Part shown: piece after piece, positions 1 through 64,000 of the stretch | Layout of the letters: every line of letters starts with the position of its first letter | How positions within the stretch are numbered: the stretch's first letter is position 1 | Assembly: GCF_008065135.1 (NCBI RefSeq) | Contig: NZ_CP042914.1 | Location: forward strand, 3,699,404 to 3,763,403 | DNA length: 64,000 nt | Direction: 5' to 3' | Origin: Roseimaritima ulvae | GTDB lineage: Bacteria; Planctomycetota; Planctomycetia; Pirellulales; Pirellulaceae | Notes under the pieces: generated by a model | Seen by the model: the letters and a program-made list of their open reading frames with translations, nothing else | What the model was told of the DNA's origin: nothing | The model's database searches: none | Position numbers and translations under genes: made by a program

Positions 1-60
1 CTCTGGCGAGTTCGGCTACGACCCGTCCAAACTCTGGCGAGTTCGGCTACGGGTAGGCTA
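1..60. repeat. REP-like hairpin repeat, family B (GTAGCC-stem-CGCCAG-stem), two copies in reverse orientation; first copy truncated by the window edge
   Basis: The window begins ctctggcgagttcggctacg...ccaaactctggcgagttcggctacgg. This is the reverse complement of the gtagccgaactcgccagagtttgg unit seen about 12 more times in the window. Confidence 0.7.
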
Positions 61-1995
61 CGGGATTGCTCGCAGTTCGTCGGCGGTTAAGTATCCGTCT
101 TGGTCGACGTCCAGCTGGTTGAACTGGGTTCGGGTCCCGACGAATTCGTGCCAAGAAACTTCGGCGTCCGCATTGTGGTCCAATTGCGCCGCCCAACTGG
201 GCAGCGACGACGATGAGCTGCCGGCCGCTCGCGCCGGTGCGCCGGCGTCTTCCGGATCGCTGCGAACAATATCGACACGGTAAGCATCGGGGACGTCGTG
301 CCAATGGATCCGATCGTCGCCATCGCGATCGAGCAACGCCAAACGGTCCGCGGCCGATTCGATCTCTCGCGTCGAGAGGAACCGATCGCTATTGATATCC
401 AACCACACGAACCACGCGTCCCCGGCCTCGTTGGCTTCGATGCGAACCTGCGTCAGCCAGGGTGGCGATTCACCTCGCATCCCCGCATTGATCTCCGCCA
501 GTGACAGTCCGCCGTCCTCGTTCACGTCAAACTCCTCAAACCGAATCATGTCCTCCGCTTGAGGTGGGATTTCAGATTCCGACAGCAGCCCATCCTTGTC
601 CGCATCCAGGGAATCGAAAGCTTGCCGTGGGATCGCGTTGCGCTGGGACGCGACATCCAAAACACGAAAGGTCATATTCAGATCGATATCGCTAATCGCC
701 AGGCGTGACGGCGTCTCGTCAAACGTCGCTCGCAGCGAAGACGCTGTGGAGGCTCGCACGAGGCGAGCGGCTTGCGACTGGTCGCTCGACAGGTCGATTT
801 GAAGACGCAGGTCGGCCGGCCGATGTGGCAGCGTTTTGATCTCATCCCGCGATAATTGGCCGTCTTGATCGTTATCTAAATCATCCATCAAACTCGACAT
901 TGCAAAGGGTCGGTCGGCGAGCAAGCCGCCGATCCCATAAGCCAGTCGCTCCCAGTTCTGGAACTCTCGCAACAACTGGGCGGTGGTGCCCAACGATCCA
1001 GAAACGGATCGATTCATCGACGTTCCCGCCGGCTCATCCGCGGACTCGCCCTCGTCCAGTCGTTGATCATAATTGCGGTCCAATCGGAATAGTCGCTCAG
1101 CGGCTTGAGCCATTTCATCTGCATCGAGGTATTGATTGGCATCTGCATCCAATGCCGTGAAAATAGGCGATGCACGACGGTTGCGCTGACGATTGCGATC
1201 GTGGCTATTAACCTGCCAAGCTTCCGCGTTGCGTGTCTGGCTGAACAGAAATTTCCGCAGCTCGTCGCGTTCGACGATTTCGTTCTTGTTATCATCGAAT
1301 TGCTCTGCGGCGTCTGTCGGCGATTGCACTCTACGCCCAAAGCGTCCCGGGTTCTCCGATACATAGGTTTGTAAACTCGGCCAGCGCAGAACATCCGCAT
1401 TGCCGCGTGCCGCCGATTCGATGTCGGCAAGGTACTGTAGAAAAAATGTTTCGAGCGATTGGTCGCCAACGCGTACGTCCAAGTCGACCATGAGCACGCC
1501 GGCCGTGGTGGGCAGCAGCAGCCGCGAGGCGGTATCCGGGACAGTTGTGTCTGAAGCTACGTCTGCAGCGACGGCAAGGTTGTTTTCGTCGGATTGGTCG
1601 GATGGCTGCGGCTGGTCGGATGGCTGTGGCGCGTCGGCCACGGCCGGCACCTCGGACATGATCTCCGCGTCAGCCTCACTGTCTAACACCGGGACGTCGT
1701 CCGGTTCGGCAGGTCGGTCGGGACTAAATCGCGATGCCGCGTCGGTGATCACGACGATTTGGGGTTCCGGATCAGGCTGCGGCGGCGACTCGAGCGCCGG
1801 TTCTTCGTTTCCACACCCCAGTAAACCCAACGCCAAGAACAGCAACACCGCGATCGCGTAGCATGGGCCCCTGGCCCGTGTGGTTAATTCGTTGCTGTCG
1901 GGACACGGGCCAGGGGCCCATGCTACGGGTGGGGCGGTACACGGGCCGGGGGCCCATGCTACGGGTGGGGTGGGACACGGGTACTTGCCGTACAT
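58..1995 (-). CDS. Secreted or lipoprotein with repeated EF-hand/dockerin-like Ca-binding loops (DADKDGLLSESEI, DVNEDGGLSLAEI, DVDQDGYLTADEL, DNDQDGQLSRDEI) and an acidic low-complexity PQPSDQ region. The true start is probably an internal GTG near 1848, giving a MLLFLALGLLGC lipobox.
   Basis: There are about six DxDxDG-type loops spaced as in dockerin/EF-hand pairs. The first ~50 codons of the ORF read straight through the REP-A copies (VAWAPGPC is the translation of the repeat). The 5' extension is therefore probably not coding. Confidence 0.6.
   Translation of the reverse strand: MYGKYPCPTPPVAWAPGPCTAPPVAWAPGPCPDSNELTTRARGPCYAIAVLLFLALGLLGCGNEEPALESPPQPDPEPQIVVITDAASRFSPDRPAEPDDVPVLDSEADAEIMSEVPAVADAPQPSDQPQPSDQSDENNLAVAADVASDTTVPDTASRLLLPTTAGVLMVDLDVRVGDQSLETFFLQYLADIESAARGNADVLRWPSLQTYVSENPGRFGRRVQSPTDAAEQFDDNKNEIVERDELRKFLFSQTRNAEAWQVNSHDRNRQRNRRASPIFTALDADANQYLDADEMAQAAERLFRLDRNYDQRLDEGESADEPAGTSMNRSVSGSLGTTAQLLREFQNWERLAYGIGGLLADRPFAMSSLMDDLDNDQDGQLSRDEIKTLPHRPADLRLQIDLSSDQSQAARLVRASTASSLRATFDETPSRLAISDIDLNMTFRVLDVASQRNAIPRQAFDSLDADKDGLLSESEIPPQAEDMIRFEEFDVNEDGGLSLAEINAGMRGESPPWLTQVRIEANEAGDAWFVWLDINSDRFLSTREIESAADRLALLDRDGDDRIHWHDVPDAYRVDIVRSDPEDAGAPARAAGSSSSSLPSWAAQLDHNADAEVSWHEFVGTRTQFNQLDVDQDGYLTADELRAIP
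1858..1985. repeat. REP-like hairpin repeat cluster, family A (GTAGCATGGGCCCCTGGCCCGTG); one + copy, two - copies and a partial copy
   Basis: It contains gtagcatgggcccctggcccgtgtgg, then cacgggccaggggcccatgctacgg and cacgggccgggggcccatgctacgg. The same 24-mer recurs at ~14487, ~17203, ~23888 and 25438-25575. Confidence 0.75.
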
Positions 1996-3368
1996 TACGT
2001 TTTCCTGTCAGCGGAAAGCACTTCCTTGATCACGTTGCCTTCGGCGATGGCAATCGGACGTCCTTCCTCGGTAATGTTTTCGGTTGCCGGAGAGACACCG
2101 ATCGCCGTGCACAGGGTCGTCAGCAAGTCCTGAGCGTTGCTCTTGCCGTCGACAACTTCGCTACCATCGTCGCTGGTGGCTCCATAGACCTGTCCACCCG
2201 CCACGCCCCCACCGGCCAGGACACAGCTGAAGGCTTGCGGGTAGTGATCGCGTCCAGCGTTCCCGTTGATCACGGGCGTGCGTCCGAATTCGCCGGCCCA
2301 CAGAATTGTGGTTGACTCCAACAATCCCACTGCCTGCAATTGGTCCATCAGTGTGGCCCAACCTTGATCCAGTTCCCCGCACAGTCGTTCCACTTGATTG
2401 AAATTATCGGCGTGCGTGTCCCAGCCCAAACCGCTTCCCAGTGTGACTTCGACCAGCGGCACGCCGCGTTCGAGCAGGCGTCGCGCCAACAGACAGCCTT
2501 GCCCAAACACACCGCTACCAAATGCTTCTCGCGTCTGCTGGGATTCCTGCTCCAGATCAAAGGCATCGCGAGCCTTGCTGCCCGCCAAGTCGATGGCCGC
2601 CTGAAACACCGTGTTGTGGGCCACCGCATTGGGCACTCGGCGGGTGGCCAAAAAATCATCCTGCAGGGCGTTCCACATTTTCAACCGCGACTGTTGCCGA
2701 GGGGCACTGACCCCGGCGGCTTGTTGCAAGTAGTCGACGCGGAGACGAGCGAATGATTCGTCGGGCCCGTTGGGCATCGTTCCGCCGACCGACATCGGCG
2801 CGTATTTTGGCCCCAAGAAACCACTCCGAACGGCGCCTTGCGCGAAGGGACCCGGCGCCACGCTGACGAAGTGCGGCAAGCCCTCCAGTCGCGTGGGGCT
2901 GGGGTAGTCGTCGGCCAGAGCCCGCGAGATCGTGCAACCGGATGCCGGGTAGTTCACCGGACCACCGGGAATGTGACCGGTTTGCATCAACGTCGTTCCG
3001 CGGCCGTGATCGCCTTCTTTGGTGCTCATGCCGCGCAGGATTGCTAACCGCTCCGCCTGCTTGGCTAGCCGTGGCAGATGTTTGGCGAACCGCACGCCGG
3101 GCACGCTGGTGGCGGCTTCCTCCAAGCTGCCTCCGTTGACGTGCTTGGGTTTCATATCAAACGTATCGAGCTGACTGGGGCCGCCGGCCATCCACAACAG
3201 GATGCAATGTCGCCCCTGACTGGCTGCGGCCTGGGCAGCCCTGGCGATGGCCGGTGAGAGGCGACTGGAGGCCAACGAAGCGGACAACCCCAGCGTACCG
3301 CCGAGCCATTGCCGTCTGGAAAAAGCGAGTTGTCTTGCCATCACCATGGGTCTCCCAAACTCAGTCAC
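1995..3368 (-). CDS. DUF1501 family protein (sulfatase-like fold, Tat signal), the typical Planctomycete partner of the DUF1549/DUF1553 protein
   Basis: The N-terminus has a twin-arginine-like signal (RRQWLGGTLGLSASLA). The C-terminal half (GWDTHADNF, HYPQAF) matches my memory of DUF1501. It lies directly downstream of a DUF1553-type gene. Confidence 0.7.
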   Translation of the reverse strand: MTEFGRPMVMARQLAFSRRQWLGGTLGLSASLASSRLSPAIARAAQAAASQGRHCILLWMAGGPSQLDTFDMKPKHVNGGSLEEAATSVPGVRFAKHLPRLAKQAERLAILRGMSTKEGDHGRGTTLMQTGHIPGGPVNYPASGCTISRALADDYPSPTRLEGLPHFVSVAPGPFAQGAVRSGFLGPKYAPMSVGGTMPNGPDESFARLRVDYLQQAAGVSAPRQQSRLKMWNALQDDFLATRRVPNAVAHNTVFQAAIDLAGSKARDAFDLEQESQQTREAFGSGVFGQGCLLARRLLERGVPLVEVTLGSGLGWDTHADNFNQVERLCGELDQGWATLMDQLQAVGLLESTTILWAGEFGRTPVINGNAGRDHYPQAFSCVLAGGGVAGGQVYGATSDDGSEVVDGKSNAQDLLTTLCTAIGVSPATENITEEGRPIAIAEGNVIKEVLSADRKT

Positions 3369-3374
3369 ATGCCG

Positions 3375-4961
3375 TTACGGACACACCGCGCACTCGGTCG
3401 AACACAGCAGCGCCCACAACAGGTCGCCACGAACCGCCGCGGTTTCAGCCGGCGAATCGATGTCGGCTAAGAATTTTGAACAGCGTTGTTGTTCGGCTTT
3501 CGTCGGCAGTCGTGAAACGGTCGCTAAATACAGCGTTTCGATCCGGTCGACATCCGAATAGAAGGGAGCGTCCAGGACGGCCAATAGACCGTTTTGGGGC
3601 TGTAACGAGGCACGTTGCAATTCCGGACCGTTCATCGTGCCCAGGGCCTGCAGCACGCCATGCGGATAATCCACCGGTGCGGCGCCGCCGGAGCCCATGC
3701 GATTCAAAAACGCTTGCCGCATCGCCTGCTCCGGTGAGTTAGCGGAATTGGCGTCGTCCCAAGGCGGCGGAACCCGCAACACGTTTTGCATCAGACTGTC
3801 GTAGTACTGTTGTGGCGAAAGCGTTTTGACGTTCATTACGGCAAACGTGTCCATCGCCGGCCGTTCGCCCGCCGAATACGCACTGCTCATCCGATAGGCC
3901 TTGGTCGATGCCAAGGTTTGGTAAAGCTTTCTCAAGTCAAATCGTTGCTCGACAAAATAGTCGCTCAACTCCTGCAGCAGTTTCGGATGGCTGGCCGGAT
4001 TATCCGCATCCATCGCATCGACTGGATGAACCAAGCCACGACCAAACAAATGTTCCCAAACTCGGTTGACCGCCGCTCGCGCCAGATAGGGATTGTCGCG
4101 GGAGGCCAACCAAATGGTCAGCTGTCGGCGGCGATAATCCGCTACGTCGGGTTCCGGCGGCTCCGGCACACCGGGATACATGGGCACCGAAACCAATTGC
4201 GATTCCGGCAAGCGAACTTCACCGCCAGGCAAATCTTCGATCCACTGGCCCCTGCCCGCCTGCCGTTGTTTCAATTGGCTGAAAAACGCGGCGTAACTCC
4301 AAAAGTCGGTTTGTTTCCACCGATCAAACGGGTGGTCGTGGCATTCGGCACACTGCAACTGGATGCCTAAGAAGATTCGCGCCGTGGCGGCGGCCAGCTT
4401 CTTGGGTTCCAGATCGTGGGACGTGTAAAACACTGCCGGGCCGGAATCGGCGGGGCCGCCAGCAACCAAAAATTCGGCCACCAGATTGTCGTAGCTGAGA
4501 TTGCGTTGGAACTGTTTTCGCAACCAAGCTTTCAGCGACCGCGTGTCAACAGGCATGTCCGCTTGATCCGCAGGCACCAACACCCGATTCCAACGCTCGG
4601 CCATGTGGGCGGCGTACTGCGGCGAAGCCAACAGCGAGGCGATCAAACGATCGTGTTTGTCGGGCGCCGTATCGGACAAGAACGTTCGCAGGACCGAAAC
4701 CGGTGGGGCCACGCCGGCCAAGTCCAACCACACGCGTCGACAAAATTCCGCATCGCTGGCGGGCTCGGCGGGAACGACGCCATCTTGTTCCCATGTCCCC
4801 CGCAAATGCTCATCGATCCGCTCAGCCATCGCCAGCACAGACGCTTCTTGAGCCAACGCGGCCGGCATGCCTACCAAGCAGCACACGCCCACCAGGAACC
4901 ACGTGCACAGCAAGGTTCGAGCCCACAAGCTGGGTGACTGGGGGATGAGGGTGCTTGACAT
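3375..4961 (-). CDS. DUF1549/DUF1553 (PSD1/PSCyt-type) protein. The ORF track extends to 5327, but the start is probably Met-123 (MSSTLIPQSPSLWARTLLCTWFLVGVCCLVGMPAALAQEA signal peptide) at 4961.
   Basis: It has a CAECHDHPFDRW motif (the DUF1549 CxxCH-like motif) and a C-terminal DUF1553-like region. The longer ORF would overlap the convergent gene at 5018. The internal Met is followed by a clear signal peptide. Confidence 0.65.
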   Translation of the reverse strand: MSSTLIPQSPSLWARTLLCTWFLVGVCCLVGMPAALAQEASVLAMAERIDEHLRGTWEQDGVVPAEPASDAEFCRRVWLDLAGVAPPVSVLRTFLSDTAPDKHDRLIASLLASPQYAAHMAERWNRVLVPADQADMPVDTRSLKAWLRKQFQRNLSYDNLVAEFLVAGGPADSGPAVFYTSHDLEPKKLAAATARIFLGIQLQCAECHDHPFDRWKQTDFWSYAAFFSQLKQRQAGRGQWIEDLPGGEVRLPESQLVSVPMYPGVPEPPEPDVADYRRRQLTIWLASRDNPYLARAAVNRVWEHLFGRGLVHPVDAMDADNPASHPKLLQELSDYFVEQRFDLRKLYQTLASTKAYRMSSAYSAGERPAMDTFAVMNVKTLSPQQYYDSLMQNVLRVPPPWDDANSANSPEQAMRQAFLNRMGSGGAAPVDYPHGVLQALGTMNGPELQRASLQPQNGLLAVLDAPFYSDVDRIETLYLATVSRLPTKAEQQRCSKFLADIDSPAETAAVRGDLLWALLCSTECAVCP

Positions 4962-5017
4962 GCCATTGTTTATAACACAACGTTCTGCACAGCTCCAAGA
5001 TAAAAGGAATCGTTTCA

Positions 5018-6013
5018 GTGAATTCAACAGACAAGCCGTTTCGGGCCTATTTGGTCGACCAATCCAAGCAGGGTTCCTTGGTCGATCTGCATGTGGATGA
5101 TCTACCGGCCGGAGAGGTACTGATTCGTGCTTCGCATTCGTCTCTGAATTACAAAGATGCCCTCGCCGCGACCGGCCATCCCGGGGTCGCGCGAACGCTG
5201 CCGCACATTCCCGGCGTCGATGTGGCGGGCACCGTCGAGTCCAGCAGCGACGATCGGTTTCAGCCCGGCGATGCGGTGTTTGTAACCGGCTACGAATTGG
5301 GCGCACCGCGCTGGGGCGGCTGGTCACAGAAAGTTCGTGTTCCGGCCGATTGGGTGATTCCGATTCCGCGGCGAGTCACGCCGAGCGAAGTCATGGCGCT
5401 GGGCACGGCGGGCTTTACGGCCGCCCAGTGTGTGTCCGCAATTCAACTGCACGACATCGGACCCGACGATGGCGAAGTGCTTGTCACCGGCGCCAGCGGC
5501 GGCGTCGGTTCGACCGCCGTGGCCCTGCTGGCTAAACTGGGATATCAAGTCGCCGCGGTGACCGGAAAAGAAGATCACCACCAGCAGTTAAGGGACTGGG
5601 GAGCCAGCCGGGTGCTGCCCCGCGAAACCATCGACACCACCAGCGACAAACCGCTGCTCAAATCCCTCTGGGCCGCTGCGGTCGATACGGTCGGCGGCAA
5701 TGTGCTGGCCGGGGTAATCAAACAACTGAAGCAGCGCGGCTGCGTCGCGGCCTGCGGCAACGTTGCCGGAGTCGATTTGCCGTTGACCGTGTTTCCCTTC
5801 ATCTTGCGGGGCGTCAAATTGGACGGCATCGACTCGGCGCAATGTCCACGCAATGCGCGGATGATCATCTGGGAAAAGTTGTTCGGTTCCTGGAAGCTGG
5901 AAGGTATTGCTGACCACACGACCACGGTTCCGCTCACGGGCATCGACGAGTACGTGCAGAAGATTTTGAAGGGCCAAATCAGCGGGCGTGTCGTCGTTGA
6001 CCTGAATGCTTAG
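5018..6013 (+). CDS. YhdH/AcuI-type medium-chain dehydrogenase/reductase (putative quinone oxidoreductase / acrylyl-CoA reductase family)
   Basis: The N-terminus (FRAYLVDQSKQGSLVDLHVDDLPAGEVLIRASHSSLNYKDALAATG) and the GASGGVGSTAVALLAKLGYQVAAVTG Rossmann motif are typical of the YhdH subfamily. Confidence 0.75.
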   Translation: MNSTDKPFRAYLVDQSKQGSLVDLHVDDLPAGEVLIRASHSSLNYKDALAATGHPGVARTLPHIPGVDVAGTVESSSDDRFQPGDAVFVTGYELGAPRWGGWSQKVRVPADWVIPIPRRVTPSEVMALGTAGFTAAQCVSAIQLHDIGPDDGEVLVTGASGGVGSTAVALLAKLGYQVAAVTGKEDHHQQLRDWGASRVLPRETIDTTSDKPLLKSLWAAAVDTVGGNVLAGVIKQLKQRGCVAACGNVAGVDLPLTVFPFILRGVKLDGIDSAQCPRNARMIIWEKLFGSWKLEGIADHTTTVPLTGIDEYVQKILKGQISGRVVVDLNA

Positions 6014-6073
6014 ATCGTCACACTCCGTTTTCATCCCCGTGTTTCTCTCACCCTGCCCCTGAAAACCTTCGGC

Positions 6074-7249
6074 ATGACATCTATGTGTATCCATCACTGC
6101 ATTCGACTTACGTTGCTGTTTGCTTGCCTGGTTCCCACACTACTGCTCTCGGGTACCGTCCATGGCGAGGACGCTGCTACGCATACTGCCGGCGAAACGA
6201 CGCCCGACCCGACGGCGGCGCTGATCCAGGCCGCCATCGACGACGGCCAAATGGCCGGGGCAGTGGTGATGATGTCGCAACAAGGAAAGCTGGTGTATTC
6301 CACCGCCATCGGCGACGCTCAGGTTGAACCGCAGCGCCGCCCGATGCGACTCGATACCGTGTTTGATCTGGCTTCGCTGACCAAGCCGGTCGCCACGGCC
6401 ACCTCGATCATGAATTTGGTTGATCAGGACAAGCTGGAACTGGATACCAAGATCGCCTCGCTGTTCCCGGAATTCGGTGAGCACGGCAAGCAGGACATTA
6501 CGGTCGCGGATCTGCTGCTGCACCGCGGCGGATTGATCGCCGATAACGCGCTGCGAGACTACGGCAACGACCAGCAAAACAACTGGGCGAATATTTGCCG
6601 ACTAAAGCCGTTGGCCGAACCGGGCGAACGGTTCATCTATTCGGACGTGGGCTTCATCGTGCTGGGCAAGGTGGTCGAAAAGGTCAGCGGACAACCGCTC
6701 GATCAGTTCGTCCGGCAGAATCTTTACGCGCCGCTGCAAATGACCGAAACCATGTACACTCCCTCCGCGTCGCTGCGGGCACGCGCCGCGGCGACTGAGA
6801 AGCAAGGGGACCAATGGTTGGTCGGTCGGGTGCATGATCCGCGAGCGGCCCGGATGAACGGAGTCGCCGGCCATGCCGGATTGTTTTCTACCGCCGCCGA
6901 CCTGATCCGCTTTGGCGAAGCGTTTTGCAATGGCGGAGCGACCGACGACGCCCGTATTCTCGGCACAGAAACCGTGGCCATGATGACGCAACCACGCGAG
7001 GTCCCCGGCGGCCAGCGAGCTTTCGGCTGGGACGTGCGTTCGCGGTATTCGTCCAACCGGCCCGAAGGTTTTTCCGAGGCAGCCTTTGGCCACGGCGGAT
7101 TCACCGGCACCGTGTTGTGGATCGACCCTCAGCAAGAGGTCGTGTTTGTCTTCCTCAGCAACCGCCTGCATCCCGACGGCAAGGGCAGCGTCAATAAACT
7201 CGCCGCCCAAGTAGCCGATCAATTGCTGGAGCGGTTTGTGCAGCCGTAG
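6074..7249 (+). CDS. Serine hydrolase of the class C beta-lactamase / PBP family, secreted
   Basis: It has a signal peptide, an SLTKPV (SxxK) active-site motif and the beta-lactamase fold signature GHGGFTG. Confidence 0.75.
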   Translation: MTSMCIHHCIRLTLLFACLVPTLLLSGTVHGEDAATHTAGETTPDPTAALIQAAIDDGQMAGAVVMMSQQGKLVYSTAIGDAQVEPQRRPMRLDTVFDLASLTKPVATATSIMNLVDQDKLELDTKIASLFPEFGEHGKQDITVADLLLHRGGLIADNALRDYGNDQQNNWANICRLKPLAEPGERFIYSDVGFIVLGKVVEKVSGQPLDQFVRQNLYAPLQMTETMYTPSASLRARAAATEKQGDQWLVGRVHDPRAARMNGVAGHAGLFSTAADLIRFGEAFCNGGATDDARILGTETVAMMTQPREVPGGQRAFGWDVRSRYSSNRPEGFSEAAFGHGGFTGTVLWIDPQQEVVFVFLSNRLHPDGKGSVNKLAAQVADQLLERFVQP

Positions 7250-7295
7250 CAAACGCACCAGTGTTTGAGAGTGGTTTCGCTGCGGAGAACGTGCC

Positions 7296-7703
7296 ATGCG
7301 TCAATCGAAACTGGAGTTGGCGGTGTTGCCTGCGATTGCCGCGGTCTCCGACGGAACGGCGACCTTGGTGGGGCAACAGCCGGAGTATTTTGCCGGCCAG
7401 ACCGATCCCGAAGAACTTAACCCGATCGGCTTTTTTCTGTTGTCGATGTCGCCGCAGCTCTTTGGTTGGACGCTGGCGGCCTGGGTTGTAGTGCTGATTC
7501 TGTTCGTCCGGTTTGCCCCCTACCGGCTGGCTGCTTGGGGGTCGCTGGTCGTGACCGGACTGCATGTATTTGGTGTGGCCACGTGGTTGATTCGCGTGCC
7601 ATACGGATTGCTCTGGGTCGTCCTGCTCGGCTGCTTGTTTCGGTTTGTTGTCTATCCGCGGTACCAACCAAACTTTCGATTGGATCATGTAACTCGTAGC
7701 TGA
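7296..7703 (+). CDS. Hypothetical small membrane protein (3 predicted TM helices)
   Basis: An ORF with hydrophobic segments fills an otherwise empty gap. No family is recognised. Confidence 0.35.
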   Translation: MRQSKLELAVLPAIAAVSDGTATLVGQQPEYFAGQTDPEELNPIGFFLLSMSPQLFGWTLAAWVVVLILFVRFAPYRLAAWGSLVVTGLHVFGVATWLIRVPYGLLWVVLLGCLFRFVVYPRYQPNFRLDHVTRS

Positions 7704-7758
7704 AGGACTCCTGGAGCTCGCGTCCCAGGCTGTATGCTTCCGCCGTTACGCGACTGAG

Positions 7759-7812
7759 AAAAAAAAACGGTTCGCCAAGTTGAAACTTGGCGAACCGTCG
7801 TTTGCATTTTTT
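7759..7812. terminator. Bidirectional rho-independent terminator hairpin between convergent genes
   Basis: An A9 run is followed by acggttcgccaagtt-gaa-aacttggcgaaccgt (15-bp perfect stem) and then cgtttgcatttttt. Confidence 0.7.
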
Positions 7813-7825
7813 AATAAGCCTACAA

Positions 7826-9922
7826 CTACGAATTAATCGTTTCGCTGACGTAGACCCGCATCGAGTGATAAGGCATCTCGACGATCCGGGTGCTGGGCGG
7901 CATGGGGCCGTCCAGATCTTCAAACAGATCGTCCGGCGCGTGGGCGGCGGTGTCGAGGAACAGGTTCCAATTCATGCCGCGACCGACGTCGGGCAGCTGG
8001 AACTCCCGCGGTTGCCCGGTGGAATTGAACAGCATCAGCACGTCGCGTCCGACACATTCCGGATCCGCCGCTTTGGACGGTGCCGCCAGGTAGGCCACCA
8101 TCGCCAAATCGTGTTGCCCCCAGTCCAATGGCGAACCGTCGGGCGAGTACCAAGAGACGTCGGGGATCAGGCGTCCGGGCGAAGGCTGTCCGGTCAAGAA
8201 CGTGCGGCGGCGAACAGTGGGCTGAGCCAGACGGAACTTGATCAGGCCTTGCGTAAACCGCAGCATCTCGGCGTTCTTTTCCACCAACCGCCAGTCGAAC
8301 CAACTGATGTCGTTGTCTTGGCAGTAGGCGTTGTTATTGCCTTTTTGCGTTCGCCGCACCTCGTCACCGCTGACCAGCATCGGCGTGCCCTGGCTGAGCA
8401 CCAGCGTGGCCATCATGTTTTTGACTTGGCGATTGCGAACTTCGCGGATGCCTTTGCGACGCGTGGGGCCTTCGACACCGTAGTTGTCGCTGCAGTTATT
8501 ATTGTCCCCGTCGCGGCCTTCTTCGCCGTTGGCTAGGTTGTGCTTTTCCTTGTACATCACCAAGTCGTTCAGCGTGAAACCGTCGTGGCTGGTGACGAAG
8601 TTGATGCTGCTGGCCGGAGCCCGACCGCTGTGTTCGTACAAGTCGCTGCTGCCGGCCAAGCGTGTGGCCAGCGCGCCGAGCGTGCCGGAATCGCCGCGCC
8701 AGAAACGACGCACGTCATCGCGGTACCGTCCGTTCCATTCCGCCCAGCGGCTACCAGAGCCGAACGAACCGACCTGGTAAGCACCGGCCGCGTCCCAAGC
8801 TTCGGCGATGATCTTGGTGTCGGCCAACATCGGATCTTCAGCGATCAGTTCCACCATCGGCGGGTTGGGGACCAAATTGCCCGATTGATCACGGCTGAGG
8901 ATACTGGCCAAGTCGAAGCGGAAGCCGTCGATGTGGTAGTTGTGCACCCAGTGCCGCAAACAGTGGAAGATCATCTCGCGGACGACCGGATGATTACCGT
9001 TGACCGTGTTGCCACAACCGCTGTAGTTGGCGTAATGCCGACCACCGTCTTCGAGGATGTAGTAGATACTGTTTTCCAGCCCCTTGAAGGACAGCGTGGG
9101 GCCGCGGTCGTTGCCTTCACAGGTGTGGTTAAAGACCACGTCCAGGATGACTTCGATCCCGGCGGCGTGCAGTGCCTTGACCATCTCTTTGAACTCGCGG
9201 ACCTGCGCCCCAGGCGTGCTGTCGTGAGCGAACCCGCGGTGCGGCGAGAAGAAGGCCATCGAGTCGTAGCCCCAATAATTCGGTCGCGCCGGCTTGTGGC
9301 CCAGCGTGTCCATGATCGGGAACTCGTGAATCGGCATCAGTTCGACGGCCGTAATCCCCAGCGACTGCAGGTAGGGAATTTTTTCAATCACACCCAGGTA
9401 GCTGCCGCCGGCGTCCACTTTGGCCGTGCGGCTCTTGGTGAATCCGCGGACGTGCATCTCGTAGATCACCGACTCGTCGAGCGGTCGCCGCAGGTGGCGG
9501 TCACCTTCCCAGTCGAATTGGTCATCGACTACCACACAGCGCGGCGGACGAACAACGTTGTCGCTGCTCTTTTGAAACGTACCGGCCAGGGCTTGGGCGT
9601 AGGGGTCGATCAGCCGCGCCGAGGAGTCGAAGCGATGACCGTGGTCGGGGTCCCAAGGACCGCTGGCTTGGAAATGATACAATTGGCCCGGTCCGATTCC
9701 AGGCACGTGCATGCTCCACACATCGCCCCAACGATCGGTATCGCGATCGAATTCGATCACTTCGGCAGGTTCACGGTCGGTGACACGATTATAGAGCAGC
9801 AGCCGCATGGCCGTGGCGGAACGACTGAAGACGGAAAACTGTACACCGTTTTCCTGTACCGAAGGCCCAAAAGGGGCTTGGTATGCAAATTGAAGCTCGG
9901 GATGCGGATGTCGCATTAGCAT
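7826..9922 (-). CDS. glgX: Glycogen debranching enzyme GlgX (isoamylase, GH13)
   Basis: It has an N-terminal CBM48-like region and the GH13 conserved region II motif GFRFDLAS. The length (698 aa) is typical. Confidence 0.85.
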   Translation of the reverse strand: MLMRHPHPELQFAYQAPFGPSVQENGVQFSVFSRSATAMRLLLYNRVTDREPAEVIEFDRDTDRWGDVWSMHVPGIGPGQLYHFQASGPWDPDHGHRFDSSARLIDPYAQALAGTFQKSSDNVVRPPRCVVVDDQFDWEGDRHLRRPLDESVIYEMHVRGFTKSRTAKVDAGGSYLGVIEKIPYLQSLGITAVELMPIHEFPIMDTLGHKPARPNYWGYDSMAFFSPHRGFAHDSTPGAQVREFKEMVKALHAAGIEVILDVVFNHTCEGNDRGPTLSFKGLENSIYYILEDGGRHYANYSGCGNTVNGNHPVVREMIFHCLRHWVHNYHIDGFRFDLASILSRDQSGNLVPNPPMVELIAEDPMLADTKIIAEAWDAAGAYQVGSFGSGSRWAEWNGRYRDDVRRFWRGDSGTLGALATRLAGSSDLYEHSGRAPASSINFVTSHDGFTLNDLVMYKEKHNLANGEEGRDGDNNNCSDNYGVEGPTRRKGIREVRNRQVKNMMATLVLSQGTPMLVSGDEVRRTQKGNNNAYCQDNDISWFDWRLVEKNAEMLRFTQGLIKFRLAQPTVRRRTFLTGQPSPGRLIPDVSWYSPDGSPLDWGQHDLAMVAYLAAPSKAADPECVGRDVLMLFNSTGQPREFQLPDVGRGMNWNLFLDTAAHAPDDLFEDLDGPMPPSTRIVEMPYHSMRVYVSETINS

Positions 9923-10429
9923 GTAGGAAGGTCCTTCTTTCGCTGTTCACGTGAGCGTGATCGGTTGGCAGATAGCAAAACCTACCCGCGCCCTAACAAC
10001 TGTCGGCTCGCAGCGGCGTTTTGCTGCAAGAAACGTGACAGCGCCGTACGAGCGGTACCGGCTGGCTCAAGTTGGCGAAACAAGTCCTCCTTTTCGGTGA
10101 CCGAATGTGTGCTGGTTGAGGCCCCTATAACGCCGGAACATCCGGTAAAGGCCTCAGCAAATTGTGTGAAAGTCTAACTCTTATTTCATGCCATCTGCCA
10201 TTAAAACCAGCAAAATTGGGGTTTCGTTACCGCAGCGGCAAACACAAGCCCGCTAGTGCCGCCTTAAGGGGGAACGGCAGCGGGCCGGCGAGGCTGCGGC
10301 TCGGCGTCGGCGAAATTTCGCCCGTGGATGTGTTTTTTCGCCCCACATGCAAGCAATCCAATCCGCTGGCATAATGTTCCCTTCCCGTTCCCCTGCTTCG
10401 CCTCATCAAACCCCCATTCGCAGATTCCC

Positions 10430-11491
10430 ATGCCAGTCACGTACAAAGATGCCGGTGTCGATTTGGATGTGTACGCCCAATCGATGGGGCGACTGCCGGC
10501 TCTGATGCATCGTACCTTCAGCCCACGCGTACTGCAAAGCGATGGGGGGTTCGCGGGGCTCTTTCGGCTCGATTTCGAGGGCAAGCTGTTCTCGCGGAAC
10601 TATCGCCAACCGATCCTGGTCAGCGGAACCGACGGGGTGGGCACGAAACTGAAAATTGCACAGGAAACCAGCCGCCACGACACGGTGGGCATCGATTTGG
10701 TCGCGATGTGCGTCAACGATCTGTTGTGTACCGGCGCCGAACCGCTGTTCTTCTTAGATTACGTGGCGATGGGGCGGGACGACCCGGATCGGCTGGAAAA
10801 AATCGTTCAGGGAATCAGCGACGGCTGCCTGCAAGCCGATAGCGCGTTGCTGGGCGGTGAGACGGCGATCATGCCCGACATGTACGGCAATGACGACTAC
10901 GATCTGGCCGGGTTTTCCGTCGGCGTGGTCGAACAAAGCCGCTTGATCGACGGCCGCCAAATCGCCGCCGGGGATACGGTCTTGGGCATCGCCAGCAGCG
11001 GCCTGCATTCCAACGGTTTCAGCCTGGTCCGCAAAATCATCAAAGACGCCGGTCTGACCTGGGACGACCAACCCGAAGCTCTCGGCGGCGAATCGATTGC
11101 TGACGCCACGCTGCGGCCAACCCGGATTTACGTCTCCGCCCTACGCGCCGTTCAGAGCCACTACCGCGTCAAACAAGTCCTGCACGGAATCGCTCACATC
11201 ACCGGCGGCGGATTGGCCGAAAATCTCGGACGCGTCATGCCGACCAACGTGGACGCGGTGATCGACCCAGGCAGCTGGAAGCCGGCGCCGGTGTTCAGCT
11301 GGTTGCAGGAACTGGGCGGCGTGGCGGCCGAGGAGATGGAACGCGTGTTCAATATGGGCATCGGAATGGTCTTGGTGGTCAGCAACTATTACGCCGCCAG
11401 TGTCGCCGAACGCGTCGCCGCGGCCGGATACGAGTGCACTCCGATCGGCACCATCGTCGAGGGCAGCGGCACCGTCCGCTACGAGGAATAA
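10430..11491 (+). CDS. purM: Phosphoribosylformylglycinamidine cyclo-ligase (AIR synthetase) PurM. The ORF track starts at 10328, but the [11 protein letters not shown] start at 10430 matches the canonical N-terminus.
   Basis: The sequence [13 protein letters not shown]... GGFAGLF ... [11 protein letters not shown] ... is diagnostic of PurM. Confidence 0.9.
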
Positions 11492-11507
11492 AAAGCCATC
11501 CTCCACC

Positions 11508-11573
11508 CGTAGCCGAACTCGCCAGAGTTTGGACGTTTCCCGGAGCCCCCAAAGCCTGGCGACTTCGGCTACC
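11508..11573. repeat. REP-B pair (one + copy, one - copy) downstream of purM
   Basis: The sequence is cgtagccgaactcgccagagtttggacg ... cctggcgacttcggctacc. Confidence 0.7.
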
Positions 11574-11607
11574 AGCGTGCCAGACGGGGAAAAAACAAAC
11601 GCGGCGG

Positions 11608-12612
11608 CTAACTTACTGCGTGCGGCAGCGGTCGTCCGTTCAGGCCGGCGATGATGTTGTTGGCGGCGATCATCGCCATCTGCTCGCGGCTATCCCGGCT
11701 GGCGCTGCCGATATGCGGCGCGATCACACATTGGGGCAGGCCGACCAAGGGGTGTTCGGGCGGCAGGGGCTCGGGCGTGGTCACATCCAATCCAGCGGCA
11801 AAGATCTTTTTCTCCGTCAGCGCCTTGAGTAGTGCCGGCTGGTCGATGACTTCGCCGCGAGCGGTATTCACCAGCACAACGTGGGAACGCATTTGAGCAA
11901 ACTGCGGTGCATCGAGCATGCCCCGCGTTTCGTCACTCAGCGGACAGTGCACGGAGATGAAATCGCTGTTTGCCAGCAGAGTATCCAAATCGACGTGCCG
12001 GCCCCCCACCTGCTGGTTCGCCTCGGGCTTGGGCGAACGGGCGGTGTACAGGACGTCCATCGACCAGCCGGCGTGCATGCGGCAGGCGACGGCCAGCCCG
12101 ATCCGGCCCATACCGATGATCCCCAGTGTTTTGCCCGTCAGATCGACACCGATCAGCCCCAACGGCTCCCAGGTTTTCCAGTCTCCGTGACGGACCTGAT
12201 CAATCGCCTCGGGCAACCGGCGGGCGGCGGCAAGCAGCAACGTCACAGCCAAATCCGCCGTGGCGTCGGTCAGCACATCGGGCGTATTGCCCACCGCCAC
12301 GCCCCGCTGCTGGGCGGCCGCGACGTCGATATTGTTAAAACCGACTGCATAATTGCAGACCACACGCAGCTGCGGGCCCACCTGGTCAAGCAGTTCGCCG
12401 TCGACGCGGTCGCTAAGCAGCGTCAGCAAACCCTGGCAACCTTCGGCGTGTCGTAGCAATTCGTCGCGGTTGGGAGGCATATCGCCAGGCCACACCTCCA
12501 CCTTGGCAACTTGACGCAGGCATTCCAAACCTTTTTCGGGGATCTGGCGGGTGACAAACACCCGCGGGCGCGATTGGGGACTCATAGTTCTGGATCTCTG
12601 AGCGGAAAACAA
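11608..12612 (-). CDS. D-isomer-specific 2-hydroxyacid dehydrogenase (glyoxylate/hydroxypyruvate reductase-like). The start is possibly Met-10 (MSPQSRPRVFV).
   Basis: It has a GIIGMGRIGLAVA NAD-binding motif and the catalytic R/E/H region (HIGSAS). Confidence 0.8.
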   Translation of the reverse strand: MFSAQRSRTMSPQSRPRVFVTRQIPEKGLECLRQVAKVEVWPGDMPPNRDELLRHAEGCQGLLTLLSDRVDGELLDQVGPQLRVVCNYAVGFNNIDVAAAQQRGVAVGNTPDVLTDATADLAVTLLLAAARRLPEAIDQVRHGDWKTWEPLGLIGVDLTGKTLGIIGMGRIGLAVACRMHAGWSMDVLYTARSPKPEANQQVGGRHVDLDTLLANSDFISVHCPLSDETRGMLDAPQFAQMRSHVVLVNTARGEVIDQPALLKALTEKKIFAAGLDVTTPEPLPPEHPLVGLPQCVIAPHIGSASRDSREQMAMIAANNIIAGLNGRPLPHAVS

Positions 12613-12720
12613 ATCTCGGCGAGGAAACGAAAAACGACAAAAAAACTGGACGATCGCACACCTGCACTACGTTTGCGCGGAGCAACTCGCCATAATAGAC
12701 TGGAGATCTTAGGAACTTAC

Positions 12721-14451
12721 ATGCTCACGGAACCCACCACCATGACCGCTCTCGCTTACTGTCCACTTTCCTCGCCACGATCCCTTCGATCGACTGCTAG
12801 GTTCGTTTTGTTAGCAATCGCAGCGTCGGTAATGATTTCGCTACCCACCACGGTGTGGGCCGAGGGAGAAGGGCAGGCCGACCTGGACGAAGCGATGGTC
12901 AAGCGGATCGATGCCAAGTCGGCCAGCGATCTGCAGCAGGTCAGCACCTTGCTCGAGTCCGCGCTGGCCAAAGGCCTGGACGACGAAAATCAAGCCTTCG
13001 CCAAAAAGATGCTCGGAGCGGTCTCGCTGCAGAAAGGCCGCGCCTACGCGGAACAGATCAAACGCACCGGCGCTCGTGGCTTCCGCGAACTCCGCCGCGA
13101 AGCGATCGAAGCTCTGGAAACGGCGGTCAAGCACGACCCCACGTTGGCCGAAGCCCATCTGCTGATCGCACGGCTGAACGTGCTGCCCGGCGGCGACCAA
13201 GAACGCGCTCGTAAAGCCGCCACGGCGGCGATCCAACAATTGGGGGACGACGATCGCCAACGCAGCGAAGCCCTGGTGCTGCGAGCTTTGTTGCAAACCG
13301 ATAACGACGCCCGCATGGAAGATTTTGACCGGGCCATCAAAGCCGACCCCGAAAGTGTTCCGGCGCATCAAGGCCGCGCGATGCTGCGAATGCAGACCGG
13401 CGACACCGAAGCGGCCCTGGAAGACATGAAGAAGTTGATGGAGCTGACGCCGGAAAATTCCGCCGTGGTTGCCGAAGCCGTACGTGCGTTGTTGCGTCTG
13501 GAACGGACCGAAGACGCCGAAAAATTGCTCAGCGATGCCCTCTCCGATCAGCCTCGCGGCGAACTGTATCGGCTGCGAGCGGTGATCTACCAATCGCAAG
13601 AGAAAAATGACAATGCCTTGGACGATCTGGCCAAAGCCCTGACACTGGACGAACGTGACTTCGCCGCGTTGTTAATGCGAGCCGAGATTCTGCTCGGTCG
13701 AGATGATGTCAAAGGCGCCCGCCGCGATGTTAACAAAGCCATGCAAATCGAACCCAACAGCGTGCAAGGCATCTTGATGCGAAGCATGCTCGCGTACGAA
13801 GAAGGACGCATGGCCGACGCCATTAACGACATGCAGCTGCTGGTCAACTCGGTCCCGGACAACGAAGGCTTCGCCCTGCAGTTGGCCAATTTTTACCAGC
13901 TGGACAAACGGCCTCGTAAAGCCATCGCGGTGATCTCCAAACTGTTGGCTCGCGATGCCGAAAACTGGCGCGCCCTGCGGCTCCGCGGCGACGCTCAATT
14001 AAGCACGGTCGAACACGCCAAGGCCATCGCCGATTACGAATCCGCCCTGGAAATCATCAACAAAGAAGAGGACCAGTCGGATTTGGCGATCAGTAAGTCG
14101 GGCATCCTTAACAACCTCGCCTGGGTCCTGGCCACCTCCACCGATCCTGAGCTCCGCGATGGCGACCGGGCGCTAAAGTACGGCATGGAGGCTTCCGAGT
14201 TGACCGAGTTTAAGGAAGCCCACATCCTCAGCACGCTGGCGGCCGCTTACGCCGAAACCGGGGATTTTGAGAAAGCCATCGAGTGGTCGACCAAAGCCGT
14301 CGAACTGGGCGAGCAAGAACAGAACGAGCAACTCGACCAGCTGAAGAAGGAATTGGAAAACTACAAGCAGAACAAACCTTGGCGTGAGGAACAGGCCGTC
14401 GAGGAAAACACCGTGCCGATCCTTTCGCCCGAAGACATCATCGACACTTGA
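12721..14451 (+). CDS. Secreted TPR-repeat protein. The ORF track starts at 12511 and overlaps the upstream gene. The MLTEPTT start followed by a signal-like segment is more plausible.
   Basis: It has multiple TPR-like 34-residue repeats (AxxxYxxA / ALxLxP patterns). Confidence 0.65.
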   Translation: MLTEPTTMTALAYCPLSSPRSLRSTARFVLLAIAASVMISLPTTVWAEGEGQADLDEAMVKRIDAKSASDLQQVSTLLESALAKGLDDENQAFAKKMLGAVSLQKGRAYAEQIKRTGARGFRELRREAIEALETAVKHDPTLAEAHLLIARLNVLPGGDQERARKAATAAIQQLGDDDRQRSEALVLRALLQTDNDARMEDFDRAIKADPESVPAHQGRAMLRMQTGDTEAALEDMKKLMELTPENSAVVAEAVRALLRLERTEDAEKLLSDALSDQPRGELYRLRAVIYQSQEKNDNALDDLAKALTLDERDFAALLMRAEILLGRDDVKGARRDVNKAMQIEPNSVQGILMRSMLAYEEGRMADAINDMQLLVNSVPDNEGFALQLANFYQLDKRPRKAIAVISKLLARDAENWRALRLRGDAQLSTVEHAKAIADYESALEIINKEEDQSDLAISKSGILNNLAWVLATSTDPELRDGDRALKYGMEASELTEFKEAHILSTLAAAYAETGDFEKAIEWSTKAVELGEQEQNEQLDQLKKELENYKQNKPWREEQAVEENTVPILSPEDIIDT

Positions 14452-14452
14452 T

Positions 14453-14558
14453 CGTAGCCAAAGTCGCCAGACTTTGGACTCACACTCGTAGCATGGGCCC
14501 CTGGCCCGTGTGGCTAGTTGCCCCCGTTGTACTTCGGGCCGGGGCCCATGCTATAAGG
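14453..14558. repeat. Mixed REP cluster: one REP-B copy, then two REP-A copies (+ then -)
   Basis: The sequence is cgtagccaaagtcgccagactttggac, then cgtagcatgggcccctggcccgtgtgg, then cgggccggggcccatgctataagg. Confidence 0.7.
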
Positions 14559-14600
14559 GCGGAGTTCCGCCGCATACGTACGAAGAAATAGGATTTCCTT

Positions 14601-15533
14601 TTGCTCGCTAATCCCAACGCGTCCTGGCGCGACGAATATCGTTTCGCCTCACAGTGGATCGACCTCGATGGTCATCGCTACCACTACCTGGACGAAGGCG
14701 CGGGTCCGCAAACCGTGTTGGCCGTGCACGGCAACCCGACGTGGAGTTTCTATTACCGCGCATTGGCCGGCGAATTGCCCGTCGAGCAGAATGGGCGGGC
14801 CGGTTGCCGAGTCGTCGTGCCGGATCATATCGGATGCGGCTTGAGCGATAAGCCGCAGAACTACCGTTACACGCTGGCCCAGCATCGCGACAACTTGTTG
14901 CACCTGATCGACGAGCTCGACCTGCGGAACATCACGCTGGTCGTTCACGACTGGGGCGGAGCGATCGGTTTATCGGCGGCCATTGAACAACCACAGCGGT
15001 TTGCTTCGCTGGTGATCCTCAATACCGGAGCTTTTCCGCCGCCCTATATCCCACGCCGCATTTCTGCCTGTCGCATTCCGTTGGCGGGCACTTTGGCCGT
15101 TCGCGGCGGCAACGCGTTTTCCCGCGCTGCCATCACGATGGCCGTCGCCAAACAACCGCTGGCTCCCAAAGCCGCTGCGGGTTTGTTGGCGCCCTACGGC
15201 AATTGGCATGACCGCGTTGCCGTGAACGCATTTGTCAAAGACATTCCGATGCAGCCTTCGCACCCCACGTATGCCACGCTGCAATCGCTGGAGCAACGTT
15301 TGCCGACGCTTTCCCATCTGCCGACTCGTTTCGTGTGGGGCATGAAAGATTGGTGCTTCCGGCCCGAATGTTTGTACCGCTTGCAGAAAGTCTTTACCGA
15401 TCAACAGACTGTGGAACTTTCCGACGTCGGCCATTACGTGATGGAAGAAGCTCCGGGAGAAGTCATTCAAGCCGTACGGTCGGTGATGTCCGATGCGGAG
15501 TGTGCTGCGGTGGAGACTCGTAGCGGTGACTGA
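14601..15533 (+). CDS. Alpha/beta-hydrolase, haloalkane-dehalogenase-like subfamily
   Basis: It has HGNPTWSFYYR (the dehalogenase-type oxyanion region) and a DWGG nucleophile elbow. Confidence 0.7.
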   Translation: MLANPNASWRDEYRFASQWIDLDGHRYHYLDEGAGPQTVLAVHGNPTWSFYYRALAGELPVEQNGRAGCRVVVPDHIGCGLSDKPQNYRYTLAQHRDNLLHLIDELDLRNITLVVHDWGGAIGLSAAIEQPQRFASLVILNTGAFPPPYIPRRISACRIPLAGTLAVRGGNAFSRAAITMAVAKQPLAPKAAAGLLAPYGNWHDRVAVNAFVKDIPMQPSHPTYATLQSLEQRLPTLSHLPTRFVWGMKDWCFRPECLYRLQKVFTDQQTVELSDVGHYVMEEAPGEVIQAVRSVMSDAECAAVETRSGD

Positions 15534-16383
15534 TCCGCTGGAGCCGATCCGGCGGAGCATCGCTTCGCCAGCGGACCGAGTTCGCTGGGCCTGCTTGCTG
15601 GAAGCCACCGCGCCTAAAGCCGGCAATGTGTTCCCCGGCGTAGATTTCGAAGACCTTCGCTACACCGATTTTGTTGCCGCCGCCGATGCCGTGGCGCCGG
15701 TACTGACCTCGCCGTCGCCGGGCGTGTCCTGTGGTGAACGAATTTTGCAAGCCGTGACGGTCACACGCGATGTCTGCGGTTCCAACGTGAACCTAGGCAT
15801 GGTGTTGTTGTTGGCCCCCCTGGTGATCGCCGAATCCAATCGCCAGCGCCGAGGACGTTGCTTGTCGGAGGCCGTGGCTGAGGTGTTGAGTTCGCTAACA
15901 CCCAACGACTCGGCCGATGTCTACGCCGCGATCGCGTTGGCACAGCCCGGCGGATTGGGGGACAGCCAACAGATGGACGTTCGCGAGGCAGCTCCGCCGA
16001 ACCTGGTCGCGGCGATGCAGGTGGCCGCCGAGCGCGACCGCGTCGCCCTGCAGTACGCTTGCGGATTTTCGGATCTATTGGGCGAGCGAGTGCTGGGCAC
16101 ACTGAGCCGTTCGATCGCCACCTGCGGCGATGTGCTGGGCGGCATCCAGCGGGCTCAGATTGAAATCTTGGCGGATGCGTCTGATTCACTGATCGGGCGA
16201 AAAGCAGGGCCGAAAATGGCGGAAGAAGCGCAGCGGCGAGCGGCCGAGGTGTTGGTGGCCAAGGATTTCCATGCCGCCTGGCAGGACTTCGACCGCTGGT
16301 TACGCGCCGACGGGCACCGCCGCAATCCCGGCACCACAGCCGACCTGCTCGCCGCGGGACTATGGTGTCTGCTTAGCCCGTAG
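15493..16383 (+). CDS. CitG/MdcB-family protein (ATP:dephospho-CoA triphosphoribosyl transferase-like). It overlaps the upstream hydrolase gene by 41 nt.
   Basis: The CitG-like pattern is PKAGNV...DF. No citrate-lyase or malonate-decarboxylase genes lie nearby. Confidence 0.55.
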   Translation: MRSVLRWRLVAVTDPLEPIRRSIASPADRVRWACLLEATAPKAGNVFPGVDFEDLRYTDFVAAADAVAPVLTSPSPGVSCGERILQAVTVTRDVCGSNVNLGMVLLLAPLVIAESNRQRRGRCLSEAVAEVLSSLTPNDSADVYAAIALAQPGGLGDSQQMDVREAAPPNLVAAMQVAAERDRVALQYACGFSDLLGERVLGTLSRSIATCGDVLGGIQRAQIEILADASDSLIGRKAGPKMAEEAQRRAAEVLVAKDFHAAWQDFDRWLRADGHRRNPGTTADLLAAGLWCLLSP

Positions 16384-16406
16384 CCGAAGTCGTCAGACTT
16401 TGGACG
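16377..16406. repeat. Single REP-B copy; its GTAG supplies the TAG stop codon of the CitG-like gene
   Basis: The sequence is cccgtagccgaagtcgtcagactttggacg. Confidence 0.65.
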
Positions 16407-16407
16407 C

Positions 16408-16770
16408 TTAGCCTTCGAAGACCGCTTCTTTGATCGCCGCGACGATCGCCGCGGGGCGACTGGCAAATGCCGTGGCACGTTCGACATCGATGCCCAATTC
16501 AGCCCCCAGCTTCTTGGCCAAGAAGACATCGCGGATTCCGTAATACTGGTTTGTCACGCGATTGCGTTCGTAGATCGTGTCGGCGTCGCGATCGAAGCCC
16601 GATTCGTAGGCGTCCGAAAGTTCCTCGATCCAGTCGTCGGGAACCCTGCGCAGCCGACAATGCTCCGGCGACCAAATATCGTCCCCGGTGCATTCGCTGA
16701 GCAACGCCAAAGCTCGATCACGCCGCATCGTCAACCAACGCATCGATTTTGGCGGCCACAATAAAATCAT
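16408..16770 (-). CDS. Hypothetical protein. The start is probably an internal Met, giving an ~11-nt overlap with the PCD gene.
   Basis: It is an ORF with normal codon usage. No motif is recognised. Confidence 0.3.
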   Translation of the reverse strand: MILLWPPKSMRWLTMRRDRALALLSECTGDDIWSPEHCRLRRVPDDWIEELSDAYESGFDRDADTIYERNRVTNQYYGIRDVFLAKKLGAELGIDVERATAFASRPAAIVAAIKEAVFEG

Positions 16771-17116
16771 TTTCGCTCAAACCACCAATGGCGTGCGTGG
16801 TCAGCACGATGGCGACGTGGCGATACCCGGTCAAATGCAGATCCGGATGATGCTGCTCCGCTTCGGCCAGCTCTCCGACTCGCTGCAGCAGCCGCATCGC
16901 TTCGACAAAATTTTTCAGTTTCCAAGTGCGACGAATCGCAGATTGGTCATCGTCGACCTGCCAGTTGGGAACGGCTTGCAGATGACGGGCCACTTGGTCC
17001 TTTGTCATCGCCGGCACACCGCCCTCACAGGGGAGGCAGCGTTTGGCCGTAAGCTGAGCAGCGTCCATTGGGCACCTTGAGGTTGGGGGGAAGCAATCAG
17101 CGCTATTATACGGCAA
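16718..17116 (-). CDS. Pterin-4a-carbinolamine dehydratase (PCD/PhhB family)
   Basis: The sequence EAEQHHPDLHLTGYRHVAIVLTTH matches the PCD signature [E]-x-H-H-P-x(5,6)-[YW]-x(9)-H. Confidence 0.8.
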   Translation of the reverse strand: MPYNSADCFPPTSRCPMDAAQLTAKRCLPCEGGVPAMTKDQVARHLQAVPNWQVDDDQSAIRRTWKLKNFVEAMRLLQRVGELAEAEQHHPDLHLTGYRHVAIVLTTHAIGGLSENDFIVAAKIDALVDDAA

Positions 17117-17202
17117 TTCGGGATGCCGACAGCCAAGCAGCAGCGAGCGGAGATTGAAAAGCAGCGGTTGAGAAACCGTTGGGAGGTTACGGTTGGGGGT
17201 AC

Positions 17203-17258
17203 GCTGGCCGGGGGCCCATGCTACGGAGGCGCGGGCACGGGCCGGGGGCCCATGCTAC
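17203..17258. repeat. Two tandem REP-A copies (- orientation)
   Basis: The sequence is ggccgggggcccatgctacgg ... cacgggccgggggcccatgctac. Confidence 0.7.
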
Positions 17259-17269
17259 TTTTGTTGAGG

Positions 17270-18430
17270 CTATTCGCTGGCGGGTTGGGCGGCGGGATAG
17301 GAGCCCAGGATATCCAATCGCATCGCCTGCTTCTTCAACGAGTCGATGGCGGCGGCGACCGGCGGATCGCTGCGGTGGCCTTCGCATTCGATAAAGAAGA
17401 AATACTCGGCGTTTTCGCCGACGATCGGAAACGATTCGATCCAGGTCAGGTTCAATCGGTTGTTTTTGAAAATCGCCATCGCGTCGGCCAGCGCTCCGGG
17501 TTTGTGTGCGACCTGAAGCAACATGGTCGTTTTGTCGCGCCCCGTGGCGTCTATGGTCTCGTTGCCGAGAACGGCAAACCGGGTCACGTTGTAGGGGCTG
17601 TCTTCGATGTTGGCATCGACCACGTCCAACCCGTATTGGCGACCGGCTTCGCGTCCGGCCACAGCGGCCACGCCCGGTTGCTCACTGGCAATGCGTGCCG
17701 CTTCGGTTGTACTGGCGACTTCCACAATTTGTGCCGTGGGTAGATGCCGCGCCAGCCAATGCCGACACTGCGAGAGGGCTTGCGGTTTGCTGCACACCTG
17801 CTTGATCGCTTCCCGCGGCGAACGCGACAAGAGGTTGTGATGAATCGGTAGAAACACTTCCCCGCAAATATGCACGCGATGTACGACAAACATCCCCAGC
17901 GTGTCCACGATGCGGCCATCGGTACTGTTCTCAATCGGCACGACTCCGCTGCGGCAGTCGCCGGCGACCACGCTTTCAAACACGGCTTCGATCGATTGCA
18001 CCGGGGCCAGCGCGGCGGCCGCGCCAAAGAAGCGGGTCGTAGCCATGTAGCTGTAGCTGTACTTGGGTCCCAAGAAGGCGACCCGTTGGTTCTCGCCGCC
18101 GCGAAGGCAAAAACTGGCTGCGTGCCGCAGCCAATCGCGGACCCCGGCTCGATCCAACGCGTCGGCATCGGCTGAGTCCGTAGCGGGAAGCATCTCCGCG
18201 AGCACTTGGTCGATGGCTTCGTTGGCACGGCTCATGCGGCCGATCAGCTCCGCCGGTGATTTCTGTAGGTCCGCCTGCACCACGGTCCGCCGCTGCCGCA
18301 GCAATTCAATTAATTGCCGGTCCAAACTGGCTAATTTGTCCGGTTTTGCGGACCGGTCCGGTGAGGCGGATGGATTCGGCGGCGGTGCATCGGTCACGGC
18401 GGTGGGTCCCTTCCCCTGGAGTGCTGTCAT
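17270..18430 (-). CDS. pheA: Bifunctional chorismate mutase / prephenate dehydratase PheA (CM + PDT + ACT domains)
   Basis: It has an N-terminal CM-like helix (LDRQLIELLRQRRTVVQAD), a PDT domain (RVAFLGPKYSYSYMA) and a C-terminal ACT-like region. Confidence 0.8.
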   Translation of the reverse strand: MTALQGKGPTAVTDAPPPNPSASPDRSAKPDKLASLDRQLIELLRQRRTVVQADLQKSPAELIGRMSRANEAIDQVLAEMLPATDSADADALDRAGVRDWLRHAASFCLRGGENQRVAFLGPKYSYSYMATTRFFGAAAALAPVQSIEAVFESVVAGDCRSGVVPIENSTDGRIVDTLGMFVVHRVHICGEVFLPIHHNLLSRSPREAIKQVCSKPQALSQCRHWLARHLPTAQIVEVASTTEAARIASEQPGVAAVAGREAGRQYGLDVVDANIEDSPYNVTRFAVLGNETIDATGRDKTTMLLQVAHKPGALADAMAIFKNNRLNLTWIESFPIVGENAEYFFFIECEGHRSDPPVAAAIDSLKKQAMRLDILGSYPAAQPASE

Positions 18431-18591
18431 TATGGCAAGTCGCCTGAAAACCCGGCTCGGGTGGAAATCCCATTCTGGCAGACAATGCCCGCTAGATTCT
18501 TGCCGAAGTCATTATTTGCAGTTTTGGAATATGCACAAGCCCTTAATGCAAAACGACTTATGTAAAACGGCAGTGCCGCCGGCAGCTTAAA

Positions 18592-18606
18592 TGGCACAGT
18601 TGTTGC
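18592..18606 (+). promoter_or_regulatory. Candidate sigma-54 (-24/-12) promoter TGGCAC-N5-TTGC, 76 nt upstream of the dnaK ATG
   Basis: The sequence is aaaTGGCACagttgTTGCCata. GG and GC are spaced exactly 12 nt apart, as in the RpoN consensus. Confidence 0.5.
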
Positions 18607-18681
18607 CATAGAGTGACTTTCGAAGAAACCGTTACACCTAACCGTTGGGGGACCGCCCCACATTACGCAGGAGAATGGACC

Positions 18682-20631
18682 ATGGCACAAGGTGAAAAAA
18701 TCATCGGGATCGACTTGGGCACGACCAACAGCGTTGTCGCTGTGATGGAAGGCAGTGAGCCCAAGGTGATTCCGAACCCGGAAGGCAATCGGCTGACCCC
18801 TAGTGTGGTCGCCTTTACCGACAACGCCGACACGATTGTGGGCGAGCCGGCACGGCGTCAGGCCGTGACCAACCCCACACGTACCGTCTACAGCGTGAAA
18901 CGCTTCATCGGTCGTCGACATAACGAAGTCGAAGGCGAAGAGAAGATGGTGCCCTATGGCGTCACCGGTGCGGCCGGCGAATACGTCAAAATTAAAGTGG
19001 GTGACAAAGAACACACGCCGCAAGAAATCTCGGCCAAAGTGCTCCGAAAACTCAAGGAGTCCGCTGAGTCGTACTTGGGGCACAAAGTCAACAAAGCCGT
19101 GATCACCGTTCCGGCTTATTTTAACGACAGCCAGCGACAAGCCACCAAAGATGCCGGGCAGATCGCCGGATTGGAAGTCGCGCGAATCATCAACGAACCG
19201 ACCGCCGCCGCCTTGGCGTACGGTTTGGACAAGAAGAAAGACGAAAAGATTGTCGTCTTCGACCTCGGGGGCGGTACCTTCGACGTCTCGGTGCTGGAAG
19301 TTGCCGATAGCGGTGATGACGATTCCAGCAGCCGTGTGTTCCAGGTGGTCAGCACCTCGGGCGATACGCACCTCGGTGGTGACGACTTCGACGAAGCGTT
19401 GATTCACCATGTGGCCGACAAATTCAAAGCCGAAAGCGGCGTCGATTTGCGTAGCGACCCGATGGCTCTGCAGCGTTTGCAGGAAGCCTGCGAGAAAGCC
19501 AAGAAAGAACTCAGCACGCTGCCGCAAACCGACATCAACCTGCCCTTCATCACGATGGACTCGGCCGGTCAGCCTAAGCACCTGACGATGTCGATCTCCC
19601 GCTCGACCTTTGAAGAGCTGATCGATGATCTGGTGCAACGCTGCAAGAAGCCGCTGATGCAGGCCCTGCAGGACGCCGGCATGCAACCTTCCGACATCGA
19701 TGAAATCGTGTTGGTCGGTGGTAGCACGCGAGTTCCCAAGGTGCGCGCCGTGGTTAAAGAAGTCTTTGGCAAGGAACCGCACCAGGGCGTCAACCCAGAC
19801 GAAGTGGTGGCCGTGGGCGCCGCGATCCAAGGGGCCGTGTTGGCCGGCGATCGTACCGACGTGCTGCTGCTGGACGTGACGCCGTTGACCCTGGGTATCG
19901 AAACCGAAGGCGGCGTGCTGACGCCCCTGGTCGAACGCAACACCACGGTCCCGGTCGAGAAGAAGAACGTGTTTAGTACGGCGGCCGACGGACAATCCGC
20001 GGTTACCGTGCGCGTCTTCCAGGGCGAGCGGAAAATGGCCAACGCCAACCGCCTGCTGGGTGAATTTAACCTCGAAGGCATTCCGCCGGCACCGCGTGGA
20101 ACCCCGCAGATCGAAGTCAAATTCGACATCGACCAAAACGGCATCCTGAGCGTTTCCGCGAAGGAACTCGGTACCGGTAAAGAAGCCTCGGTGACGATCA
20201 ACGAAGCCGCCGGGTTGGACGAATCGGAAATCGAGCAGATGCGCAAAGACGCGGAAGCCAACGCCGATGAAGACCGCCGTCAGTTCGAGTTGGCCGAAGC
20301 TCGCAACAAGGCCAACAACATGACCTATCAGTTGGAAAAACTGATGAAGGACAATGACGAGAAGTTGACCGATGACGACAAGGCACCGCTGGAACAGGCG
20401 ATCGAAAAGGTGAAGAAAGCCGCTGAAGGCGACGACACCGCTGCGATCAAGCAAGCGACCGACGAACTCGAAGCCGCTTCGCAAGCCTTCACCAAGGTGC
20501 TGTACGAAAAAGGCGGCAGCGAAACCGCTGGTGCCGAGGGCGGAGCGGCCGCAGCCGGAAGTGCCGCGGCAGCCGACGCCGATGGCGCCGACGACGACGC
20601 CATCGACGCCGAGTTCGAAGTCAAAGACTAA
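18682..20631 (+). CDS. dnaK: Chaperone DnaK (Hsp70)
   Basis: It has [18 protein letters not shown] and the Hsp70 signature. An AGGAGAA Shine-Dalgarno sequence lies 8 nt upstream of the ATG. Confidence 0.95.
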
Positions 20632-20659
20632 TCGTCCGACCTCGAATGGATTCAGCCAA

Positions 20660-20693
20660 CGCAGCCGCTCGGATGAGCGGCTGCGTTTTTTTG
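20660..20693 (+). terminator. Rho-independent terminator of dnaK
   Basis: The sequence is cgcagccgctc-ggat-gagcggctgcg followed by TTTTTTT. Confidence 0.8.
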
Positions 20694-20823
20694 TTGGTTG
20701 TTGGTTGTTGGTTGGGAGTTCTCGTTTAACCCGTAGCCGCAGGCGCCGGCGCATACGTCAACGGCCGCCGCGGGCCGCTCTCCGAACCGTGGCATCGAAC
20801 GCGGCGGGAAAATCTGAAATCTG

Positions 20824-20864
20824 CTGACTCTACCGGACGCGTACAAAGATTCCGGTAGAGTCAG
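20824..20864. other. 14-bp perfect inverted repeat (ctgactctaccgga ... tccggtagagtcag) immediately upstream of the microsatellite
   Basis: Read directly from the sequence. No T-run follows, so it is not a classic terminator. Confidence 0.6.
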
Positions 20865-20865
20865 G

Positions 20866-21054
20866 AAATCTCAAATCTCAAATCTCAAATCTCAAATCTC
20901 AAATCTCAGATCTGAGATCTCAGATCTGAGATCTCAGATCTCAGATCTCAGATCTCAGATCTCAGATCTCAGATCTCAGATCTCAGATCTCAGATCTCAA
21001 ATCCCAAATCCCAAATCCCAAATCTCAAATCCCAAATCCCAAATCCCAAATCCC
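20866..21054. repeat. Heptanucleotide microsatellite, about 27 units: (AAATCTC)5, (AGATCTG/AGATCTC)~14, (AAATCCC/AAATCTC)~8
   Basis: It is a perfect 7-bp periodicity over 189 bp. The central block is a run of overlapping BglII-type palindromes (agatct). Confidence 0.9.
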
Positions 21055-21062
21055 TCCAACAA

Positions 21063-21107
21063 CCAAACTCTGGCGAGTTCGGCTACGCCTTACCATTCGG
21101 CTACGCC
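21063..21107. repeat. REP-B copy plus a partial copy (- orientation)
   Basis: The sequence is ccaaactctggcgagttcggctacg ... ccattcggctacgcc. Confidence 0.65.
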
Positions 21108-21122
21108 TTACCAACCACCAAC

Positions 21123-21138
21123 TGGCACGCCACTTGCA
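21123..21138 (+). promoter_or_regulatory. Candidate sigma-54 (-24/-12) promoter TGGCAC-N5-TTGCA, 67 nt upstream of the clpB ATG
   Basis: The sequence is cTGGCACgccacTTGCAt, a perfect match to the core RpoN consensus. Confidence 0.5.
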
Positions 21139-21204
21139 TCTTCTTCTGTTCGCTTCCAGCCCTGCCAATTTCGGTAACGGCTCCCTACGATGAGGAACGA
21201 CTCC

Positions 21205-23886
21205 ATGGCTTTTCAATTCGATAAATTGACCGTCAAAGCTCAGGAAGCTGTGGCGGCCGCCCAGTCCAAATCCAGCTCCGCCGGCAACCCGGAAATGGAC
21301 CCTTTGCACTTGCTGCTGGCGCTGTTGGAACAGAACGATGGGATTGCCGGACCGCTGCTCAGTCGCACCGGAGCCGACGTTGCTCAACTGACCAGTTTGG
21401 CAACCGCTGAAATCGACAAGCTGCCCAAGGTGACCGGAGGTCGGCAGCCGCAGGTCGGCCCGGCGCTGCACCGGGTGCTTGAAGCGGCCGCCGAAAAATC
21501 CAAACAGATGAAGGACGAATTTGTCAGTAGCGAACATCTGTTGCTGGCGATGGCGGAAACCGACAACAAAGCCAAGAACTTGCTGCAACTGGTCGGCGTC
21601 GACGGTAACGATCTGTTGACCGCATTGGCACAGGTTCGCGGTTCAGCGCGCGTTACGGATCAGAACGCCGAAGACACCTATCAAGCTTTGCAGAAATACG
21701 GCATCGATCTGGTCGACCTGGCTCAGCAGGGCAAGCTGGATCCGGTGATCGGCCGTGACGATGAAATCCGCCGCGTGATCCAAGTCCTCTCGCGACGCAC
21801 CAAAAACAATCCGGTCCTGATCGGCCAACCCGGCGTCGGTAAGACGGCCATCGCCGAAGGTCTGGCGTTGCGAATCGTTGAAGGCGATGTGCCCAACAGC
21901 TTGAAGAACAAAAAGGTCGTGGCCCTGGATATGGGGGCCTTGGTTGCCGGTGCTAAATTCCGCGGCGACTTTGAAGAACGACTGAAATCCGTGCTGCGGG
22001 AAGTCAAAGACGCCGACGGCCAGGTGATCCTGTTTATCGACGAATTGCATCTGGTCGTGGGTGCGGGCAAAGCCGAAGGATCCGCGGATGCAGCTAACCT
22101 GCTGAAACCCGAGCTGGCTCGCGGCGTGCTTCGCTGCATCGGTGCCACCACGATGGACGAATACCGTCAGCACATCGAGAAAGATGCCGCGCTGGCTCGC
22201 CGCTTTCAACCGGTATATGTCGGCGAACCCAACGTTGAGGACACCATCGCCATCCTTCGCGGACTCAAACCCCGCTACGAAGCTCACCACGGCGTCCGCA
22301 TCACCGACAGCGCCATCGTAGCGGCGGCCGGTTTGTCGAATCGTTACATCACTGATCGCTTCCTGCCGGACAAAGCCATCGATTTGGTCGACGAAGCGGC
22401 CAGCCGGTTGGCGATGGAAAAAGAGAGCGTTCCCGAACCCATCGATCAGGTGCAACGCCGGATCCAACAACTGGAACTGGCCGATCGCCAATTAGCCGAC
22501 GAAGCCGACGCTTCGGCCGTGGCTCGACGCGATGCGATCCGCGAAGAAATGGAGACGCTGCGATCCGAATTGGCCAGCTTGCGCGAACAGTGGGAAGCCG
22601 AAAAGATGGGCTTGGACGACGTCCAGTCGCTGCGCAAAGAGTTGGAGCAGTTGGATCATCAGTTCCGCACGGAAGAATCCGAGTTGAGAAACCGTCAAGC
22701 CAGCGGCCAACCGGTTGCGGAAACCGAATACCAACGCTTGTTCGAACTGGACCAACAGCGACGCCAGCTAAACGCTCGGCTGGAAACGCTGGAAGATCAG
22801 GTTAAAGAACAGGACGACGATGGCGGGGAAGATGAAACCTCGGCCACGCGGCGACTGCTTCGCAAAGAGGTTACCGACGAGGAAATTGCCGAAGTCGTCA
22901 GCGCATGGACCGGCGTTCCGGTGCACCGCATGATGGAAGCCGAACGGGCCAAATTGCTGGTCATGGAAGAACGCTTGCATCAACGCGTGGTCGGCCAAGA
23001 CGAAGCGGTCACGGCGATCTCCGATGCCGTGCGTCGCAGCCGCAGTGGACTGCAAGACCCCAATCGACCCATCGGCTCGTTCCTGTTCCTGGGCCCCACC
23101 GGCGTCGGCAAAACCGAAGTCTGCAAAGCCCTGGCGCAGATCATGTTCGACGACGAATCCGCCATGGTGCGGATCGACATGAGCGAATTCATGGAACGTC
23201 ACAGCGTGGCCCGACTGATCGGTGCCCCTCCCGGATACGTTGGGTACGAAGAGGGCGGCAAGCTGACCGAAACGGTCCGGCGACGCCCCTACTGCGTTAT
23301 CCTGCTGGACGAAATGGAAAAGGCGCACCCCGACGTGTTCAACGTCTTGTTGCAGGTCCTGGACGATGGTCGCCTGACCGATGGACAGGGCCGCACCGTC
23401 GATTTCACCAACACCGTGATCGTGATGACCAGCAACGTCGGCAGTCAGGTGATCCAAAAGATCGCCTCCGAAGGCGGTACGCAAGACGAACTGCGGGAAG
23501 CCATCGAGGAACCATTGCGTTCGCGTTTCCTACCGGAGTTCCTCAACCGGATCGACGAAACCGTGGTCTTCCAACCTTTGCATCGGGACCAGATCCGCGA
23601 CATCGTGCGAATCCAACTGCGGCACTTGACCGAACGTTTGGAAGAGGCCGGGTTGAAGCTGGAAGTCACCGAAGCGGCGGTCCAACAGATCGCCAACGAG
23701 GGCTACGAACCGGCTTATGGAGCGAGACCGTTGAAACGGGTGATCCAACGCGAAGTCCAAAACCCCTTGGCTACCGCGCTGCTGCGTGAGTCGTACAAGG
23801 AAGGCACCACGATCGTGGTCGACTACGCCGACGACGCCTTCACGTTCACGGCGCAAGAAGCCCCGGTCGAAGCGACGGCAAGCTAA
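21205..23886 (+). CDS. clpB: Chaperone ClpB (AAA+ disaggregase, two NBDs with coiled-coil middle domain). The start at MAFQFDKLT (21205) is preferred over the ORF-track 21190.
   Basis: It has both Walker A motifs ([16 protein letters not shown]), sensor and arginine-finger motifs, and an M-domain coiled coil. Confidence 0.95.
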
Positions 23887-23906
23887 AGTAGCATGGGCCC
23901 CTGGCC

Positions 23907-25437
23907 CTGCTGATTACCCAATTTTTAGTGAACGGATGATTTTGGAGGCCCGAAGGCTTGCCAGGCTAAGGCGAAGTCCATCATTCGGCGAGTTCCACGC
24001 CAGATCGTTTCCATTCCTGGTGGGCCGTCGTGTTTGCGTCCATTGTAGCCACCTAGCTGAGCAAGCACGGGGATGAATTGCGAGAGTTCGGGAGCTGATT
24101 TCGGCGGCTCCGATTCCTTAGCGACTTTCCAAACCGACTTCCATTCAGCGTCGCTGAATACAACATCGCATGGCAACTCAGGACACTCGCGTCCGAGGAA
24201 TGTGATAAACATGATCCGCCATGCAACAACTTTGTAAAACATCAACGCGCGAATCAGCCTGGCTTTGGTTTTCAGCTGGATGTCCTCAACGCGGCATCCC
24301 GATTTGAGTACTCGGAAGAACATTTCGACAGGCCACCGTGCGACGTAGTAGTCAACAATCCGCAATACATCTCGGTAATCGTCAATCGGAAGGGAGCTCA
24401 ATAGCAGCCAGTTCAGGTCGGTTCCATCCTGCGGCCCGTCGACCTCTTGAACGAGCACTACGCTGAGCGTCACTTCCGGAATAGCCGAGCGTCGTGCATG
24501 GGGCGGTTTTATCTTTGTGCGAATGGCACGGATTTCTAGAGTGGCCATTCGGGCGGCACGTTGGGCAGTGGCTGGCAACTCGACTTGCCGCGTTGTAACG
24601 AGATCTGTTTTTGCAACTTCGGATCGGATCTTCTTGTAGCTGTCGCCACCGGCTTCGTCGTCTTTTTCAGGCAAACACCGGACTTGCTTGCTGCGAATCA
24701 CGAAGTCGGCCGGATTATCGTGCTGTTCAGCTTCAACAAAGATGTCGTAGATGTCACCTTCGCGATCCGCTAAAGAAACAACTTGAGTCTCCGGGCACTG
24801 TGAGGCCAATTCACAGCATCGGCGATAGCCTTGAAGCCATCGAAAACTTTCCTTCTCTTCGATCGGATCACTCTTCCGTTGACTGCCCTTTCCTAGGCTG
24901 TCTTCACTACGATCAAAGAACTCCACATCCAGCACGCCCAGACAAAGCTTCTCGGGCGTAAAGGCTACAGAGCTATGGTCATACAATCCCCGTCGGTCTG
25001 CCATGTTTAGGCACTTCACATCGTCGGGGGCGTGACCGTTGAAGTCTAACTCCGTCGTGTCTTGGGCCACGCAAACCACCTTCTGGGACTTGATCCGCTT
25101 GATCGTCGCCCGACGGTGCGCAGCAAGAATTTCCTGGCTATCGGCCTTGGGGTTATCCAAGAACCGGTAAGCCCCTTTCGCAGCACACCATTTATCGCAA
25201 GCCGCATTAATGCTCGCTTGAGGATTGGCGAAGAGGGCCTGGAGAAGTTCTTTCGATCGATCGTTACGGCTTTTATGGCCGAAGTCGATGGTGTCAAATT
25301 CGTGCTCAATCGTGGCTGGTTCAATGGTCATCAATCGCGCTCCTATCGTGTAAAAATAGGTAACACGAGGCGCAAAAAGCGTGCCGAAATCGCGGTGTTT
25401 TTTTGCGATTTCAAAAAAAGAATTGGGTAATCAGCAG
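23907..25437 (-). mobile_element. Intact IS4-family insertion sequence (~1531 bp). It has 16-bp perfect terminal inverted repeats CTGCTGATTACCCAAT and is inserted into a REP-A copy with a ~10-bp target duplication (GCCCCTGGCC).
   Basis: IRL sits at 23907-23922 and IRR (reverse complement) at 25422-25437. The left flank is gtagcatgggcccctggcc and the right flank gcccctggcccgtgt, which together reconstruct one REP-A unit plus a duplicated segment. Confidence 0.8.
23925..25334 (-). CDS. IS4-family DDE transposase (469 aa, apparently intact)
   Basis: The C-terminal YYVARWPVEMFFRVLK gives the IS4-family Y-(2)-R-(3)-E-(6)-K signature. A DDE-type acidic residue context lies upstream. Confidence 0.8.
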   Translation of the reverse strand: MMTIEPATIEHEFDTIDFGHKSRNDRSKELLQALFANPQASINAACDKWCAAKGAYRFLDNPKADSQEILAAHRRATIKRIKSQKVVCVAQDTTELDFNGHAPDDVKCLNMADRRGLYDHSSVAFTPEKLCLGVLDVEFFDRSEDSLGKGSQRKSDPIEEKESFRWLQGYRRCCELASQCPETQVVSLADREGDIYDIFVEAEQHDNPADFVIRSKQVRCLPEKDDEAGGDSYKKIRSEVAKTDLVTTRQVELPATAQRAARMATLEIRAIRTKIKPPHARRSAIPEVTLSVVLVQEVDGPQDGTDLNWLLLSSLPIDDYRDVLRIVDYYVARWPVEMFFRVLKSGCRVEDIQLKTKARLIRALMFYKVVAWRIMFITFLGRECPELPCDVVFSDAEWKSVWKVAKESEPPKSAPELSQFIPVLAQLGGYNGRKHDGPPGMETIWRGTRRMMDFALAWQAFGPPKSSVH

Positions 25438-25575
25438 GCCCCTGGCCCGTGTAAAAAAGACGTCTCTCCTTCTCCAGAACACGGGCCGGGGACCCATGCT
25501 ACGGTTTCCAGAACACGGGCCGGGGACCCATGCTACGGCTTCCAGAACACGGGCCGGGGACCCATGCTACGGGGA
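25438..25575. repeat. REP-A remnant at the IS junction plus three tandem REP-A copies (ccagaacacgggccggggacccatgctacgg x3). The last GTAG supplies the TAG stop of the giant ATPase gene.
   Basis: Read directly. The spacers between copies (ttccagaa) are identical, so this is not a CRISPR array. Confidence 0.75.
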
Positions 25576-28500
25576 ATCGGAGGCGTCTTCTAGTTCATTG
25601 CGGATGCGATCGTAATCCGCCAGCGTGCTTTCAATCAGCTTTTTCAGGTCATCCAGCTGCCGGCCGTTTTCACCCGCTTCCAACATCAATGGCCGCATCC
25701 ATTCTTGCATCAGATGGAACTGGCCGCGGACCAAGTCCAGCATCACCCGCGGCACCTTGTGCTGTACGATCACATTCTGATCCGGTGGGTTGGATGCCTG
25801 GAATTCGCTGATCTGTTGCAGCTGCTTCGACGTTTTGTTGATGGCTTCGGTCAGTTGCTGTCCGGCGTTCGAAAAACTCTGCCGCAGGCCGTCGACGCGT
25901 TCATCCATTCGAACTTCGGCGGAATCGTCGTGCGCTGCCACCGCTCGCGCGATGACTTGTCGGATGGATTCCAGTCCGTCGCGCATCGAACCCAATTGAC
26001 GCATCAGCTGACCGGCCTGGTCGTCAGAATCCAGGCCCGCCATTTTGACACTTTCCACATAGGCGTACTTGATCGCTTCCCAACGCTCTTTCTCTTCCTT
26101 GGTCAGCAACCCATTCAGCTCTTTGAACTTCAGCACGTTGGATTCATTGTCGGTCGTCAACGTCTGAGCGTCTTGTTCGTAGTTGCCGATGATCAAAGCC
26201 TGCAATTCATCCTCGTTCATCACCGCCACCACGCGTTCTGCGATGCGATTCATATTGCGGTAGCTGCCCTGTAATTTAAATGGCGGTTCGGTGCGATAGG
26301 CATCGGCTTGGGCAGCGGAGCGAATGTATTGACGATTGACCTTCAACACACAATCGCGGACCTTCAACAGCTTCTTCAGAACTTCGAACATCTCCCGCAC
26401 TTGGTCGGCCGAGAAACTGCTTTCCATCTCCAGCCCGTCCAGCGAATTGCGTTCGGCGGCGTGAATCAGAGCACGGGCGTCGCTGGGCGAAGCGGAAGCC
26501 AAGGGAGCCAAGACGGTGTTGCTGGTCAGGCAGTTTTCCAAGTAGCTGATTTCGAAGGCGTCGCGTGATTCGCCAATGATCTCGCCCAAGTTGTACACGT
26601 CGGCACGGTTGGACAACATGTCGGGGATCTGGAACCGGGCGCCGCTTTCGGTATACGGATTACCGGCCATCACCACCGCGACACGACGGCCTCGCAGGTC
26701 AAACGTCCGTGTCCGTCCGTTACGAACACCTTCGATTTTCCGGGTCGCGTCGCACAGCGAAATAAACTTCTGCAGGAACTCGGGATGCGTGTGCTGGATG
26801 TCGTCCAAGTACAGCAACACGTTGTCGCCCATCTCCAACGCCAGATTTAATCGTTCGACTTCTTCTCGAGCCGCCGCGTTGGGAGCTTCGTCCGGATCGA
26901 GCGACGTGACGTTATGGCCGATCGCGGGACCGTTGATTTTCATGAATACCAATCCCAATCGATTGGCGATGTATTCCATCAACGTTGTTTTACCGTAACC
27001 GGGTGGACTGATCAGCAGCAACAAGCCCATGCGGTCGGTGCGTTTACCTTCGCCGGTAACGCCGATTTGTTTGGCGAGGTTATCGCCGATCAGCGGCAGG
27101 TAGACTTCATCCAATAGTTGATTGCGGACAAAGCTGGTCAACACCCGCGGGCGGAACTCTTCCAGCCGCATGTCGTCTCGAGCTTCGTCGACCAATCGCA
27201 GCTTGGTGGTTTGCAAACGCTCGTAGCGCGGCACTACTTCGCTGCGGTACCGTCCCACGCGTTCCAGCAGTTCGTGGTACTGGACCGTTAGTTGCCCTTT
27301 TTGAATCCGCGGGTGAGCTCCGGCCAGACCTTCAAGGCGAACGGCGATGTTGACGTCCTGAGCGACAAATTCCTGGTCATCCGCAAACGCGATCCGTATG
27401 GCCAATTCGTCGCGGTAGGCCTCCACCGGATCCAGCGCATCGGTCTGTGGATGAGCGGCCAAAAACGCGTCGGCCCAGTTGCGTCCCAACACAAACGCCT
27501 GCAGCGGATGATCCGCATTCGCTTCGATGGACTGTTCCAACAAGCGACGTCGATCGATGGCGGGCAAGCTGTCGTTGAAAGCGGTTAACAGGGCCGCGAC
27601 ACGCCCGCTGCAGGTAAGGTGATTGGCGGGATCGACCAATTGATCAAACAGGTACGCCGCAATTTCTTCGGCCCCGACTTGCGGGAACAGCTCGGTCCAA
27701 GACAGCGACGAGGCGTCCCGGGGCGTGTGTTCGGCGGTCGGATCGTTCAACAACCGCACCAATCGTTGACGGAATTCGCGAGCCGGTTGAGCGTTGGGAT
27801 AGGCGCGCGCCAGATTAGCGAAACCACCGATCCACTCGGTCAACTGCTCGCGGAGCTGCGGATCGAGCAACCGCAGCCACCACAGCCACGCGGCAGCGCG
27901 GACCGTGGGCCGATGACGCAGCAGGCCGATTTTGTTGTCGATATCAATCAGCGTTGTCAGGATCGCCAACGCGTCGTGATCATGAACGCCCTTGGCATAA
28001 CCTTCGGCAAAGCGCCCGCTGATTTGCTGCCGCAGCCAATTGTCATCCACGGCCGGACGAGCCTGTCGCTCAATCGCTCGCCACTGCTGAAACAAATCCA
28101 CGGCAAGGTATTCGGCTCGGTATAGTTCATTGTTTTCATTCGCCAAGTCCTGCGTCCACAAGTCCTCAGCGGCTTGCAAATCTTCATGCACCAGAGGTTC
28201 AAAAAACTGCGTGCCCGTCAGGTGCAAACAGATCTGTTGGTCGCGCAATACCGTGGTCAGATCCAGCTTTTGCGTGTTGACTGCAAACCGATGCCGCCCC
28301 AGCCGGATCGTATCGCCACCATCTTCGTACAGATCCTGGCGATCCTTCAACTGACGCAACGAATCTTCGCGGATCGTTTTCAGCCGGCTTTGGATATCTT
28401 CCACGCGGACGGCATCATCCAATTCCATCAGATTGGTGACGATGCCGCGGATCTTGTCGACCATCAAGTCGGCGGCGAAATAGGCCAAAATCTCATCCGC

Positions 28501-30840
28501 CGATTCCATGCTGCGGGCCCGTGATTCGATTCCCGTCAAGATGCGATCGGCCGCGTTGGCCAAGGATTCGGCGCGGCGATTCCGCTTTTCGACCAGCTGG
28601 ACTTTGCGGCTTTCAAAGGCGTTGTACAACTCTTCGCGGCGTTCGGTCAGTTGCTCGATGAACTCGTCAAATTCGGCGAACCGTCCTTCCAGTTCTTCCA
28701 GCTGGACCATTACTTTGGTCAGATACTGTTCACACTTTTCGGGCGTGTCACAGATATCCAAATAGCCAGCAACGGTTTGTTCCAGCAATTTCAGTTGCGA
28801 GGCGAATTCCGCTCGGCCTTCGCCGCTGGCCAATTCACTGGTGCGGGCTTTCAAACGGCTGCGGACGCGGTTCAGCGAGGCAAAAACGTCGCTGATCTGA
28901 TCGATGATCTGGGTGCGTTTGGTGGTGTCATCGATTTGCAGATTACTGACCGTTTCGGTCAACAGTTCCAATTGCCCCGAGGCTTCGTCGATATGTTCGT
29001 CCAGCTTTTTGGCATCCGCAACCGTAGCCACCGATTCGACCTGTTGCTCGGTATCGAGCACGCGTTGCCGGTAAGGTTGCAGGGCATCGTCTTGCAGTAG
29101 GAAATCCACGCAGCGACGGCTGACGCGTTCGCTGCGTTCGGCGATATCGGTCTCCAGTGCATCGATGCGTTCCCCATCGACGTACCGCAACTCCCGCAAA
29201 CCGATGGCGTGGCCGCGTTGGGTACGCAGCTGAGCCAGGGCATCGACAAAGGCGTCTATGTTGTCGAACCGCGAACGTTCGATCGACTTGATAAGCGTTT
29301 CCACGGCCTGTTCGACCGCGGATGTCTTTTCCTCGGTGTCACGGCGGACGCGGACCACACGTTCGAATTCTTCGATGGCTGCGTTTGCGGTATCACGGAT
29401 GGAACGCAGCGGTTCATCCAGACGCTGGGTTTCGGGTTTATCCAACCAGAAATAGCTGTCCAGGACATCGCCCGACTTCTTGGCCAAATCAACGTACAAG
29501 CCGTCGTAGCTGTCGTCCTTGTCGATCAACTGCATGATTTCGCTGCATTCGGCCATGCCGCGAACCAGTTCTTTGTTGCCGATTTTGAACAGCAGCGAGT
29601 CGGTGTTGCTGTGGGCCACGTAGTCGGGGCCGGTAAACGGCGTCTGCCATAATTGAATGGCGTGATGTTTCTGCGGCTGTTCCTGCGCCCGGAAGCAAAC
29701 CATCAGACCATCGTCGAAAAACGTCTGTCCGTTACAGATCAGCGGCGTATCGACCTCTTGGCGAATCAGGTTGTAACGCAGTTGGACGTAGGTGCCGTGG
29801 GCATGATTATAAAACAGGTACAGGAAGTCTTCGCCGTTGCTGGCCGCAATCGATCGCGCATAAACCATCTCCGACAGCCCATGGTCGAAGCGCTTAAAAT
29901 CCCCGGTTTGCAGATAGTAGCCGCCGGAAAAAATGATGCCGTGGTCATCGGGCAACAGGATGCAGGCGTGTTGGATATCATCCAGCCGCATCGCCTTTTG
30001 AATCTTGGCGTTAAACAGCAGGTAGCGAGCATCCCGTTCTTGATAGGGATGCATCTTCAGCAGGATCAGGTTTCCCAGTGTGGCCCAGTGGACTTCCGCG
30101 TCGTCCAGCGTCTGATCGGGGTTGTCGACCGGTTCGGCGTAGATGCCTTTCCCGGACGCCGTGTTATCCTCCACTTTGACCGTCAGGTCACCGCCCACCG
30201 TTTCCACGAACACGCGATCTTCAATGGAGATGTGCGGGTGTTCGCCATAGCGGTGTTGATCCCGCGTGGCTCGCTGCCACACGAATTCATGCTGCGAAGG
30301 GTAGACAACCTCGTGATCGCTGCGGTTGTCAATGTATTCAAAGCGGCTGCCCACACGCCGCCATTTAAAGGTCTTGATGTCCGACTCGGACTTGCCGACC
30401 TGGAACACCATATAGACAAACGGTCCGGCGGTGAAGAACTTTGCGAAAGTTGTGTTGCGATAGAATCGGTACAGTTCGTGAAAATCGCGTTCAAAGCGAT
30501 CGTCGTCGATCATCTCCTTCAGCGGGGCCGCGTGGAAGGTGCGATCTTTCAGGCAGTAAACGCCAAACACATCTTCCAGAGTGGTTTCGGTCTTCAAGCC
30601 GAACTGGACGTTGTAGCCGAACAGAAACTGGTTACCGATGGCGATCAAATCCCGCGGCACACAATTGTGCTCGGTCGTTATCCGCTCGGTGGCCAGCAGC
30701 TGTGTTTGGATATTGCCAAACGTCGCTGAGCGTTCCTCGTTGAGCGTTTCGATCCGGCTACGAAGCTTGCCCGCCGCATCACGCAAGCGGTTGCGAAGCA
30801 CCTCGTAGGTACCGGTTGTCATCGAAGTATCGGCAGTCAA
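25567..30840 (-). CDS. Giant (1757 aa) P-loop ATPase. The AAA+ core (Walker A LLLISPPGYGKTTLMEYIANRL, Walker B NVLLYLDDIQ) sits at ~residues 1115-1300. It is preceded by ~1100 aa including a long coiled-coil region and followed by ~450 aa of unknown function.
   Basis: Walker A and B motifs are read directly. The PPGxGKTT form resembles the RuvB/clamp-loader clade. No transmembrane segment is seen. It is the last gene of the YqiJ-like / flotillin operon. Confidence 0.7.
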   Translation of the reverse strand: MTADTSMTTGTYEVLRNRLRDAAGKLRSRIETLNEERSATFGNIQTQLLATERITTEHNCVPRDLIAIGNQFLFGYNVQFGLKTETTLEDVFGVYCLKDRTFHAAPLKEMIDDDRFERDFHELYRFYRNTTFAKFFTAGPFVYMVFQVGKSESDIKTFKWRRVGSRFEYIDNRSDHEVVYPSQHEFVWQRATRDQHRYGEHPHISIEDRVFVETVGGDLTVKVEDNTASGKGIYAEPVDNPDQTLDDAEVHWATLGNLILLKMHPYQERDARYLLFNAKIQKAMRLDDIQHACILLPDDHGIIFSGGYYLQTGDFKRFDHGLSEMVYARSIAASNGEDFLYLFYNHAHGTYVQLRYNLIRQEVDTPLICNGQTFFDDGLMVCFRAQEQPQKHHAIQLWQTPFTGPDYVAHSNTDSLLFKIGNKELVRGMAECSEIMQLIDKDDSYDGLYVDLAKKSGDVLDSYFWLDKPETQRLDEPLRSIRDTANAAIEEFERVVRVRRDTEEKTSAVEQAVETLIKSIERSRFDNIDAFVDALAQLRTQRGHAIGLRELRYVDGERIDALETDIAERSERVSRRCVDFLLQDDALQPYRQRVLDTEQQVESVATVADAKKLDEHIDEASGQLELLTETVSNLQIDDTTKRTQIIDQISDVFASLNRVRSRLKARTSELASGEGRAEFASQLKLLEQTVAGYLDICDTPEKCEQYLTKVMVQLEELEGRFAEFDEFIEQLTERREELYNAFESRKVQLVEKRNRRAESLANAADRILTGIESRARSMESADEILAYFAADLMVDKIRGIVTNLMELDDAVRVEDIQSRLKTIREDSLRQLKDRQDLYEDGGDTIRLGRHRFAVNTQKLDLTTVLRDQQICLHLTGTQFFEPLVHEDLQAAEDLWTQDLANENNELYRAEYLAVDLFQQWRAIERQARPAVDDNWLRQQISGRFAEGYAKGVHDHDALAILTTLIDIDNKIGLLRHRPTVRAAAWLWWLRLLDPQLREQLTEWIGGFANLARAYPNAQPAREFRQRLVRLLNDPTAEHTPRDASSLSWTELFPQVGAEEIAAYLFDQLVDPANHLTCSGRVAALLTAFNDSLPAIDRRRLLEQSIEANADHPLQAFVLGRNWADAFLAAHPQTDALDPVEAYRDELAIRIAFADDQEFVAQDVNIAVRLEGLAGAHPRIQKGQLTVQYHELLERVGRYRSEVVPRYERLQTTKLRLVDEARDDMRLEEFRPRVLTSFVRNQLLDEVYLPLIGDNLAKQIGVTGEGKRTDRMGLLLLISPPGYGKTTLMEYIANRLGLVFMKINGPAIGHNVTSLDPDEAPNAAAREEVERLNLALEMGDNVLLYLDDIQHTHPEFLQKFISLCDATRKIEGVRNGRTRTFDLRGRRVAVVMAGNPYTESGARFQIPDMLSNRADVYNLGEIIGESRDAFEISYLENCLTSNTVLAPLASASPSDARALIHAAERNSLDGLEMESSFSADQVREMFEVLKKLLKVRDCVLKVNRQYIRSAAQADAYRTEPPFKLQGSYRNMNRIAERVVAVMNEDELQALIIGNYEQDAQTLTTDNESNVLKFKELNGLLTKEEKERWEAIKYAYVESVKMAGLDSDDQAGQLMRQLGSMRDGLESIRQVIARAVAAHDDSAEVRMDERVDGLRQSFSNAGQQLTEAINKTSKQLQQISEFQASNPPDQNVIVQHKVPRVMLDLVRGQFHLMQEWMRPLMLEAGENGRQLDDLKKLIESTLADYDRIRNELEDASDSP

Positions 30841-30934
30841 CTTTATGCCTCACACTTGCACTCGGTGGCGACGCTCGCCGGAGCGTGGAAAACCCACCTT
30901 CTGGCGAAGGTAGCTACGGAAGGTATCAGGAGCG

Positions 30935-33067
30935 TTACGAAACCGTTCCGTTGGACTTGTCCGCCGAATTCTGCACCGTCAACCGACGCACCGGCTGATC
31001 GGCTACGCCGGCGGTCCCGGCCATGCCCAGCAAGGACGTCAGCTGTTGGCGAACGTCATCGGTTTCGGCCAGCCCCATCAGTTTGGCGATCAAGGCCGCG
31101 ATCGAGAGGTCTTTGACGTCGCCGGTATCCAGATTGAACTGCTGGGTCAGCGTCATCAGCTTGTCGCGGAAGTACTCCGGATTGCCGCTGAAGAACGTGT
31201 CTTTAACGTCGGTCGCGACGCGGCTGTTGTAGACAAAGCGATCGATCGCCTTGCCGCCCTTGACGGCCGAGGTGATCTGGTCGAAGAATTCGCCATCGCC
31301 GCCGACGATGTCGATACGGGCGGCACGCAGGGCATCGCCCACGACACCGGCCTGACTTTCGGCGATGCCACGCTGGGCATTGATGGCTGCGATTTCGACG
31401 TCCTTCTCTTTCTCGATCTTGATCTTGAACTCTTCGTGTTCTTTGCCCACGCCGTCCAGCTTCTTCATGGCGTCGGCCTTTTCGGTGATGCCCGTCGCTT
31501 CGCTGTGGTATTTCTCCAGCGAGACCTTGGCTTCGGCCAGTCCCTGTTTCTCCATCGCTTCGGCTTTGGCTTCGATGCCCTTGGCTTCGGCAACGGCTTT
31601 CTTCTCCAGTACGGCGGCTTCGGCCAAGCCTTCTTTCTGCAGCGCGTCCGCTTTGGCTTCCTGAACCTGAGCGTCGGCCAAGCCCGGGGCGGCAGTGGTC
31701 GCGGCGGAACCCTCGGCGATCATCTTTGCCGCAGCGGCGTCCTTTTCGGCGGCGTCGCGTTTGGCTTCGGCTTCCACGCGGATCTTTTCGGCGAACAGGT
31801 CGGCGGCTTCGCGTTCGGCTTGAGCGGCTTTGACCTGTTTGATCAGGTTTTCTTCGGCACTCATTTCGGCAGCGGTGACCTGGACTTTTTTCAGTCGTTC
31901 GGCCATGGCGATCTCTTCGGTGTCCTTGATCCGTTCCTGCTCTTCCACAACGGCTCGTTCGACGGCAACCCGTTCGCGAATGACTTCCTGGATATTACGT
32001 TTTTCGACTTCGATGGCCTTTTCTTTTTCGATGTCCGCAACGCCGACCAACCGCATGCGTTCGGTCATTTCCAGGTCACGGTCGCGGGTGACACGCTCCT
32101 GTTCGACGGCGTCGGTGCGTTCCTTGTTGCGTTGGGCCACAAGGATCTGACGCAATTTGTTTTCTTCGGCGATTCCCAATTCTTCTTCGGTGCGAATCCG
32201 GGCGCGAACCGACTCGAGTCGTTGTTCTTCTTCGACTTTGGCGGCCGAGGCGTGTTCGCGAGCTTTGATTTCGGCGATTTCGCGAGTCTGTTTTTCGACC
32301 GCTTCGACGCGCTGCCGTTCCAGTTCCAGAATCGTTTCTTCCGCTTCCACGTCCTGTTTCTTCAGTGTCTTTTCTTTGTCACGAGTGAACTGGTTTTCTT
32401 TGACCTTCTCGCTGGCCGTCAGTTCCGTGATCTTCTTGATGCCTTCGGCGTCCAAAATATTGTGAGGATTCAGCAGATCCAGCGACGTCTGTTCCAGGAA
32501 GTCGATGGCGGCGTCATCCAGTCGGTAACCGTTCAAGTCGGTACCGATAACTTTCAGAATTTCGCCTTTGAATTCTTCTCGTTGTTCGTACAGGTCGACG
32601 AAGTCGAATTGCTTGCCAACGGTTTTTAACGCTTCACTGAATTTGGCATCAAAGAGTTCACGCAGCGTTTCTAGTTGGCTGCAGCGTTTGGCGCCGATCG
32701 ATTGCGCGACTTCCTTAATCTCTTCAGGGGACTTATCGACGCGAATAAAAAAGGCCACGCGGATGTCGGCGCGGATGTTGTCGCGGCAGATCAGGCCTTC
32801 GGACCCCGTTCTCGCGATTTCAAAACTTTTCAACGTCAGGTCCATGTGTTCCTTGCGTTGCAGCAGAGGGATCACAAAGATGCCGCCCGCCGTGCAGGTT
32901 CTCAGCCCGCCGGCACCACTTCGCACGACCGCTTCATCGGGACCGACTTTGACGTAGTACTTGCTGGCGACAATCACCAACAGGAGCAACATCATCATGG
33001 CGATGCCAATCACGACTAGCCCCGTCTGGGTTAGCTCGGATAAACCAAACAATATGGGAAGCATCAT
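30935..33067 (-). CDS. Flotillin-like SPFH/band-7 protein (YqiK/FloT-like), with an N-terminal TM helix, SPFH core and ~400 aa of E/K/A-rich coiled coil
   Basis: The N-terminal hydrophobic helix is followed by the SPFH-like region (VVRSGAGG...IFVIPLLQR...DNIRADIRVAFFIRV). The long EA-rich heptad segments are typical of flotillins. Confidence 0.8.
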   Translation of the reverse strand: MMLPILFGLSELTQTGLVVIGIAMMMLLLLVIVASKYYVKVGPDEAVVRSGAGGLRTCTAGGIFVIPLLQRKEHMDLTLKSFEIARTGSEGLICRDNIRADIRVAFFIRVDKSPEEIKEVAQSIGAKRCSQLETLRELFDAKFSEALKTVGKQFDFVDLYEQREEFKGEILKVIGTDLNGYRLDDAAIDFLEQTSLDLLNPHNILDAEGIKKITELTASEKVKENQFTRDKEKTLKKQDVEAEETILELERQRVEAVEKQTREIAEIKAREHASAAKVEEEQRLESVRARIRTEEELGIAEENKLRQILVAQRNKERTDAVEQERVTRDRDLEMTERMRLVGVADIEKEKAIEVEKRNIQEVIRERVAVERAVVEEQERIKDTEEIAMAERLKKVQVTAAEMSAEENLIKQVKAAQAEREAADLFAEKIRVEAEAKRDAAEKDAAAAKMIAEGSAATTAAPGLADAQVQEAKADALQKEGLAEAAVLEKKAVAEAKGIEAKAEAMEKQGLAEAKVSLEKYHSEATGITEKADAMKKLDGVGKEHEEFKIKIEKEKDVEIAAINAQRGIAESQAGVVGDALRAARIDIVGGDGEFFDQITSAVKGGKAIDRFVYNSRVATDVKDTFFSGNPEYFRDKLMTLTQQFNLDTGDVKDLSIAALIAKLMGLAETDDVRQQLTSLLGMAGTAGVADQPVRRLTVQNSADKSNGTVS

Positions 33068-33876
33068 GAGGGCACCTCGGAGTCCGCTTGGGAGACGATG
33101 TAGATTCGAGTGTGAGGATCAAACCCAACGATTCGGGCTCGGTCGCCTTTCTTCATCAGGCATCCGTCCGTACGGATGTTCAACAGTAGGGGAGCCGCGT
33201 CGGTCTTAAAGCGTGCTTGACCGAATTTTTCGGTAGCCTGAGCCGTCCAGACGACACATTCTTGTCCCATTAGGTTGGCCGCGTTGTACTGAAGTTCGGG
33301 CGCGAAAATTTTGGTCATCGGTCCGGTTGCCAATTTGGTCAATCCGACGGCGACCACGAAGTTTCTGGCCGAGAGCCCAATACTAGTTAGAAGCGTAGGT
33401 TGGTATCGGGAAAAGTCAAAATGGTTCCAGAACAGCCACGACACGCACCAAAACAGCAGAGTAAACGTGCCCGCCCAGATGATGATGGGGATCTTGCCCA
33501 GGTTCAGCCAGCGGAGCGTCATCATTCCCGCGCCGCCCATTAGATCCGAGGCGTCGTGGCCCACGTCGACGTCCGCCGCCGTCTCGACATCGACGTCAAA
33601 ATCGGCATCCGCCGCGTCCGGCAATCCCGCGGCCACTTCGGGGGCATCCAGATCGGCGCCCAAGTCCCCGACGAGATCTCCGCCCAGATCGGCGTCGGGG
33701 CCGTCCAGATCCATGTCCACGGCACCGACCAGCGACAGCAGCAGATAAGCGATCAACAGCCCCATCAGAACCGACGCCGGCCACATGGGTCCAATGAATA
33801 CGGAATCTAGAAACGTTTCAACAGCGTTCCACACGGGTACGGCGACCTTGCAAACGAGGACTTGGAGAGTTGCCAA
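33064..33876 (-). CDS. YqiJ/NfeD-like membrane protein (DUF1449-like: TM helices, acidic linker, C-terminal OB-fold-like beta domain). It has a 4-nt ATGA overlap with the flotillin gene.
   Basis: The gene order and overlap copy E. coli yqiJ-yqiK. It has 3-4 TM segments and a C-terminal region (VVWTAQATEKFGQARFKTD...RARIVGFDPHTRIYIV) consistent with an NfeD-type OB fold. Confidence 0.6.
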   Translation of the reverse strand: MATLQVLVCKVAVPVWNAVETFLDSVFIGPMWPASVLMGLLIAYLLLSLVGAVDMDLDGPDADLGGDLVGDLGADLDAPEVAAGLPDAADADFDVDVETAADVDVGHDASDLMGGAGMMTLRWLNLGKIPIIIWAGTFTLLFWCVSWLFWNHFDFSRYQPTLLTSIGLSARNFVVAVGLTKLATGPMTKIFAPELQYNAANLMGQECVVWTAQATEKFGQARFKTDAAPLLLNIRTDGCLMKKGDRARIVGFDPHTRIYIVSQADSEVPS

Positions 33877-33968
33877 TAGTTTACCGCCCCAGACGGCTAC
33901 CTGCCCCCTGCCCGCACGGTCTTCCTGGCGACTCCCCTAGCTAGGCTCGACCGGCAGCTGATCGGGGC

Positions 33969-34006
33969 GCGTTTTTTGCTTTTTTCGCCGCCGACGCAAA
34001 AAACGC
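33969..34006. promoter_or_regulatory. 11-bp perfect inverted repeat (gcgttttttgc-N16-gcaaaaaacgc) in the divergent promoter region between the flotillin operon and the DUF1851-like gene
   Basis: Read directly. Its position between divergent starts suggests an operator rather than a terminator. Confidence 0.4.
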
Positions 34007-34096
34007 CTGCACTATCGGTCTGCCGGGTGTGTGATATTCTGCATCCTCGTTTTATCCGTTTTTAGCGCTCCGACGAGCGAAGCTGCGAGAACCGCC

Positions 34097-34591
34097 ATGA
34101 AAATCACCTGGAAAGAACTGACGTTAAATCCCGACGACATGGATTTTGACGAACTGCTGAGCGATTGGCGGTGGTTGGTGCCCGAGTCGATGGTGCCGAT
34201 CGTGGTCACCGCCCTGGGCGACCTGTTCCTCCAGGACGACGACAACCGCGTGCATTGGTTGGACACTGGAGCGGGAACGCTGGAGCAGGTGGCGTCCAGT
34301 TTGCCGGAATTCGAACAGAAGATCGTCCAGCCCGAAAATGCGGATCGCTGGTTCCTGCCCCAGCTGATCGGCGACCTGATCGACGATGAAAAACGCTTGG
34401 GACCCGGACAATGCTACAGCTGGGACGTGCCCCCGGGACTGAGCGGTGAAGTCTGCGTCGACAACGTCGAACCCAAAGACATCCGCGTGCATTTCTCGCT
34501 GTTCGGTCAGATTTTTCAGCAAACCAAAGATCTGCCCGAAGGCACGCCGATCACCGAGATCGTGATCGAAGACGACGAGCCCTCAGAGTAG
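34097..34591 (+). CDS. DUF1851 / Tdi1-like (SMI1-KNR4-related) immunity-type protein. The ORF track starts at 34031, but the MKITWKEL start is preferred.
   Basis: The pattern ...VVTALGDLFLQDDDNRVHWLDTGAGTLEQVASSLPEFEQ... matches the GDlfl..dG.v.flD...G.le.ia.sfeeF core I associate with DUF1851 (C-terminal domain of T6SS immunity Tdi1). Confidence 0.5.
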   Translation: MKITWKELTLNPDDMDFDELLSDWRWLVPESMVPIVVTALGDLFLQDDDNRVHWLDTGAGTLEQVASSLPEFEQKIVQPENADRWFLPQLIGDLIDDEKRLGPGQCYSWDVPPGLSGEVCVDNVEPKDIRVHFSLFGQIFQQTKDLPEGTPITEIVIEDDEPSE

Positions 34592-34959
34592 TTTGGTAGC
34601 CGTACCTTGCCTCGGGTTCAATCCTCTGTCCCCCATTTCTCTGTCGACGCCGGTTGTGAGGGCTGTCGACTGACAAAGGAATGCAGGAAAGAGGAATGTA
34701 GCAGGTTGTCGTGATTCCGTAGTCGTTGCTCGCTCCGGAGACGCGGCGTCGTGCCGAATTTTCAGCTGGGCGTCCCGCTCTGGGCATCTTCCTGTCACCG
34801 ATCTTCCTGTCACTCACCCGAGCGCCGAAAGAAGTTAACCACAGATAAACGCCGATAAACACAGATCGCTCGGTTAGAACAAGAAGCCGCCACGTGAAAC
34901 ATGCAGGCTCCCCATTTTCCTACCCCTAATTTTCCTACTTTCACACCTAGCGCCAGTCG

Positions 34960-35131
34960 TTGCCACGGATTCAATCTTCTGTCCTCCATCCCTCTGTCGA
35001 ATCCCGTCCTCCTGGTTTTTGACCTTCTGCTGGGCGATTGGCGGTTGGTCATACCGAAAAATTGCCCGAGGGTACGCCCAATACCGGTGTCGTGATTGAA
35101 CACAGCGAGCGCTCGGAGTAGGTTGTCCCCG
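34960..35131 (+). pseudogene. Decayed duplicate of the 3' end of the DUF1851-like gene, plus a repeated upstream block
   Basis: 35040-35131 (ggtcataccgaaaaattgcccgagggtacgcccaataccggtgtcgtgattgaacacagcgagcgctcggagtag) aligns with 34517-34591 (gatttttcagcaaaccaaagatctgcccgaaggcacgccgatcaccgagatcgtgatcgaagacgacgagccctcagagtag). 34962-35001 repeats 34613-34652. Confidence 0.55.
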
Positions 35132-35135
35132 GTAC

Positions 35136-36587
35136 TTGGTCTCGCCCGAGATCGAATCAGAATTTCAACTTAGCCGTCCAGCGACTTCGGCTATGGCTGT
35201 ACTGGGAATAGAATCCATGCGTGCGTGTGTAAGTCTGGTGATCGTCGTTTGCTCCGCTGTAACAGCCTGTGCTCAGCAACCCGCGGCGGATTCCGCTGCG
35301 CGGATTGGTACCGGTGACGGCGTCGCCGACGATACGGCGGCCATCCAGGCGGCCGTCGATCGCTCTACCGGTAACATTCAACTAGGCAAAGGGACCTACC
35401 GAATCACCAAGCCGATTGTGATCGACCTGGACAAAGTCACTACGACGGCGATCCATGGCAACGGCGTGGCAAGGATCGTGATGGAAGGCGCCGGGCCCGC
35501 GTTTCGGTTCAAAGGAACGCATCAAGGAACCGCCGCGCCGCGGACCTTCAAGGTTCGTACCTGGGACCGGGAAAGTTCACCAATGGTCGACGGCCTGGAG
35601 ATCGTCGGCAAGCACGCCGAGGCTTGCGGCATCGAAGCCGATGGCACGATGCAATTGACGGTCACACGGGTTGTCGTTCGCGAAGCCTTGCACGGGATCC
35701 ACCTGATCGGCCGTAACCGCAATGTCACGCTGTCCGAATGCCACGTCTTTAATGGAACCGGCGTGGGAGTGTTTTTGGATCATTTGAACCTGCACCAGAT
35801 CAATATCGTGGGTTGTCATATCAGTTACAACGATCGCGGTGGGATCGTGCTGAAAGACAGCGAGGTCCGCAATCTACAGATCGGCAGCTGTGACATCGAA
35901 GGCAACATGGGCGGCGCAGACAGCGAACCGGCGGCCAACATCTTACTCGATGCCAGCGGCACCTCGATCGGCGAAGTCGCCATCACCGGCTGCACCATTC
36001 AACATTCCCACGACGCTCCCAAATCCGCCAATATCCGCATCCTGGGGCGTTCCAAAGCGGTGCCGTTTACTAGCGAACAGCGGCATGGCAACTTTACCAT
36101 CGCCAACAACATCCTCTCCGACGTCCAGGTCAACATCGACATCAAAGACGCTCGCGGCGTGGCCATCACCGGCAACACGATCTGGAAAGGTTTTAGCAGC
36201 AACCTGGTTGTGGAAAACTGCCAAAGCGTGGTGATGAGCGGCAATGTATTCGATCGCAATCCACGTTACGGCTATGGCGACGGTAAAGACGCCAAAGGCG
36301 GGGCCAAGTTCACCGGCTGCAGCGACTGCACGATCAGCGGCAACCACTTTTACGGCAAAGTCGCCGCTGAGGCCGCTTTGGTGCTGCGTCGCTGTCAACG
36401 ACTTAACGTCACCGGCTGTTCCATCTTAGACTATGGCAACTGCGGCCTGCTGCTCGATCAGGTAACCCGCAGCCGAGTGTCGGACTGTCTGATCCGCGAC
36501 GACCGGCCGCAAGCCGAAGGCGTTTCGATCGCGCAATCAGGCGACAACCAAGTTCAGATCAGCGATTGTCAGCTGAGTCACCCGTAG
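35136..36587 (+). CDS. Secreted right-handed parallel beta-helix (pectate-lyase superfamily) protein. The start is probably MAVLGIESM at ~35196, with a signal peptide.
   Basis: It has repeated beta-helix rung motifs (NxxIxxN / GxxxxGC, ITGCTI, ITGNTI, ISGNHF, VTGCSI). Its TAG stop is supplied by the following REP. Confidence 0.65.
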   Translation: MVSPEIESEFQLSRPATSAMAVLGIESMRACVSLVIVVCSAVTACAQQPAADSAARIGTGDGVADDTAAIQAAVDRSTGNIQLGKGTYRITKPIVIDLDKVTTTAIHGNGVARIVMEGAGPAFRFKGTHQGTAAPRTFKVRTWDRESSPMVDGLEIVGKHAEACGIEADGTMQLTVTRVVVREALHGIHLIGRNRNVTLSECHVFNGTGVGVFLDHLNLHQINIVGCHISYNDRGGIVLKDSEVRNLQIGSCDIEGNMGGADSEPAANILLDASGTSIGEVAITGCTIQHSHDAPKSANIRILGRSKAVPFTSEQRHGNFTIANNILSDVQVNIDIKDARGVAITGNTIWKGFSSNLVVENCQSVVMSGNVFDRNPRYGYGDGKDAKGGAKFTGCSDCTISGNHFYGKVAAEAALVLRRCQRLNVTGCSILDYGNCGLLLDQVTRSRVSDCLIRDDRPQAEGVSIAQSGDNQVQISDCQLSHP

Positions 36588-36738
36588 CCGAAGTCGTTCG
36601 ACGGTGGAGGCAGGCCGTTCCCGTCCAATCTCTGGCGCGATCGGCTACGGTGCGCTGCGACCACGCTCTGGTGAGCGTAGCTACGGGGACGCGGTAGTTA
36701 GGATGCGCGGTCCCACGCTCTGGCGAGCGTAGCTACGG
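36584..36738. repeat. REP-B cluster of 4 copies (one degenerate + copy and three - copies)
   Basis: The sequence is gtagccgaagtcgttcgacggtgg ... ctctggcgcgatcggctacgg ... cacgctctggtgagcgtagctacgg ... cacgctctggcgagcgtagctacgg. Confidence 0.7.
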
Positions 36739-36740
36739 TG

Positions 36741-37445
36741 TTAGGCGGCTTGTTCTAGGCGGGTGGCGTGCAGGATCGTGAACAGCGAAAACGGGGACGA
36801 CTTGGGCTGGACCTTGACTTCCAGCGGCAGTTCGCCCACCACGTCGCCGTAGCTGACATTGGTCCGCCAGCCCAAGTGCCGCGTGAAGGGGTCGGCGCGA
36901 TCGATGACTTTGGCCACCCAGGGATTTTCACTGCGGAAGTGATTAATGATCAATACGCTGCCACCGGGTTTCACCACCCGCGCGATTTCGGACATCATTT
37001 CCTGTGGGTCCGAGACGACGCTGACCACGTGGAAGGTGGTGACAAAGTCGAACGACTGATCGGGAAACTCCAGTTTCTGAGCGTTCATGGGTTGGACATT
37101 GATATGGTCCCAGCCTTCGCGTTCGATTTTCACGCGAGCTTGTGCCAACATGTCGTCCGACAGATCGATGCCGGTGACTTCCGCGTGTTTGGGATAAGCC
37201 GGCATCGACATGCCCGTGCCGATGCCTACTTCCAGCACCTTCGCGTTGGGAGTGATATTCAGCGCTTCGATGCTGCGCAGCACCCGGCGGCGGACGATCA
37301 GCGGCCACAGGGCTTCATAGGCGGGGATAAATTTGCTGTATAAGCGGCTGTGTTCGGGATTGGCCTGTTTGGCGGTTGGTTTGCCGGCCGGTTTAGCGGG
37401 TTTTACAGGTTTGGCGGGAGGAGAGTCTTTAAGTGTTGTGTTCAT
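36741..37445 (-). CDS. Class I SAM-dependent methyltransferase (Methyltransf_11/UbiE-like)
   Basis: It has VLEVGIGTGMS (motif I) and a downstream acidic motif II. Confidence 0.75.
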   Translation of the reverse strand: MNTTLKDSPPAKPVKPAKPAGKPTAKQANPEHSRLYSKFIPAYEALWPLIVRRRVLRSIEALNITPNAKVLEVGIGTGMSMPAYPKHAEVTGIDLSDDMLAQARVKIEREGWDHINVQPMNAQKLEFPDQSFDFVTTFHVVSVVSDPQEMMSEIARVVKPGGSVLIINHFRSENPWVAKVIDRADPFTRHLGWRTNVSYGDVVGELPLEVKVQPKSSPFSLFTILHATRLEQAA

Positions 37446-37654
37446 GCCTTAGTTCCGTCTGACGCTGTCGACTACGAGCCACTTCTATTTTCCCCTAAGG
37501 GTCGCGATTTTTTATCTTCGCGTCAACTCGGCTGCAACCCGGCGGAATTGCGTTAAGTCCTTGCCCTGTCGAGCTTTAGTGAATTAGTGAAGGCGATCCG
37601 GCGATCCTTTTTTTGCCAACTATTGCGCAGCGTTGACATTCGGATTACGGATCA

Positions 37655-38557
37655 TCAGCCGTCACTAGGGCTGGATTCGGTTTCGCCGCCCACGACTGGC
37701 TTGGGGGCGGCGGGTCGCATCAAGCCGATCCGCTCGGCCAAGTACCGTAGGGGTACGCTAAAGGCGTAGAAACACAGGGCCAACGGCAGCGCCAGCTCGT
37801 TAAACAGGAACACCCCGCCAATCGCAAACAAAGCCTGTCCGATCTGATGCGGCGCTTTGCGGCCGCGGAGCCATTGTTGGACCACGTGCGGATAGCGGAA
37901 TCGAGACACCATCAAGTACGCTAGGGCCAGGGCGGTCAGGGGCACGACGTATTGAAAGGCGACCAAACCATTGAGGGCCAGCGACTGAATGCGGTCGCCG
38001 TAGTCCGGGGTGGCTAGCGAGTGCAGGTGGGGGATGGAAATCACAAACGCGGCGATCGTGCCTGCGGCCGCCGGACTGGGGAGGCCCTCAAAACCATCGT
38101 GGGGATCGTCTTCTTCGGTTTCGACGTTAAATCGCGCTAACCGCATCAACACGCACAACGTGAACACGACGCCGATTGCCCAGGACAAGCGGTGTGGAAA
38201 GACATCGCTGTACCGCCACAGGATCACGGCCGGGGCGGCGCCGAAGGTGATCGCATCGCACAGGCTGTCCAGCTCTGCACCAAACTGGCTGGACTGATTG
38301 GTCATCCGCGCGGCCGAACCATCGAGGGCGTCAAACACCATGCCGATAAAGATCAGCACACCGGCGATAAACAGCTTTTGATCGTTTTCCCAAGGCAAAT
38401 TGACGCTCACGGCCACCGCAATGGAGGCCATTCCGCAGACGCCGTTGCCGAGGGTCAACATCGTCGGCAGGACGGCCAAGGTCAAACGACGCTTGCCGGC
38501 CCGTCGCTTTCTATCACCGGTTCGCCGAGGCCAAATGCGGCGTCTGAGTTCGCTCAC
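37655..38557 (-). CDS. pssA: CDP-alcohol phosphatidyltransferase (phosphatidylserine synthase-like)
   Basis: It has the D-G-x2-A-R...G-x3-D-x3-D motif (DALDGSAARMTNQSSQFGAELDSLCD) and multiple TM helices. Confidence 0.65.
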   Translation of the reverse strand: MSELRRRIWPRRTGDRKRRAGKRRLTLAVLPTMLTLGNGVCGMASIAVAVSVNLPWENDQKLFIAGVLIFIGMVFDALDGSAARMTNQSSQFGAELDSLCDAITFGAAPAVILWRYSDVFPHRLSWAIGVVFTLCVLMRLARFNVETEEDDPHDGFEGLPSPAAAGTIAAFVISIPHLHSLATPDYGDRIQSLALNGLVAFQYVVPLTALALAYLMVSRFRYPHVVQQWLRGRKAPHQIGQALFAIGGVFLFNELALPLALCFYAFSVPLRYLAERIGLMRPAAPKPVVGGETESSPSDG

Positions 38558-38659
38558 GAGGGATCTTTCGATTCAAAAAAAGAGGGAGGTCTATAACAAT
38601 CTACCAGCATCGCGTCTTCGGGTCGCCCGCTATACTCACCATTCTCGATTCCCCAACCC

Positions 38660-40291
38660 TTGCAACCAGAGCCCATGACGCCCCGCTACCTTGTGCCGTT
38701 TCATCCCAAGCAGGTTCCGCACCATTTTGTGGATCTTTTGATTATTGGCAGTGGTTTGGCCGGTCTGCGCGCCGCGCACGCTGCTCATCCGCACCAAACC
38801 GTGCTGCTGGTCACCAAGGATCAGCTGCGCGAATCCAACAGCAACTACGCTCAGGGCGGGATCGCCGGCGTCCTGGGGCCGGGGGACGATTTTGAGAGTC
38901 ACGTCTCCGATACCTTAATCGCTGGCGGAAATTTATGCGATTCCGAAGTCGTGGAGATGGTGATTCGCGAAGGGCCCCGGCGGATCGAAGAACTGATCGA
39001 ATGGGGGACAAAGTTCGACCAAACCAAGGGGCGGCTGGCGCTGGGGCGTGAAGGCGGCCACAGCCACCAGCGAATCGTGCACGCCCACGGCGACGCGACG
39101 GGCCGCGAGGTGATGCGGGCCATGATCGCCCATACCCGCCAGCGGCCCAACAATCTGATTTGGGAGCAGGCCTTCACGCTGGACCTGCTGACCCACGATG
39201 GTCGCTGTCGCGGTGCCCTGATTTCCCGCGACGGTGGACCTCCCACCCTGGTCTGGGCCAAGCAGACGATCCTCTGCACCGGCGGCGCCGGCCAAGTGTT
39301 TCGCGAATCCACCAATCCGCTCGTGGCCACCGGCGACGGATTTGGCTTGGCCTATCGAGCCGGCGTGGAACTTCGCGACATGGAATTTATCCAGTTCCAC
39401 CCCACCGTGCTGTACATCGCCGGCTCATCGCGTTCGCTGATCACCGAAGCGATCCGCGGGGAAGGGGCACATCTGATCGACGTCAACGGGCATCGGTTCA
39501 TGCCGGCGTATGACCAGCGCGCGGAACTTGCGCCCCGCGATGTGGTCAGCCAATCGATCATCCAGCACATGGCCGAGACGACTCACAACTGCGTCTATTT
39601 GGACCTGTCGCATCTGGACCGCGGTGAAGTCCTGAATCGCTTTCCGGGCATCGCCGCCACCTGTGCCAAATTCGGCTTGGACATCGCCCAAGATCGCATC
39701 CCGGTTCGTCCCGGAGCTCACTACATGGTCGGCGGCGTGACCGTGGACCGTGCGGGACGAACCAGTTTACCGGGCTTGTGGGCGGCCGGCGAAGTCACCA
39801 GCAGCGGCTTGCACGGCGCCAATCGGTTGGCCAGCAACAGTTTGTTGGAAGGTTTGGTGTACGGGGCCTTCGCCGGCCAGGGAGCGGCGCGTGAAGCGGC
39901 GGAGATGCCGGACACGATGACGGCGCTGCCCATCGAGTGCTCGCCGATCAAACACAAGTCGCAGTCCTTGGACTTCGCCGATATTCGGGCTTCACTGAAA
40001 AGCGTGATGGGCCGGCTGGTGGGCGTGCAGCGAAACGCCGCGGGATTGCGAGAAGCGATCACCACCATCGATTCGTTCTTCGCCTACGTGATGCCGCAGC
40101 AGTTTCAAGACGAAACCGGCTGGGAGACGCAGAATATGCTGCTGACCTCGCGGATGATGGCCACTGCTGCCCTGGCTCGCGAAGAATCACGCGGCGTTCA
40201 CTTCCGCACCGATTTCCCCAGCAGCAACGACGAAACGTGGCGCCGTCACCTGGCCATCCAAATCGACAAGTGCGGCGGCCATCCGCAGTAG
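38660..40291 (+). CDS. nadB: L-aspartate oxidase NadB
   Basis: It has an FAD-binding N-terminus (DLLIIGSGLAGLRAA), fumarate-reductase/succinate-dehydrogenase flavoprotein motifs (HYMVGGV, NRLASNSLLEG) and a C-terminal capping domain. Confidence 0.85.
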   Translation: MQPEPMTPRYLVPFHPKQVPHHFVDLLIIGSGLAGLRAAHAAHPHQTVLLVTKDQLRESNSNYAQGGIAGVLGPGDDFESHVSDTLIAGGNLCDSEVVEMVIREGPRRIEELIEWGTKFDQTKGRLALGREGGHSHQRIVHAHGDATGREVMRAMIAHTRQRPNNLIWEQAFTLDLLTHDGRCRGALISRDGGPPTLVWAKQTILCTGGAGQVFRESTNPLVATGDGFGLAYRAGVELRDMEFIQFHPTVLYIAGSSRSLITEAIRGEGAHLIDVNGHRFMPAYDQRAELAPRDVVSQSIIQHMAETTHNCVYLDLSHLDRGEVLNRFPGIAATCAKFGLDIAQDRIPVRPGAHYMVGGVTVDRAGRTSLPGLWAAGEVTSSGLHGANRLASNSLLEGLVYGAFAGQGAAREAAEMPDTMTALPIECSPIKHKSQSLDFADIRASLKSVMGRLVGVQRNAAGLREAITTIDSFFAYVMPQQFQDETGWETQNMLLTSRMMATAALAREESRGVHFRTDFPSSNDETWRRHLAIQIDKCGGHPQ

Positions 40292-40301
40292 CGGACCGGC
40301 G

Positions 40302-40416
40302 CATCGTAGCTACGCTCGCCAGAGCGTGGGACCACGCGCCGTCCCCCACCGTCTGGCGACGGTAGCTACGACCCACCGTCTGGCGACGGTAGCTACGAGA
40401 GGGTGGTCGCTACGGC
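40302..40416. repeat. REP-B cluster (one + copy, two - copies and a partial copy). The partial copy supplies the stop codon of the downstream convergent gene.
   Basis: The sequence is gtagctacgctcgccagagcgtggga ... cgtctggcgacggtagctacga (x2) ... cgctacgg. Confidence 0.7.
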
Positions 40417-41987
40417 AGATAGTTCAGCGTGTAGTACGCCGCGTCGTGCAACAGCGGTTGGCCTTCTTGGTTGCGAACGCCCGCCGCGTGCAGCTCGTGC
40501 ACGTGGCCGACTTGCAGGCCATCGACCATCAACGTCACGCTCAAGCCGTCTTCGCTGACGGCGGCCTTCGTGATCGTGGGCGTGGTCTGGTCGACCGGTG
40601 GGCTGCCGTACTGCTCGCGATAGATGTAGGTGTACGTCGACATCTTATAACTATCGATCTGGCTGGCCGACTGGCGATCCACCGCCTTGGTAAAGGTCAA
40701 CTGAAAGCCACCGTCGATGGCACGCATCTGGTGGATTTCAAAGGGCAGCTTGCCCGTCCAATCCAAGCGTTCAACGGCAAAGGGTTTGGGGCCACGAGCC
40801 CCCCAGCCACGGTTCGTGCCGCCCACAAACATCGCTCCACTGGCCGTCAACTCGACGCCCACATTTCCCGAACCAAAGCCGGACCGGAACGGAAAACACG
40901 CGCCTTGGTAGTGGCCCTGCACTTTCTCCAAATACACCCGCATGATTGTGCTGTGCGATTGATCGGCGACGAACAACTGATTCTCGAAGGGACCGAACTT
41001 GCCTCCGGTCGTATCACAGGCGATGCCCGAGGAGGACTGTCCCATTTGCGGATAAGGGAACAGCACCGCGGGCGGTTCCAGCTGCTCAATCTTGGCGGCT
41101 TCGACCATCATGCGGCTATCGGACTTGGGCTTCCGCGGCTGGGGACCGATGGTCGCTTCCGCCAACTCATACCACTTAAACCCGCCGGGATGGCCGACAA
41201 ATTTTCCGGGGATCAAATGCTTCAACGCGCACGCCCCGTTCCACGGTCCTTGGTTATCGGTATAGAAGATGTCTCCGGCGGCGTTGCTGGCGATACCACC
41301 GGGCGAGCGAACGCCACTGGTCGTGGGAATCATTTCTCCATCTTTGGTGATCCGCACACACCAACCGCGATACGGAACCACGCTGCTGAATGATCCGGTC
41401 AAACACAGCACCACCCAGCGGTTGCCTTCGCGATCGGCCTTCGATCCGAAAGCGTATTCGTGGTAGTCGCCGCTGATTCCCCAGGCATCGCTGACGGTTT
41501 CAAACAGATCCGCTTCGCCATCGCCGTCGGTATCTTTCAACCGACTCAGTTCCGGCCGCTGGGTGACGTACAACCAACCGTCGGAATAGTCCAGGCTGAG
41601 CGGTTCATGCAAGCCGTGGGCAAAGCGTTTGAATGATGATGCGGGCACGACCTTGGCCAGCGGATTGTCGATCATCCAGATTTCGCCACGACGCGAAGAG
41701 ACGGCCAGCCGACCATCGGGCATCAATTGGAACCCGCCTACCTCCAACACGACGTCTTGAGGAATTTCAAAAGGCGTAATCTGGTAGTAGTCTTGTTCTT
41801 TGGGTTTTGCGTCTTGACCGATCGCACGGCCCGGCAGGCCCATGACCAGCGACGCCAGAGTCAAGGCGACACACAGCAGGCGGCGTGGCTTCGATAGCCG
41901 TTTTGTTGTTCGAACCATATCCATGGCAATCACATCCGAGAAAAAACGTATTGGGCGGTTGGGTAATGAATGAAACAAATAAAACAT
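40410..41987 (-). CDS. Secreted beta-propeller protein of the Planctomycete/Verrucomicrobia membrane-bound-dehydrogenase-domain type (PQQ/GSDH-like)
   Basis: It has a signal peptide and repeated propeller-blade features. It lies immediately downstream of a multi-haem CxxCH protein, as is usual for this pair. Confidence 0.5.
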
Positions 41988-41993
41988 GTCCCG

Positions 41994-44900
41994 CTACCAG
42001 TGGATGGTTTCGGTGATTTCGACGACCTGCTCGGCAGGCAGTTGGAATCGCAACTCAGTCTTGCCATCGATGGTAACCCATTGTGGCTCGCCGGCCCCTT
42101 TGATCGACAGCACCCCGCCGGTCGACAACCGAAACCGCCCGTCGGGCAAGGTTTCGACATCGCCCACCGCCGCCCGGAAGAAGCGTTTGCCTTGCGGCGA
42201 CGGATTTTCGATTTTAATGCTGCGTTCAAACCCGCGTTGATCGGCCGAACCGCCCAGCGGTCGACAGAAATCTTCGACCGTGTTGCCGTTGAAACGGTAT
42301 CGAAACACCGGTTGCTTGTCGGCGTTCAAGCGATAACCCAGGAACTGATACCCCCGCTCCCGCGCGGACAGCTTGGGCCACGGCGCGTCCACCGAATCGA
42401 CGATCGCTAACGGACCATCCGGATCGATGCGGATCACCGCGTCGCCCAGCGGTGCCTGCTGGCCGGGACCTCGTCCCACCCAGTGCTTGCGAGCGTCGAT
42501 AAATTCGTTCTGCCAAATTTTGACCAACCCCATGGCCTGAGCATCCCACGCCAAGTTGACGCTTTCGGGATAGCCCACGGCGATGCCGCGAGGGCTGAGG
42601 TCGGTGATGAAGTTACGATACAGGATCGGTTCGTCGACCGGCGTCAACACGATCGCGCCCTGCACCAGACCGCTGGGCGGTTTCGGATCGTCCGACGACA
42701 GGTATTTCCAGATCGCATTGATCTGCAACGCCGGGTCACCATCGTAGATCGTTTTGAGCGCAGACTGGCCGTCGACAAAGCTGGCCGGCATGCGGGTTCC
42801 GGGACGATATTTTTGCGGGTCCATCAGGTAGCGATGGAACCAGTCTTCACGCAATCGCACGGGCCATCGCAACGCGTCGAGGGCACGAATTCCTTCCACG
42901 CCAACGTTGTCGTAGGTGTGGCATTTGATACAGGCCAGACCTTTGTCGCCCACCAATGCGCGACCGTTGGAAACGACCAATTCGTGGGACTGATTCGTCG
43001 CCACCGGATCGGCTGCGGTTTTGCGATCCAGCGAATTAATATCGGCGTGCAACGTTTTTAATGGTTGGTAACGGAACGCCGGCATGCGCGTCTTCATATA
43101 GGGCCGTTCATTGGCACCCTGTTCCAGAATGGTCGCCACATAGGCATCGTTCAGCTTGTCGCCGACACCAGTCAAGCTGGGAGGCAAGCGACCTTCGTTG
43201 CCCATTTCTTGGGTAGTGGTTTGGAAGTTGGCTTCACGCGCCGTTTCCGGACCGCCGATGCCATTGCGGTCGTGGCAGGCGTAACAGTTCATGGCCGCCA
43301 TGGTCAGGTGCGTTCGCTGCTGCGGCGTGGCGGGCCGATCGAGGGTTGCCAAAGCCGCGACAATCGCCTCGCGTTGGCTGGGCGACAGCGAGAAGTCGGG
43401 AACGCCGGCCGGCGGGTTGTCCGCTAGACAGCCCTGATCCAAATGGCTGGCCACGTGTTCCAAGCTGGGTGCGGTAAGCGACGCAGCGACGGCCTTGCCG
43501 CCGGGATCTTTGAATTCGTGGCAACTGGCGCAGCGTTGTTGTTGAAAGGCCGCGGCGCCCGCTTCGACCAAACTTGGATCGGGGCGGAATGTCGACTCCA
43601 CCAATTCTTGCAGCGTTTCACCACTGGGGTCGCCGTTCATCAGCGCGCCCGCGTCGGCGGCTTTGAAATCCGGCCCATCGATTTTTAATCGCAGTTCTTC
43701 CTGCCCGGCCTTTTCGAAGTACTCGATCTTTACAGGGTGCACTCCTACGGGCAATTTAATCTTGCCGGATTTCTCGGTGGCCGGATGAATCCCGTCATGG
43801 ACCACGACGACTTTGTCGCCGATGGTTACCCGGCCGCCGTCGTCGCAGGCGATGTAGAAGGTGTATTCGCCGGCGGTGGTGACCGGGAAATAGGTTTCGA
43901 ACACCATCCCAAAGTTGCTCTTGGGTTTCACCGCGGTGATGTCCAAATCTTGCATCACGCCCGTATCAACCGGTTCCAGCGAGTCGAAGTCGGGCAGTTT
44001 GTCCCACGATCCCTCATACAAGCGGTACTTGAAGCGTTCGCCGCCAGGGACCAGCACCACATCACGCAGCAGGTAACAGGCCAAGTCCCGAGCTTCGACG
44101 CGATCGTTCGCTAATTGAGGCATCCGCATGCCGGGCCGCACGGCGTGTGGATCGAGCAGGAATTCGGTCAGCGAATCCAATGTGTATTTCTGGCCCAAGT
44201 CGCCCAGGGGAACCGAGGTGGCCAGGCTGCGGGCGTTGTCGGATTGCCCGTTATGGCAGGCGCGGCAGCCGATCGAATCGTACAACTGCTCTCCCCGTTG
44301 AGCCGCTTTCGAATCGCCCGGCCGATCGGTGATTTTCAACTCGCCCGACAAGTAGCTGGCGATGGCTTTGGCCAGCCGCTGTTTTTCGGCTTCGTCCACG
44401 CCGTTCCAGGGATCCGGCATGGCGGTTCCTGGTTTGGTACCGTGAGGATCGGCGATCATCGCAACCAAGTGGTCCGGCCGCACGCGGGCGGCGACCTGGG
44501 TCAGATTGGGGCCGCGTTTATCGGGGATCGTGGACTCGCCCTGGTGGCAGGCCGTACAAGCCAAACCGGCCATCAACAGCTGGCCGCCTTCAACAGCGTC
44601 ACCGATACCGGAAGCATAAAAGCGTTCGAACGCGGGCACTCGCGGCCGTCCGGCTTCGCGTTGGGCATCGCGGGGCAACAACCAAATGTTGCGGAAGCGA
44701 ACCGGATTGCCATGGTTCTGCAAAAAGATCGGTCCCGGTGCTGCGTTCTCCGCCAGCGGAGCGGCCCGCGTGGTGCCGGGTACCGCCACATCCGGCTGGA
44801 CGACGACGCCGTTGAGCCGCACCGTCAGACGAGCATCGCTGATTTTTTTGCCGGCCGCATCGAACCGCGGCGCGGTGAAATTCACGTCATAGGTTTGCCA

Positions 44901-45623
44901 CTGCAGAGGCGGGAAACACATGTTCAAATCCGGATCGCGGTGTTCGTAGATTCCGCCCGCTTCGTTGTCGGCTCCTTCTAGACCAAACGAATCCAAGACT
45001 TGCGTTTCGTAGCGTCCCTGGTGATAGACCCCGCTGTTGCCGCGTCCCTGTCCGCTGGCGGCCGGCATAAAGGGCGTGCGAAACTCCAGATGCAACGTAT
45101 AGTCACCAAAGGTTTCCCGGCTGGTGGCGCCTTCTTGCAACAGCCCGTCTTCGCTGCGGCGAGCTCCGGGTTTCCAGTTTTTTTCCAAGCTCTGCTGACT
45201 GCCGTCGAACAGCACGATCGCGCCCTTTGGCGGCGGTGCGTCCAGTGTGGGACTGCTGCGTTCGACCCGTTGCAGCTCCAGCGATTCAACCAGATCAGCG
45301 ACCACATCGGCGTCTCCGTCGACGCGGCGGGGCGCTACGCGATTCCAGCCCGCCCCGGGCAAACCGCCTTCGTAAATCACGATTTCGAACTCGCCCTCAC
45401 CGCGGGCGATGACCTGCATCCCACGTTGGTTTCCGAGGTATTCACCCTGCACGGCAAAATCGGGATCCTGCGCCGCCGCTTCGGGCGTCGCGTAGGTTTG
45501 GGCCGCCAACGGCAAGGCCGACAGGTTCCACGCGAAAGACAGGGCCAGGATGATGGGCAAGCCCCATGCCACCGGAATTCCAACCGCCTGTGGAGGCTGG
45601 AAAGCAGAACAATAACGTGACAT
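41994..45623 (-). CDS. Large secreted multi-domain protein with a DUF1080 (3-keto-disaccharide hydrolase / LamG-like) domain, five CxxCH c-type haem sites (CTACH, CRACH, CASCH, CYACH, CIKCH) and a PA14-like region. The start is placed at Met-22 (45623).
   Basis: The haem-binding motifs were counted directly. The DUF1080-like block is GAIVLFDG...LHLEFRTPF...GNSGVYHQGRYETQVLDS. Confidence 0.65.
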   Translation of the reverse strand: MSRYCSAFQPPQAVGIPVAWGLPIILALSFAWNLSALPLAAQTYATPEAAAQDPDFAVQGEYLGNQRGMQVIARGEGEFEIVIYEGGLPGAGWNRVAPRRVDGDADVVADLVESLELQRVERSSPTLDAPPPKGAIVLFDGSQQSLEKNWKPGARRSEDGLLQEGATSRETFGDYTLHLEFRTPFMPAASGQGRGNSGVYHQGRYETQVLDSFGLEGADNEAGGIYEHRDPDLNMCFPPLQWQTYDVNFTAPRFDAAGKKISDARLTVRLNGVVVQPDVAVPGTTRAAPLAENAAPGPIFLQNHGNPVRFRNIWLLPRDAQREAGRPRVPAFERFYASGIGDAVEGGQLLMAGLACTACHQGESTIPDKRGPNLTQVAARVRPDHLVAMIADPHGTKPGTAMPDPWNGVDEAEKQRLAKAIASYLSGELKITDRPGDSKAAQRGEQLYDSIGCRACHNGQSDNARSLATSVPLGDLGQKYTLDSLTEFLLDPHAVRPGMRMPQLANDRVEARDLACYLLRDVVLVPGGERFKYRLYEGSWDKLPDFDSLEPVDTGVMQDLDITAVKPKSNFGMVFETYFPVTTAGEYTFYIACDDGGRVTIGDKVVVVHDGIHPATEKSGKIKLPVGVHPVKIEYFEKAGQEELRLKIDGPDFKAADAGALMNGDPSGETLQELVESTFRPDPSLVEAGAAAFQQQRCASCHEFKDPGGKAVAASLTAPSLEHVASHLDQGCLADNPPAGVPDFSLSPSQREAIVAALATLDRPATPQQRTHLTMAAMNCYACHDRNGIGGPETAREANFQTTTQEMGNEGRLPPSLTGVGDKLNDAYVATILEQGANERPYMKTRMPAFRYQPLKTLHADINSLDRKTAADPVATNQSHELVVSNGRALVGDKGLACIKCHTYDNVGVEGIRALDALRWPVRLREDWFHRYLMDPQKYRPGTRMPASFVDGQSALKTIYDGDPALQINAIWKYLSSDDPKPPSGLVQGAIVLTPVDEPILYRNFITDLSPRGIAVGYPESVNLAWDAQAMGLVKIWQNEFIDARKHWVGRGPGQQAPLGDAVIRIDPDGPLAIVDSVDAPWPKLSARERGYQFLGYRLNADKQPVFRYRFNGNTVEDFCRPLGGSADQRGFERSIKIENPSPQGKRFFRAAVGDVETLPDGRFRLSTGGVLSIKGAGEPQWVTIDGKTELRFQLPAEQVVEITETIHW

Positions 45624-45803
45624 TCGAATCCTTTTCGATAATGGTGCGGGGATCACGGAGGCGGGGAATGCCGGGATTATAGGCATGTTTTCCGTATTCG
45701 TGGGAGAACCCGATCGTAGCGGGGGTACTCGGTGGCTTGTCGCGGGCGTTGCCAGCCCCGATAATCGGAGTCGACAAATTCTCTCGAACAGCGCATTGGG
45801 TTC

Positions 45804-46754
45804 ATGGCAGAAGCGGCACCTCTAGACACGACCATCCAAGTGGTGACGCCCGAGAACATCGCCTTTGAATATCAGTTGGCCGGTCCTTTTCGCCGCATTC
45901 CTGCCTACGTCTTGGATGTGCTGCTGTACACGATGGTGCTGGCGTTTCTGGTGATCATCGGGCTGTACATCGGATTCTATTCAATGTCTATGTTGGCGAT
46001 GTCGGTGTATGCCTTCATCGGCTTGGTCTTGTGGTTCGTATTGGGCTGGTTCTACGGAGCCCTTTGCGAGACATATTTCAACGGCCGCACGGTGGGCAAA
46101 TGGGCTTGCGGTTTGCGTGTGATCAGCGTCGATGGCCGTCCGCTCTCGGGCATGCAAGCGACGATTCGCAACTTGCTGCGGGTGGCTGATTTGGCGCCCC
46201 CGGCGGCGCTCGGTCAGTTTGATAGTGACGTCGCCCCGGCGTTGGCTTTCCCCACCGCCCTGATTGGATTGATGTCGGTGGTCATGACACAGCGGATGCA
46301 GCGGCTGGGCGACTTGGCTGCCGGGACGATGGTGGTAGTGGACGAGAAAAGCTGGCGGCTGCCGGTTGCTAAAGTCGACGACCCCCGGGTAGCGGCCTTG
46401 GCGTCGTACGTACCCGGCGACTATCGGATCAGCCCCACCATGGCTCGCACCTTGGCCGCGTATGCCGAACGGCGAGCTTACCTCACACCGGCTCGGCGCC
46501 GTGAAGTCGCCCGGCACCTGACCGACCCGCTGGTGGACCGTTTTGAATTCCGTCCGGACATCGATCCGGATCTACTAATGTACGCGTTGTATTACCAAAC
46601 CTTTTTGGCGGGCGACAGCAACACCCCGCCGGAACTGGGCGCCTTGGCCGGGTTCAGCCCGTTGCGGAAAGACATTGGTCGCGAGTTAGCGCCAACTCCG
46701 CCGCCGCCACCACCACCGCTGGCGCATAGCACGGAACAGGGAGTGAATGGGTGA
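45804..46754 (+). CDS. RDD-family membrane protein with a Pro-rich C-terminus
   Basis: It has TM helices and an RxxDxxxG-type RDD region (RLGDLAAGTMVV). Confidence 0.6.
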   Translation: MAEAAPLDTTIQVVTPENIAFEYQLAGPFRRIPAYVLDVLLYTMVLAFLVIIGLYIGFYSMSMLAMSVYAFIGLVLWFVLGWFYGALCETYFNGRTVGKWACGLRVISVDGRPLSGMQATIRNLLRVADLAPPAALGQFDSDVAPALAFPTALIGLMSVVMTQRMQRLGDLAAGTMVVVDEKSWRLPVAKVDDPRVAALASYVPGDYRISPTMARTLAAYAERRAYLTPARRREVARHLTDPLVDRFEFRPDIDPDLLMYALYYQTFLAGDSNTPPELGALAGFSPLRKDIGRELAPTPPPPPPPLAHSTEQGVNG

Positions 46755-47704
46755 ACGTAGCCACGCTGGTTGAAAAACGCCGCGCTCAATGGGCCGAATT
46801 GGAAACATTGTGCGGAGGCGTGGTGTCGCCCGAAAACGCGGCCCGGTTTGCGGCGCTGTACCGAGCCGCCTGCGCGGATTTGGCGTTGGCCAGTGCCTAC
46901 CAACTGCCTCCCGGTACGGTCACCTACCTGCATCGTCTGGTAGGCCGCGCCCACAGTCGCTTGTACCGGAGCAAACGCTTCGATCCGATGACTTGGTTCG
47001 ACACGATCTTTGTCGATGCCCCACGCCAGATTTTTTCGGATCCCTGCGTGCGGATCGCGGCGATTTTGTTTTTTGGTTTGTTCTCGCTGTCGGCGTACCT
47101 GGCCTACAACGAAGAAGCCTTTCCGACCTACGCGGAAGATATCGTTGGCGTCGCCACGCTGGAACAGATGGAGGACAGCTTCGAGCCCGGCTTGGACGGC
47201 AACTTCGGCCATTATATCTCCATGGCCGGGTTCTACATCAAACACAACACGGGTATCGGACTGCAGTGTTTTGCTTACGGGATATTGCTGATTCCGTGTG
47301 TCTTTATTCTCTGTTACAACGCCGTCGCATTGGGCGCCAGTTTCGGCTATATGGCTCGCGAAGGGGTGCCCGGCGGCGACACGTTTTGCGAGTTTGTGAC
47401 CGCGCACGGTCCCTTTGAATTGACGGCCATCGCGTTGTCGGCCGGGGCCGGATTGCGGTTGGGAATGGGCTTGTTCCGTACCGAAGGTCGAACCCGCGTC
47501 GCCTCCTTGAAAGCCAACGCACTGCAAGCGGTGCCGATCATGGTGGCCGCCGCGATCATGTTTTTCCTGGCCGCGTTTACCGAAGGCTTTATTTCGCCCA
47601 GCCCGCTGTACTATCCGCTCAAAGCCGCCTGGGCGATCATGTCTTCGGGCGTGTTGATGTTCTATTTTGTTGTGCTGGGCTTCCCCCGCGGGGGGCTGCG
47701 TTAA
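46751..47704 (+). CDS. Stage II sporulation protein M-like (SpoIIM/DUF95) membrane protein. It has a 4-nt overlap with the RDD gene.
   Basis: It has the pattern of 5-6 TM segments and its position in the conserved RDD-SpoIIM-DUF4129-DUF4350-MoxR arrangement. Confidence 0.5.
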   Translation: MNVATLVEKRRAQWAELETLCGGVVSPENAARFAALYRAACADLALASAYQLPPGTVTYLHRLVGRAHSRLYRSKRFDPMTWFDTIFVDAPRQIFSDPCVRIAAILFFGLFSLSAYLAYNEEAFPTYAEDIVGVATLEQMEDSFEPGLDGNFGHYISMAGFYIKHNTGIGLQCFAYGILLIPCVFILCYNAVALGASFGYMAREGVPGGDTFCEFVTAHGPFELTAIALSAGAGLRLGMGLFRTEGRTRVASLKANALQAVPIMVAAAIMFFLAAFTEGFISPSPLYYPLKAAWAIMSSGVLMFYFVVLGFPRGGLR

Positions 47705-47705
47705 G

Positions 47706-48683
47706 ATGCAATTGGACCGCACTCATGTGAGCGTTCGCGCTCGTAGTCTGGCCGAGATTGGCGACCTGTCGCTGCTGTTAGTACGTCGATATTCCGGCGC
47801 TTTGGTGGTGGGGTTTACGCTGGGCCTATTGCCTTGGGCGATCTTGAATTTTCTGTTGCTCGGCTACATCCCCATCAACGAAGCACGCGACGGGATCATC
47901 GACGAACAAACGTATTACGAACGGGCGCGATACGTGTGGCTGATGTGCGCGTTGGTGTTTTTACAAACGCCCATCGCCGGAATATTTACCACCTACTACA
48001 TCGGTCAAGCGGTGTTTGAGGAACGTCCGCCCTGGGCGACGGTGGTCAAAGCCTGTCGACAATCTCTGCTGCCGGTGTTATGGGTGCTGGGTACGCTTCG
48101 TGGCCCGCTGGTCGCGATGGCTTTGTTGGCTACCAACTGGGGCGGTGAATTCGCACCGGGACGGGAATTGTTTTGGGTGTTGGTGATCGTGTTGTGGGCG
48201 GCATTGATTCGCAGCATCCGCCCATTCATGCCGGAAATTCTGTTGCTGGAACGATGCCCGTTGCGAGCGGCCCGTGGACAGGAAACGACCATCACCGCCT
48301 CCCGTCGCAGCGGCTTGCTGCACTCGCCACTGAGCGGGGACCTGATCGGACGTTATTTGATGACGGCCATCATCGTGGCAGCCTTAGCACTCGGCGTGTT
48401 TTACGGAATCATGGCCGTTCGTGGTTTCCTCAGCACCGAATGGAACTGGACGTTGCATCTGGGCTCATTGCCGATCTCGGACGTGCAGCTGCTGTGGCTG
48501 CCGTTGGCGCTGTGGATCGTGGCGGGGCTGAGTATTTTCATGCGGTTCCTCGGTTACCTGGACGCCCGCATTCGACTGGAAGGCTGGGAAGTCGAGTTGG
48601 CCGTTCGCGCCGAAGCGCTGCGGCAGTTTGGCACCGAATCGTCCCCCGTGTTGTCGACGCCTCAAGCGGAGAACGTCGCATGA
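47706..48683 (+). CDS. Hypothetical polytopic membrane protein
   Basis: It has 7 or more hydrophobic segments. No family is recognised. Confidence 0.4.
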   Translation: MQLDRTHVSVRARSLAEIGDLSLLLVRRYSGALVVGFTLGLLPWAILNFLLLGYIPINEARDGIIDEQTYYERARYVWLMCALVFLQTPIAGIFTTYYIGQAVFEERPPWATVVKACRQSLLPVLWVLGTLRGPLVAMALLATNWGGEFAPGRELFWVLVIVLWAALIRSIRPFMPEILLLERCPLRAARGQETTITASRRSGLLHSPLSGDLIGRYLMTAIIVAALALGVFYGIMAVRGFLSTEWNWTLHLGSLPISDVQLLWLPLALWIVAGLSIFMRFLGYLDARIRLEGWEVELAVRAEALRQFGTESSPVLSTPQAENVA

Positions 48684-49555
48684 TCTGTTTCGTCACGCAC
48701 TTCGTCGCTACGCTCGCCAGAGCGTGGGGACGGACAAGTTCGCCGCGGTCAGCTGCCAGCCTACTGATCTTGCTTGCCACCGCCTTGTCGGCCGCCAGCC
48801 AGGAAACGTCCGTTCCTACCGCCGCCGAAGTCGAATCCAATATCGCGGAATCGGTTGGCGACACCGCTTGGTACGACAGCGAAACCCAGCAATTGCGTCC
48901 GGTCACCGTCCGCGAACGCATCGACGATGCCAGTAATCGCAACAGCCGCTGGCTGCCCAAACCTGAGCGAGTTAGCAGAGCGAACCCTGCCGCCGGTGGT
49001 GGCGGAGGCGGCGCGACGGGCGTGGGCACCAGCAGCGCGAGCAATATCATTGGCTGGGTTCTGATGACCTTTCTGGCGGTCCTGATGATCGGTGTGTTGG
49101 TGTACTTCTTCAGCAAGGGCGAAATGGAAGTCGACATCGGAGCGGGCAAACGCCGTAAGACGCGGCACGATCCCTTTGATCAAGACCTGACCGAACGAAT
49201 GGAACAACTGCCCGTCGAAGTTCGCCAACAGGGCAGCGACATGCGTGGCGAAGCCGAACGACGGATGCGGGCCGGTGACTTTGATACCGCCATCATCTAT
49301 TTGTTCGGGCATCAATTGCTGCAACTCGACCGCTACCAAATGTTGCGTCTCTCGCGTGGCAAAACCAATCGGCAGTACGTCCGCGAAGCCAACGCCAGCG
49401 GCGAATCCGGCCGCATCCTGCAACAAACCGTCGACAGCTTCGAAGCTTCCTACTTTGGTCGCCACGCGGTCACCGCCTCCCGTTTCGAATTTCTCTGGAA
49501 GGAAAACGAGCGACTGGAACAGCTCCTGCGTCAACATCGTGAGGCCGCCGCATGA
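48680..49555 (+). CDS. DUF4129-like protein with an N-terminal signal/TM segment. The true start is probably downstream of the REP, near 48730, and may be non-ATG.
   Basis: The C-terminal conserved region (ASYFGRHAVTASRFEFLWKE) resembles DUF4129. The first ~15 codons are REP-derived (VATLARAWG). Confidence 0.5.
   Translation: MICFVTHFVATLARAWGRTSSPRSAASLLILLATALSAASQETSVPTAAEVESNIAESVGDTAWYDSETQQLRPVTVRERIDDASNRNSRWLPKPERVSRANPAAGGGGGGATGVGTSSASNIIGWVLMTFLAVLMIGVLVYFFSKGEMEVDIGAGKRRKTRHDPFDQDLTERMEQLPVEVRQQGSDMRGEAERRMRAGDFDTAIIYLFGHQLLQLDRYQMLRLSRGKTNRQYVREANASGESGRILQQTVDSFEASYFGRHAVTASRFEFLWKENERLEQLLRQHREAAA
48703..48729. repeat. REP-B copy with a GTCGC head variant. It lies inside the 5' end of the ORF called at 48680.
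   Basis: tcgctacgctcgccagagcgtggg is identical to the 40308 copy apart from the head. Confidence 0.55.
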
Positions 49556-51015
49556 GCTCTTCGAAACACTGGACCTGGGCCGCCATGTTGGTCGGGACGC
49601 TGCTGCTGGGATGTTCACGCAGCGGTTCCCTGGATACCAGTTTTGGCGTTTCCCACGGACGCTCCGGACACAACAGCATCAACGGTTTTGGCAGCCTCCG
49701 CGAAGGCTATCACGCGGCGGGATGGGAATCACGAACCATCGGGCGGCTGGGCGACCGCATGCTGCGTCTGGACGCCATGGTCTGGACGCCCACCGAACCG
49801 GTCCGAATCTATAGCCAGGAAACCGAGTGGTTCGAGGACTGGCTCAGCGGCGGTGGCAAGACGTTGATCTATGTGCTGAACGACAGTGGCAGCGAAGCCG
49901 ACTACTGGCGCAACGCCGCTCGACTGGCCCCACCGGCACAGCGGATGGAATATCGACGGCGAGCGGCGCGAGCGGATTTTCGACGTTCCGAATTTCTGCG
50001 AACAAAATCGATCAGCCCCGGCAATGGCTGGTTTCAAATCGAGCCTCTGGACTACCCGCAACCGCTGGGAATCCCGCAAGGTCGTTGGGCGCCACGGGCT
50101 TCACAGGCACGCTCCGCCGACACCCCGCCGCCCCCGATCGAAGGATTACCGTACGGGGACCTGCAGGTGCTGTATCAGATTCAAGAGTTTGATTCCGATA
50201 AAGCTCCGGCGCCGGCCGCCCAGCCCACGGTGTTTGGGCCCGGCGTATCGGTCCAGTTGAATGACGATGAAGCAGCCTATTCGGAGACGCCCGTCCGCTT
50301 GCAAAATATGCTGTCCAGTGAGCAAAGCCTCCCCGTGGTGACTCGCATCACATCGTCGTCCTGGAAAAAGTCCCAGATCATCGTCGTCGCCGGCGGTAGT
50401 TTGCTGAGCAATTACGGGATGACCACGGAACCCGGACGGCATCTGGGCGCAAACCTGATCGCCGCCACCGGACCGGCCGGCGAAATCGGCTTTCTGATTT
50501 CCGACTCTGCGGGGGTCCGGATCTCCAACGCATTCACAGAAGAGAATCGGGCCACGGGGATGGAATTGTTGACGGTCTGGCCATTAAGCCTGGTGACGAT
50601 TCACCTGGCGCTGGTCGGCTTGGTGGTGTGTTTAATTCTGGCCCCCATCTTTGGTCGCCCACGCAACGAACAACAACCCAGCCAAAGCGACTTTGCCGAC
50701 CACATCGATGCCATCGCCACGTTGATGAAACGCATGGATAGCGACGACTATGCGCGACACCGCATCAGTGAATACATGCGGCGGGTACGCGGCGAGACCA
50801 CGGGACCGTGGGTCTTGGAGGGAGCGGTTAACGCGCCTTCGCAACAGCGTCCCGCGGCGGTTGTTCCGACGGCCGCCCTGCCGCCCTCGACCGGCCTGCC
50901 GCCGACCGAACCGCCACCACTGGCGACGGAACCACCGCCAACTCCGCCTTCGCAAACTGCTCAGGCCCCTCCGCAAACTCCACCAGACACCGCCCCCCGC
51001 TCAAACATCGAGTGA
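49552..51015 (+). CDS. DUF4350-like secreted/lipoprotein (LLLGCS lipobox) with a Pro-rich C-terminus. It has a 4-nt overlap with the upstream gene.
   Basis: The assignment rests mainly on position and size in the conserved cluster. Confidence 0.4.
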   Translation: MSSSKHWTWAAMLVGTLLLGCSRSGSLDTSFGVSHGRSGHNSINGFGSLREGYHAAGWESRTIGRLGDRMLRLDAMVWTPTEPVRIYSQETEWFEDWLSGGGKTLIYVLNDSGSEADYWRNAARLAPPAQRMEYRRRAARADFRRSEFLRTKSISPGNGWFQIEPLDYPQPLGIPQGRWAPRASQARSADTPPPPIEGLPYGDLQVLYQIQEFDSDKAPAPAAQPTVFGPGVSVQLNDDEAAYSETPVRLQNMLSSEQSLPVVTRITSSSWKKSQIIVVAGGSLLSNYGMTTEPGRHLGANLIAATGPAGEIGFLISDSAGVRISNAFTEENRATGMELLTVWPLSLVTIHLALVGLVVCLILAPIFGRPRNEQQPSQSDFADHIDAIATLMKRMDSDDYARHRISEYMRRVRGETTGPWVLEGAVNAPSQQRPAAVVPTAALPPSTGLPPTEPPPLATEPPPTPPSQTAQAPPQTPPDTAPRSNIE

Positions 51016-51030
51016 CACGAGGAGAACATC

Positions 51031-52029
51031 TTGACTCACGAATTGTATCGCCAGGCCGCTCCGCAAAGCGAAGCGTTCAGCAATCTCCGCGATCTGTACA
51101 ATGCGATTACCACCGAAGTCCGCAAGCTGTATGTCGGACAAGACGAATTGTTGCTGGGCACGTTGACCGCCTTGTTCAGCGGCGGACACGTGCTGATCGA
51201 AAGTGTGCCGGGGCTCGGCAAGACGTTGTTCGTCCGCACCTTGGGCCAGATTCTGGGTTGCCAGTTCGGGCGGGTGCAGTTCACGGCCGACTTGATGCCA
51301 TCGGACATCACTGGGGCTCCGGTGTATGACATGAAGGAATCCGAATTCCGCTTCCGTCCCGGCCCGATTTTCACGCAGTTGCTGCTGGCTGACGAAATCA
51401 ACCGTTCGCCGGCCAAAACCCACGCGGCACTGTTGGAAGTGATGCAGGAATATCGCGTCACGGTCGACGGTACCAGTCATCAAGTCCCTCGCCCCTTTCT
51501 GGTGCTGGCAACGCAAAACCCGTTGGAGAGCGAAGGCACGTACAACCTGCCGGAAGCCCAACTGGACCGGTTTATGTTCAAACTGCACGTCGACTATCCG
51601 ACGGCTGAAGAGGAAATGGATGTGCTGCGAATGCACTCCCAGCAACTGGATCTGAACGAACGGTTGCGGGAAGAAGTGCAAACGGTCACCAATCCGGAAA
51701 CGCTGGTCGCGGCGATTGGTCAGTGTGGTGGCGTGCGGATCGAAGACGGCCTGACGGACTACATCAACAAGATCGTTCGCATGACTCGGCAATGGACCGC
51801 CTTCCACATCGGCGCCTCGCCGCGAGCCGGGATCGCGCTGATGCAAGCCGCACGGACCTTGGCCGCGTTCAGCGGTCGCGACTTCGCCACCCCCGACGAC
51901 GTGGTCGAGATCGCTCTACCCGCCCTGCGGCATCGCGTGCAACTGACCGCCGAAGCGGAAGTCGAAGGCCGCGACGTGGACGAAGAATTACGGATGTTGA
52001 TCCGAGGCATCGAAGTCCCCCGCGATTGA
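51031..52029 (+). CDS. MoxR-family AAA+ ATPase
   Basis: It has GHVLIESVPGLGKT (Walker A), LLADEINRSPAKT (Walker B) and a typical ~330-aa length. Confidence 0.85.
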   Translation: MTHELYRQAAPQSEAFSNLRDLYNAITTEVRKLYVGQDELLLGTLTALFSGGHVLIESVPGLGKTLFVRTLGQILGCQFGRVQFTADLMPSDITGAPVYDMKESEFRFRPGPIFTQLLLADEINRSPAKTHAALLEVMQEYRVTVDGTSHQVPRPFLVLATQNPLESEGTYNLPEAQLDRFMFKLHVDYPTAEEEMDVLRMHSQQLDLNERLREEVQTVTNPETLVAAIGQCGGVRIEDGLTDYINKIVRMTRQWTAFHIGASPRAGIALMQAARTLAAFSGRDFATPDDVVEIALPALRHRVQLTAEAEVEGRDVDEELRMLIRGIEVPRD

Positions 52030-52145
52030 TCTGCAGTACCAGGATTTGTGAGAACGTTTCGAGTCTCCTGCGGAGACGTCTGACTTAGCAGCAATTCACC
52101 CTCCCAGAGGACGTGAAATGTTTGGACCTTCGGGCCGCTTCCTTC

Positions 52146-52896
52146 ACCCTCCTTTTTAAGGGGCGCATCCTACGAGCCGCGGCGTGAACCGCGGCGTTTA
52201 GACGAAGTACGCCGAAGGCGTTATAGCCAATAGCCGGCGGTCGAGCGCAGCGACCACCGCCGAAACAGACGCGACGAAAATCTGGCTCCCCTCTCCCCCA
52301 AGCAAGCTTGGGGTGGTGCAGTGGATATCGGATAGCCAGTTAGCTCTCCCCATCTCTTCGCGTTGGTTTCCGGAGCTTGCTTGGGGGAGAGGGGCTGGGG
52401 GTGGCCTGGTAAAAATGATTGCGTGGTGGTTGTCTAGGCGGTTTAGAAACGTCTGGGCGACACGTGTCCCCCCTCCCCCAAATATTTCGCGTCATGAATC
52501 TGGGTTGATAGAGGACTTAGTGCGCGAAATATTTGGGGGAGGGGGGACCGGAATTCGCTCGCGTACCCACGATAAAGCCAGATTGGTTCGGGGCGACCAC
52601 GACAAAGGGTTACGGATTTTTACCAGGCCACCCCCAGCCCCTCTCCCCCAAAACAAGCCTTTGCAGCGGTGTCGTTTGACCTAAAAAACGAGCGGTAGCG
52701 TTGGAATCAAACCTGTTGTTAGCAGGCTTGTTTTGGGGGAGAGGGGGGCCCGATTTTGCCCGTTTCTTTCCGGTGGTGGCGCTGCGCTGACCACCGGCTA
52801 TTGGCTGAAATTCCCTTCGGGAATAGGGCGGGAATCGTTACCGCGTCACTGTCGACTGACGCGGCTCGCAGGATGCGCCCCTTTTTAAGGAGGGTC
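52146..52896. repeat. Giant nested imperfect palindrome (~750 bp, symmetry centre ~52520). At least four pairs of long inverted repeats share the same centre and carry CCCCTCTCCCCCA/TGGGGGAGAGGGG motifs.
   Basis: The pairs are 52146-52181 with 52860-52896 (accctcctttttaaggggcgcatcctacgagccgcg), 52222-52262 with 52770-52811 (tatagccaatagccggcggtcgagcgcagcgaccacc), 52288-52310 with 52724-52752, and 52377-52416 with 52624-52660 (gcttgcttgggggagaggggctgggggtggcctggtaaaaat). A 26-bp perfect inverted repeat sits at 52466-52491 / 52521-52546. Confidence 0.8.
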
Positions 52897-52899
52897 GAG

Positions 52900-52977
52900 C
52901 CTTAGTTCCAGTTTTGCATTAAGAAAAATGCACTTCGCGAATCCTGCTCTAACAAAAAGTGCAAAACTGGAACTTAG
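52900..52977. repeat. AT-rich 18-bp perfect inverted repeat (cttagttccagttttgca ... tgcaaaactggaacttag) adjoining the giant palindrome
   Basis: Read directly. The local GC content is far below the window average. Confidence 0.7.
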
Positions 52978-53125
52978 CGAGGGGAGGTTTTTATAGTTTT
53001 TGCCGCGGCGCGGTCGCCCTCTCCTCGCTGACGCTCGACTCTCCCAGAGGGAGAGTGAAGTGAATCCGGCATTAATACACTTCACGTTCCGAAGGAGGGT
53101 AAAGAATGATGCCACAAACGCCGCC

Positions 53126-54550
53126 CTACTGCAGCTTTTCCAGATCCGCGCGGCTGTTGGCGTAGTTCTCGTTGAACGCCAAAGCTCGTGGATCAGGGGT
53201 CTGCTTCCAGCGCCGGCAGGCTTCCGCATACAGCTCCGGCCACCAGTTACGGTGTTCGGTTAAGCCTTGGTCGAGGTACTGCTGCCAGTGGCTGAGCACC
53301 TTGGACCAGCATGCATCGCCGTACCGCAGCGCTTCGTTCAGTGACTCATAGCGGGGAACGTACCACCGTCGGCCGATTTGAGCATGCAGCACTTCATCTG
53401 CCCAATCGAAGTCTTGGAACAACGCTGCCAGTGGATCTCCGCTTTCGTGCGCAATTTCGAATTCGTAACGTTTGCCAGTACGCGGCATCAACCCCTGCTC
53501 GATAAAGAACAGCACGCCGTGGCGTTCACGGGCATCCAGCTGGAGGTTCAGGTTGCGTGACCAAGTAAAGTTGATGGGGATCTTCTGCCAGTCTAGCCCC
53601 TGCGAAACGAATCCCACTTCTCCCATCATGGCATGCCGAGCTTCGTCCCACAGCTGGCGTGACATCTCCATATGAAAGGGCCAGGGCTCTTCATCTTTCA
53701 GGTCCACCAAAATGCTGGCCATCATTTCCGGAACGTCGACTTCGCGAATCCGCTTGTAGTACATCATCAACGTTTTGTCGCGAGCCGTATACGACTCGTC
53801 ATACAGAAACGCTTCCGGGTTGACGCCCGCGTTATAGGGATCGCTAAAGCGTTCGTCGCGTTGCGGTTCCGCCTGGTACTGATAGGGCGGATGGTTTTGC
53901 CAGGGATCGGGAATCTCCCCCAGCTCATCCTGCGTGCCATCCAACTGCCCAGCAGCCGCTAGATAGCGATCCAAGTGCTCGAGCCACGGCTGCAAGGAAG
54001 GTTCCTCGTCTTGGTCTACCAGACAAGCCACCGCTTGGTCCCCATAGTCGGCAACCTCTTGAAGCTCAAAAACCATCCATTTGGCAACTCGCACGGTAGG
54101 AGCATCGGCCAAGGGATGTGCGTCACGCTGCAATCGTTGACAAGCTTCCAACACCGCGCGGACCGCATGTTGATAGACCGCGACCAATAGAGCGGGTGTG
54201 GTGGGCGCTGCGATGATTTCGTCCAACCAAGCTTCCAGGGCGGGATGAGGCACTTTGTCTAAACCCAGCGGAGGCTCACGCATCTCGCCGACGCGTTGAC
54301 GAATGAGCGATACGTGTTCGGCAAACAGATAAGCGTGATGCGCAAACGCCGTCTTGAGTTCATAGATCGGTTCGGCGGTCAGTCGGGCGGTCAACGTCTC
54401 GTGCAGACGCTTGAGCACATAGTGCAGCCGTTTCAGCCGCGAGACACTTTCATCCAGCGACCAATTGCTTTCAACGGCTCGCTGCATCGAACAAAGTCCG
54501 GCCAAGGCAGGCAAGCCGCGATAGGTTTGATAGTTTTCCGGAGAAGTCAT
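53126..54550 (-). CDS. Hypothetical ferritin-like (diiron-carboxylate type) protein, 474 aa
   Basis: Two E-x-x-H motifs (WDEARHAMMGE, ADEVLHAQIG) are spaced as in diiron four-helix-bundle proteins. There is no closer family call. Confidence 0.35.
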   Translation of the reverse strand: MTSPENYQTYRGLPALAGLCSMQRAVESNWSLDESVSRLKRLHYVLKRLHETLTARLTAEPIYELKTAFAHHAYLFAEHVSLIRQRVGEMREPPLGLDKVPHPALEAWLDEIIAAPTTPALLVAVYQHAVRAVLEACQRLQRDAHPLADAPTVRVAKWMVFELQEVADYGDQAVACLVDQDEEPSLQPWLEHLDRYLAAAGQLDGTQDELGEIPDPWQNHPPYQYQAEPQRDERFSDPYNAGVNPEAFLYDESYTARDKTLMMYYKRIREVDVPEMMASILVDLKDEEPWPFHMEMSRQLWDEARHAMMGEVGFVSQGLDWQKIPINFTWSRNLNLQLDARERHGVLFFIEQGLMPRTGKRYEFEIAHESGDPLAALFQDFDWADEVLHAQIGRRWYVPRYESLNEALRYGDACWSKVLSHWQQYLDQGLTEHRNWWPELYAEACRRWKQTPDPRALAFNENYANSRADLEKLQ

Positions 54551-54627
54551 CGCCGATACGCTTTTAGAGAGGGACGAATGGATTCTGTCAGCTTAGCGAA
54601 ACGCGGGCCACCGCGGGGGGCAGCGCA

Positions 54628-54724
54628 CGTAGCTACCGTCGCCAGACGGTGGTTTCGCTGTAGCTACCGTCGCCAGACGGTGGTTCCGCTGTAGTCCCCC
54701 CACGCTCTGGCGAGCGTAGCTACG
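54628..54724. repeat. REP-B cluster (two + copies, one - copy)
   Basis: The sequence is cgtagctaccgtcgccagacggtgg x2 ... ccacgctctggcgagcgtagctacg. Confidence 0.7.
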
Positions 54725-54734
54725 CAGAATGTGC

Positions 54735-56109
54735 TCAGCGCGACGCCGCTTTCGCGATACTTTCATAATGTTTTTGCTGCAGCGCTTGCAACGTTTGAAC
54801 AATCTCTGGATGGTCGGCGGCGAGGTTCTTGGTTTCGCCGATATCCTGCTTCAAATTTGCCAGAAACAATTTGTCGACGTTCACGCGGCGTTGGCGATCG
54901 GTCGTGTCTCGAGCATTCCCGAGCAGCTTCCAGTCGCCTTGGCGAACCGCCCACTGCGCATTTTTCCCGCCGCCCAGTTGCCAATAGAAATGATCGTGAG
55001 GACTCTCCGCGTCTTGGTTCTTTAACACCGCCGCCAAACTTTTGCCGTCCAGGTGATGCTCGGGAAGTTCGATGCCGCAGAGCTCGGCGATTGTTGGGAA
55101 CCAGTCGCAGCCGGTCGCCAGCTGATCACGGGTTTCGTTTTGGGGGATCGTGCCGGGCATCGAAACCACCGAGGGAACCCGCAGGCCGCCCTCGAACAGA
55201 CTGGCCTTGGCACCTCGGTACGGTCCCGCGTTGCCGCCACCCCAAAACGCTCTTTCCTCGGTTGAATGTCCGTGGTCGGATTGCACCACGATCAGCGTGT
55301 TCTCCCGCAAGCCCAACTGATCCAGCGTGCCGATCAAATCACCGATCTTTTCGTCTACGGTCGAAACAAATTCGGCATACTGACGGCGGGGAGAAGGCAA
55401 GTCCTTGTAGTGTTCACGCCACTTGCTGGTGCCTTGCATCGGGTAGTGCGGCGCGTTGATTGCCCAGTACATGAAAAACGGACCATCGCGATTCGCTTTG
55501 ATAAACTGCTGACCTTCCTCCACCATCAGGTCTAAGAAAAACTGCCCATCGCGAAAGATCTCCTTGCCGTCCCGCCAAAGATCATGACGGTTGGGGCCGT
55601 TCCAGTAGAAGAAGTGGGAATAGTTGTCGATGCAACCACCCATGTGCCCGAAGGAGGAATCGAATCCCTGTCCGTTTGGCATCGTCTCCGGTGTATACCC
55701 TAGATGCCACTTGCCAACGTGCCCGGTGGCGTATCCGGCCGACTTCATCAGCTCGGCGATCGTCATTTCCGAGCTCGGCATGCCGGGATGCCCCTTGCCC
55801 GACGAAACGTTGCTGGGGACTCCGGCGCGTGCCGGGAAACGACCGGTCATCAAACCGGCTCGCGATGACGAACAAATCGCCGAGGGGGAGTACATCTGTG
55901 TAAACCGCACGCCTTGGCTGGCCAATTCATCCAGCTGCGGGGTGTGCAGGTCCCGGGAACCGTAGCAGTTCAAGTCGAGACTTCCCTGATCATCGGTGTA
56001 GATAATGATCACATTCGGTCTTGCGTCCGCAGCACCCACGCGCGGTAGCCGCGACACGGCATGCACCAGAACAACGAAAGACAGTAAACACAGCAGGTTT
56101 CGGATCACG
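54735..56109 (-). CDS. Secreted sulfatase (arylsulfatase / GALNS-like). The ORF track extends to 56414 through a REP palindrome. The start is probably a GTG near 56108 (VIRNLLCLLSFVVLV signal).
   Basis: It has sulfatase signature II (GYATGHVGKWHLG) and signature I with an unusual Ser at the Pro position (AICSSSRAGLMTG). Confidence 0.75.
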
Positions 56110-56174
56110 AAGTTTGACTCCAAAGGGGTAGCAGCAAGCGGATGTCCACGCCCAACAAAACGCAGTGGCCGCTG

Positions 56175-56241
56175 CCGTAGCCGAACTCGCCAGAGTTTGG
56201 ACGTTGGGTTGACCGTCCAAACTCTGGCGAGTTCGGCTACG
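56175..56241. repeat. REP-B inverted pair forming a perfect 28-bp-armed palindrome (REPIN-like doublet)
   Basis: The sequence is ccgtagccgaactcgccagagtttggacg-ttgggttgac-cgtccaaactctggcgagttcggctacg. Confidence 0.8.
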
Positions 56242-56438
56242 TGTGCGCGGTCGTCACGTGTTGTTGGGCGACGGGGTGCACATTGTAACATCGACAGATT
56301 CGTTCCGACCGGGGCAGATGATTTTAGTCTTCTAAACAGCGCCGTTTCGTTAACGCTCAGGGTTTGCCGCCCGCACCGCCGAAACCTACCGATGAACAGT
56401 CTGTTTGCGATCATTGGTTATTTTTGGAGCTGCGTTGG

Positions 56439-57848
56439 ATGACGGTCATCGCCCCGGTTTATTGGCACGAGGGAATGTTTCTCCGCCCCCAGCACTTTCA
56501 GGTCGCCGAACGCAACTTAGAAAGCCAGATCCGCGACAACGTGCAGTGGAATCAGCACTACAGTTGGGGGCTGCGGCGGTTTCAATTGGACGCCGACGCA
56601 CTGGCCAACCATCGCGTGGTGATCTCGGACTTAGCCCTACGCATGCGCGACGGCACGATCGTGTCTTGTCCCGAGATGTGTCAGCTGCCGGAATTGGATC
56701 TGCGTCAAAGCCTTAGCGGGACCCGAGCGTTGACGGTGTTTGCCGCCGTCCCCAAACCCTCGGTGACTCAAAATGCAGACGAAGATCGGGACAGGTATCG
56801 TATCGAAACGCTCGACCTGCAGGACCAAAATACCGGCCAGAACGCTCGTCCGATTCAAGTCCGGCGGCTGAACCTGCGGCTGCTGACCGACGCCGACGAC
56901 CACGCTGGCTTTGCCACTATGCCGCTGATGCGAGTTCGCGGCGCCGATCGCGCAGGCGGAGCGCCGGAACTGGACCGCACCTATATCCCGCCCTTATTGG
57001 CGGTCGACGCTTGGAAGACGCTGGAACAAGAGATCGTGCGGCCCGTGTTCGACCGGATCGGCAAGAAGCTGGAATTGGTTTCCAATCAGGTGATCTCACG
57101 AGGCATCACGTTCGATTCCAGTTCCCAAGGCGACCGTGTCATCTTGGAACAGATGCGGGTTATGAACGAGACGTACGCGGAATTGAGCGTACGAGCGCTG
57201 ATGCCGGGAATGCATCCGATCGACGTGTTCCGCCATCTGTTGAACTTCGTTGGACGGATGGCCGTGTTCACGCCGGCCCGACGCGTCCCGGAGCTGCCCA
57301 AGTACGATCATGACGATCTGGGGCAATGTTTTTGGGCCGCGCGGCGACTGGTCGACGGCGTGCTGGACGCGGTTACCGAACCGGAGTTCTGTGAGCGAGC
57401 TTTTGTTGGCGCAGGGCAGAGGGTGCAGGTAGCGTTGGAGCCGGCGTGGTTGGAACCCGGTCAGCGAATGTTTGTCGCCGTCACATCCAACTTGCCCACC
57501 GAACAAACACGTCAGCTGGTAGAGCGGCGTTTGGACATGAAAATCGGTGCCGGCAGCACGGTCGACGAATTGTATCGGTTGGGACGCGCAGGGTTGCAGT
57601 TCGACCACCAAGACCACCCGCCACGCTGCCTACCGCTGCGACCAGGCCGCGTGTTCTTTGGGATCGATAACTCGCACAGCGAAGACCAATGGGAATCGGT
57701 GCAACGAGAGTTGGCCTTGGCGGTGCGATTTAACGAAAATCTGATCGCCGGCGACGTCCAGGGACAACACGCCATCGGAATCACGGTTGATGGCCATGGG
57801 GCGACGTTGGAGTTTGTGTTGTACGTCGTCCCCCCCTCGGCGATCTAG
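56439..57848 (+). CDS. tssK: Type VI secretion baseplate subunit TssK-like protein (DUF876/VasE family). No other tss genes are present in the window.
   Basis: The N-terminus (VYWHEGMFLRPQHFQ) matches the near-invariant TssK start (W-x-EGMFL-x-PQHFQQ). The internal RLNLRLL...MPLMRV block matches the conserved TssK shoulder motif. The length (~469 aa) is typical. Confidence 0.6.
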   Translation: MTVIAPVYWHEGMFLRPQHFQVAERNLESQIRDNVQWNQHYSWGLRRFQLDADALANHRVVISDLALRMRDGTIVSCPEMCQLPELDLRQSLSGTRALTVFAAVPKPSVTQNADEDRDRYRIETLDLQDQNTGQNARPIQVRRLNLRLLTDADDHAGFATMPLMRVRGADRAGGAPELDRTYIPPLLAVDAWKTLEQEIVRPVFDRIGKKLELVSNQVISRGITFDSSSQGDRVILEQMRVMNETYAELSVRALMPGMHPIDVFRHLLNFVGRMAVFTPARRVPELPKYDHDDLGQCFWAARRLVDGVLDAVTEPEFCERAFVGAGQRVQVALEPAWLEPGQRMFVAVTSNLPTEQTRQLVERRLDMKIGAGSTVDELYRLGRAGLQFDHQDHPPRCLPLRPGRVFFGIDNSHSEDQWESVQRELALAVRFNENLIAGDVQGQHAIGITVDGHGATLEFVLYVVPPSAI

Positions 57849-57896
57849 CGTGCGGGGCACGACTTGTCGTCTGGCGTTTGGTCGGTAGTGGGATCC

Positions 57897-57952
57897 AAAC
57901 GGGAATCCAAACTCTGGCGAGTTCGGCTACGGGGGCGAGTTCGGCTACGGGG
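57897..57952. repeat. REP-B copy plus a partial copy (- orientation)
   Basis: The sequence is ccaaactctggcgagttcggctacgggggcgagttcggctacgggg. Confidence 0.65.
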
Positions 57953-60815
57953 ACGCTTGGACCGTGTAGTTCAGTACGCGGCGGCCATCTTGTTCGGCCG
58001 CTCGCAGCAACAGGGTCTGGCCCAACAGGGAACGACCGTTGGGCAGTGAGAATTCGCGTCGCACCCGCTGGCCAGCGTTCACGCTAACGGTTTGCCGTTG
58101 ATACTGGCGACCGGGCGGAAACAAGCGGCAATCGTAACTCTGACGCTGCTCGGATGAGTTTTCCATTTCCAGTCGCACGACCAAGTTGTCTTGTTCGTCC
58201 AGCCGCGTGGTGATCTGCACCTCCAAACCTTCCGGGCCGACACGCAGTTGCCGATAGACGAGAAACGGATGCGGTCCGGCTTGGGAGAGTCGAAACTGCA
58301 GGGCGATGGTTTCGACGCCCGTTTTAGCGTTGGAGCGGAGCGTGATGGGCACCGGTTGATCCAGAGTTCCCGAGCCGCGGATCTGCCAGGGCACGGGGTA
58401 ACGCGGCAATTCCCAAGCGTCGCCGGCGGACATCAGCATATCGCCTTCGAGCGCATTGGATTGGGGGTTCTTCATCTTCACGGCGACAAACTGCGCACGC
58501 CCCAACAGACTGTCGATGGACGCCCGGTCGAGTTCCACTTCCATCCGGAACTGCGTCATCAGCGGATGCAAGCCGAGGATGAATTTTGGGACCGGACCGG
58601 CTTCGAGCACCTGTCGCGTGACGCCCTGACGATCGACCTTGGCCGCGGCGGTTCGGACGCCCCACACCGATAGTTCTTCGATGTTTTCGCCCAAATAGAT
58701 TTCTTCTTCAGTCGGCTGCGAATTCCACAATACCATCACGCTGCGGTGACCATCGGAGAGCACGATATTGGAACTGCCGTTGGGCAACCGCAGGCTGCCG
58801 ATGCGTTGCAACGTGCCCAACGTGGCGGCGGTGGTTCGCCAGGGCAACAGCATAATGTCGGGCAGGCCATCGGGCTGCAGCAGGCCGGTTTCGGGATTCG
58901 TGGGATCGGACACAAAGGCGGCTTCGACGGCGTGGCCGCGGACGGTGGCCATTCGCAAGACCAGGTCACGGATACGGGTATCGGTGTCGTAGCTAGACTT
59001 GGGCAGCGGATCCAGCAGTAACCAAGTGCGAGTGCTGCCGCTGGACTTTTGCGGGTCCAATTCGATTTCTAGGTAAGCGTCTAGCTCGTCGGCCGTAAAT
59101 GTCTCCGCCTCACTCCGCGTCACGGCTTTCCAAACCCGTTCGCTGCCGGCCGGTTGAGGTTCCAGCCAGGGCCAGGAGAGGACCATATTCAGCGGTTGCC
59201 CGTATCCCTGCAGGCCTCGCTGGATGCTTTCGATGGTTTCTCGCAGTCGAGCCCGGTCGAGGAAGCTGAAGTCGCGTTCGTTGCCCAGTTGCCACCATTG
59301 GACCTTCATCGTCAGACGGCTCATCAGGGTTTCGAGCAGCGGTTGCCAGACGTCTTGATCGCGGAACACATTAACGGCTTGAACTGGTCGTCGAGCGTCG
59401 ATTTCCGGCGCCGTGCCGCTGGGCGGTTGGTTCAGCAAACCCACGACCTGAATGCCGCTTTCCATCAGCCGATTGACCATCCAGGAAAGTTGATCGCCGG
59501 CTTCCAAATCGGCAGCATCGATCCAACAAGGATATTTCAGCCAACCGACGTGGCAGTTGCGGAGCCACTCCGGCAACGCTCGCAAGTCGCCGCGGGGCGC
59601 TCCTTCGGGTAGGGTCCAACCAAACGGTCCGGCTTGGCCCGGCAAGGGTTCGATAACCACAAACGTGGTTTCGGTTTGCAACGCGCTGCGGTCGGCGGCG
59701 ATCAGTTCCGCTGTCATGCGGTAGAACCCTGGCGGCAGGTCCGCCAGTTTCCAATTCGCCAAACCACCGTAGGCCAACAATTGGGAATCATCTTGGTGGG
59801 TGTCGACCGGCGAGATAAAGTCCTCGATCGGCTGCTGGTGGGCATCGAACAGCGTAAAGTGGATGGAGGCGGTTTTGAAACGCAGCCCCATCGCTTCGGC
59901 CGAGATCTCGACCGTATCGCCGCGTGCATAGATTCCCGTAGCCGAGGCACCGCGAACGTGCAGTTGGGGAAATTGATTCAGTTGCAGTTGGTCGAATTGG
60001 ACTTCGCCGCGAATGTCGGCGCCCGGACCGGTCGGCTCCACCCGCACTCGCAAGACCGCTTCGGTACAGCCGGGCGGCGGCGCGATAGCGGGCGTATGCA
60101 CGAGGCTCCAAGACGTTGTACCACCGAGTTTTTCGGTGGCTGTGGTTTTGAGCGGCTGGCCCTGGGCATCGAGGAACACGATTTCGGCCCAACCGCTGTC
60201 GTGTTCCAAACCGTGCGTTTGGATGCGGCTGCTGAGCACATAGCTGTACATCGCACTGACGGGAAATTTGGGACTCTGCAGCAGCGCCCCGCCGCCGTCC
60301 AGCCGCACGCTGAGGTATTGGCTGGAAACCAGGTCGCCCATTGCCGGGGGCAGCCCGGGCATCGCCCCGGCGGTGGCTTGAACAAGACGTGTCCACCGTG
60401 TGGGCAGGCCCGGCAGCCAATTGGGGGTGGCAGCCAGTTTCAGCCGCGTCTGGACCCACCACGGCAGCAGTTTGGCGTCGGCCGCTTTAGCGAACGTTTC
60501 CAACGCGGTTTCGGCGGATTGAATATCAATGGCAACGTATTCGGGATAATTGCGTCCGCTGCGCCGCTGCCAGCCGTCCGGCCAAGTGTCGAAATCGCGG
60601 TCGTCGTGGCGATCGAAGTCCCAACGCTGAACGACCTGTCCGTGCGAGACGCGGGGGGACTGCGCAGGCCGACCGAGCGACGGGGCCGCGGGCGCGGCGG
60701 CATGGGCCCGTGTCAGGCAGCACGCCCAGACCAGCTGGACGGCCAGCAGGATGCCTGCCATAGCCACCACAGGGCAAGTCTTTAGAATAGCGGCGTTCGC
60801 TCGCGTCGGATGCAC
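57945..60815 (-). CDS. Large secreted protein (956 aa) of unknown function, possibly with a glycoside-hydrolase-like TIM-barrel central region
   Basis: It has a signal peptide (AMAGILLAVQLVWACCLTRAHAAAP) and Trp-rich segments. No confident family is recognised. Confidence 0.4.
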   Translation of the reverse strand: MHPTRANAAILKTCPVVAMAGILLAVQLVWACCLTRAHAAAPAAPSLGRPAQSPRVSHGQVVQRWDFDRHDDRDFDTWPDGWQRRSGRNYPEYVAIDIQSAETALETFAKAADAKLLPWWVQTRLKLAATPNWLPGLPTRWTRLVQATAGAMPGLPPAMGDLVSSQYLSVRLDGGGALLQSPKFPVSAMYSYVLSSRIQTHGLEHDSGWAEIVFLDAQGQPLKTTATEKLGGTTSWSLVHTPAIAPPPGCTEAVLRVRVEPTGPGADIRGEVQFDQLQLNQFPQLHVRGASATGIYARGDTVEISAEAMGLRFKTASIHFTLFDAHQQPIEDFISPVDTHQDDSQLLAYGGLANWKLADLPPGFYRMTAELIAADRSALQTETTFVVIEPLPGQAGPFGWTLPEGAPRGDLRALPEWLRNCHVGWLKYPCWIDAADLEAGDQLSWMVNRLMESGIQVVGLLNQPPSGTAPEIDARRPVQAVNVFRDQDVWQPLLETLMSRLTMKVQWWQLGNERDFSFLDRARLRETIESIQRGLQGYGQPLNMVLSWPWLEPQPAGSERVWKAVTRSEAETFTADELDAYLEIELDPQKSSGSTRTWLLLDPLPKSSYDTDTRIRDLVLRMATVRGHAVEAAFVSDPTNPETGLLQPDGLPDIMLLPWRTTAATLGTLQRIGSLRLPNGSSNIVLSDGHRSVMVLWNSQPTEEEIYLGENIEELSVWGVRTAAAKVDRQGVTRQVLEAGPVPKFILGLHPLMTQFRMEVELDRASIDSLLGRAQFVAVKMKNPQSNALEGDMLMSAGDAWELPRYPVPWQIRGSGTLDQPVPITLRSNAKTGVETIALQFRLSQAGPHPFLVYRQLRVGPEGLEVQITTRLDEQDNLVVRLEMENSSEQRQSYDCRLFPPGRQYQRQTVSVNAGQRVRREFSLPNGRSLLGQTLLLRAAEQDGRRVLNYTVQASP

Positions 60816-60890
60816 TTTAGTTCGCTAGGGGGTTACAGATCGTGTCGAACGGGTCTCGTTTAGTTTCGTCCTGCCACAGCGTTTGCCACC

Positions 60891-61667
60891 GTGCCTCAAC
60901 TGAATATTTCTGCTCGATTGTCAGCGTATGGACTACCACTGAAGAAAGCATTGCATGCCGCGGCGCGCAGTGGGGCGTCTGCGGTAGAGATCGACGCCCG
61001 AAACGTCATCCGTCCATCCGAATTAACCGATACGGCTTATCGGCAGCTGCGGAAAATGCTGGATGATCTGAATTTGCGGGTTAGTTCGGTTCGTTTTCAG
61101 ACCCGCCACGGTTACGATTACGTGCCGCGTCTGAATGAACGCGTGGATGCCACCAAGGCCGCCATGCGGATGGCGTACCGGCTGGGCTGCAATGTGGTGG
61201 TCAATCAGATCGGCCGCGTCAGCGACAACGCCGAATCGGCAGGCTACCAGCAGATGGCCGCGGTGATCAATGATCTGGGACGCTTTGGCACCCATGTGGG
61301 GGCTTTTCTGGCCGCCGAAACCGGCTCGGAACCGGGCGAACGGTTGGCGGAACTTCTCTCTGCCGACGACAACGTATTCACCGGTGTGGCTTTCAATCCT
61401 GGCAATCTGATCGTCAACGGGTTCTCGGTCGAAGATTCGCTACGGGCGCTATCGCATCACGTCCAGTTGGTGGTCGCCCGCGATGGCGTGCAGGACTTGG
61501 CCAAAGGACGCGGTATCGAAGTCCCCTTGGGCGAAGGCACGGCGGACTTCCCGCAGATCCTGGGCACGCTGGAAGACCGCCAGTATCGCGGCTGGTTTGT
61601 CGTCGGCGAGCAGGGCGATGGCGAAGCCGAAGTGGCTCGCAATGTTCAATATCTCTCCAACCTGTAG
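60891..61667 (+). CDS. Sugar phosphate isomerase/epimerase (xylose-isomerase-like TIM barrel)
   Basis: The AP-endonuclease-2 / XylA-like TIM pattern is consistent (..VEIDARN.., ..GCNVVVNQIG.., ..GEQGDGE..). Confidence 0.6.
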   Translation: MPQLNISARLSAYGLPLKKALHAAARSGASAVEIDARNVIRPSELTDTAYRQLRKMLDDLNLRVSSVRFQTRHGYDYVPRLNERVDATKAAMRMAYRLGCNVVVNQIGRVSDNAESAGYQQMAAVINDLGRFGTHVGAFLAAETGSEPGERLAELLSADDNVFTGVAFNPGNLIVNGFSVEDSLRALSHHVQLVVARDGVQDLAKGRGIEVPLGEGTADFPQILGTLEDRQYRGWFVVGEQGDGEAEVARNVQYLSNL

Positions 61668-61674
61668 TGACGCT

Positions 61675-62580
61675 GTGTTGTATTTGCTTCCCGATCTGAC
61701 CGTTCTGGACATCATCGGTGCCGACGCCGTGCAGATTCTTAATAACCTCTGCACGGCCGACCTGAAACTTTTGCCCTCAGGCGGCGGGGTGGAGACTTTT
61801 GTAACCGAAGTTCGCGGCCGAACGCTCGGTCACGGCTGCCTGTACTCGGCGCCCGACCGACTGCGGATCATCGGTGCCGGCGATCAAGCCGAAACGCTGA
61901 GCGCGCACATCGATCGCTACACGATTCGCGAAGACGCCCAGCCCGAGGACGTCAGCGAGGCGTTCTGCAAAATCTTGATCAGCGGCAAGGACGCGGACCG
62001 GTTGGCACAGCGATGGGGACTGTCCCCGGGCTCTCCGCCGCATTTATCTGTAACCGCAGGTCCGCAAAGCGTTGCCGACCTGATGGTCTACCAGGTTCCC
62101 TGGACCGGGCCGGCGGATTGGTTGTGCTTGGCGCCGGCCGCGGTCCGCGAAGCGTTGCTGGCTGAACTGGCCGAGCTGGAAATGGGCGAGGCCGATGCGC
62201 TCGACTTTCACGCCCACCGCATCGCCGCCGGTTTTCCCTGGTATGGAGTCGACTTGGACCACACCAATCTGCCTCAGGAAGCCGATCGCAATGACGCGGC
62301 GATCTCCTTCACCAAGGGCTGTTACCTGGGACAGGAAACGGTGGCTCGACTGGACGCGCTCGGACAGGTGCAAAAGAAACTGGTGCGTTGGCAGGTGCAA
62401 ACCACCGCTCCGATTGCGGCCGGTACGGCTTTGACTCAGGACGGCAAGAACGTCGGCAAAATCACCTCCACGGTAACGCTCGACGACCACACACTCGCGC
62501 TGGGGTACGCTCGCCGCAGCCACTTCGATGCGGGCAGCCACGCCGAATGCGACGGAGCGGCCGCTATCGTGTTGCCATGA
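61675..62580 (+). CDS. YgfZ/GcvT-like folate-binding protein (aminomethyltransferase fold). The start is probably a GTG/TTG just after the upstream stop; the ORF-track 5' extension overlaps the previous gene.
   Basis: It has the GcvT-like N-terminus (LPDLTVLDIIGADAVQILNNLCTADL) and a C-terminal barrel region. Confidence 0.55.
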   Translation: MLYLLPDLTVLDIIGADAVQILNNLCTADLKLLPSGGGVETFVTEVRGRTLGHGCLYSAPDRLRIIGAGDQAETLSAHIDRYTIREDAQPEDVSEAFCKILISGKDADRLAQRWGLSPGSPPHLSVTAGPQSVADLMVYQVPWTGPADWLCLAPAAVREALLAELAELEMGEADALDFHAHRIAAGFPWYGVDLDHTNLPQEADRNDAAISFTKGCYLGQETVARLDALGQVQKKLVRWQVQTTAPIAAGTALTQDGKNVGKITSTVTLDDHTLALGYARRSHFDAGSHAECDGAAAIVLP

Positions 62581-62593
62581 GAGCTGTGTTGCG

Positions 62594-63022
62594 ATGAACG
62601 CCGAATGGTTTTTTGTGTATGGAACGCTGAAATGCGGACAGTGCCGAGAAATGTGTTGGCCGGCGACTCCGCTGCAAGTGCAAACCGGATTCGTTCGCGG
62701 CAGCTTGATCGATCTGGTCGACTATCCGGGGTTATTGCCGGGCGAGGACTGGGTGCGCGGCGAAATCTGGCAGATCGCCGCTCCGCAGGTGACCGAAACG
62801 CTTCGCGTGTTGGATGCCATCGAAGGCTATCAAGTCGCTGGCGGCAGCGATAATTTGTACGATCGCCGCCGAGTGGAGGTGTATCGGGCGATGGAGGATC
62901 GACAACCGACGGTCACCGCGTATACCTACTGGTACGTCGCCCCGCATCCGCACAGTGCCACGTTGGTACCGCGTTCCCCGCAGCGGGATTATTTGGAATG
63001 GCCCACCGGCGAAACGTCGTAG
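62594..63022 (+). CDS. Gamma-glutamylcyclotransferase-like (AIG2/GGCT family) protein
   Basis: It has the WFFVYGTLKCGQ motif (the YGTL motif of the GGCT fold) and an E catalytic region (IEGY). Confidence 0.7.
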   Translation: MNAEWFFVYGTLKCGQCREMCWPATPLQVQTGFVRGSLIDLVDYPGLLPGEDWVRGEIWQIAAPQVTETLRVLDAIEGYQVAGGSDNLYDRRRVEVYRAMEDRQPTVTAYTYWYVAPHPHSATLVPRSPQRDYLEWPTGETS

Positions 63023-63984
63023 GCGCTCGCTAATTGGGCGATCACTTCGGCCACGGCCGAGCGTACTTCCGGCGGATCGATCACCTCCGCATCGGCTCCC
63101 AAGGCCAACACCTTGGGCAACACTTCGCGGGGATGGGCCGTGGGCACGGACAACAAAAACGTGCCGCCGGGTTCTTCGGTCAACTGTTGTTCGGGGTGCC
63201 AGGGATCCTCGCGGACCCAAGCCGCAGCTCGGGTTCCCAAGCGAATTCGAACCTGGGTTGGGGAGTCGCCGGAAAAGATGCCGATGCTGTTTTTGAGGTG
63301 TTTCGATACGTCGACATCGGGGTCCGGTTTAAACCACTCGTCCAATGCCGTCGCTTTGCGAAAGCGATCGAGTTTCCAGTGGCGCATGCGTTGATCGGGA
63401 TCGGTCACTTCGGCGGCGGCGGCCACCACATAGAGGCTGGACTGATAGACGGCCAGCCCATAGGGTTCGATGCGCCGCGTGGTGACTTCGCGCCCCACCG
63501 GTTCGTAGTCGATTTCCACCACGCGATGTTCGGCCACGGCGCGGTTGAGTGTTCGCAGAATGCCTTCTTGCTTTTGATAACTCTTGGTGGGGCCCCCCAT
63601 CACGTGCACGCTCTTGCGAAAACGCTCGTAATGTTCCCACACCCCCTCGGGCATTTCTTCCTGGATCTTGTTCCAAAACGATTCGATGCCCTGCCAATAT
63701 TGGGTGCCGGCCAGCGGGTACAGCAGATCGCGGCCGATCGACAACGCGATCAATTCGGTTGCTGTGGCGGTGATTTTATGGATCCCGCGTTCGGTTCGCC
63801 CCAATTTGTAGACTTTGCCGCGTTGCAGCTGTTCGTCCTGGATATCGAACCCGGCCGCCATCAGCGCTTCGAGGTCTCGCCGTACGGTCCGCTCGTGCAG
63901 CGAAGTCAGCCCCAGGTCGGCGATCAGATCCTCGCGGACTTCATCCAGCGTGCGGCCGAAGCGAGCCATCTCCAGCAATTGCAA
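62989..63984 (-). CDS. HTH-WYL-WCX type transcriptional regulator. Its N-terminus lies very near the window edge.
   Basis: It has an N-terminal wHTH (RTVRRDLEALMAAGF), a central WYL-like beta domain (VVEIDYEP...RRIEPYGLAVYQSSLYVVAAA) and a C-terminal extension. Confidence 0.65.
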   Translation of the reverse strand: MQLLEMARFGRTLDEVREDLIADLGLTSLHERTVRRDLEALMAAGFDIQDEQLQRGKVYKLGRTERGIHKITATATELIALSIGRDLLYPLAGTQYWQGIESFWNKIQEEMPEGVWEHYERFRKSVHVMGGPTKSYQKQEGILRTLNRAVAEHRVVEIDYEPVGREVTTRRIEPYGLAVYQSSLYVVAAAAEVTDPDQRMRHWKLDRFRKATALDEWFKPDPDVDVSKHLKNSIGIFSGDSPTQVRIRLGTRAAAWVREDPWHPEQQLTEEPGGTFLLSVPTAHPREVLPKVLALGADAEVIDPPEVRSAVAEVIAQLASAYDVSPVGHSK

Positions 63985-64000
63985 GATTTTATGTTGCCGA

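Follow-up and report, generated by a model that had tools for sequence, protein, structure and literature searches.

Textbook heat-shock control relies on sigma-32 or on repressors such as HrcA. The dnaK locus of Roseimaritima ulvae raises the question of which signals govern the core chaperone genes of this bacterium. The locus lies in a 64,000-nucleotide stretch of the genome (NZ_CP042914.1, hereafter called the window), in which the Pfam domains DUF1501 and PSCyt2/PSD1 were found, both planctomycete markers. The features of the dnaK-clpB region are collected in Table 1. LWSJ01000007.1, from assembly GCA_001642915.1, codes for a DnaK protein identical to that of the window, and the closest dnaK locus in our genome collection is that of a Roseimaritima MAG (L009), with 96% identity between the DnaK proteins.

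Table 1. Features of the dnaK-clpB region, with positions counted from the first nucleotide of the window.
Feature	Position	Strand	Description
Prephenate dehydratase gene	17270-18430	-	Divergent from dnaK
Distal UAS-like palindrome	18425-18437	.	TGTCATTATGGCA, one mismatch to TGYCAAWWTGRCA
Proximal, weaker UAS-like site	18467-18479	.	TCCCATTCTGGCA, two mismatches to TGYCAAWWTGRCA
Putative sigma-54 core promoter of dnaK	18592-18606	+	TGGCACagttgTTGC; based on sequence, window statistics and conservation at 19/19 planctomycete dnaK loci
Predicted initiation region and ~64-nt dnaK 5' leader	18607-18681	+	From the usual sigma-54 geometry
Predicted dnaK transcription start	~18617-18619	+	11-13 nt past the -12 GC
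dnaK (Hsp70)	18682-20631	+	649 aa; Pfam HSP70, E=4.5e-248
Intrinsic terminator of dnaK	20658-20687	+	13-bp stem followed by a T-run
Putative second sigma-54 core promoter, upstream of clpB	21123-21137	+	TGGCACgccacTTGC then A; exact TGGCAC-N5-TTGC
Predicted clpB transcription start	~21148-21150	+	From the position of the sigma-54 core
clpB disaggregase gene	21190-23886	+	Pfam Clp_N, AAA, AAA_lid_9, AAA_2, ClpB_D2-small

Promoter signals upstream of dnaK

A preliminary description of this DNA had reported neither a CIRCE element nor an obvious sigma-32 element upstream of dnaK, and our searches bear this out, since the matches found are no better than those in shuffled sequences. No match to CIRCE (TTAGCACTC-N9-GAGTGCTAA) with up to five mismatches is present anywhere in the 64 kb of the window, and the best match upstream of dnaK or clpB (9/18) was reached by 200/200 shuffles. 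For sigma-32 (CTTGAAA-N11-16-CCCCATNT), the best match is 9/14 in both upstream regions, a score also attained in 181/200 and 198/200 shuffles, respectively, and no sigma-32-like element of the window is conserved in the other dnaK loci. The best matches to HAIR (CTTGAGT-N7-ACTCAAG), 9-10/14 in both upstream regions, were equalled in 77/200 and 39/200 shuffles. A search for sigma-70-like promoters in the 18380-21260 region found none.

The intergenic DNA upstream of dnaK harbours a -24/-12 element on the coding strand of the gene. Direct reading of the window gives aaaTGGCACagttgTTGCCat for this motif in its context and aaTGGCACagttgTTGCCat for positions 18590-18609. The canonical sigma-54 element is TGGCACG-N4-TTGCW. 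The -24 block TGGCAC (18592-18597) and the -12 block TTGC (18603-18606) provide all 10 specified bases of TGGCAC-N5-TTGC, and the nucleotides flanking the -12 block make it TTGCC, as against TTGCA/T in the canonical form, a departure that counts against the sigma-54 reading. A sigma-54-like element with correct GG-N10-GC spacing had been described 76 nt upstream of dnaK; its position agrees with our reading, as 76 nt separate the end of the motif from the ATG at 18682 and exactly 10 nt lie between GG (18593-18594) and GC (18605-18606). A Shine-Dalgarno sequence, AGGAGAA, is found near 18670 in the dnaK leader. The predicted leader also contains a direct repeat, with two copies of AACCGTT at 18628-18648.

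Only two exact matches to TGGCAC-N5-TTGC exist on both strands of the window, namely that upstream of dnaK and one at 21123-21137, for a mean expectation of 0.14 in dinucleotide-preserving shuffles, none of which (0/100) reaches two. Both copies are intergenic and co-oriented with heat-shock genes, dnaK and clpB. The earlier argument that the motif is too long to have occurred by chance in front of two such genes is therefore upheld by these numbers. With one mismatch allowed, nine matches are found for 6.6 expected, an unremarkable count, so that the signal resides in the exact matches and in their placement. Among the looser matches, those at 10026, 16463 and 60872 were rejected as further sigma-54 sites as their GG doublet is broken, that at 18223 as it is antisense within a coding region, and that at 11568 as no co-oriented gene lies downstream; two more are located at 25372, within an insertion sequence (IS) element, and at 45557.

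We gathered 80 dnaK loci on the basis of DnaK protein similarity alone, and their upstream DNA is thus an unbiased sample. Each of the 19 clearly planctomycete loci of this set (L001-L019) has the element 90-230 nt 5' of the DnaK match and on the coding strand, in 14 cases as an exact copy and in 5 with one mismatch. The 205 kb of these planctomycete loci contain 15 exact matches on both strands, 14 of which precede dnaK and one of which, in L009, precedes clpB, for a chance expectation that we estimate at ~0.4. A position matrix of 18 non-redundant promoters, from the window and 17 loci, reads T15 G18 G18 C17 A18 C17 (G13/A4) ... T18 T18 G18 C18. Seven bases (G, G, A, T, T, G and C) are the same in 18/18 promoters, each of the two Cs of TGGCAC is found in 17/18, and the 5-nt spacer is variable; this matrix matches the canonical sigma-54 element. 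The core -24/-12 element alone was also found upstream of dnaK in loci from Verrucomicrobiota, Kiritimatiellia, Hydrogenedentota and others, and it is absent upstream of dnaK in the deltaproteobacterial, Syntrophales and NC10 loci. With its occurrence at every planctomycete dnaK locus of the set, its invariant blocks on either side of a variable spacer and the palindromes upstream of it (see below), the element is very likely a functional sigma-54 promoter of dnaK.

A candidate enhancer, its putative activator and the associated genes

The sigma-54 holoenzyme forms a closed complex with its promoters and does not open DNA unaided, so that an AAA+ enhancer-binding protein (EBP) should be needed for transcription from the dnaK element. 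Enhancers of this kind typically lie 80-200 bp 5' of the promoter, and their usual layout consists of two sites approximately four helical turns apart, located 100-170 bp 5' of the -24/-12 element. By aligning the upstream regions on the -24 element, we found a recurrent 13-bp palindrome of consensus TGYCAAWWTGRCA, resembling an upstream activating sequence (UAS) and exemplified by TGTCAAAATGGCA, TGCCAATTTGGCA and TGTCAATTTGACA, located 100-170 nt before the -24 element. Allowing one mismatch at most, we found 18 matches to this consensus in 181 kb of planctomycete loci, and 17 of them are located in the 450 bp preceding dnaK, a region that makes up 8.3 kb of this DNA. Their distances from the T of the -24 block cluster at -103 to -124 and -154 to -167, and two sites are found in other Pirellulaceae loci too. 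Combined with the promoter, the palindrome is also present upstream of dnaK in one Latescibacter locus and two Calditrichota loci of our genome set.

In the window, the distal palindrome, which starts at -167 relative to the T of the -24 block, overlaps with the start codon, at 18430, of the prephenate dehydratase gene, which is divergent from dnaK; the proximal palindrome, at -124, is 42 bp away from the distal one. Both are unchanged in L009, and the DNA between and around them has diverged. It is reasonably likely that the two palindromes are the binding sites of the cognate EBP, judging from their spacing and conservation. The TGGCA half-site of the distal palindrome is the same pentamer as that found in the TGGCAC of the -24 block, which may be a coincidence or may reflect some interplay, e.g. 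the sigma-54 holoenzyme sampling the enhancer.

To collect other genes preceded by both elements, we scanned a metagenome collection with a composite pattern (palindrome, N88-115, TGGCAC-N5-TTGC), which yielded at least 120 loci. Of the 120 listed, 105 could be assessed and 15 have too little downstream sequence. Chaperone genes lie downstream of the composite site in 84 of the 105 assessable loci (80%) among the matches listed, with 58 loci for DnaK, 18 for Cpn60/GroEL, frequently with a gap that would fit groES, 7 for Hsp20 and one for Cpn10/GroES. The other downstream genes among these matches code for single-domain receiver proteins (four by Pfam count, three of them individually confirmed, in L095, L138 and L139), sigma-70-family proteins (two loci, e.g. 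L127, with a 246-aa protein harbouring regions 2, 3 and 4) and, for the rest, miscellaneous or unknown proteins. No clpB gene was found downstream of a composite site among the matches listed. The dnaK matches are partly expected, the pattern having been built from the promoters of this gene; those upstream of groEL, groES and hsp20 provide independent support, at the sequence level, for a regulon. The presence of the module before response-regulator and sigma-70-family genes hints at feedback or at a sigma cascade within this regulon.

Fifty-five of the DnaK proteins recovered among the matches listed were long enough to be classified. Twenty are closest to planctomycete references, and 33 are closest to a single Ignavibacteria reference, with 64-73% identity, which tentatively suggests that they belong to genomes of the FCB group. 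The proposal that RpoN and an EBP control the chaperone regulon is supported as firmly as sequence comparison permits: the -24/-12 element is conserved upstream of dnaK, and the composite site marks dnaK, groEL/groES and hsp20 in metagenomes. The clpB site, also invoked in its favour, is less general.

No rpoN or EBP gene was detected by Pfam scans of the 39 ORFs of the 64-kb window; its sole Sigma54_activat match, a weak AAA+ cross-match inside ClpB, was discarded. The Pirellulaceae loci likewise have no EBP gene at 5 kb or less from dnaK. In other lineages, a gene for a REC-AAA+(GAFTGA)-HTH protein directly precedes dnaK in L023 and L078, with a sigma-54 element in the intervening gap, and an EBP gene of the same architecture is found ~1 kb upstream of dnaK in L042. 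In two Planctomycetota MAGs (L033 and L038), one gene separates the EBP gene from dnaK. L023, L033 and L038 have TGCCAT-type half-sites in their upstream regions. In view of these EBP genes next to dnaK in other lineages, the activator is most likely an NtrC-type response-regulator EBP, whose input might be a kinase, titration by chaperones or direct sensing of temperature.

These elements can be assembled into a model. Sigma-54 (RpoN) RNA polymerase would bind the element at 18592-18606 to transcribe dnaK. An EBP dimer or higher oligomer would bind TGTCATTATGGCA (18425-18437) and TCCCATTCTGGCA (18467-18479), loop over about 110-170 bp of comparatively AT-rich DNA to reach the promoter and, upon protein unfolding or a temperature rise, hydrolyse ATP to open it. 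The dnaK transcript would run from near 18618 to the terminator at 20658-20687, and the second core promoter at 21123-21137 would drive clpB. From these sequence patterns we infer that, in Roseimaritima ulvae, the promoter depends on RpoN, the palindrome is bound by an EBP, transcription begins at the predicted site and expression is inducible by heat. As the same module precedes dnaK, groES/groEL and hsp20 in other planctomycetes and in FCB-group-like bacteria, it appears to hold the place of sigma-32 or HrcA/CIRCE. The broader proposal, that one dedicated NtrC-type EBP acting on TGYCA-N3-TGRCA together with sigma-54 is the primary heat-shock switch for dnaK, groESL and hsp20 in Planctomycetota and in FCB-group lineages (Calditrichota, Latescibacterota and Ignavibacteria/Bacteroidota-like bacteria), seems to us evenly poised between right and wrong.

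The probable clpB promoter and the dnaK-clpB gap

The second exact element reads TGGCACgccacTTGCA and has all 10 specified bases of TGGCAC-N5-TTGC. It ends 52 nt before the start of the clpB ORF at 21190 and 67 nt before the likelier start codon, ATG 21205, which gives a protein of 893 aa, the length also called in the public assembly. The dnaK-clpB gene order is kept across Planctomycetes, and clpB closely follows dnaK in most relatives, without an exact -24/-12 element. Among the loci compared, the exact clpB promoter is found in the window and in L009 only; degenerate counterparts, TGGCCCaggagTTGCA, CGGCGCgctagTTGCA and CGGCGCagattTTGCT, are located ~45 nt upstream of clpB in the Rubripirellula-like loci L003, L004 and L005, and the remaining loci have no counterpart. 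In both the window and L009, the DNA between the dnaK stop codon and the -24 block (~490 bp in the window) contains no match to the UAS consensus with up to three mismatches and no TGNCA-N3-TGNCA. The clpB site of the preliminary description is thus confirmed as an exact element upstream of clpB, with a distribution limited to the window and its closest relative and with no detectable UAS. It is probably a functional sigma-54 core promoter, although the missing UAS, the absence of clpB among the composite matches listed and the lack of an exact element in most relatives weigh against the sigma-54 model, as do the two mismatches of the proximal palindrome of dnaK. Possibilities for its activation include the dnaK enhancer 2.7 kb away, an EBP acting from solution and a site that we do not recognise.

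The DNA between the two genes is rich in repeats. An array of 26.7 copies of a heptamer (AAATCTC, AGATCTC and AAATCCC variants, partly self-complementary) occupies positions 20866-21052, in the gap that separates the terminator of dnaK from the clpB promoter. Immediately before it is a perfect 14-bp hairpin, ctgactctaccgga...tccggtagagtcag (~20824-20864), and an 18-nt direct repeat, TTCGGCTACGCCTTACCA, present in two copies at 21078-21113, abuts the -24 element of clpB. L009 has arrays at the same place (~7000-7260) built of other units (AAAGGGAC, AAATCTG and AAATCTC). By sequence comparison, the repeats of the gap are a hypervariable, fast-evolving microsatellite directly 5' of a sigma-54 promoter. 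Rfam searches for structured RNAs upstream of dnaK and clpB returned only sub-threshold miRNA-like matches on the palindromic heptamer array, and they were dismissed.

An IS element (23900-25440) lies just downstream of clpB, with terminal inverted repeats CTGCTGATTACCCAATT and a Tn5/IS4-type transposase gene on the minus strand (23925-25334). Within the IS element, 38 nt before the start of the transposase gene, is a sigma-54-like motif with one mismatch, CGGCACgctttTTGC (minus strand, 25386-25372), which could be due to chance. A 30-nt element, GTAGCATGGGTCCCCGGCCCGTGTTCTGGA, is present in three tandem copies on the minus strand at 25480-25570, with a related copy at 23888-23905 after clpB; these repeats flanking the IS element look like a REP-like extragenic repeat or a preferred insertion target. 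A gene for a 1757-aa protein adjoins the IS element (25567-30840, minus strand). This protein harbours DUF3686 (E=5e-189, annotated 'ATPase involved in DNA repair'), DUF7902 and a C-terminal AAA domain. Farther away, the window encodes a protein with a Tdi1-like T6SS immunity domain (34031-34591) and a T6SS TssK/VasE-family protein (Pfam T6SS_VasE, E=1.6e-76; 56364-57848).

Alternative readings and comparison with known systems

Of the readings that compete with ours, the one that fares best takes the sigma-54 promoter as real and considers it as one of two layers. Sigma-54 and its EBP would set basal or other stress-dependent expression, and the main heat signal would come through a downstream operator, an RNA element of the leader or a second promoter. 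The 75-nt leader after the -12 block is almost the same in the window as in L009, with about 4-5 differences, and the upstream spacer has diverged; however, this conservation is weak evidence, because the two sequences are only 8% divergent overall. Several Pirellulaceae leaders harbour a palindrome, TGaCGAAAtCGaCA, ~25 nt downstream of the -12 block, which is not evident in the window, and the leader corresponds to no Rfam family. The composite matches upstream of two sigma-70-family and three to four receiver genes, which hint at a cascade, would also fit. On balance, we find this two-layer arrangement unlikely. The leader palindrome itself was found ~20-40 nt downstream of the dnaK -12 block in L001-L008 and L013 (Novipirellula and Rubripirellula-like), and it is perfect in L005 (TGTCGAAAACGACA). 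It might act as an operator downstream of the promoter or fold into an RNA hairpin.

The 18592-18606 region might instead be the operator of a dimeric repressor or activator, for example a repressor of the CIRCE- or HAIR-binding type, with a sigma-70-family promoter nearby. In the window, aTGGCAcagttgtTGCCAt is indeed a perfect 6-bp inverted repeat, ATGGCA-N7-TGCCAT, which is retained in L009. In other planctomycete dnaK loci, however, the element reads CTGGCACGCTCTTTGCTTT, TTGGCACGGGCTTTGCATT or CTGGCACAGGCTTTGCGAT, and the palindromic flanks are not kept; on the 3' side, the other genomes have TTGCT, TTGCA or TTGCG rather than TGCCA. Nor is the motif accompanied by a sigma-70-like, sigma-32-like, CIRCE or HAIR element. 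This asymmetric conservation, with TGGCAC and TTGC maintained and their flanks not, indicates recognition by sigma-54 and not a symmetric operator. We therefore rejected the palindromic operator, which we regard as very improbable.

Least probable of all, and effectively refuted already by the comparative data, is the idea that the two matches arose by chance in a 60% GC genome and that unrecognised sigma-70-family or ECF promoters drive dnaK and clpB: loose matches are common (nine for 6.6 expected), planctomycetes have many ECF sigma factors (PMC2754498) and our promoter searches covered sigma-70-like and sigma-32 elements, but two exact matches stand against 0.14 expected with no shuffle in 100 reaching that number, the element is conserved at 19/19 loci picked without reference to DNA motifs, and all 15 exact matches in these loci precede dnaK or clpB.

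We thus favour the sigma-54 promoter, whose basic prediction has precedent. In what follows, COG0542 is taken to be the group that includes ClpB. An in silico study (PMC12316311, PLoS One 2025) found sigma-54 promoters enriched at DnaK, DnaJ, GrpE, GroEL, GroES and IbpA, and also at COG0542, COG0466 and COG1066, using class-specific PWMs; the enrichment was observed in Planctomycetia, less in Phycisphaerae, and also in Bacteroidota. That work addresses PWM enrichment at the level of COGs and mentions no UAS, dedicated EBP or Roseimaritima, whereas we describe promoters locus by locus, a palindromic UAS and the association of both with dnaK, groESL and hsp20. Sigma-54 wiring of chaperone genes was therefore already predicted (PMC12316311), and the window is a further instance of it, with a value that is confirmatory and lies in the mechanistic detail. 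What is added is the candidate enhancer palindrome, the finding that enhancer and promoter together mark dnaK, groESL and hsp20, and their spread beyond Planctomycetota.

In the related planctomycete R. baltica, heat induces dnaK, clpB, groEL, grpE, dnaJ and hsp20, and the genome has an rpoN gene (RB6491), whose transcript level stays the same on heat shock (PMC2754498). The unchanged rpoN transcript is compatible with control at the level of the EBP, to which it lends no support. Our literature search on Planctomycetes and Bacteroidetes found no experimental report of sigma-54/rpoN-dependent heat shock, and for no planctomycete did it find an experimental start site or EBP binding for a sigma-54 heat-shock promoter.

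Core chaperones seem to be placed behind sigma-54 in Planctomycetes and apparently in many FCB-group bacteria. If this is confirmed, the sensor of temperature or of unfolded proteins would be the EBP, or its kinase or chaperone partner, and the promoter at 18592-18606 and the candidate enhancer at 18425-18479 provide handles for finding it. As a highly specific predictor of heat-shock genes in these phyla, the composite motif can also be used for genome annotation.

Several known systems share parts of this arrangement. In Myxococcus xanthus, HsfA/HsfB reportedly control lonD, a sigma-54-dependent heat-shock gene, in work attributed to Ueki and Inouye in 2002. As with lonD, the present system combines a heat-shock gene, a -24/-12 promoter and, as we propose, an NtrC-type response-regulator EBP bound upstream, and the EBPs whose genes neighbour dnaK in L023, L042 and L078 share the REC-AAA+-HTH organisation of the M. 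xanthus system. The M. xanthus target is a protease gene, whereas here the core dnaK/groESL/hsp20 set is concerned. Sigma-54 stress promoters are also found in Escherichia coli, at pspA, with PspF, and as an internal promoter at ibpB. The likeness is in the use, proposed here, of sigma-54 and an EBP at stress or small-heat-shock genes; however, the E. coli promoters are accessory to the sigma-32 regulon, and here the sigma-54 element appears to be the sole recognisable dnaK promoter.

The enhancers of NtrC and LuxO are bound by the Fis-type HTH dimers of these EBPs, and the LuxO site is TTGCA-N3-TGCAA. Like them, TGYCAAWWTGRCA is a 13-bp palindrome of 5-3-5 organisation, usually in two copies ~100-200 bp upstream, but the half-site of the candidate UAS is TGYCA and that of LuxO is TTGCA. 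The classical sigma-32, HrcA/CIRCE and HspR/HAIR systems have the same targets (dnaK, clpB, groESL and hsp20), and their DNA signatures are absent upstream of dnaK and clpB in the window. The logic proposed for this locus is activator-dependent, i.e. positive and ATP-driven, in contrast with the sigma replacement or derepression of those systems. If the dedicated-EBP switch proves true, it would represent a third, activator-driven paradigm of heat-shock control beside sigma-32 and the HrcA/HspR/CtsR repressors.

Follow-up and report, generated by a model that had tools for sequence, protein, structure and literature searches.

In Roseimaritima ulvae (Pirellulaceae, Planctomycetota) dnaK and clpB, the latter encoding a heat-shock disaggregase, are neighbours on the same strand, and the question raised by this locus is what drives transcription of the second gene. 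Within the 64,000 nucleotides that we analysed (hereafter the window), dnaK (18682-20631, + strand; Pfam HSP70, E = 5e-248) is followed by a strong intrinsic terminator at 20658-20694 (+ strand), a hairpin (20658-20687) with a 13-bp stem containing nine G-C pairs and then a TTTTTTT run, and clpB therefore needs a promoter of its own. A first-pass annotation had proposed a sigma-54-type -24/-12 element for this role, TGGCACgccacTTGCA at 21123-21138 (+ strand). The geometry of the element, the terminator, the conservation of the site, a recurrence specific to Planctomycetota and the rpoN gene known from the literature all support that proposal, and on the strength of these sequence comparisons we consider it probable that 21123-21138 is a functional sigma-54 (RpoN) promoter of R. 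ulvae clpB.

The window letters at 21122-21139 read cTGGCACgccacTTGCAt, placing a GG at 21124-21125 and a GC at 21136-21137, the canonical GG-N10-GC spacing. The element has no mismatch to TGGCAC-N5-TTGCW, which bears out the perfect core consensus claimed for it. Its end is 67 nt from the clpB ATG at 21205, as annotated, a promoter-like distance in intergenic DNA on the same strand as clpB and downstream of the dnaK terminator. On both strands of the 64-kb window, TGGCAC-N5-TTGCW is matched exactly once, at this site, against 0.05 matches expected. When the final W is left out, all ten specified positions are found at two window sites, the one before clpB and a sister element, TGGCACagttgTTGCC at 18592-18607 (+ strand), whose distance to the dnaK ATG at 18682 is 75 nt. 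The two elements thus share their orientation and stand at similar distances from their genes, as had been noticed. Their earlier description as two perfect matches needs one qualification: the GG and GC dinucleotides and the TGGCAC and TTGC blocks are present at both, but the dnaK site ends in TTGCC rather than TTGCW.

The gene downstream spans 21205-23886 (+ strand) and encodes a protein of 893 aa with the Pfam domains Clp_N, AAA, AAA_lid_9, AAA_2 and ClpB_D2-small that is 100% identical to R. ulvae ClpB. The ATG at 21205 is the start used by the clpB genes of relatives, and an alternative in-frame ATG at 21190 is missing in R. sediminicola (locus L082); a Shine-Dalgarno sequence, gaggaa, can be read at 21192-21197 (+ strand) and is kept in the relative L081. 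Under standard sigma-54 geometry, in which the C of the -12 GC (21137) is position -12, transcription is predicted to start at 21149 (+ strand), and the clpB 5' UTR would measure about 56 nt. We considered an RNA thermometer or another leader structure and rejected it, as in four genomes the leaders of clpB and dnaK folded no better than shuffled sequences; for the clpB leaders of the window and three relatives there was no excess stability (z 0.0 to +1.6). A scan of 18300-21300 returned no Rfam family above threshold, and sub-threshold matches to microRNA models proved to be an artefact of self-complementary AGATCT repeats. Also set aside was an antisense open reading frame at 18430-20754 (- strand) with a Pfam NAD-GH match, which is HSP70 read backward and which we take to be the familiar antisense artefact of that family.

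Between dnaK and clpB lie 573 nt, in which the terminator is followed by a 41-nt inverted repeat, a 7-bp tandem array (a microsatellite of 26.7 copies at 20866-21052), a REP-like copy and finally the sigma-54-type element. The REP-like element, GGCGAGTTCGGCTACG, is dispersed, with 15 copies in the window against one expected, one of them in this spacer. The 250 nt upstream of the clpB site consist of the REP-like repeat and the microsatellite, and they are unconserved even in L081. Among relatives, the DNA upstream of the site is unalignable and carries different repeats, namely 9-mer and 7-mer arrays in L081, a 34-mer array in L082 and none in L083, and an alignment of four relatives revealed nothing conserved upstream of -24 at clpB.

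The element itself has been maintained. L081, L082 and L083 have the gene order pheA<-dnaK->clpB in common, together with the hairpin and T-run after dnaK. In L081 (ClpB 95% identical) the element reads TGGCACGGCACTTGCA, with 67 nt to the clpB ATG; in L082 (ClpB 89%) it is CGGCACAACAGTTGCG, at 68 nt; and in L083 (ClpB 87%) it is TGGCACGCCGCTTGCT, at 96 nt. In the more distant L088 and L090 (ClpB 80-81%), clpB has been relocated behind rplM-rpsI, away from dnaK, and has retained the perfect element TGGCACGCGGCTTGCT about 100 nt before its start. The element therefore travels with clpB, which is the behaviour expected of a promoter. Alignment of four Roseimaritima-clade clpB upstream regions leaves GGCAC..C..TTGC invariant, and across five diverged regions, the L088 group included, GGCAC..TTGC is the main invariant upstream block, so that the element is conserved in orthologous regulatory regions.

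To place these sites in a wider context, we scanned genomes with ClpB, which returned 80 loci, and scored sites that kept GG and GC, deviated from TGGCAC-N5-TTGC at no more than one position and lay within the 300 nt before clpB or before a dnaK directly upstream of it. Such a site was present at 22 of the 30 Planctomycetota genome loci and at none of 49 loci of other phyla, over a background of 0.038 sites per kb per strand. At six other planctomycete loci the site, behind a palindrome described below, has two mismatches, which brings the count to 28/30. The position after TGGCAC, which the search did not select, is mostly G or A, matching the general sigma-54 consensus. Two sites similar to the sigma-54 consensus, L006:12537 and L029:1467, are not upstream of chaperone genes.

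Where the promoter stands depends on gene arrangement. Stand-alone clpB genes (Phycisphaerae and several Planctomycetales) have the site directly before clpB. Where dnaK and clpB are adjacent, the site precedes dnaK in 10 of 11 genome loci, none having been found before dnaK of L016. Before dnaK, and not before clpB, it stands in L004-L011, Rhodopirellula sp. JC740, Rosistilla, Crateriforma, Laterigemmans and L089. Counterparts of the window dnaK site are kept before dnaK in L081-L083, L085-L087, L089 and L091. In the Pirellulaceae L004-L011, L085-L087, L089 and L091 no recognisable sigma-54 site was found before clpB, so clpB does not always have a sigma-54 promoter of its own; these same loci have a terminator-like hairpin 3' of dnaK. 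Judging from the loci compared, the second, clpB-proximal site is a feature of the Roseimaritima/L088 lineage.

No rpoN was found in the window, also by tblastn, and the supplement to a recent survey gives rpoN of R. ulvae UC8 as UC8_31680, with a full AID-CBD-DBD architecture (PMC12316311). In R. baltica, where rpoN is RB6491, clpB and dnaK are heat-induced and rpoN mRNA is unchanged (PMC2754498), a pattern that fits control via an activator rather than via the level of the sigma factor.

A candidate binding site for such an activator emerged from a k-mer and inverted-repeat count over 34 upstream regions, which singled out the 13-bp palindrome TGYCA-N3-TGRCA. With up to one mismatch allowed, 27 of the 34 sigma-54 sites have it at 73-226 nt upstream. 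Exact copies number 33 in 486 kb of planctomycete loci versus 2 in 565 kb from other phyla; for 22 of the 33, a sigma-54 site follows at 50-260 nt, and 7 more precede clpB or dnaK genes whose sigma-54 site is weaker. In Phycisphaerae the spacing between palindrome and site is near constant, at 73-80 nt start-to-start, and the divergent groEL of L027 carries the same module, with a sigma-54 site of its own and three palindromes. The sole exact copy in the window, TGTCATTATGGCA at 18425-18437 (+ strand), is positioned 167 nt before the dnaK site, where it covers the start codon of pheA, a gene read divergently, and it recurs at the equivalent position in L081-L083. A second copy with one mismatch, TCCCATTCTGGCA at 18468-18480 (+ strand), is also found in L081; it is 43 nt closer to the dnaK site than the first copy, at a distance of 124 nt. 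Palindromes built as 5-N3-5 are typical of sites for activators of the NtrC/LuxO type, which bind through a Fis-type helix-turn-helix.

The same combination marks heat-shock genes in metagenomes. A scan for TGCCA-N3-TGRCA followed after 58-88 nt by TGGCAC-N5-TTGC yielded at least 80 loci, and 70 downstream open reading frames were extracted from the matches listed. By Pfam assignment, these 70 include 19 Hsp20, nine Cpn60 (GroEL) and seven Hsp70 (DnaK) proteins, one DnaK being of Phycisphaerae type, five ECF sigma factors, and a single Lon, ClpB, ClpP and M48 peptidase. Some of the remaining matches may have arisen by chance, which is an estimate rather than a computed figure. When the PspF AAA+ domain was used as a tblastn query, no consistent linkage of an activator gene to the palindrome/sigma-54 module was detected: among planctomycete loci an NtrC-type gene adjoins clpB in L004 only, and others are present on the metagenome contigs L092, L144, L148 and L170.

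Measured against this module, in which the palindrome lies 70-170 nt upstream of the sigma-54 site, the window dnaK promoter conforms and the clpB promoter does not. No palindrome with up to one mismatch was found within 2 kb of the window clpB site, the dnaK copies lying 2.7 kb upstream; none, dnaK's aside, was found within 2-3 kb of five clpB promoters of the Roseimaritima/L088 lineage, and L088 and L090 had none in the stretch examined. The clpB promoter thus lacks a canonical enhancer in the interval of 70-200 nt where upstream activator sites normally lie. Such sites are usual, though not obligatory, for sigma-54 promoters.

What the clpB promoters share instead lies downstream. In an alignment of five clpB-proximal promoters, the hexamer CTGCCA is invariant; in all five its first letter lies 25 nt past the C of the -12 GC, and it occupies 21162-21167 (+ strand) in the window, at about +14 to +19. 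Its letters are those of the palindrome's left half-site together with the flanking C that full sites commonly have, and the sequence where the right half would follow has weak similarity to the palindrome. CTGYCA also occurs at +39 to +42 from the site start in the independent promoters of L014, L028, L128, L139 and L160, which carry an upstream palindrome as well. By a rough estimate, about 0.2 such occurrences would be expected by chance in roughly 120 promoters, and we therefore regard the half-site as a recurrent auxiliary feature. To our knowledge, the arrangement of a perfect core with a downstream CTGCCA half-site has not been described for sigma-54 promoters. In the literature searched we found no description of the palindrome, its spacing, the set of heat-shock genes that it marks or an enhancer-less clpB promoter with a half-site at +14.

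The missing enhancer is also an argument for a different view of the site, in which it binds the sigma-54 holoenzyme yet is not the main clpB promoter, being instead poised, vestigial or a roadblock, with clpB expressed by read-through from dnaK or from a sigma-70 or ECF promoter in the spacer. The absence of any palindrome within 2 kb other than dnaK's would suit such a site, as would the many Pirellulaceae that do without a clpB-proximal sigma-54 element. There are parallels elsewhere: the tandem sigma-66/sigma-54 arrangement at hrcA-grpE-dnaK of Chlamydia has been discussed as partly repressive in one study (PMC8762339), and clpB of Leptospira is driven by ECF sigma factors (PMC12655853). 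Read-through, however, is opposed by the 13-bp stem and T7 tail after dnaK, and a sigma-70-like hexamer pair was not found in 18300-21300, a result to be read with the poorly known sigma-70 consensus of planctomycetes in mind. Moreover, the core has stayed invariant over roughly 20% ClpB divergence with its flanks scrambled, and its retention by the L088 and L090 clpB genes after they had left dnaK would be hard to explain if it were non-functional. We consider this view unlikely.

Conservation of the block could also be explained if it were the operator of another DNA-binding protein, for example a heat-shock repressor, and resembled a sigma-54 promoter only superficially. In many bacteria heat-shock genes are under repressors, as in the HrcA/CIRCE and HspR/HAIR systems, and the conserved CTGCCA downstream could be part of an operator. 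The block is, however, non-palindromic, and conservation within it falls exactly on GG-N10-GC plus TGGCAC/TTGC, a consensus that returns in roughly 60 independent promoters and that is accompanied elsewhere by a separate palindrome at typical enhancer spacing. Furthermore, CIRCE (TTAGCACTC-N9-GAGTGCTAA, with up to three mismatches) is absent from the whole window. An operator of this kind is very improbable. Finally, a chance match without function, conceivable in that short motifs arise randomly and about four sites with up to one mismatch are expected per window, is scarcely credible and can be taken as effectively refuted by the comparative data, given an expectation of 0.05 exact matches, the correct position and orientation, retention in five diverged relatives and the contrast of 22/30 with 0/49 between phyla, all of which agree with the earlier argument that coincidence is unlikely for paired sites before adjacent heat-shock genes.

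We return to the reading of 21123-21138 as the clpB promoter. The motif and its geometry, the terminator, the conservation, the association with chaperone genes across the phylum and the palindrome that goes with it are seen in the sequences, and sigma-54 dependence, the start site, heat induction, and the activator's identity and docking mode are inferred. With dnaK served by its own sigma-54 promoter and closed by a terminator, clpB would be transcribed separately. Sigma-54 holoenzyme would sit on the -24 GG and -12 GC as a closed complex, and transcription would start near 21149 only after remodelling by an ATP-hydrolysing enhancer-binding protein. The gene would belong to a sigma-54/activator heat-shock regulon of Planctomycetota that also includes dnaK, groEL, hsp20 and lon, and at most members of this regulon the activator probably docks on TGYCA-N3-TGRCA 70-170 nt upstream. 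The palindrome-less clpB promoter would be fired by the same activator from solution, and three features might assist it: the dnaK enhancer, looping in over 2.7 kb, an aid that L088 and L090 could not use; a perfect-consensus core that would favour a stable closed complex; and the conserved CTGCCA half-site at +14 to +19.

Taken further, the pattern raises the possibility, which we rate as an even call, that a single sigma-54 activator acting on the 13-bp TGYCA-N3-TGRCA runs the core heat-shock response of Planctomycetota and that R. ulvae clpB is a derived, enhancer-less member of its regulon. Such an activator would cover dnaK, clpB, groEL, hsp20 and lon and replace a system of the sigma-32 or HrcA type, and R. 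ulvae clpB would rely on its perfect core and the downstream CTGCCA. Textbook heat-shock control works by sigma-factor switching (sigma-32 in Proteobacteria) or by repressor release (HrcA, HspR). Core chaperones on sigma-54 would mean that protein damage is sensed through an ATPase activator, a different regulatory logic. The locus offers a compact test bed for this idea, with neighbouring sigma-54 promoters at dnaK and clpB and a candidate enhancer at only one of them. Comparison of the two could tell whether the palindrome is an enhancer and which enhancer-binding protein is the heat sensor, as well as whether firing of a sigma-54 promoter is possible in this group when no site is nearby. 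In addition, the palindrome-plus-promoter pattern could serve as an annotation marker for the heat-shock regulon of uncultured Planctomycetota.

Among known systems, one parallel is the E. coli sigma factor sigma-32 (RpoH), which drives the heat-shock promoters of dnaK and clpB. In both cases the same genes would stand under one alternative sigma factor as a heat-shock regulon; the sigma family and the logic differ, and the promoter sequences are unrelated. Sigma-32 works without an activator, under control of its abundance and of titration by chaperones, whereas sigma-54 is constitutively bound and requires an ATPase activator. Sigma-54 promoters that respond to stress are known from E. coli pspA (with PspF) and ibpB and from Myxococcus lonD (with HsfA/HsfB). 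There, too, sigma-54 and an enhancer-binding protein drive genes of protein quality control or envelope stress, but these are single operons beside a main system based on sigma-32 or HrcA, whereas in Planctomycetota the core set of dnaK, clpB, groEL, hsp20 and lon carries the motif.

A link between sigma-54 and chaperones in this phylum has been predicted before, and the clpB site is one instance of it. The survey mentioned above (PLoS One 2025) applied a PSSM to sigma-54 promoters in a genome set that includes R. ulvae UC8 and, in its accessible part, reports predicted promoters significantly enriched before the genes for DnaK, DnaJ, GrpE, GroEL, GroES and IbpA in Planctomycetota and Bacteroidota, and before COG0542 Clp ATPases in Planctomycetia (PMC12316311). 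A value of 19 for UC8 in its supplement is apparently a count of enhancer-binding proteins, a number made uncertain by shifted captions (PMC12316311). The survey thus concerns the same kind of element, the same gene classes (DnaK, COG0443, and COG0542, which includes ClpB) and the same phylum; it differs in that, as far as its accessible part goes, it gives enrichment at COG level only, in silico for Planctomycetes, and names neither the site before clpB nor the terminator of dnaK, nor the palindrome, nor a clpB variant without an enhancer (PMC12316311). No experimental demonstration that clpB depends on sigma-54 came up in the literature searched.

Chlamydia, another member of the PVC superphylum, likewise has a sigma-54 promoter before an Hsp70-system operon, with the NtrC-type AtoC/CtcC as activator, according to the accessible part of the study cited earlier (PMC8762339). 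That operon combines its sigma-54 promoter with a sigma-66 promoter and an HrcA/CIRCE repressor, and clpB is not among the sigma-54 targets named in that part of the study (PMC8762339). In R. ulvae, by contrast, neither a sigma-70-like site nor CIRCE was seen in the regions searched.

The enhancer-less state of R. ulvae clpB has a counterpart in the activators FlgR of Helicobacter and CtcC of Chlamydia, which have no DNA-binding domain and activate sigma-54 independently of an enhancer. Their promoters work without an upstream activator site, as we propose for clpB of R. ulvae. Unlike those systems, the sister promoters here carry the palindrome, so that the activator probably binds DNA elsewhere in the regulon, and the lineage of the R. 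ulvae clpB promoter alone has probably lost, or never had, its activator site.

Across Planctomycetota, sigma-54-type sites of dnaK, clpB, groEL, hsp20 and lon are preceded, 73-167 nt upstream, by a 13-bp palindrome, TGYCA-N3-TGRCA, which in the window lies at 18425-18437 and 18468-18480 and which recurs among the relatives' genome loci (L004-L091) and the metagenome loci (L092-L171). Planctomycete loci totalling 486 kb contain 33 copies, compared with 2 in the 565 kb analysed from other phyla, and we found no description of the palindrome in the literature searched. In a Phycisphaerae MAG (L027, 1-2600), groEL and clpB are divergent, with one sigma-54-type site each, and the 900-nt spacer common to both genes holds four palindromes in all. 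TGYCA-N3-TGRCA may thus far be regarded as a candidate enhancer for a heat-shock regulon.

The hexamer CTGCCA, which corresponds to one of the two half-sites of this palindrome, is also found downstream of the -12 element of the predicted clpB promoter, at 21162-21167 (approximately +14 to +19). The CTGCCA/CTGYCA hexamer is invariant and its distance from the -12 element is fixed; it lies at +39 to +42 from the sigma-54 site in L014, L028, L081-L083, L088, L090, L128, L139 and L160.

The spacer between dnaK and clpB is rich in repeats. A perfect 14-bp inverted repeat with a 13-nt loop (20826-20866; arms CTGACTCTACCGGA and TCCGGTAGAGTCAG), absent from relatives, lies between the dnaK terminator and a 7-bp tandem array of 26.7 copies (20866-21052; units AAATCTC, AGATCTC, AGATCTG and AAATCCC) that stops 70 nt short of the clpB promoter. 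Because its AGATCT units are self-complementary, this array produces spurious sub-threshold microRNA matches in Rfam. At the same place, the relative with a 95%-identical ClpB (L081) carries different arrays, made of 9-mers and of AAATCTG/AAATCTC, L082 carries a 34-mer array, and L083 has no array; the site upstream of clpB is a hot spot of hypervariable repeats.

Repeats are also dispersed across the window. The REP-like element GGCGAGTTCGGCTACG has 15 matches in these 64 kb, compared with 1 expected, and frequently forms inverted or tandem pairs between genes (5-51, 11508-11573, 14453, 16379, 20732, 21072-21113, 35180, 36583-36649, 56176-56241 and 57916-57949); the -24 element of clpB has one such copy 36 nt upstream. 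Other tandem repeats between genes, with units of 27-36 bp, are located at 1899-1981, 25473-25572, 40345-40398 and 54629-54694, some with the common core GGGCC..GGGGCCCATGCTACGG, and such minisatellites appear to be common in the R. ulvae genome.

The repeat at 25473-25572 (34-bp unit, 2.9 copies) adjoins the region of a Tn5-family transposase gene (23925-25334, minus strand), which is inserted between clpB and a gene for a 1757-aa AAA/DUF3686 protein and is missing from the corresponding position in L081. The sigma-54-like site CGGCACGCTTTTTGCG (25371-25386, minus strand), with one mismatch, lies 37 nt upstream of the transposase TTG start; it may be due to chance, since about four one-mismatch sites are expected per window. 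An ORF antisense to dnaK (18430-20754, minus strand, 774 aa) matches Pfam NAD-GH (E = 7e-152), a known spurious family arising from HSP70 genes read on the opposite strand, and we rejected it as a gene.

With regard to the activator, a Pirellulaceae MAG (L004, 8677-11944) encodes an NtrC-type response regulator and a PAS histidine kinase directly downstream of clpB. In metagenome contigs L092, L148 and L170, genes for regulators of a similar type stand immediately before the module of palindrome and promoter. Despite their inconsistent linkage, these genes are possible leads to the activator, the L004 regulator having a REC domain, an AAA+ domain with GSFTGA, and an HTH domain.

Follow-up and report, generated by a model that had tools for sequence, protein, structure and literature searches.

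A conserved YqiJ-like, flotillin and giant DUF3686-AAA+ ATPase operon in Roseimaritima ulvae, probably an abbreviated form of a PspA-linked envelope-stress module

Three adjacent minus-strand genes in a 64,000-nucleotide stretch of Roseimaritima ulvae DNA (the window) encode a YqiJ/YuaF-like membrane protein, a divergent flotillin and a soluble ATPase of 1757 aa. Judged from gene order in related genomes, they are one conserved unit, a real operon kept across many bacterial phyla. We think it rather probable that this locus is the abbreviated three-gene form of the PspA/ESCRT-III (phage-shock) envelope-stress module, in which the ATPase would serve as the assembly remodeller. The gene order, cross-phyla linkage, domain content, AAA+ fold class and membership of BacE were computed here; the co-transcription, predicted sigma-54 promoter and induction of the homologous Pseudomonas aeruginosa operon were taken from papers.

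The three-gene locus and its conservation

Three collinear open reading frames were found on the minus strand at 25567..30840, 30935..33067 and 33064..33876, as given in the preliminary description. The locus is composed as follows.

33064..33834, minus strand: YqiJ/YuaF-like (short NfeD-type) inner-membrane protein (open reading frame, hydrophobic segments, alignment with 15 orthologues)
30935..33067, minus strand: divergent flotillin/SPFH protein, 710 aa (open reading frame, NCBIfam FloT, homologue names)
30841..30934, minus strand: spacer between the flotillin and ATPase genes, 94 nt (sequence)
25567..30840, minus strand: giant soluble ATPase, 1757 aa, TTG start (DUF3686, DUF7902 and AAA+)

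The stop of the YqiJ-like gene and the start of the flotillin gene overlapped by 4 nt (33064-33067), in agreement with what had been described. The gap reported between the flotillin and ATPase genes was also present, but its length was 94 nt and not 95. Spacers of similar size were seen in orthologous loci. No promoter- or terminator-like match was found on the minus strand of the spacer by sigma-70 and terminator scans, which are uninformative for a planctomycete.

The preliminary description had proposed a survey of flotillin and NfeD genes around homologues of the giant ATPase. Eighty genome loci, the best tblastn matches and thus biased towards closer relatives, were collected, and linkage was counted in 61 related loci with at least 3.2 kb of upstream sequence. 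In 58 of the 61, the gene immediately upstream of the ATPase gene, in the same orientation, was a flotillin gene; the remaining three had no flotillin neighbor. A YqiJ-like gene preceded the flotillin gene, again on the same strand, in 54. The flotillin linkage therefore could not be chance adjacency. It supported both the single unit that had been read from the window and the proposed functional tie of the ATPase to a flotillin/NfeD-type scaffold.

The three-gene order was kept in nine phyla with differing flanking genes; the flanks also differed among Roseimaritima, Stieleria and the window. When all neighbors were clustered, only the three gene families were conserved among the loci. Streptomyces, Deinococcus and Pseudomonas fluorescens pQBR103, sampled through the ATPase alone, showed the identical order. 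Some Bacteroidota loci have genes between flotillin and ATPase; these varied from locus to locus, and the idea that they supply a fourth component was rejected for that reason.

A PspA gene was found upstream on the same strand in 17 Bacteroidota loci, nearly all of which also contained a gene for a CesT-like chaperone (CesT_Tir_1) and a divergent HTH regulator. Eight Pseudomonas-like loci also had PspA upstream, and three had a PLD gene downstream. A tblastn search of the 64-kb window found no PspA, so the window is linked to PspA by operon homology only.

Published counterparts of the operon

The combination had been thought not to be a described system. This did not hold, since both a full and an abbreviated operon are in Ravi et al. 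(2024, mSystems 9:e00847-23, PMC11237479), and a family member, BacE, is encoded in bacABCDEF of P. aeruginosa. Ravi et al. described a CesT/Tir-PspA-YqiJ/YuaF-band-7/flotillin-AAA+ operon, with Dokdonia donghaensis ANH61663.1 as an example, reported that abbreviated PspA-less operons are widespread, and gave the ATPase architecture as 'Betapropeller+Coiled-coil+AAA-ATPase'. The window has the same three core genes, order and ATPase architecture. On the other hand, the full form also has CesT, PspA and an HTH regulator, which are missing from the window operon and from the 64 kb around it. The CesT/Tir-PspA dyad was not found in the window, which places the locus with the abbreviated form; the full form was recovered in the 17 Bacteroidota loci. 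The published description is computational, without quantification, an AAA+ fold assignment or a mechanism.

In the P. aeruginosa operon (PA3732-PA3727), BacC, BacD and BacE are the counterparts of the YqiJ-like protein, the flotillin and the giant ATPase. Unlike the window, it adds BacA (CesT-like), BacB (PspA), BacF (PLD-like) and a predicted sigma-54 promoter. BacE (PA3728/PA14_16190) is 1746 aa long, is 42% identical over residues 10-1683, and contains DUF3686 (E 2e-205), DUF7902 and AAA; by these matches it is a member of the giant-ATPase family. It is the only member with measured co-transcription and regulation: RT-PCR joins bacA to bacF, and all products were up 6-13-fold in a bacA mutant (PMC10948618). 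The published phenotypes of the bac operon (biofilm, rhamnolipid, virulence) came from bacA and bacB mutants, not from bacE.

A metagenome scan with the published forward primer was successful, and the same kind of scan with the published reverse primer PA14_16180/90_R gave no match. The primer site in a P. aeruginosa contig (L087) reads ...CCGAGAACAACTGCATCGC; the printed primer differs from it.

Architecture of the giant ATPase

The ATPase matched Pfam DUF3686 over residues 26-464 (E 5e-189, 628.9 bits against a gathering cut-off of 25) and DUF7902 over residues 585-668 (E 1e-29). These matches assign it to the DUF3686-AAA+ family (PF12458) that includes BacE/PA3728, and the AAA+ module, contrary to what had been supposed, is not the only recognizable one. 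The TTG start at 30840 was backed by the N-termini of homologues, and no hydrophobic segment was found in the protein. Its regions are listed below from the N-terminus.

Residues 2-41, minus strand: N-terminal helix, preceding the propeller-like domain
29644..30702, minus strand, residues 47-399: beta-rich, beta-propeller-like domain of about 27 strands, the DUF3686 core
28330..29595, minus strand, residues 416-837: long helices and coiled coil, including DUF7902 (Pfam, models)
27151..28323, minus strand, residues 840-1230: small beta unit (about 844-882), then a helical domain (model, invariant columns, conservation profile)
26551..27123, minus strand, residues 1240-1430 (about): AAA+ alpha/beta core, the most conserved part of the ATPase
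26041..26550, minus strand, residues 1431-1600: lid and conserved C-terminal helical region (model, alignment, conservation profile)
25570..26040, minus strand, residues 1601-1757: lineage-specific helical tail (conservation 0.10-0.23; pLDDT 41-76)

Pfam, AF2 models, Foldseek and the AAA+ fold together gave a beta-propeller, a coiled coil and a C-terminal AAA+ module in that order. The Foldseek matches of the N-terminal AF2 model were of the propeller class, with low TM-scores. Residues 840-1230 contained the invariant positions G848, E902, R908, L912, G951, H953 and D956, and conservation was poor over residues 1000-1200. The C-terminal region carried the invariant motif P-F-x-L-Q-G-S-Y-R-x-M at 1519-1530. 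The tail was absent or different outside Planctomycetota, and matches from other phyla ended near residue 1630.

The Walker motifs placed the AAA+ core at about 1240-1430, and not at the earlier estimate of about 1115-1300. Walker A is PPGYGKT (1279-1285), and Walker B is LYLDDIQH (1343-1350), with Asp-Asp instead of Asp-Glu. A beta-hairpin (1368-1381) lies between the Walker B strand and the sensor-1 strand, followed by sensor-1 AGNPY (1392-1396) and N1411-R1412. The AAA+ motifs were invariant in 30 diverse family members. No aromatic residue was found at the position aligned with pore loop 1. Because of this and the Asp-Asp Walker B, classical substrate threading does not appear to be indicated.

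The core had been likened to RuvB and clamp loaders. This assignment was rejected: RuvB_N matched with E 2.4e-5 only, below the Pfam threshold, and the modelled fold is closest to MoxR, dynein and midasin. The best structural matches of the core were MoxR proteins (CbbQ, NorQ, RavA) and dynein/midasin, including the beta-hairpin between Walker B and sensor 1. The window protein differs from these: its 1757-aa chain, which also includes a propeller-like head and a coiled coil, has only one AAA+ module, its Walker B is Asp-Asp, and it lacks a VWA partner. The AAA_5 match was also under the Pfam threshold, and with no VWA partner the protein was not placed in the MoxR/AAA_5 group. Against PDB sequences, the single ATPase sequence gave only weak p97-type matches in the Walker A region, and a 30-sequence profile gave nothing at E 1e-3.

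The best matches of the ATPase were 63-89% identical, and all the named ones were from Pirellulaceae. Identity across phyla was 31-49%, and the full-length architecture was kept down to about 28%.

The flotillin and the YqiJ-like protein

The flotillin starts with one TM segment (hydrophobic residues 5-42), followed by a band-7-like domain, a Glu/Ala-rich coiled coil of about 400 aa and a conserved C-terminal region. Direct evidence for the assignment was weak. NCBIfam FloT matched over residues 20-319 with E 1.9e-6, far below the model cut-off; no Pfam match was obtained for the window protein even at E 10; and Band_7 (PF01145) was matched by two of 14 orthologues (best E 2.1e-6). Searches of PDB sequences recovered no solved SPFH chain with the flotillin profile and nothing useful with the single sequence. 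Close homologues, however, are named flotillin/YqiK, and precomputed PF01145 matches are on record for many of those about 80% identical. The membrane anchor, the long coiled coil after it and the operon with an NfeD-type gene are features of the group. Identity across phyla was 49-62%.

The longest reading frame of the YqiJ-like gene, 270 aa, runs from the first TTG, to 33876. Because of the alignment with Roseimaritima and Stieleria orthologues, GTG at 33834 is most likely the start, giving a product of 256 aa with two hydrophobic stretches inside it. The protein begins with an N-terminal TM segment, which is followed by a linker that is acidic and rich in Asp, by another TM region and, at the C-terminus, by a beta domain with the motif GQA..T..APLLLNVRT. 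YqiJ_N matched the window protein under threshold (E 0.0035-0.0057); among 16 members it was matched by eight (best E 1.5e-5) and NfeD by one. Nothing was found among PDB sequences. Its topology, its place beside the flotillin gene and the conservation of its C-terminal beta region all fit YqiJ/YuaF.

Escherichia coli yqiJK and Bacillus subtilis yuaF-floT likewise have a small NfeD-type gene directly upstream of flotillin, and in such pairs the stop codon of the first gene often overlaps the start codon of the second, as in the window. They have no ATPase gene, however, and the window flotillin is longer and divergent compared with theirs.

The insertion sequence and the downstream repeat

The IS4 element that had been noticed downstream was present: a Tn5/IS4-type transposase of 469 aa at 23925..25334, with terminal inverted repeats and a 9-10 bp direct repeat. 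Next to it is one further feature.

25473-25572, no strand assigned: 34-bp tandem repeat, 2.9 copies, overlapping the last codon and stop of the ATPase gene

The gene thus ends within a repeat as described, but the repeat is not a REP array. It is a single local tandem repeat, not dispersed and without a further occurrence in the window. Both 23888-23907 and 25437-25452 are complementary to each of its copies. The first of these, on the other side of the IS, is the left arm of a hairpin, and the repeat is its right arm in triplicate. We interpreted it as probably the 3' terminator hairpin common to the ATPase gene and the convergent clpB, now split by the IS, which is a recent insertion into this terminator-like hairpin. 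In the nearest relative (L003) clpB is likewise convergent, and the IS is absent. Adjacency to clpB was dismissed as a functional link, since it occurred only in the window and this relative.

The operon is flanked by housekeeping genes, and a Tdi1-like immunity gene adjoins it in the window. An ATPase homologue was found in only 13 of 72,556 plasmid records, mostly replicons larger than 380 kb. Together with the close Pirellulaceae matches and the IS-free arrangement in the relative, this gave no support to the view that the locus is accessory rather than core genome.

Proposed function and alternative explanations

SPFH membrane scaffolds are functionally coupled to AAA+ ATPases in HflK/C-FtsH and in prohibitin with the m-AAA protease. 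FtsH, however, is a membrane-anchored protease of the classic AAA+ clade, whereas the window ATPase is soluble, without a protease domain, and nearer MoxR/dynein in its AAA+ module. PspA is a protein of the ESCRT-III superfamily. The operon linkage of the AAA+ protein to PspA suggests a functional analogy to Vps4/ESCRT-III, in which an ATPase remodels a membrane-bound polymer.

Most likely, the giant ATPase uses ATP to remodel assemblies of flotillin (and of PspA) when the envelope is under stress. An SPFH/NfeD-type scaffold would be built from the flotillin and the YqiJ-like protein at the inner membrane, on its cytoplasmic side. The soluble ATPase would dock on it through the beta-propeller-like head and the long coiled coil, oligomerize through the MoxR/dynein-type AAA+ module, and spend ATP on remodelling the flotillin assembly, by assembling it, disassembling it or extracting clients. 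In genomes that encode PspA, whether inside the operon or at another site, PspA polymers would also be remodelled in membrane stress. The physical docking, oligomeric state, substrate identity and stress signal are what we infer. A membrane-stress role, among those raised beforehand, is the best-supported of the readings: in Pseudomonas and in 17 Bacteroidota loci the three genes follow PspA; CesT-like genes are also in the homologous operons, and the window form itself is without PspA.

Anti-phage or anti-MGE defense had also been suggested: the flotillin/YqiJ pair would detect phage disturbing the membrane, and an abortive or protective response would be carried out by the ATPase, in Proteobacteria together with a PLD effector. 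In P. aeruginosa, PA3728-PA3732 were reported to be upregulated in every phage-infected sample (PMC12041424), but such induction is expected of a general envelope-stress (Psp) regulon anyway. The PLD-family gene after the ATPase in Pseudomonas, the copy on the megaplasmid pQBR103 and the Tdi1-like gene beside the window operon also point this way. Against them stand the slow evolution of flotillin and ATPase across phyla, the close matches within Pirellulaceae, the rarity in plasmid records, and flanks of housekeeping rather than defense genes, with no defense-island context. PADLOC-DB 2.0 gave one match only, a marginal one of the AAA+ core to mad8 (E 0.0021), and none for the other two proteins. 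Defense is an improbable role here. A maturation chaperone of the MoxR type, using the flotillin platform for cofactor insertion or assembly of one membrane complex as in CbbQ/NorQ/RavA, and not as a general membrane-stress device, is only slightly less unlikely. The VWA/MIDAS partner typical of MoxR systems is not conserved nearby, where only the flotillin and YqiJ-like genes are; no conserved candidate client gene lies beside the operon; and the recurrent PspA/CesT linkage points to membrane stress.

That the protein is a DNA-repair ATPase merely encoded beside membrane-protein genes is very hard to maintain. The source names 'DNA repair ATPase' and 'ATPase involved in DNA repair' and the weak RuvB_N matches favor it. 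The name, however, is the Pfam DUF3686 description propagated by annotation pipelines; no DNA-binding, nuclease or helicase domain was found in the protein; and the neighborhood data, above all the flotillin linkage, contradict it. Neither DUF3686 nor PF12458 occurs in any paper of the library that was searched. The database label rests on nothing found in this analysis.

A more specific form of the remodelling proposal can be put forward tentatively, and we hold it to be possible rather than probable. The giant ATPase would be a dedicated, ATP-driven motor that puts together and takes apart a flotillin-NfeD cage, much as Vps4 serves ESCRT-III, with the propeller head gripping the flotillin cap or PspA and the MoxR/dynein-type ring pulling through the coiled coil.

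For the window itself, the ordinary outcome is a further copy of a catalogued module. To that module the analysis adds linkage counts, a tractable and partly studied member (bacE/PA3728) and a MoxR/dynein-like predicted fold for a motor whose Walker B, Asp-Asp, is unusual. Flotillins and NfeD proteins are widespread in bacteria, and their mechanical role is debated. A large, conserved ATPase is nearly always encoded straight after one flotillin subfamily, and with PspA in the operon in two phyla. It is the most obvious handle for asking whether flotillin/PspA assemblies are remodelled by ATP. If the motor proposal is true, flotillin scaffolds in at least nine bacterial phyla would be actively remodelled and not passive platforms.

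Layout of the operon

Three collinear ORFs were found on the minus strand of the window, exactly where the preliminary description had placed them:

33064-33876, minus strand, gene for the YqiJ-like small protein (ORF, up to 270 aa)
30935-33067, minus strand, flotillin-like gene (ORF, 710 aa)
25567-30840, minus strand, giant ATPase gene (ORF, 1757 aa)

A 4-nt overlap joins the first two, and a 94-nt spacer lies between the flotillin and ATPase genes. Simple scans of the coding strand of this spacer detected neither promoter-like nor terminator-like sites. Alignment of the small gene with its orthologues in Roseimaritima and Stieleria placed its start at a GTG at 33834, giving a product of 256 aa. 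The ATPase gene starts with TTG at 30840, as backed by the N-termini of its homologues (MTAETTM.., MTVDQSM..). In hydropathy scans, the likely 256-aa product contained two hydrophobic stretches, the flotillin-like protein had a single, N-terminal segment, and the large ATPase had none.

Linkage of the three genes

A set of 82 loci (80 best genome-scan matches plus two exact look-ups) was assembled, and their ORFs were searched with the window proteins. Sixty-one loci extended 3.2 kb or more upstream of the ATPase gene. In 58 of them a flotillin homologue (phmmer E from 1e-130 to 0) lay directly upstream on the same strand, and 54 also had a YqiJ-like gene upstream of the flotillin gene. When neighbouring ORFs were clustered all against all, the three families of the trio occurred in 81, 63 and 53 loci, and the next families in 18 at most. 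These three were the only families conserved across the loci, which came from Planctomycetota, Verrucomicrobiota, Kiritimatiellota, Bacteroidota, Desulfobacterota and Clostridia. The genes flanking the operon differed even from one Pirellulaceae genus to another.

Since the 80 genome loci were best matches, distant members were sampled with the ATPase alone in a plasmid collection. The order small protein, flotillin/SPFH, ATPase was found in Streptomyces, Deinococcus and P. fluorescens pQBR103. The adjoining flotillin genes and the order kept across phyla bore out the proposal that the three genes form one unit. Chance adjacency of the ATPase and flotillin genes is excluded.

Three loci, from a Desulfobacteraceae (L031), a Cytophagaceae (L032) and a Bacteroidia (L049) genome, carried the ATPase gene with neither a flotillin nor a YqiJ-like gene within 8 kb upstream.

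The two membrane proteins

The window flotillin gave zero Pfam matches at any threshold, and matched NCBIfam FloT at E 1.9e-6 only. Its homologues of about 80% identity did match Band_7, and were named flotillin or YqiK by several sources. Judged from sequence, the direct evidence for the flotillin label of the window protein is thin.

The flotillin was better conserved across phyla (49-62% identity) than the ATPase (31-49%). Most members of this subfamily, from Planctomycetota to Clostridia, failed Pfam Band_7, and a sequence search with the family profile found no solved SPFH protein. Domain-based SPFH surveys would probably miss the subfamily.

The small protein of the window matched YqiJ_N below threshold, and 8 of 16 orthologues matched it. 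The family alignment showed transmembrane regions and an acidic linker, with a beta region conserved at the C-terminus, features expected of short NfeD-type proteins.

Domains and structure of the giant ATPase

Two AF2 models were built from a 63-sequence alignment, with pLDDT of 89.6 (residues 1-700) and 86.4 (residues 701-1757); both are confident predictions. The features were as follows (residue numbers):

2-41, N-terminal helix (AF2 model)
26-464, DUF3686 (PF12458; Pfam, E 5e-189)
47-399, beta-rich domain (AF2 model)
416-837, long helices/coiled coil (AF2 model)
585-668, DUF7902 (Pfam, E 1e-29)
about 844-882, small beta unit (AF2 model)
after the small beta unit to about 1230, helical domain (AF2 model)
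about 1270-1420, AAA+ alpha/beta core (AF2 model)
from 1274, AAA (Pfam)
1279-1285, Walker A, PPGYGKT
1343-1350 (window 26791-26814), Walker B, LYLDDIQH
1368-1381, beta-hairpin between the Walker B and sensor-1 strands (AF2 model)
to about 1600, lid and conserved helical region (AF2 model)
C-terminal end, helical tail, poorly conserved and of low confidence in the model

The preliminary description had recognized only a RuvB-like AAA+ core at residues 1115-1300. The matches to DUF3686 and DUF7902 refuted the idea of a sole recognizable module, and the core was relocated to about 1240-1430. Nor is it RuvB-like; in the models, the AAA+ fold was closest to MoxR/dynein. Membership of MoxR was rejected, because AAA_5 was below threshold and a VWA partner was not conserved nearby.

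The Asp-Asp of Walker B, followed by Gln-His, was invariant in 30 of 30 diverse members, in place of the usual Asp-Glu. We take this motif to resemble those of the DnaA/DnaC type. By manual reading of the alignment, the segment aligned with the classic AAA pore-loop 1 contained no aromatic residue.

Foldseek comparison of the N-terminal model with the PDB matched beta-propellers (Ski8, Kelch ESP, CyRPA, clathrin terminal domain, paraoxonase and prolyl oligopeptidase). The top matches had E of about 2e-5 and probability of about 1.0, with TM-scores of 0.35 or lower. The beta-rich domain is of the propeller class, distant from every solved example.

Distribution of the ATPase

All named best homologues belonged to Planctomycetota, mostly Pirellulaceae, with identities of 77-89% in Roseimaritima and 63-71% in Stieleria, Rhodopirellula, Novipirellula and Rubripirellula. 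In a search of single representatives of 50%-identity clusters, 1398 clusters matched with E values up to 1e-3, 436 of them with values up to 1e-30, and the representatives retained the 1600-1900-aa architecture down to about 28% identity. Of the species genomes that were scanned, at least 579 encoded a relative, and named family members include Vibrio and Streptacidiphilus.

The homologue in a Rubripirellula MAG (L005) was split into two ORFs (7926-10256 and 10578-13241), reflecting either an assembly frameshift or stop, or a pseudogene.

Operon variants and the P. aeruginosa bac operon

The functional lead for the trio came from variants of the operon. The bare three-gene form was found in Planctomycetota, Verrucomicrobiota, Kiritimatiellota, Desulfobacterota and Clostridia. 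In 17 Bacteroidota loci, a PspA/IM30 gene (PF04012, E 2.5e-40) preceded the trio on the same strand; 16 of these also carried CesT_Tir_1 (PF22550, E 1e-56) and a divergent HTH regulator. Pseudomonas-like loci had PspA before the trio and a PLD-family gene after the ATPase gene. No PspA gene was present anywhere in the 64-kb window.

Several Bacteroidota loci (L022, L033, L044, L080 and others) contained 500-2400 bp of small genes between the flotillin and ATPase genes. These encoded lipoprotein-like proteins, small membrane proteins and other ORFs, varying from locus to locus. They were considered as a shared component and rejected; being unrelated to each other, they are inserts. The junction seems to tolerate or attract insertions in Bacteroidota.

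On the P. fluorescens SBW25 megaplasmid pQBR103 (L112, 86507-97641), genes for DUF2491, DUF350, DUF1190 and glutathionylspermidine synthase lay immediately before the trio. This polyamine-linked gene set has been associated with other PspA operons (Ravi et al., PMC11237479).

An operon of CesT/Tir-PspA and three further genes was described by Ravi et al. 2024 (mSystems 9:e00847-23, PMC11237479; preprint 2020). Their table entry for Dokdonia donghaensis agreed gene for gene with the Bacteroidota form reconstructed here. The earlier statement that no such system had been described was therefore wrong.

In P. aeruginosa, the 'biofilm-associated cluster' bacABCDEF (PA3732-PA3727) is a single transcript by RT-PCR, has a predicted sigma-54 promoter, and is raised 6-13-fold in all its products in a bacA mutant; the identity of BacE was left unstated (PMC10948618). 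With the published primers of that study, P. aeruginosa contigs were pulled from metagenomes, four of which (L087, L089, L093 and L101) matched several primers exactly. On L087, a 1746-aa ORF (BacE) followed the flotillin gene. It shared 42% identity with the window ATPase (residues 10-1683), and likewise contained DUF3686 (E 2e-205), DUF7902 and AAA. The next gene encoded a 230-aa PLD-like protein (BacF). The distance from a forward primer to a near-match of its reverse primer was 557 bp, the same as the published amplicon. Co-transcription, proposed earlier as a check on the unit, is thus positive for this homologous operon (RT-PCR, PMC10948618).

Two primer details differed on L087. Its reverse complement at 1614-1636 reads GCGATGCAGTTGTTCTCGGT, an inexact match to the RT-PCR primer PA14_16180/90_R as printed (GCGATGCAGTTGTTTTTCGGT). 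The primers of the 16190/16200 pair lay 176 bp apart, versus 501 bp in the table of the paper (PMC10948618).

The IS element downstream of the ATPase gene

The interval separating clpB from the convergent ATPase gene contained the following:

23888-23907, hairpin left arm, GTAGCATGGGCCCCTGGCCC, right after the clpB stop codon
about 23907-25436, IS4/Tn5-type element
23925-25334, its transposase (Tn5 dimerisation, DNA-binding and DDE domains)
25473-25572, hairpin right arm, the unit of a 34-bp x 2.9 tandem repeat

Inverted repeats (CTGCTGATTACCCAATT...) bound the element, and the target duplication is a direct repeat of 9-10 bp on either side of it (GCCCCTGGC(C)). The element lies inside a long hairpin, the right arm of which is tandemly triplicated; the ATPase gene runs into the last copy with its final codon and stop. 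The repeat, formerly called a REP array, is not dispersed REP, because its 34-bp unit had no further occurrence in the 64 kb.

In the closest available genome, a Roseimaritima MAG (L003; ATPase 89% identical), clpB was convergent and lay 138 bp past the ATPase gene, with no IS between them. Given the hairpin position and this IS-free locus, the IS has recently inserted into a terminator-like hairpin between the two genes. It is uninformative on whether the operon is accessory.

Accessory, defence or envelope function

The IS and repeats had led to the suggestion of accessory genome, and a defence role had been raised. Among the plasmid records, only 13 of 72,556 carried an ATPase homologue, mostly on megaplasmids or mislabelled chromosomes. 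The neighbours in the window were ClpB, NAD-specific glutamate dehydrogenase, prephenate dehydratase, a methyltransferase, a CDP-alcohol phosphatidyltransferase, a beta-helix protein and a succinate-dehydrogenase/fumarate-reductase-type FAD flavoprotein, possibly L-aspartate oxidase. Slow evolution, together with the high identity of the best matches (Pirellulaceae wherever named), fits a housekeeping or stress function. These results argued against an accessory status.

Defence found no support either. PADLOC returned nothing for the trio except a marginal AAA match, and the sole exception among the listed neighbours was a Tdi1-like gene (34031-34591, plus strand, 186 aa; T6SS immunity Tdi1 C-terminal domain, E 1e-9), divergent and upstream of the operon. 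Phage induction in Pseudomonas does not discriminate, because a Psp-type regulon would show the same.

Fragments of 46-48 nt, about 80% identical to the Tdi1-like gene and its 3' flank, recurred 350-870 bp onward (region 34960-35045). This suggests a decayed duplication.

The preliminary observation held, with the corrections given above. Of its interpretation, the single unit, the flotillin-linked ATPase and membrane stress stood; novelty, accessory status, the RuvB likeness and defence did not. The locus belongs to a known, computationally catalogued kind of operon. Most likely, the giant protein is an ATP-driven remodeller, which would dock on a flotillin/NfeD-type scaffold and may act on flotillin and PspA assemblies during envelope stress, the docking, substrate and signal each being putative.

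Follow-up and report, generated by a model that had tools for sequence, protein, structure and literature searches.

BoxC has been an orphan repeat for 30 years, and palindromes of its type have been catalogued mainly in Proteobacteria and Cyanobacteria. In E. coli the element, also named PIT or TM_ECO, has the consensus CCCTCNCCC N3-6 GGGNGAGGG N3 GGGNGAGGG and represents an intrastrand-triplex motif; TM_ECO is listed only in Proteobacteria, its loci undergo rearrangement more frequently than controls do, and PIT elements display neither terminator nor promoter activity (Holder et al. 2015, PMC4666352). REPINs and BIMEs, the RAYT-mobilised doublets and clusters of REP sequences, are hairpins of ~80-110 nt, built from two inverted short arms and a spacer, that lie between genes and at gene 3' ends, form mosaics and keep their stems through compensatory change (PMC3116915, PMC2817692, PMC3733652), with a GTAG or CGTC tetranucleotide as a tag at one end of the REP (PMC3733652). 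Bacterial MITEs, such as Correia, ERIC and RUP, are small and non-coding, carry terminal inverted repeats and are able to form long stem-loops and to nest (PMC3184786).

Here we describe a locus in Roseimaritima ulvae, a Planctomycete, that shares traits with all three groups. In a 64-kb stretch of DNA (the window), a sequence-only reading had noted a ~750-bp nested imperfect palindrome downstream of a MoxR gene; the palindrome is real, with six collinear inverted-repeat pairs in 52146-52895. We think it probable that the region is a non-coding, DNA-level compound palindromic repeat of a BoxC-related family marked by G5/C5 tracts. Rather than a new class of element, the composite represents an ordinary bacterial repeat in enlarged form.

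Anatomy of the composite and its locus

The centres of the six pairs fall between 52507 and 52520.5 (Table 1), in agreement with the at least four pairs that had been placed around a single centre at ~52520, all of which are found. The 26-bp perfect inverted repeat of the same account is pair I3, its local hairpins include two perfect ones (I6 and I5), and its AT-rich hairpin (I10) is present, with no second copy found in the 64-kb window. Three hairpin units, A, B and C, each bounded by an identical inverted 14-mer (CCCCYCTCCCCCAA / TTGGGGGAGRGGGG), lie within a diverged inverted duplication, with the layout x-A-y-(centre with B)-y'-C-x'. In the resulting C-G-C-G-C-G array, all C-blocks are complementary to all G-blocks, and nested pairs around one centre therefore arise automatically, while the x/x' and y/y' flanks contribute true long-range symmetry. 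The right arm of unit A and y together constitute the 36-nt perfect arm I1.

Table 1. Coordinates of the composite, its inverted repeats and its flanking genes in the 64-kb window
Feature	Position	Strand	Length and complementarity	Remarks
MoxR-type AAA ATPase gene	51031..52029	+		left flank; Pfam AAA_3 6e-62 + AAA_lid_2
Outer left arm x	52146..52287	.		inverted copy of 52747-52895; own small local hairpins; pairs I2, I9, I7
Hairpin unit A	52288..52394	.	arms 21 nt, 100%	CCCCTCTCCCCCAA + GCAAGCT stem, 65-nt loop, AGCTTGC + TTGGGGGAGAGGGG
Extension y	52395..52416	.		CTGGGGGTGGCCTGGTAAAAAT; starts with truncated second G-block
Centre-left spacer	52417..52465	.		weakly complementary to 52549-52615 (left arm vs reverse complement of right arm)
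Hairpin unit B, central	52466..52548	.	arms 26 nt, 100%	GT + CCCCCCTCCCCCAA + ATATTTCGCG stem, 31-nt loop, inverted copy
Centre-right spacer	52549..52615	.		from alignment of left arm with reverse-complemented right arm
Extension y'	52616..52637	.		exact reverse complement of 52395-52416
Hairpin unit C	52638..52746	.	arms 23 nt, 100%	CCCCTCTCCCCCAA + AACAAGCCT stem, 63-nt loop, inverted copy
Outer right arm x'	52747..52895	.		inverted copy of x
Pair I2	52146-52181 / 52860-52895		36 nt, 89%	
Pair I9	52225-52242 / 52789-52806		18 nt, 94%	
Pair I7	52244-52271 / 52761-52788		28 nt, 71%	
Pair I4	52277-52301 / 52733-52757		25 nt, 92%	
Pair I1	52381-52416 / 52616-52651		36 nt, 100%	
Pair I3	52466-52491 / 52523-52548		26 nt, 100%	
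Local hairpin I6	52288-52308 / 52374-52394		21 bp, perfect	unit A arms
Local hairpin I5	52638-52660 / 52724-52746		23 bp, perfect	unit C arms
AT-rich hairpin I10	52901-52918 / 52960-52977		18-bp stem, 94%	41-nt loop; adjoins the composite, separate from it
DUF455-family gene	53126..54550	-		right flank; convergent with MoxR

The two halves are collinear over ~375 nt, segments devoid of the G/C-tract motif included, and their divergence is uneven: perfect complementarity is limited to short segments of 21-36 bp, which coincide exactly with those bearing the family motif and stand beside segments that cannot be aligned. The outer arms align with 125 matches, 18 mismatches and 33 gap columns (87% identity in aligned columns, 71% counting gaps), and 267 of the 469 columns match in the alignment of the whole arms. 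The loops of units A and C are unalignable, and the stem of unit C departs from that of unit A, with compensation on both sides; a compensatory change from C-G to T-A also separates a local hairpin of x (CCGGCGGT...ACCGCCG) from its twin. A TTTTTAA loop occurs on the + strand at both outer ends. The sequence-only reading had found it unusual that such a palindrome persists, which overstates the case given that no perfect arm exceeds 36 bp and the spacers span 31-199 nt; interrupted, imperfect palindromes of this sort are tolerated, as known from the literature on SbcCD and long palindromes.

By chance, CCCCTCTCCCCCAA with at most one mismatch would be expected 0.02 times per 64-kb window; it occurs six times, always inside the composite. 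In addition, no other 780-nt stretch of the window folds on itself as strongly as the composite does: across 244 sliding 780-nt segments the mean is -304 kcal/mol (sd 25), and the lowest values, -406 and -395 kcal/mol, belong to the two segments overlapping the region, despite their below-average G+C content. Fold z-scores are -24 (+ strand) and -19 (- strand) as RNA and -25.6 as DNA. No credible ORF was found across 52146-52895, as had been claimed: the longest (52313-52684, 123 aa) gave neither a Pfam match nor, in a search of 5.8 billion proteins, a homologue, the six small ORFs of the region likewise have neither, and the mirror-image ORFs in the two arms are mutually unrelated, so a coding role was rejected. 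A G-quadruplex was also dismissed, by sequence inspection only, since G-tracts of 5, 4, 5 and 2 give no canonical four-tract motif.

The MoxR gene is the final gene of an RDD/SpoIIM/DUF4129/MoxR cluster, and its product is 99% identical to that of Roseimaritima sp. EA21-05 and 92% identical to that of R. sediminicola. A DUF58 gene had been expected to follow; in all fetched relatives whose contigs continue past MoxR, the cluster instead ends there, with nucleotide-level synteny stopping at the MoxR stop codon and other, differing genes beyond it. On the right, the DUF455 protein is 100% identical to an R. ulvae protein on an 8.2-Mb contig. The EA21-05 orthologue of this gene is also convergent with MoxR, but 6.6 kb away; the interval houses an Rhs-core ORF, two small ORFs, a PSCyt/PSD gene and an HXXSHH gene, five genes in all and no DUF58 gene among them. 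The region is thus a gene-content breakpoint, with five genes of the closest relative missing here, a difference that could have come about through deletion in R. ulvae or through insertion in EA21-05. No GC-skew shift was found at the locus, and a replication origin or terminus at the palindrome was rejected on this ground. The sequence GGACGTGAAATGT upstream of the composite is shared with the EA21-05 record that carries a homologue of unit B, yet it occurs at chance frequency and was dropped as a conserved upstream motif.

Relation to BoxC and to a wider palindrome family

Both the sequence of the blocks and their order in the R. ulvae composite correspond to those of an inverted BoxC pair from E. 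coli, with loops that are greatly enlarged. Shared with BoxC are the blocks CCCTCTCCC, GGGAGAGGG and GGGTG...; the succession of C-block, G-block 1, loop and G-block 2; an intergenic location; the arrangement in inverted ("palindromic") pairs with nested alternative pairings, highly conserved blocks and variable flanks; and the association with rearranged loci. The 9-nt C-rich stem CCCTCNCCC and the complementary first G-stem GGGNGAGGG are found in six blocks, as CCCCTCTCCCCC + GGGGGAGAGGGG in units A and C and as CCCCCCTCCCCC + GGGGGAGGGGGG in unit B. Lying between convergent genes, the composite reads C, G1, G2 ... C2', C1', G', and the E. coli hrpB-mrcB BoxC pair has the same block order and the same nesting at a scale of ~85 bp, approximately one-tenth the size of the R. 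ulvae composite.

The differences are equally clear. The strict TM_ECO consensus has no match on either strand of the 64-kb window; when loops of 2-8 and 3-6 nt are allowed, it picks up 20 of the Acidobacteriota loci, though still nothing in the window. Loop 1, of 3-6 nt in BoxC, is replaced by 14-mer spacings of 79 (A), 51 (B) and 81 nt (C), each of which holds a further, variable stem of 7-10 bp and a loop of 31-65 nt, and the G and C runs are 5-6 rather than 3-4 long. No second GGGNGAGGG stem follows a 3-nt loop; GGGAGAGGGGCTGGGGG does occur at two positions, 52385 (+) and 52647 (-), but this second block continues with TGGCC, not TGAGGG, and is thus truncated (GGGGGTGgcc) in A and C, while B lacks a second G-block. 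Only ~6 base triplets could form, and the triplex-forming design is therefore not preserved in R. ulvae. We infer descent from a BoxC-like ancestor from block order and from a 23-nt identity, with convergence on G/C tracts as the alternative: the 23-mer TTGGGGGAGAGGGGCTGGGGGTG at extension y is identical to the BoxC-like element in a Terriglobia MAG (locus L018).

The units belong to a family of G5/C5-tract palindromes that in Planctomycetes always lie just 3' of a gene and in Acidobacteriota form multi-copy inverted pairs. A genome scan for the unit pattern, which returned no R. ulvae record, the locus itself included, yielded 28 loci, four of them Planctomycete and most others Acidobacteriota; with covariance model R1, unit A scores 36 bits (E 3e-7) and unit C 31-32 bits. 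B-type hairpins of 79-81 nt occur at seven Planctomycete loci. Unit B is 82% identical over 100 nt to a hairpin at an unrelated locus of EA21-05 (L011), where the right arm of the homologue is shared with a second hairpin; the design recurs, again nested but at smaller size, in a metagenome contig (L037, 1075-1294); and L038, in which a B-type unit is followed by CCGGGGGTGAGGGGG, bridges the two forms. All six Planctomycete units or composites sit 16-140 nt downstream of a stop codon. Within the R. ulvae window, the family is present at this one locus.

The Acidobacteriota loci are inverted pairs of CCCTCGCCCCC-TT-GGGGGAGAGGGG-CCG-GGGGTGAGGG and fit the published TM_ECO consensus except that their G-runs are one base longer. 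With eight copies in one MAG and five in another, these Acidobacteriota/Terriglobia pairs (L006-L033) share with R. ulvae the identical 14-mer boundaries, up to 23 identical nt, the hairpin geometry with a 30-60-nt loop and the nesting in further inverted repeats, but they keep all three blocks, are multi-copy and have homologous loops; in the R. ulvae units, the inner stems and loops are unrelated and no further copies are known. In geometry the B-type units are REPIN-like hairpin doublets with compensated stems, and the R. ulvae units share with REPINs and BIMEs all of the traits listed above except the tag: the bases beside them are GTGT, GGCT, CCAG and similar, rather than GTAG or CGTC, and the arms do not form small hairpins of their own. 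True GTAG-tagged REPs and doublets that resemble REPINs do occur elsewhere in the window, e.g., at 56174-56243, and constitute a separate family.

Weighing the alternatives

The sequence-only reading had offered three explanations, of which a head-to-head pair of MITE-like elements comes nearest, inasmuch as collinear inverted halves surround hairpin units of a wider family. We nevertheless regard classical MITEs, placed head to head or nested and moved by a trans-acting transposase specific for their terminal inverted repeats, as an unlikely source. Such repeats exist here at every level, one Acidobacteriota MAG has a MITE-like, TA-bounded element of ~210 bp around a BoxC-like core in four near-identical copies, and another has loops homologous among its copies. 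The remaining hallmarks were not found: no target-site duplication was seen at 52146/52895 (the flanks, ...CTTCCTTC | element | CGAGCCTT..., share no direct repeat), around units A, B and C, or around the other Planctomycete units; there is no family-wide conserved subterminal sequence, parent insertion sequence or nearby transposase gene; and no second copy of the arm pieces, x and y included, was detected in the 64-kb window, nor any match among 72,556 plasmids and 50,697 phage records (blastn in distant mode), while the outer end AAGGGGCGCATCCTRCGAGCCGCG has 0 matches in JGI metagenomes. Furthermore, the inner stems differ between units and yet each is perfectly self-complementary, which is unexpected for repeats derived from one parent; the A and C loops, too, fail to align. 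The second proposal, a remnant of palindromic amplification, agrees with our preferred explanation as regards the inverted duplication, so that what distinguishes it is only the claim that unique local sequence was duplicated once, by palindromic amplification or template switching, without any link to a repeat family. The collinearity of the halves beyond the motif-bearing segments and the lack of x and y elsewhere would suit such an event, but we consider it quite unlikely: 100% segments lie beside unalignable ones, the perfect segments are exactly the carriers of the family motif, unit B has its homologue at an unrelated locus of another Roseimaritima, and the design recurs in L037 and E. 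coli.

A long structured non-coding RNA, or 3'-UTR stem-loops that act as RNA for both convergent genes, could account for the extreme stability of the predicted fold, for the location of all Planctomycete units shortly downstream of stop codons and for the TTTTTAA loop shared by the outer ends. We assign this third proposal a slim probability. In Rfam searches nothing reached the gathering threshold across the whole window and permissive E-values returned only generic microRNA-hairpin noise for the region; promoter and terminator scans gave no signal above shuffled expectation; the fold is about as strong on one strand as on the other; functional RNAs do not typically contain perfect helices of 21-36 bp; and loops are not conserved, with local scores of at most 9/31 even among B-type units. 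In the seven B-type units the 25-bp stem is 95.4% paired, with 8 of 25 pairs changed on both sides and 1 G·U in 175 cells, whereas slid-partner controls reach at most 62% pairing, and the outer-arm mismatches are mostly of transversion type, with neither strand bias nor G·U bias. Such near-pure Watson-Crick covariation points to a palindrome maintained at the level of DNA rather than RNA. Finally, an assembly artefact, e.g., a chimeric hairpin read, is very unlikely. Short-read contigs do break close by, with an independent contig (L039) that matches 53058-54723 exactly ending at 53058 and another (L034) ending 84 nt past MoxR. Artefactual hairpins, however, copy their flanks exactly, whereas the arms here are diverged, with indels and different loops; the flanking MoxR and DUF455 genes are in the same convergent order in an independent genome; and related architectures are present in unrelated assemblies.

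Proposed history and implications

We posit that the compound DNA repeat arose from elements that are selfish or near-neutral and settle in 3' intergenic space. Relative to a BoxC pair, loop 1 is enlarged from 3-6 nt to ~80 nt and the spacer accommodates a third unit; the composite plausibly grew in place through inverted duplication. Complementarity of the stems at the DNA level could be kept because (i) a hairpin or cruciform is recognised or copied, or (ii) the arms correct each other. The locus would be prone to recombination, and it marks the site of the five missing genes. If the composite influences the two convergent transcripts, for example by forming a 3' stem-loop barrier, this would be a secondary effect; the lack of terminator and promoter activity in E. 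coli PIT elements (PMC4666352) makes a transcriptional role here speculative.

The findings extend G/C-tract palindromes of the BoxC type to Planctomycetota and Acidobacteriota and illustrate how an apparent giant palindrome can emerge from a short array of hairpin units with one common terminal motif. The composite lies exactly at a gene-content difference between two Roseimaritima genomes, which fits the published link of such motifs to local genome instability. Loci of this kind break short-read assemblies and risk misannotation as small ORFs. The strictly Watson-Crick covariation could serve as a handle for probing whether recognition of these repeats occurs in the form of DNA hairpins. 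A far bolder proposal, to which we give a low probability, unites the ~80-nt hairpins of Planctomycetes, the multi-copy pairs of Acidobacteriota and BoxC of E. coli in a single superfamily of mobile DNA that spans phyla and is recognised by its structure. Its units, defined by a 14-mer that is fixed, an inner stem that covaries freely and a 31-33-nt loop, would be copied as DNA hairpins by some enzyme, and compound arrays would be products of in-place expansion and hotspots of deletion and rearrangement. If true, this would give BoxC a mechanism.

Anatomy of the palindrome

The sequence-only reading had described a giant imperfect palindrome downstream of the MoxR gene, and this structure is real: direct reading and a repeat scan place six collinear inverted-repeat pairs, with centres from 52507 to 52520.5, in one composite at 52146-52895. 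The 26-bp perfect inverted repeat (I3) and the AT-rich hairpin that it had put at 52900-52977 are likewise present. The composite is non-coding and combines family-type hairpin units within an inverted duplication, with the layout x-A-y-centre-y'-C-x', in which A, B (at the centre) and C are stem-loop units, x and x' the outer arms, and y and y' short extensions. Each unit has CCCCYCTCCCCCAA as its left boundary and the reverse complement of this sequence as its right one, and the inner stems are unlike one another yet each perfectly self-complementary. The six boundary blocks run C, G, C, G, C, G, and any C-block complements any G-block, so that C1-G3, G1-C3 and C2-G2 nest around one centre; these nested pairings account for I11-I14 of the repeat scan. 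The 14-mer CCCCTCTCCCCCAA (at most one mismatch) occurs six times on alternating strands, against 0.02 expected in 64 kb, all within the composite and none in the rest of the 64-kb window.

Features of the composite, its surroundings and the dispersed repeats (window positions unless a locus is named)
Feature	Position	Description
Pair I2	52146-52181 / 52860-52895	36 nt, 89% complementarity
Pair I9	52225-52242 / 52789-52806	18 nt, 94% complementarity
Pair I7	52244-52271 / 52761-52788	28 nt, 71% complementarity
Pair I4	52277-52301 / 52733-52757	25 nt, 92% complementarity
Pair I1	52381-52416 / 52616-52651	36 nt, 100% complementarity
Pair I3	52466-52491 / 52523-52548	26 nt, 100% complementarity
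Unit A	52288-52394	inner stem GCAAGCT, loop 65 nt
Unit B	52466-52548	inner stem ATATTTCGCG, loop 31 nt
Unit C	52638-52746	inner stem AACAAGCCT, loop 63 nt
Perfect local hairpin	52288-52308 / 52374-52394	
Perfect local hairpin	52638-52660 / 52724-52746	
AT-rich hairpin	52901-52977	
MoxR gene	stop 52029	plus strand, Pfam AAA_3
DUF455-family gene	end at 53126	minus strand, 474 aa
GTAG-tagged REP copies	26-63, 11505-11576, 21062-21099, 36660-36737, 40304-40397, 54629-54724, 56174-56243, 57906-57957	
ACACGGGCCGGGGGCCCATGCTACGG family copies	1857-1970, 14487-14553, 17197-17266, 23887-23919, 25475-25578	
EA21-05 variable segment	L040 11363-17966 (= L001 7000-12999)	two small ORFs after 447-aa RHS gene

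The long-range symmetry extends beyond the shared unit blocks: y (52395-52416, CTGGGGGTGGCCTGGTAAAAAT), right of A, is the exact reverse complement of y' (52616-52637), left of C, and x (52146-52287), left of A, is a diverged inverted copy of x' (52747-52895), right of C (125 matches, 18 mismatches, 33 gap columns). In a global alignment, the left half is collinear throughout with the right half's reverse complement (267/469 columns identical). Conservation varies greatly along the alignment: segments that bear the motif are perfect, and the A and C loops and central spacers are barely alignable. Small local hairpins occupy equivalent positions in x and x', with stems that are different but compensated (CCGGCGGT...ACCGCCG versus CCGGTGGT...ACCACCGG). 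TTTTTAA lies on the plus strand at both outer ends (52153-52159 and 52882-52888) of the otherwise inverted arms, so this small end-loop was not inverted together with its arm and could represent a hairpin loop that has flipped.

Folding, proposed as a check on the palindrome, gave z-scores of -24 and -19 when the two strands were treated as RNA and of -25.6 for DNA, and the two lowest energies (-406 and -395 kcal/mol) among 244 sliding 780-nt windows (mean -304 kcal/mol, s.d. 25) belong to two that overlap the composite, both with below-average G+C. As already surmised, no credible ORF crosses it: the longest, of 123 aa, lacks both a Pfam match and a homologue in a set of 5.8 billion proteins, and the ORFs that mirror each other in the two arms are unrelated. 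No GC-skew feature and no plasmid or phage similarity was found at the composite.

Relatives of the units and the BoxC repeat

The hairpin unit type is no peculiarity of this locus but a repeat family. When one genome per species was scanned for CCCCYCTCCCCCAA-N51-81-TTGGGGGAGRGGGG, 28 loci emerged, four of them in Planctomycetes, including one in the nearest relative, Roseimaritima sp. EA21-05, whose unit is 82% identical to B over 100 nt and whose right unit arm doubles as an arm of a second hairpin; a metagenome scan added three loci. Every Planctomycete unit sits downstream of a stop codon, at a distance of 16-140 nt. B-type units measure 79-81 nt, a length partly conditioned by the 51-81-nt search range between motifs, and their inner stems often read ...TTCGCG / CGCGAA.... 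Their stems are kept by Watson-Crick compensation: in an alignment of seven, 95.4% of cells are paired (at most 62% in slid-partner controls), both sides have changed in 8/25 pairs, and G·U occurs in 1/175 cells. No conservation was found in their loops. A covariance model built from these units recognises A, B and C, its other matches in the window being generic hairpins only, REP doublets included.

Acidobacteriota / Terriglobia MAGs account for most of the remaining loci and carry at most eight copies each. Their unit joins two three-block elements, CCCTCGCCCCC-TT-GGGGGAGAGGGG-CCG-GGGGTGAGGG, in inverted orientation, and its loops are homologous among copies of one genome. The Acidobacteriota MAG MFD05580.bin.2.50 carries four near-identical copies (L013 3880-4090, L014, L019, L025) of a ~210-bp element with a BoxC-like inverted pair as its core; its conserved ends, TATTGAG... 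and ...CAGTCAGTA, may reflect TA target duplications, as in a MITE-like element. In the Terriglobia MAG SMAG_U15150 (L026 2415-2606), a ~21-nt tandem repeat (CTCGAATCCTGCAACTCATCT) fills the loop of a BoxC-like inverted pair, so such loops can take up extra sequence.

Judged by its short G/C-rich blocks and architecture, the three-block element appears to be the BoxC repeat of E. coli; because the homology rests on these features, the likeness, of the composite as of the three-block elements, could also be convergent. BoxC was later described anew, first as the PIT element and afterwards as TM_ECO, an intrastrand-triplex motif (CCCTCNCCC N3-6 GGGNGAGGG N3 GGGNGAGGG) with 3610 occurrences in 262 proteobacterial genomes, always intergenic, sometimes in inverted pairs, without assigned function and associated with locally elevated rearrangement; E. 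coli PIT elements are reported to have shown no terminator activity (PMC4666352). The ~85-bp hrpB-mrcB BoxC pair of E. coli reads C, G1, G2, spacer, C2', C1', G' and forms both local hairpins and nested pairs at long range; the R. ulvae core (52288-52746) has the identical block order. A 23-mer of this core, TTGGGGGAGAGGGGCTGGGGGTG, is identical in a Terriglobia element (L018). Locus L038 is intermediate, with a complete third block after a B-type unit, and L037 (1075-1294) holds a smaller nested composite, two units within a perfect 26-nt pair of BoxC blocks. In contrast to TM_ECO, loop 1 of the R. ulvae units spans 51-81 nt rather than N3-6, the second G-block is truncated or missing, and the strict consensus has no match in the window. 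Since the composite falls outside that strict definition, we class it not as a member but as a variant that works in the manner of a BoxC inverted pair.

A variable locus and its neighbourhood

The composite sits at a variable locus, between convergent MoxR and DUF455 genes; the 474-aa product of the latter shares 100% identity with a Roseimaritima ulvae protein named DUF455 family at its source. All relatives with a contig that extends beyond MoxR lose nucleotide-level synteny at the MoxR stop codon, and none of them has the DUF58 gene that the sequence-only reading had expected next, so the expectation does not hold in this clade. In EA21-05 the two genes are convergent as in R. ulvae, but 6.6 kb and five genes apart (an Rhs-core ORF, two small ORFs, a PSCyt/PSD gene and an HXXSHH gene); R. 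ulvae has in their place a 1096-bp interval with the composite. No trace of the five genes was found in this interval, and no palindrome at either junction of the EA21-05 segment. In EA21-05 the product of the first gene after MoxR, 447 aa long, has an RHS repeat-associated core domain (TIGR03696, 5e-15); this gene and the two small ORFs together look like an orphan toxin/immunity module in a variable slot.

Two further small perfect hairpins, ACTCTCCC-AGA-GGGAGAGT and GTGAAGTG...CACTTCAC, are present at 53038-53086, in the DUF455 gene's 3' region. An independent short-read contig (Logan ERR3330933), an exact match to 53058-54723, ends among these hairpins and in a REP copy. That REP family, GTAG-tagged, abundant in the window (consensus about CGTAGCCGAACTCGCCAGAGTTTGGAC) and distinct from the G/C-tract family, forms REPIN-like inverted doublets at 11505-11576 and 56174-56243; another copy directly adjoins a long 7-nt tandem array (20840-21084) that drifts from ATCTCAA through ATCTCAG to ATCCCAA. 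A second small palindromic family, ACACGGGCCGGGGGCCCATGCTACGG, also has a GTAG-type end and is often in tandem at 34-36-nt spacing. At 56364-57848, ~3.5 kb from the composite and past a sulfatase gene, is a type VI secretion gene of the VasE/TssK family (Pfam 1.6e-76).

Origin and persistence

An assembly artefact is highly improbable, given the diverged arms, the conserved gene order and the exact short-read match. A classical MITE pair is unlikely: neither target-site duplications nor a transposase was found, no further copies were found in the 64-kb window or in plasmid and phage records, and the inner stems differ from unit to unit. A one-off inverted duplication, unrelated to any repeat family, is rather less likely still: the family evidence and the uneven conservation between the halves both contradict it. 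A structured RNA, to which the extreme fold might point, seems quite doubtful; Rfam gave no match at gathering thresholds and generic microRNA-hairpin matches only at permissive ones. We infer instead that the composite and its kin are DNA-level repeats, because the strands are equivalent, G·U is almost absent, and the outer-arm mismatches, mostly of transversion type, carry no strand bias.

The composite probably grew by inverted duplication around unit B. Such repeats probably persist either because recognition or copying acts on the hairpin or cruciform form or because the arms correct each other. Persistence itself, earlier called unusual, needs no special explanation: the longest perfect arm is 36 bp and the spacers are 31-199 nt, and the literature on long palindromes and SbcCD places interrupted palindromes of such size within bacterial tolerance. 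Speculatively, the composite could serve as a barrier or 3'-end element for the two convergent transcripts. Real and striking as it is, the composite amounts to a known kind of bacterial palindromic repeat in an enlarged variant.
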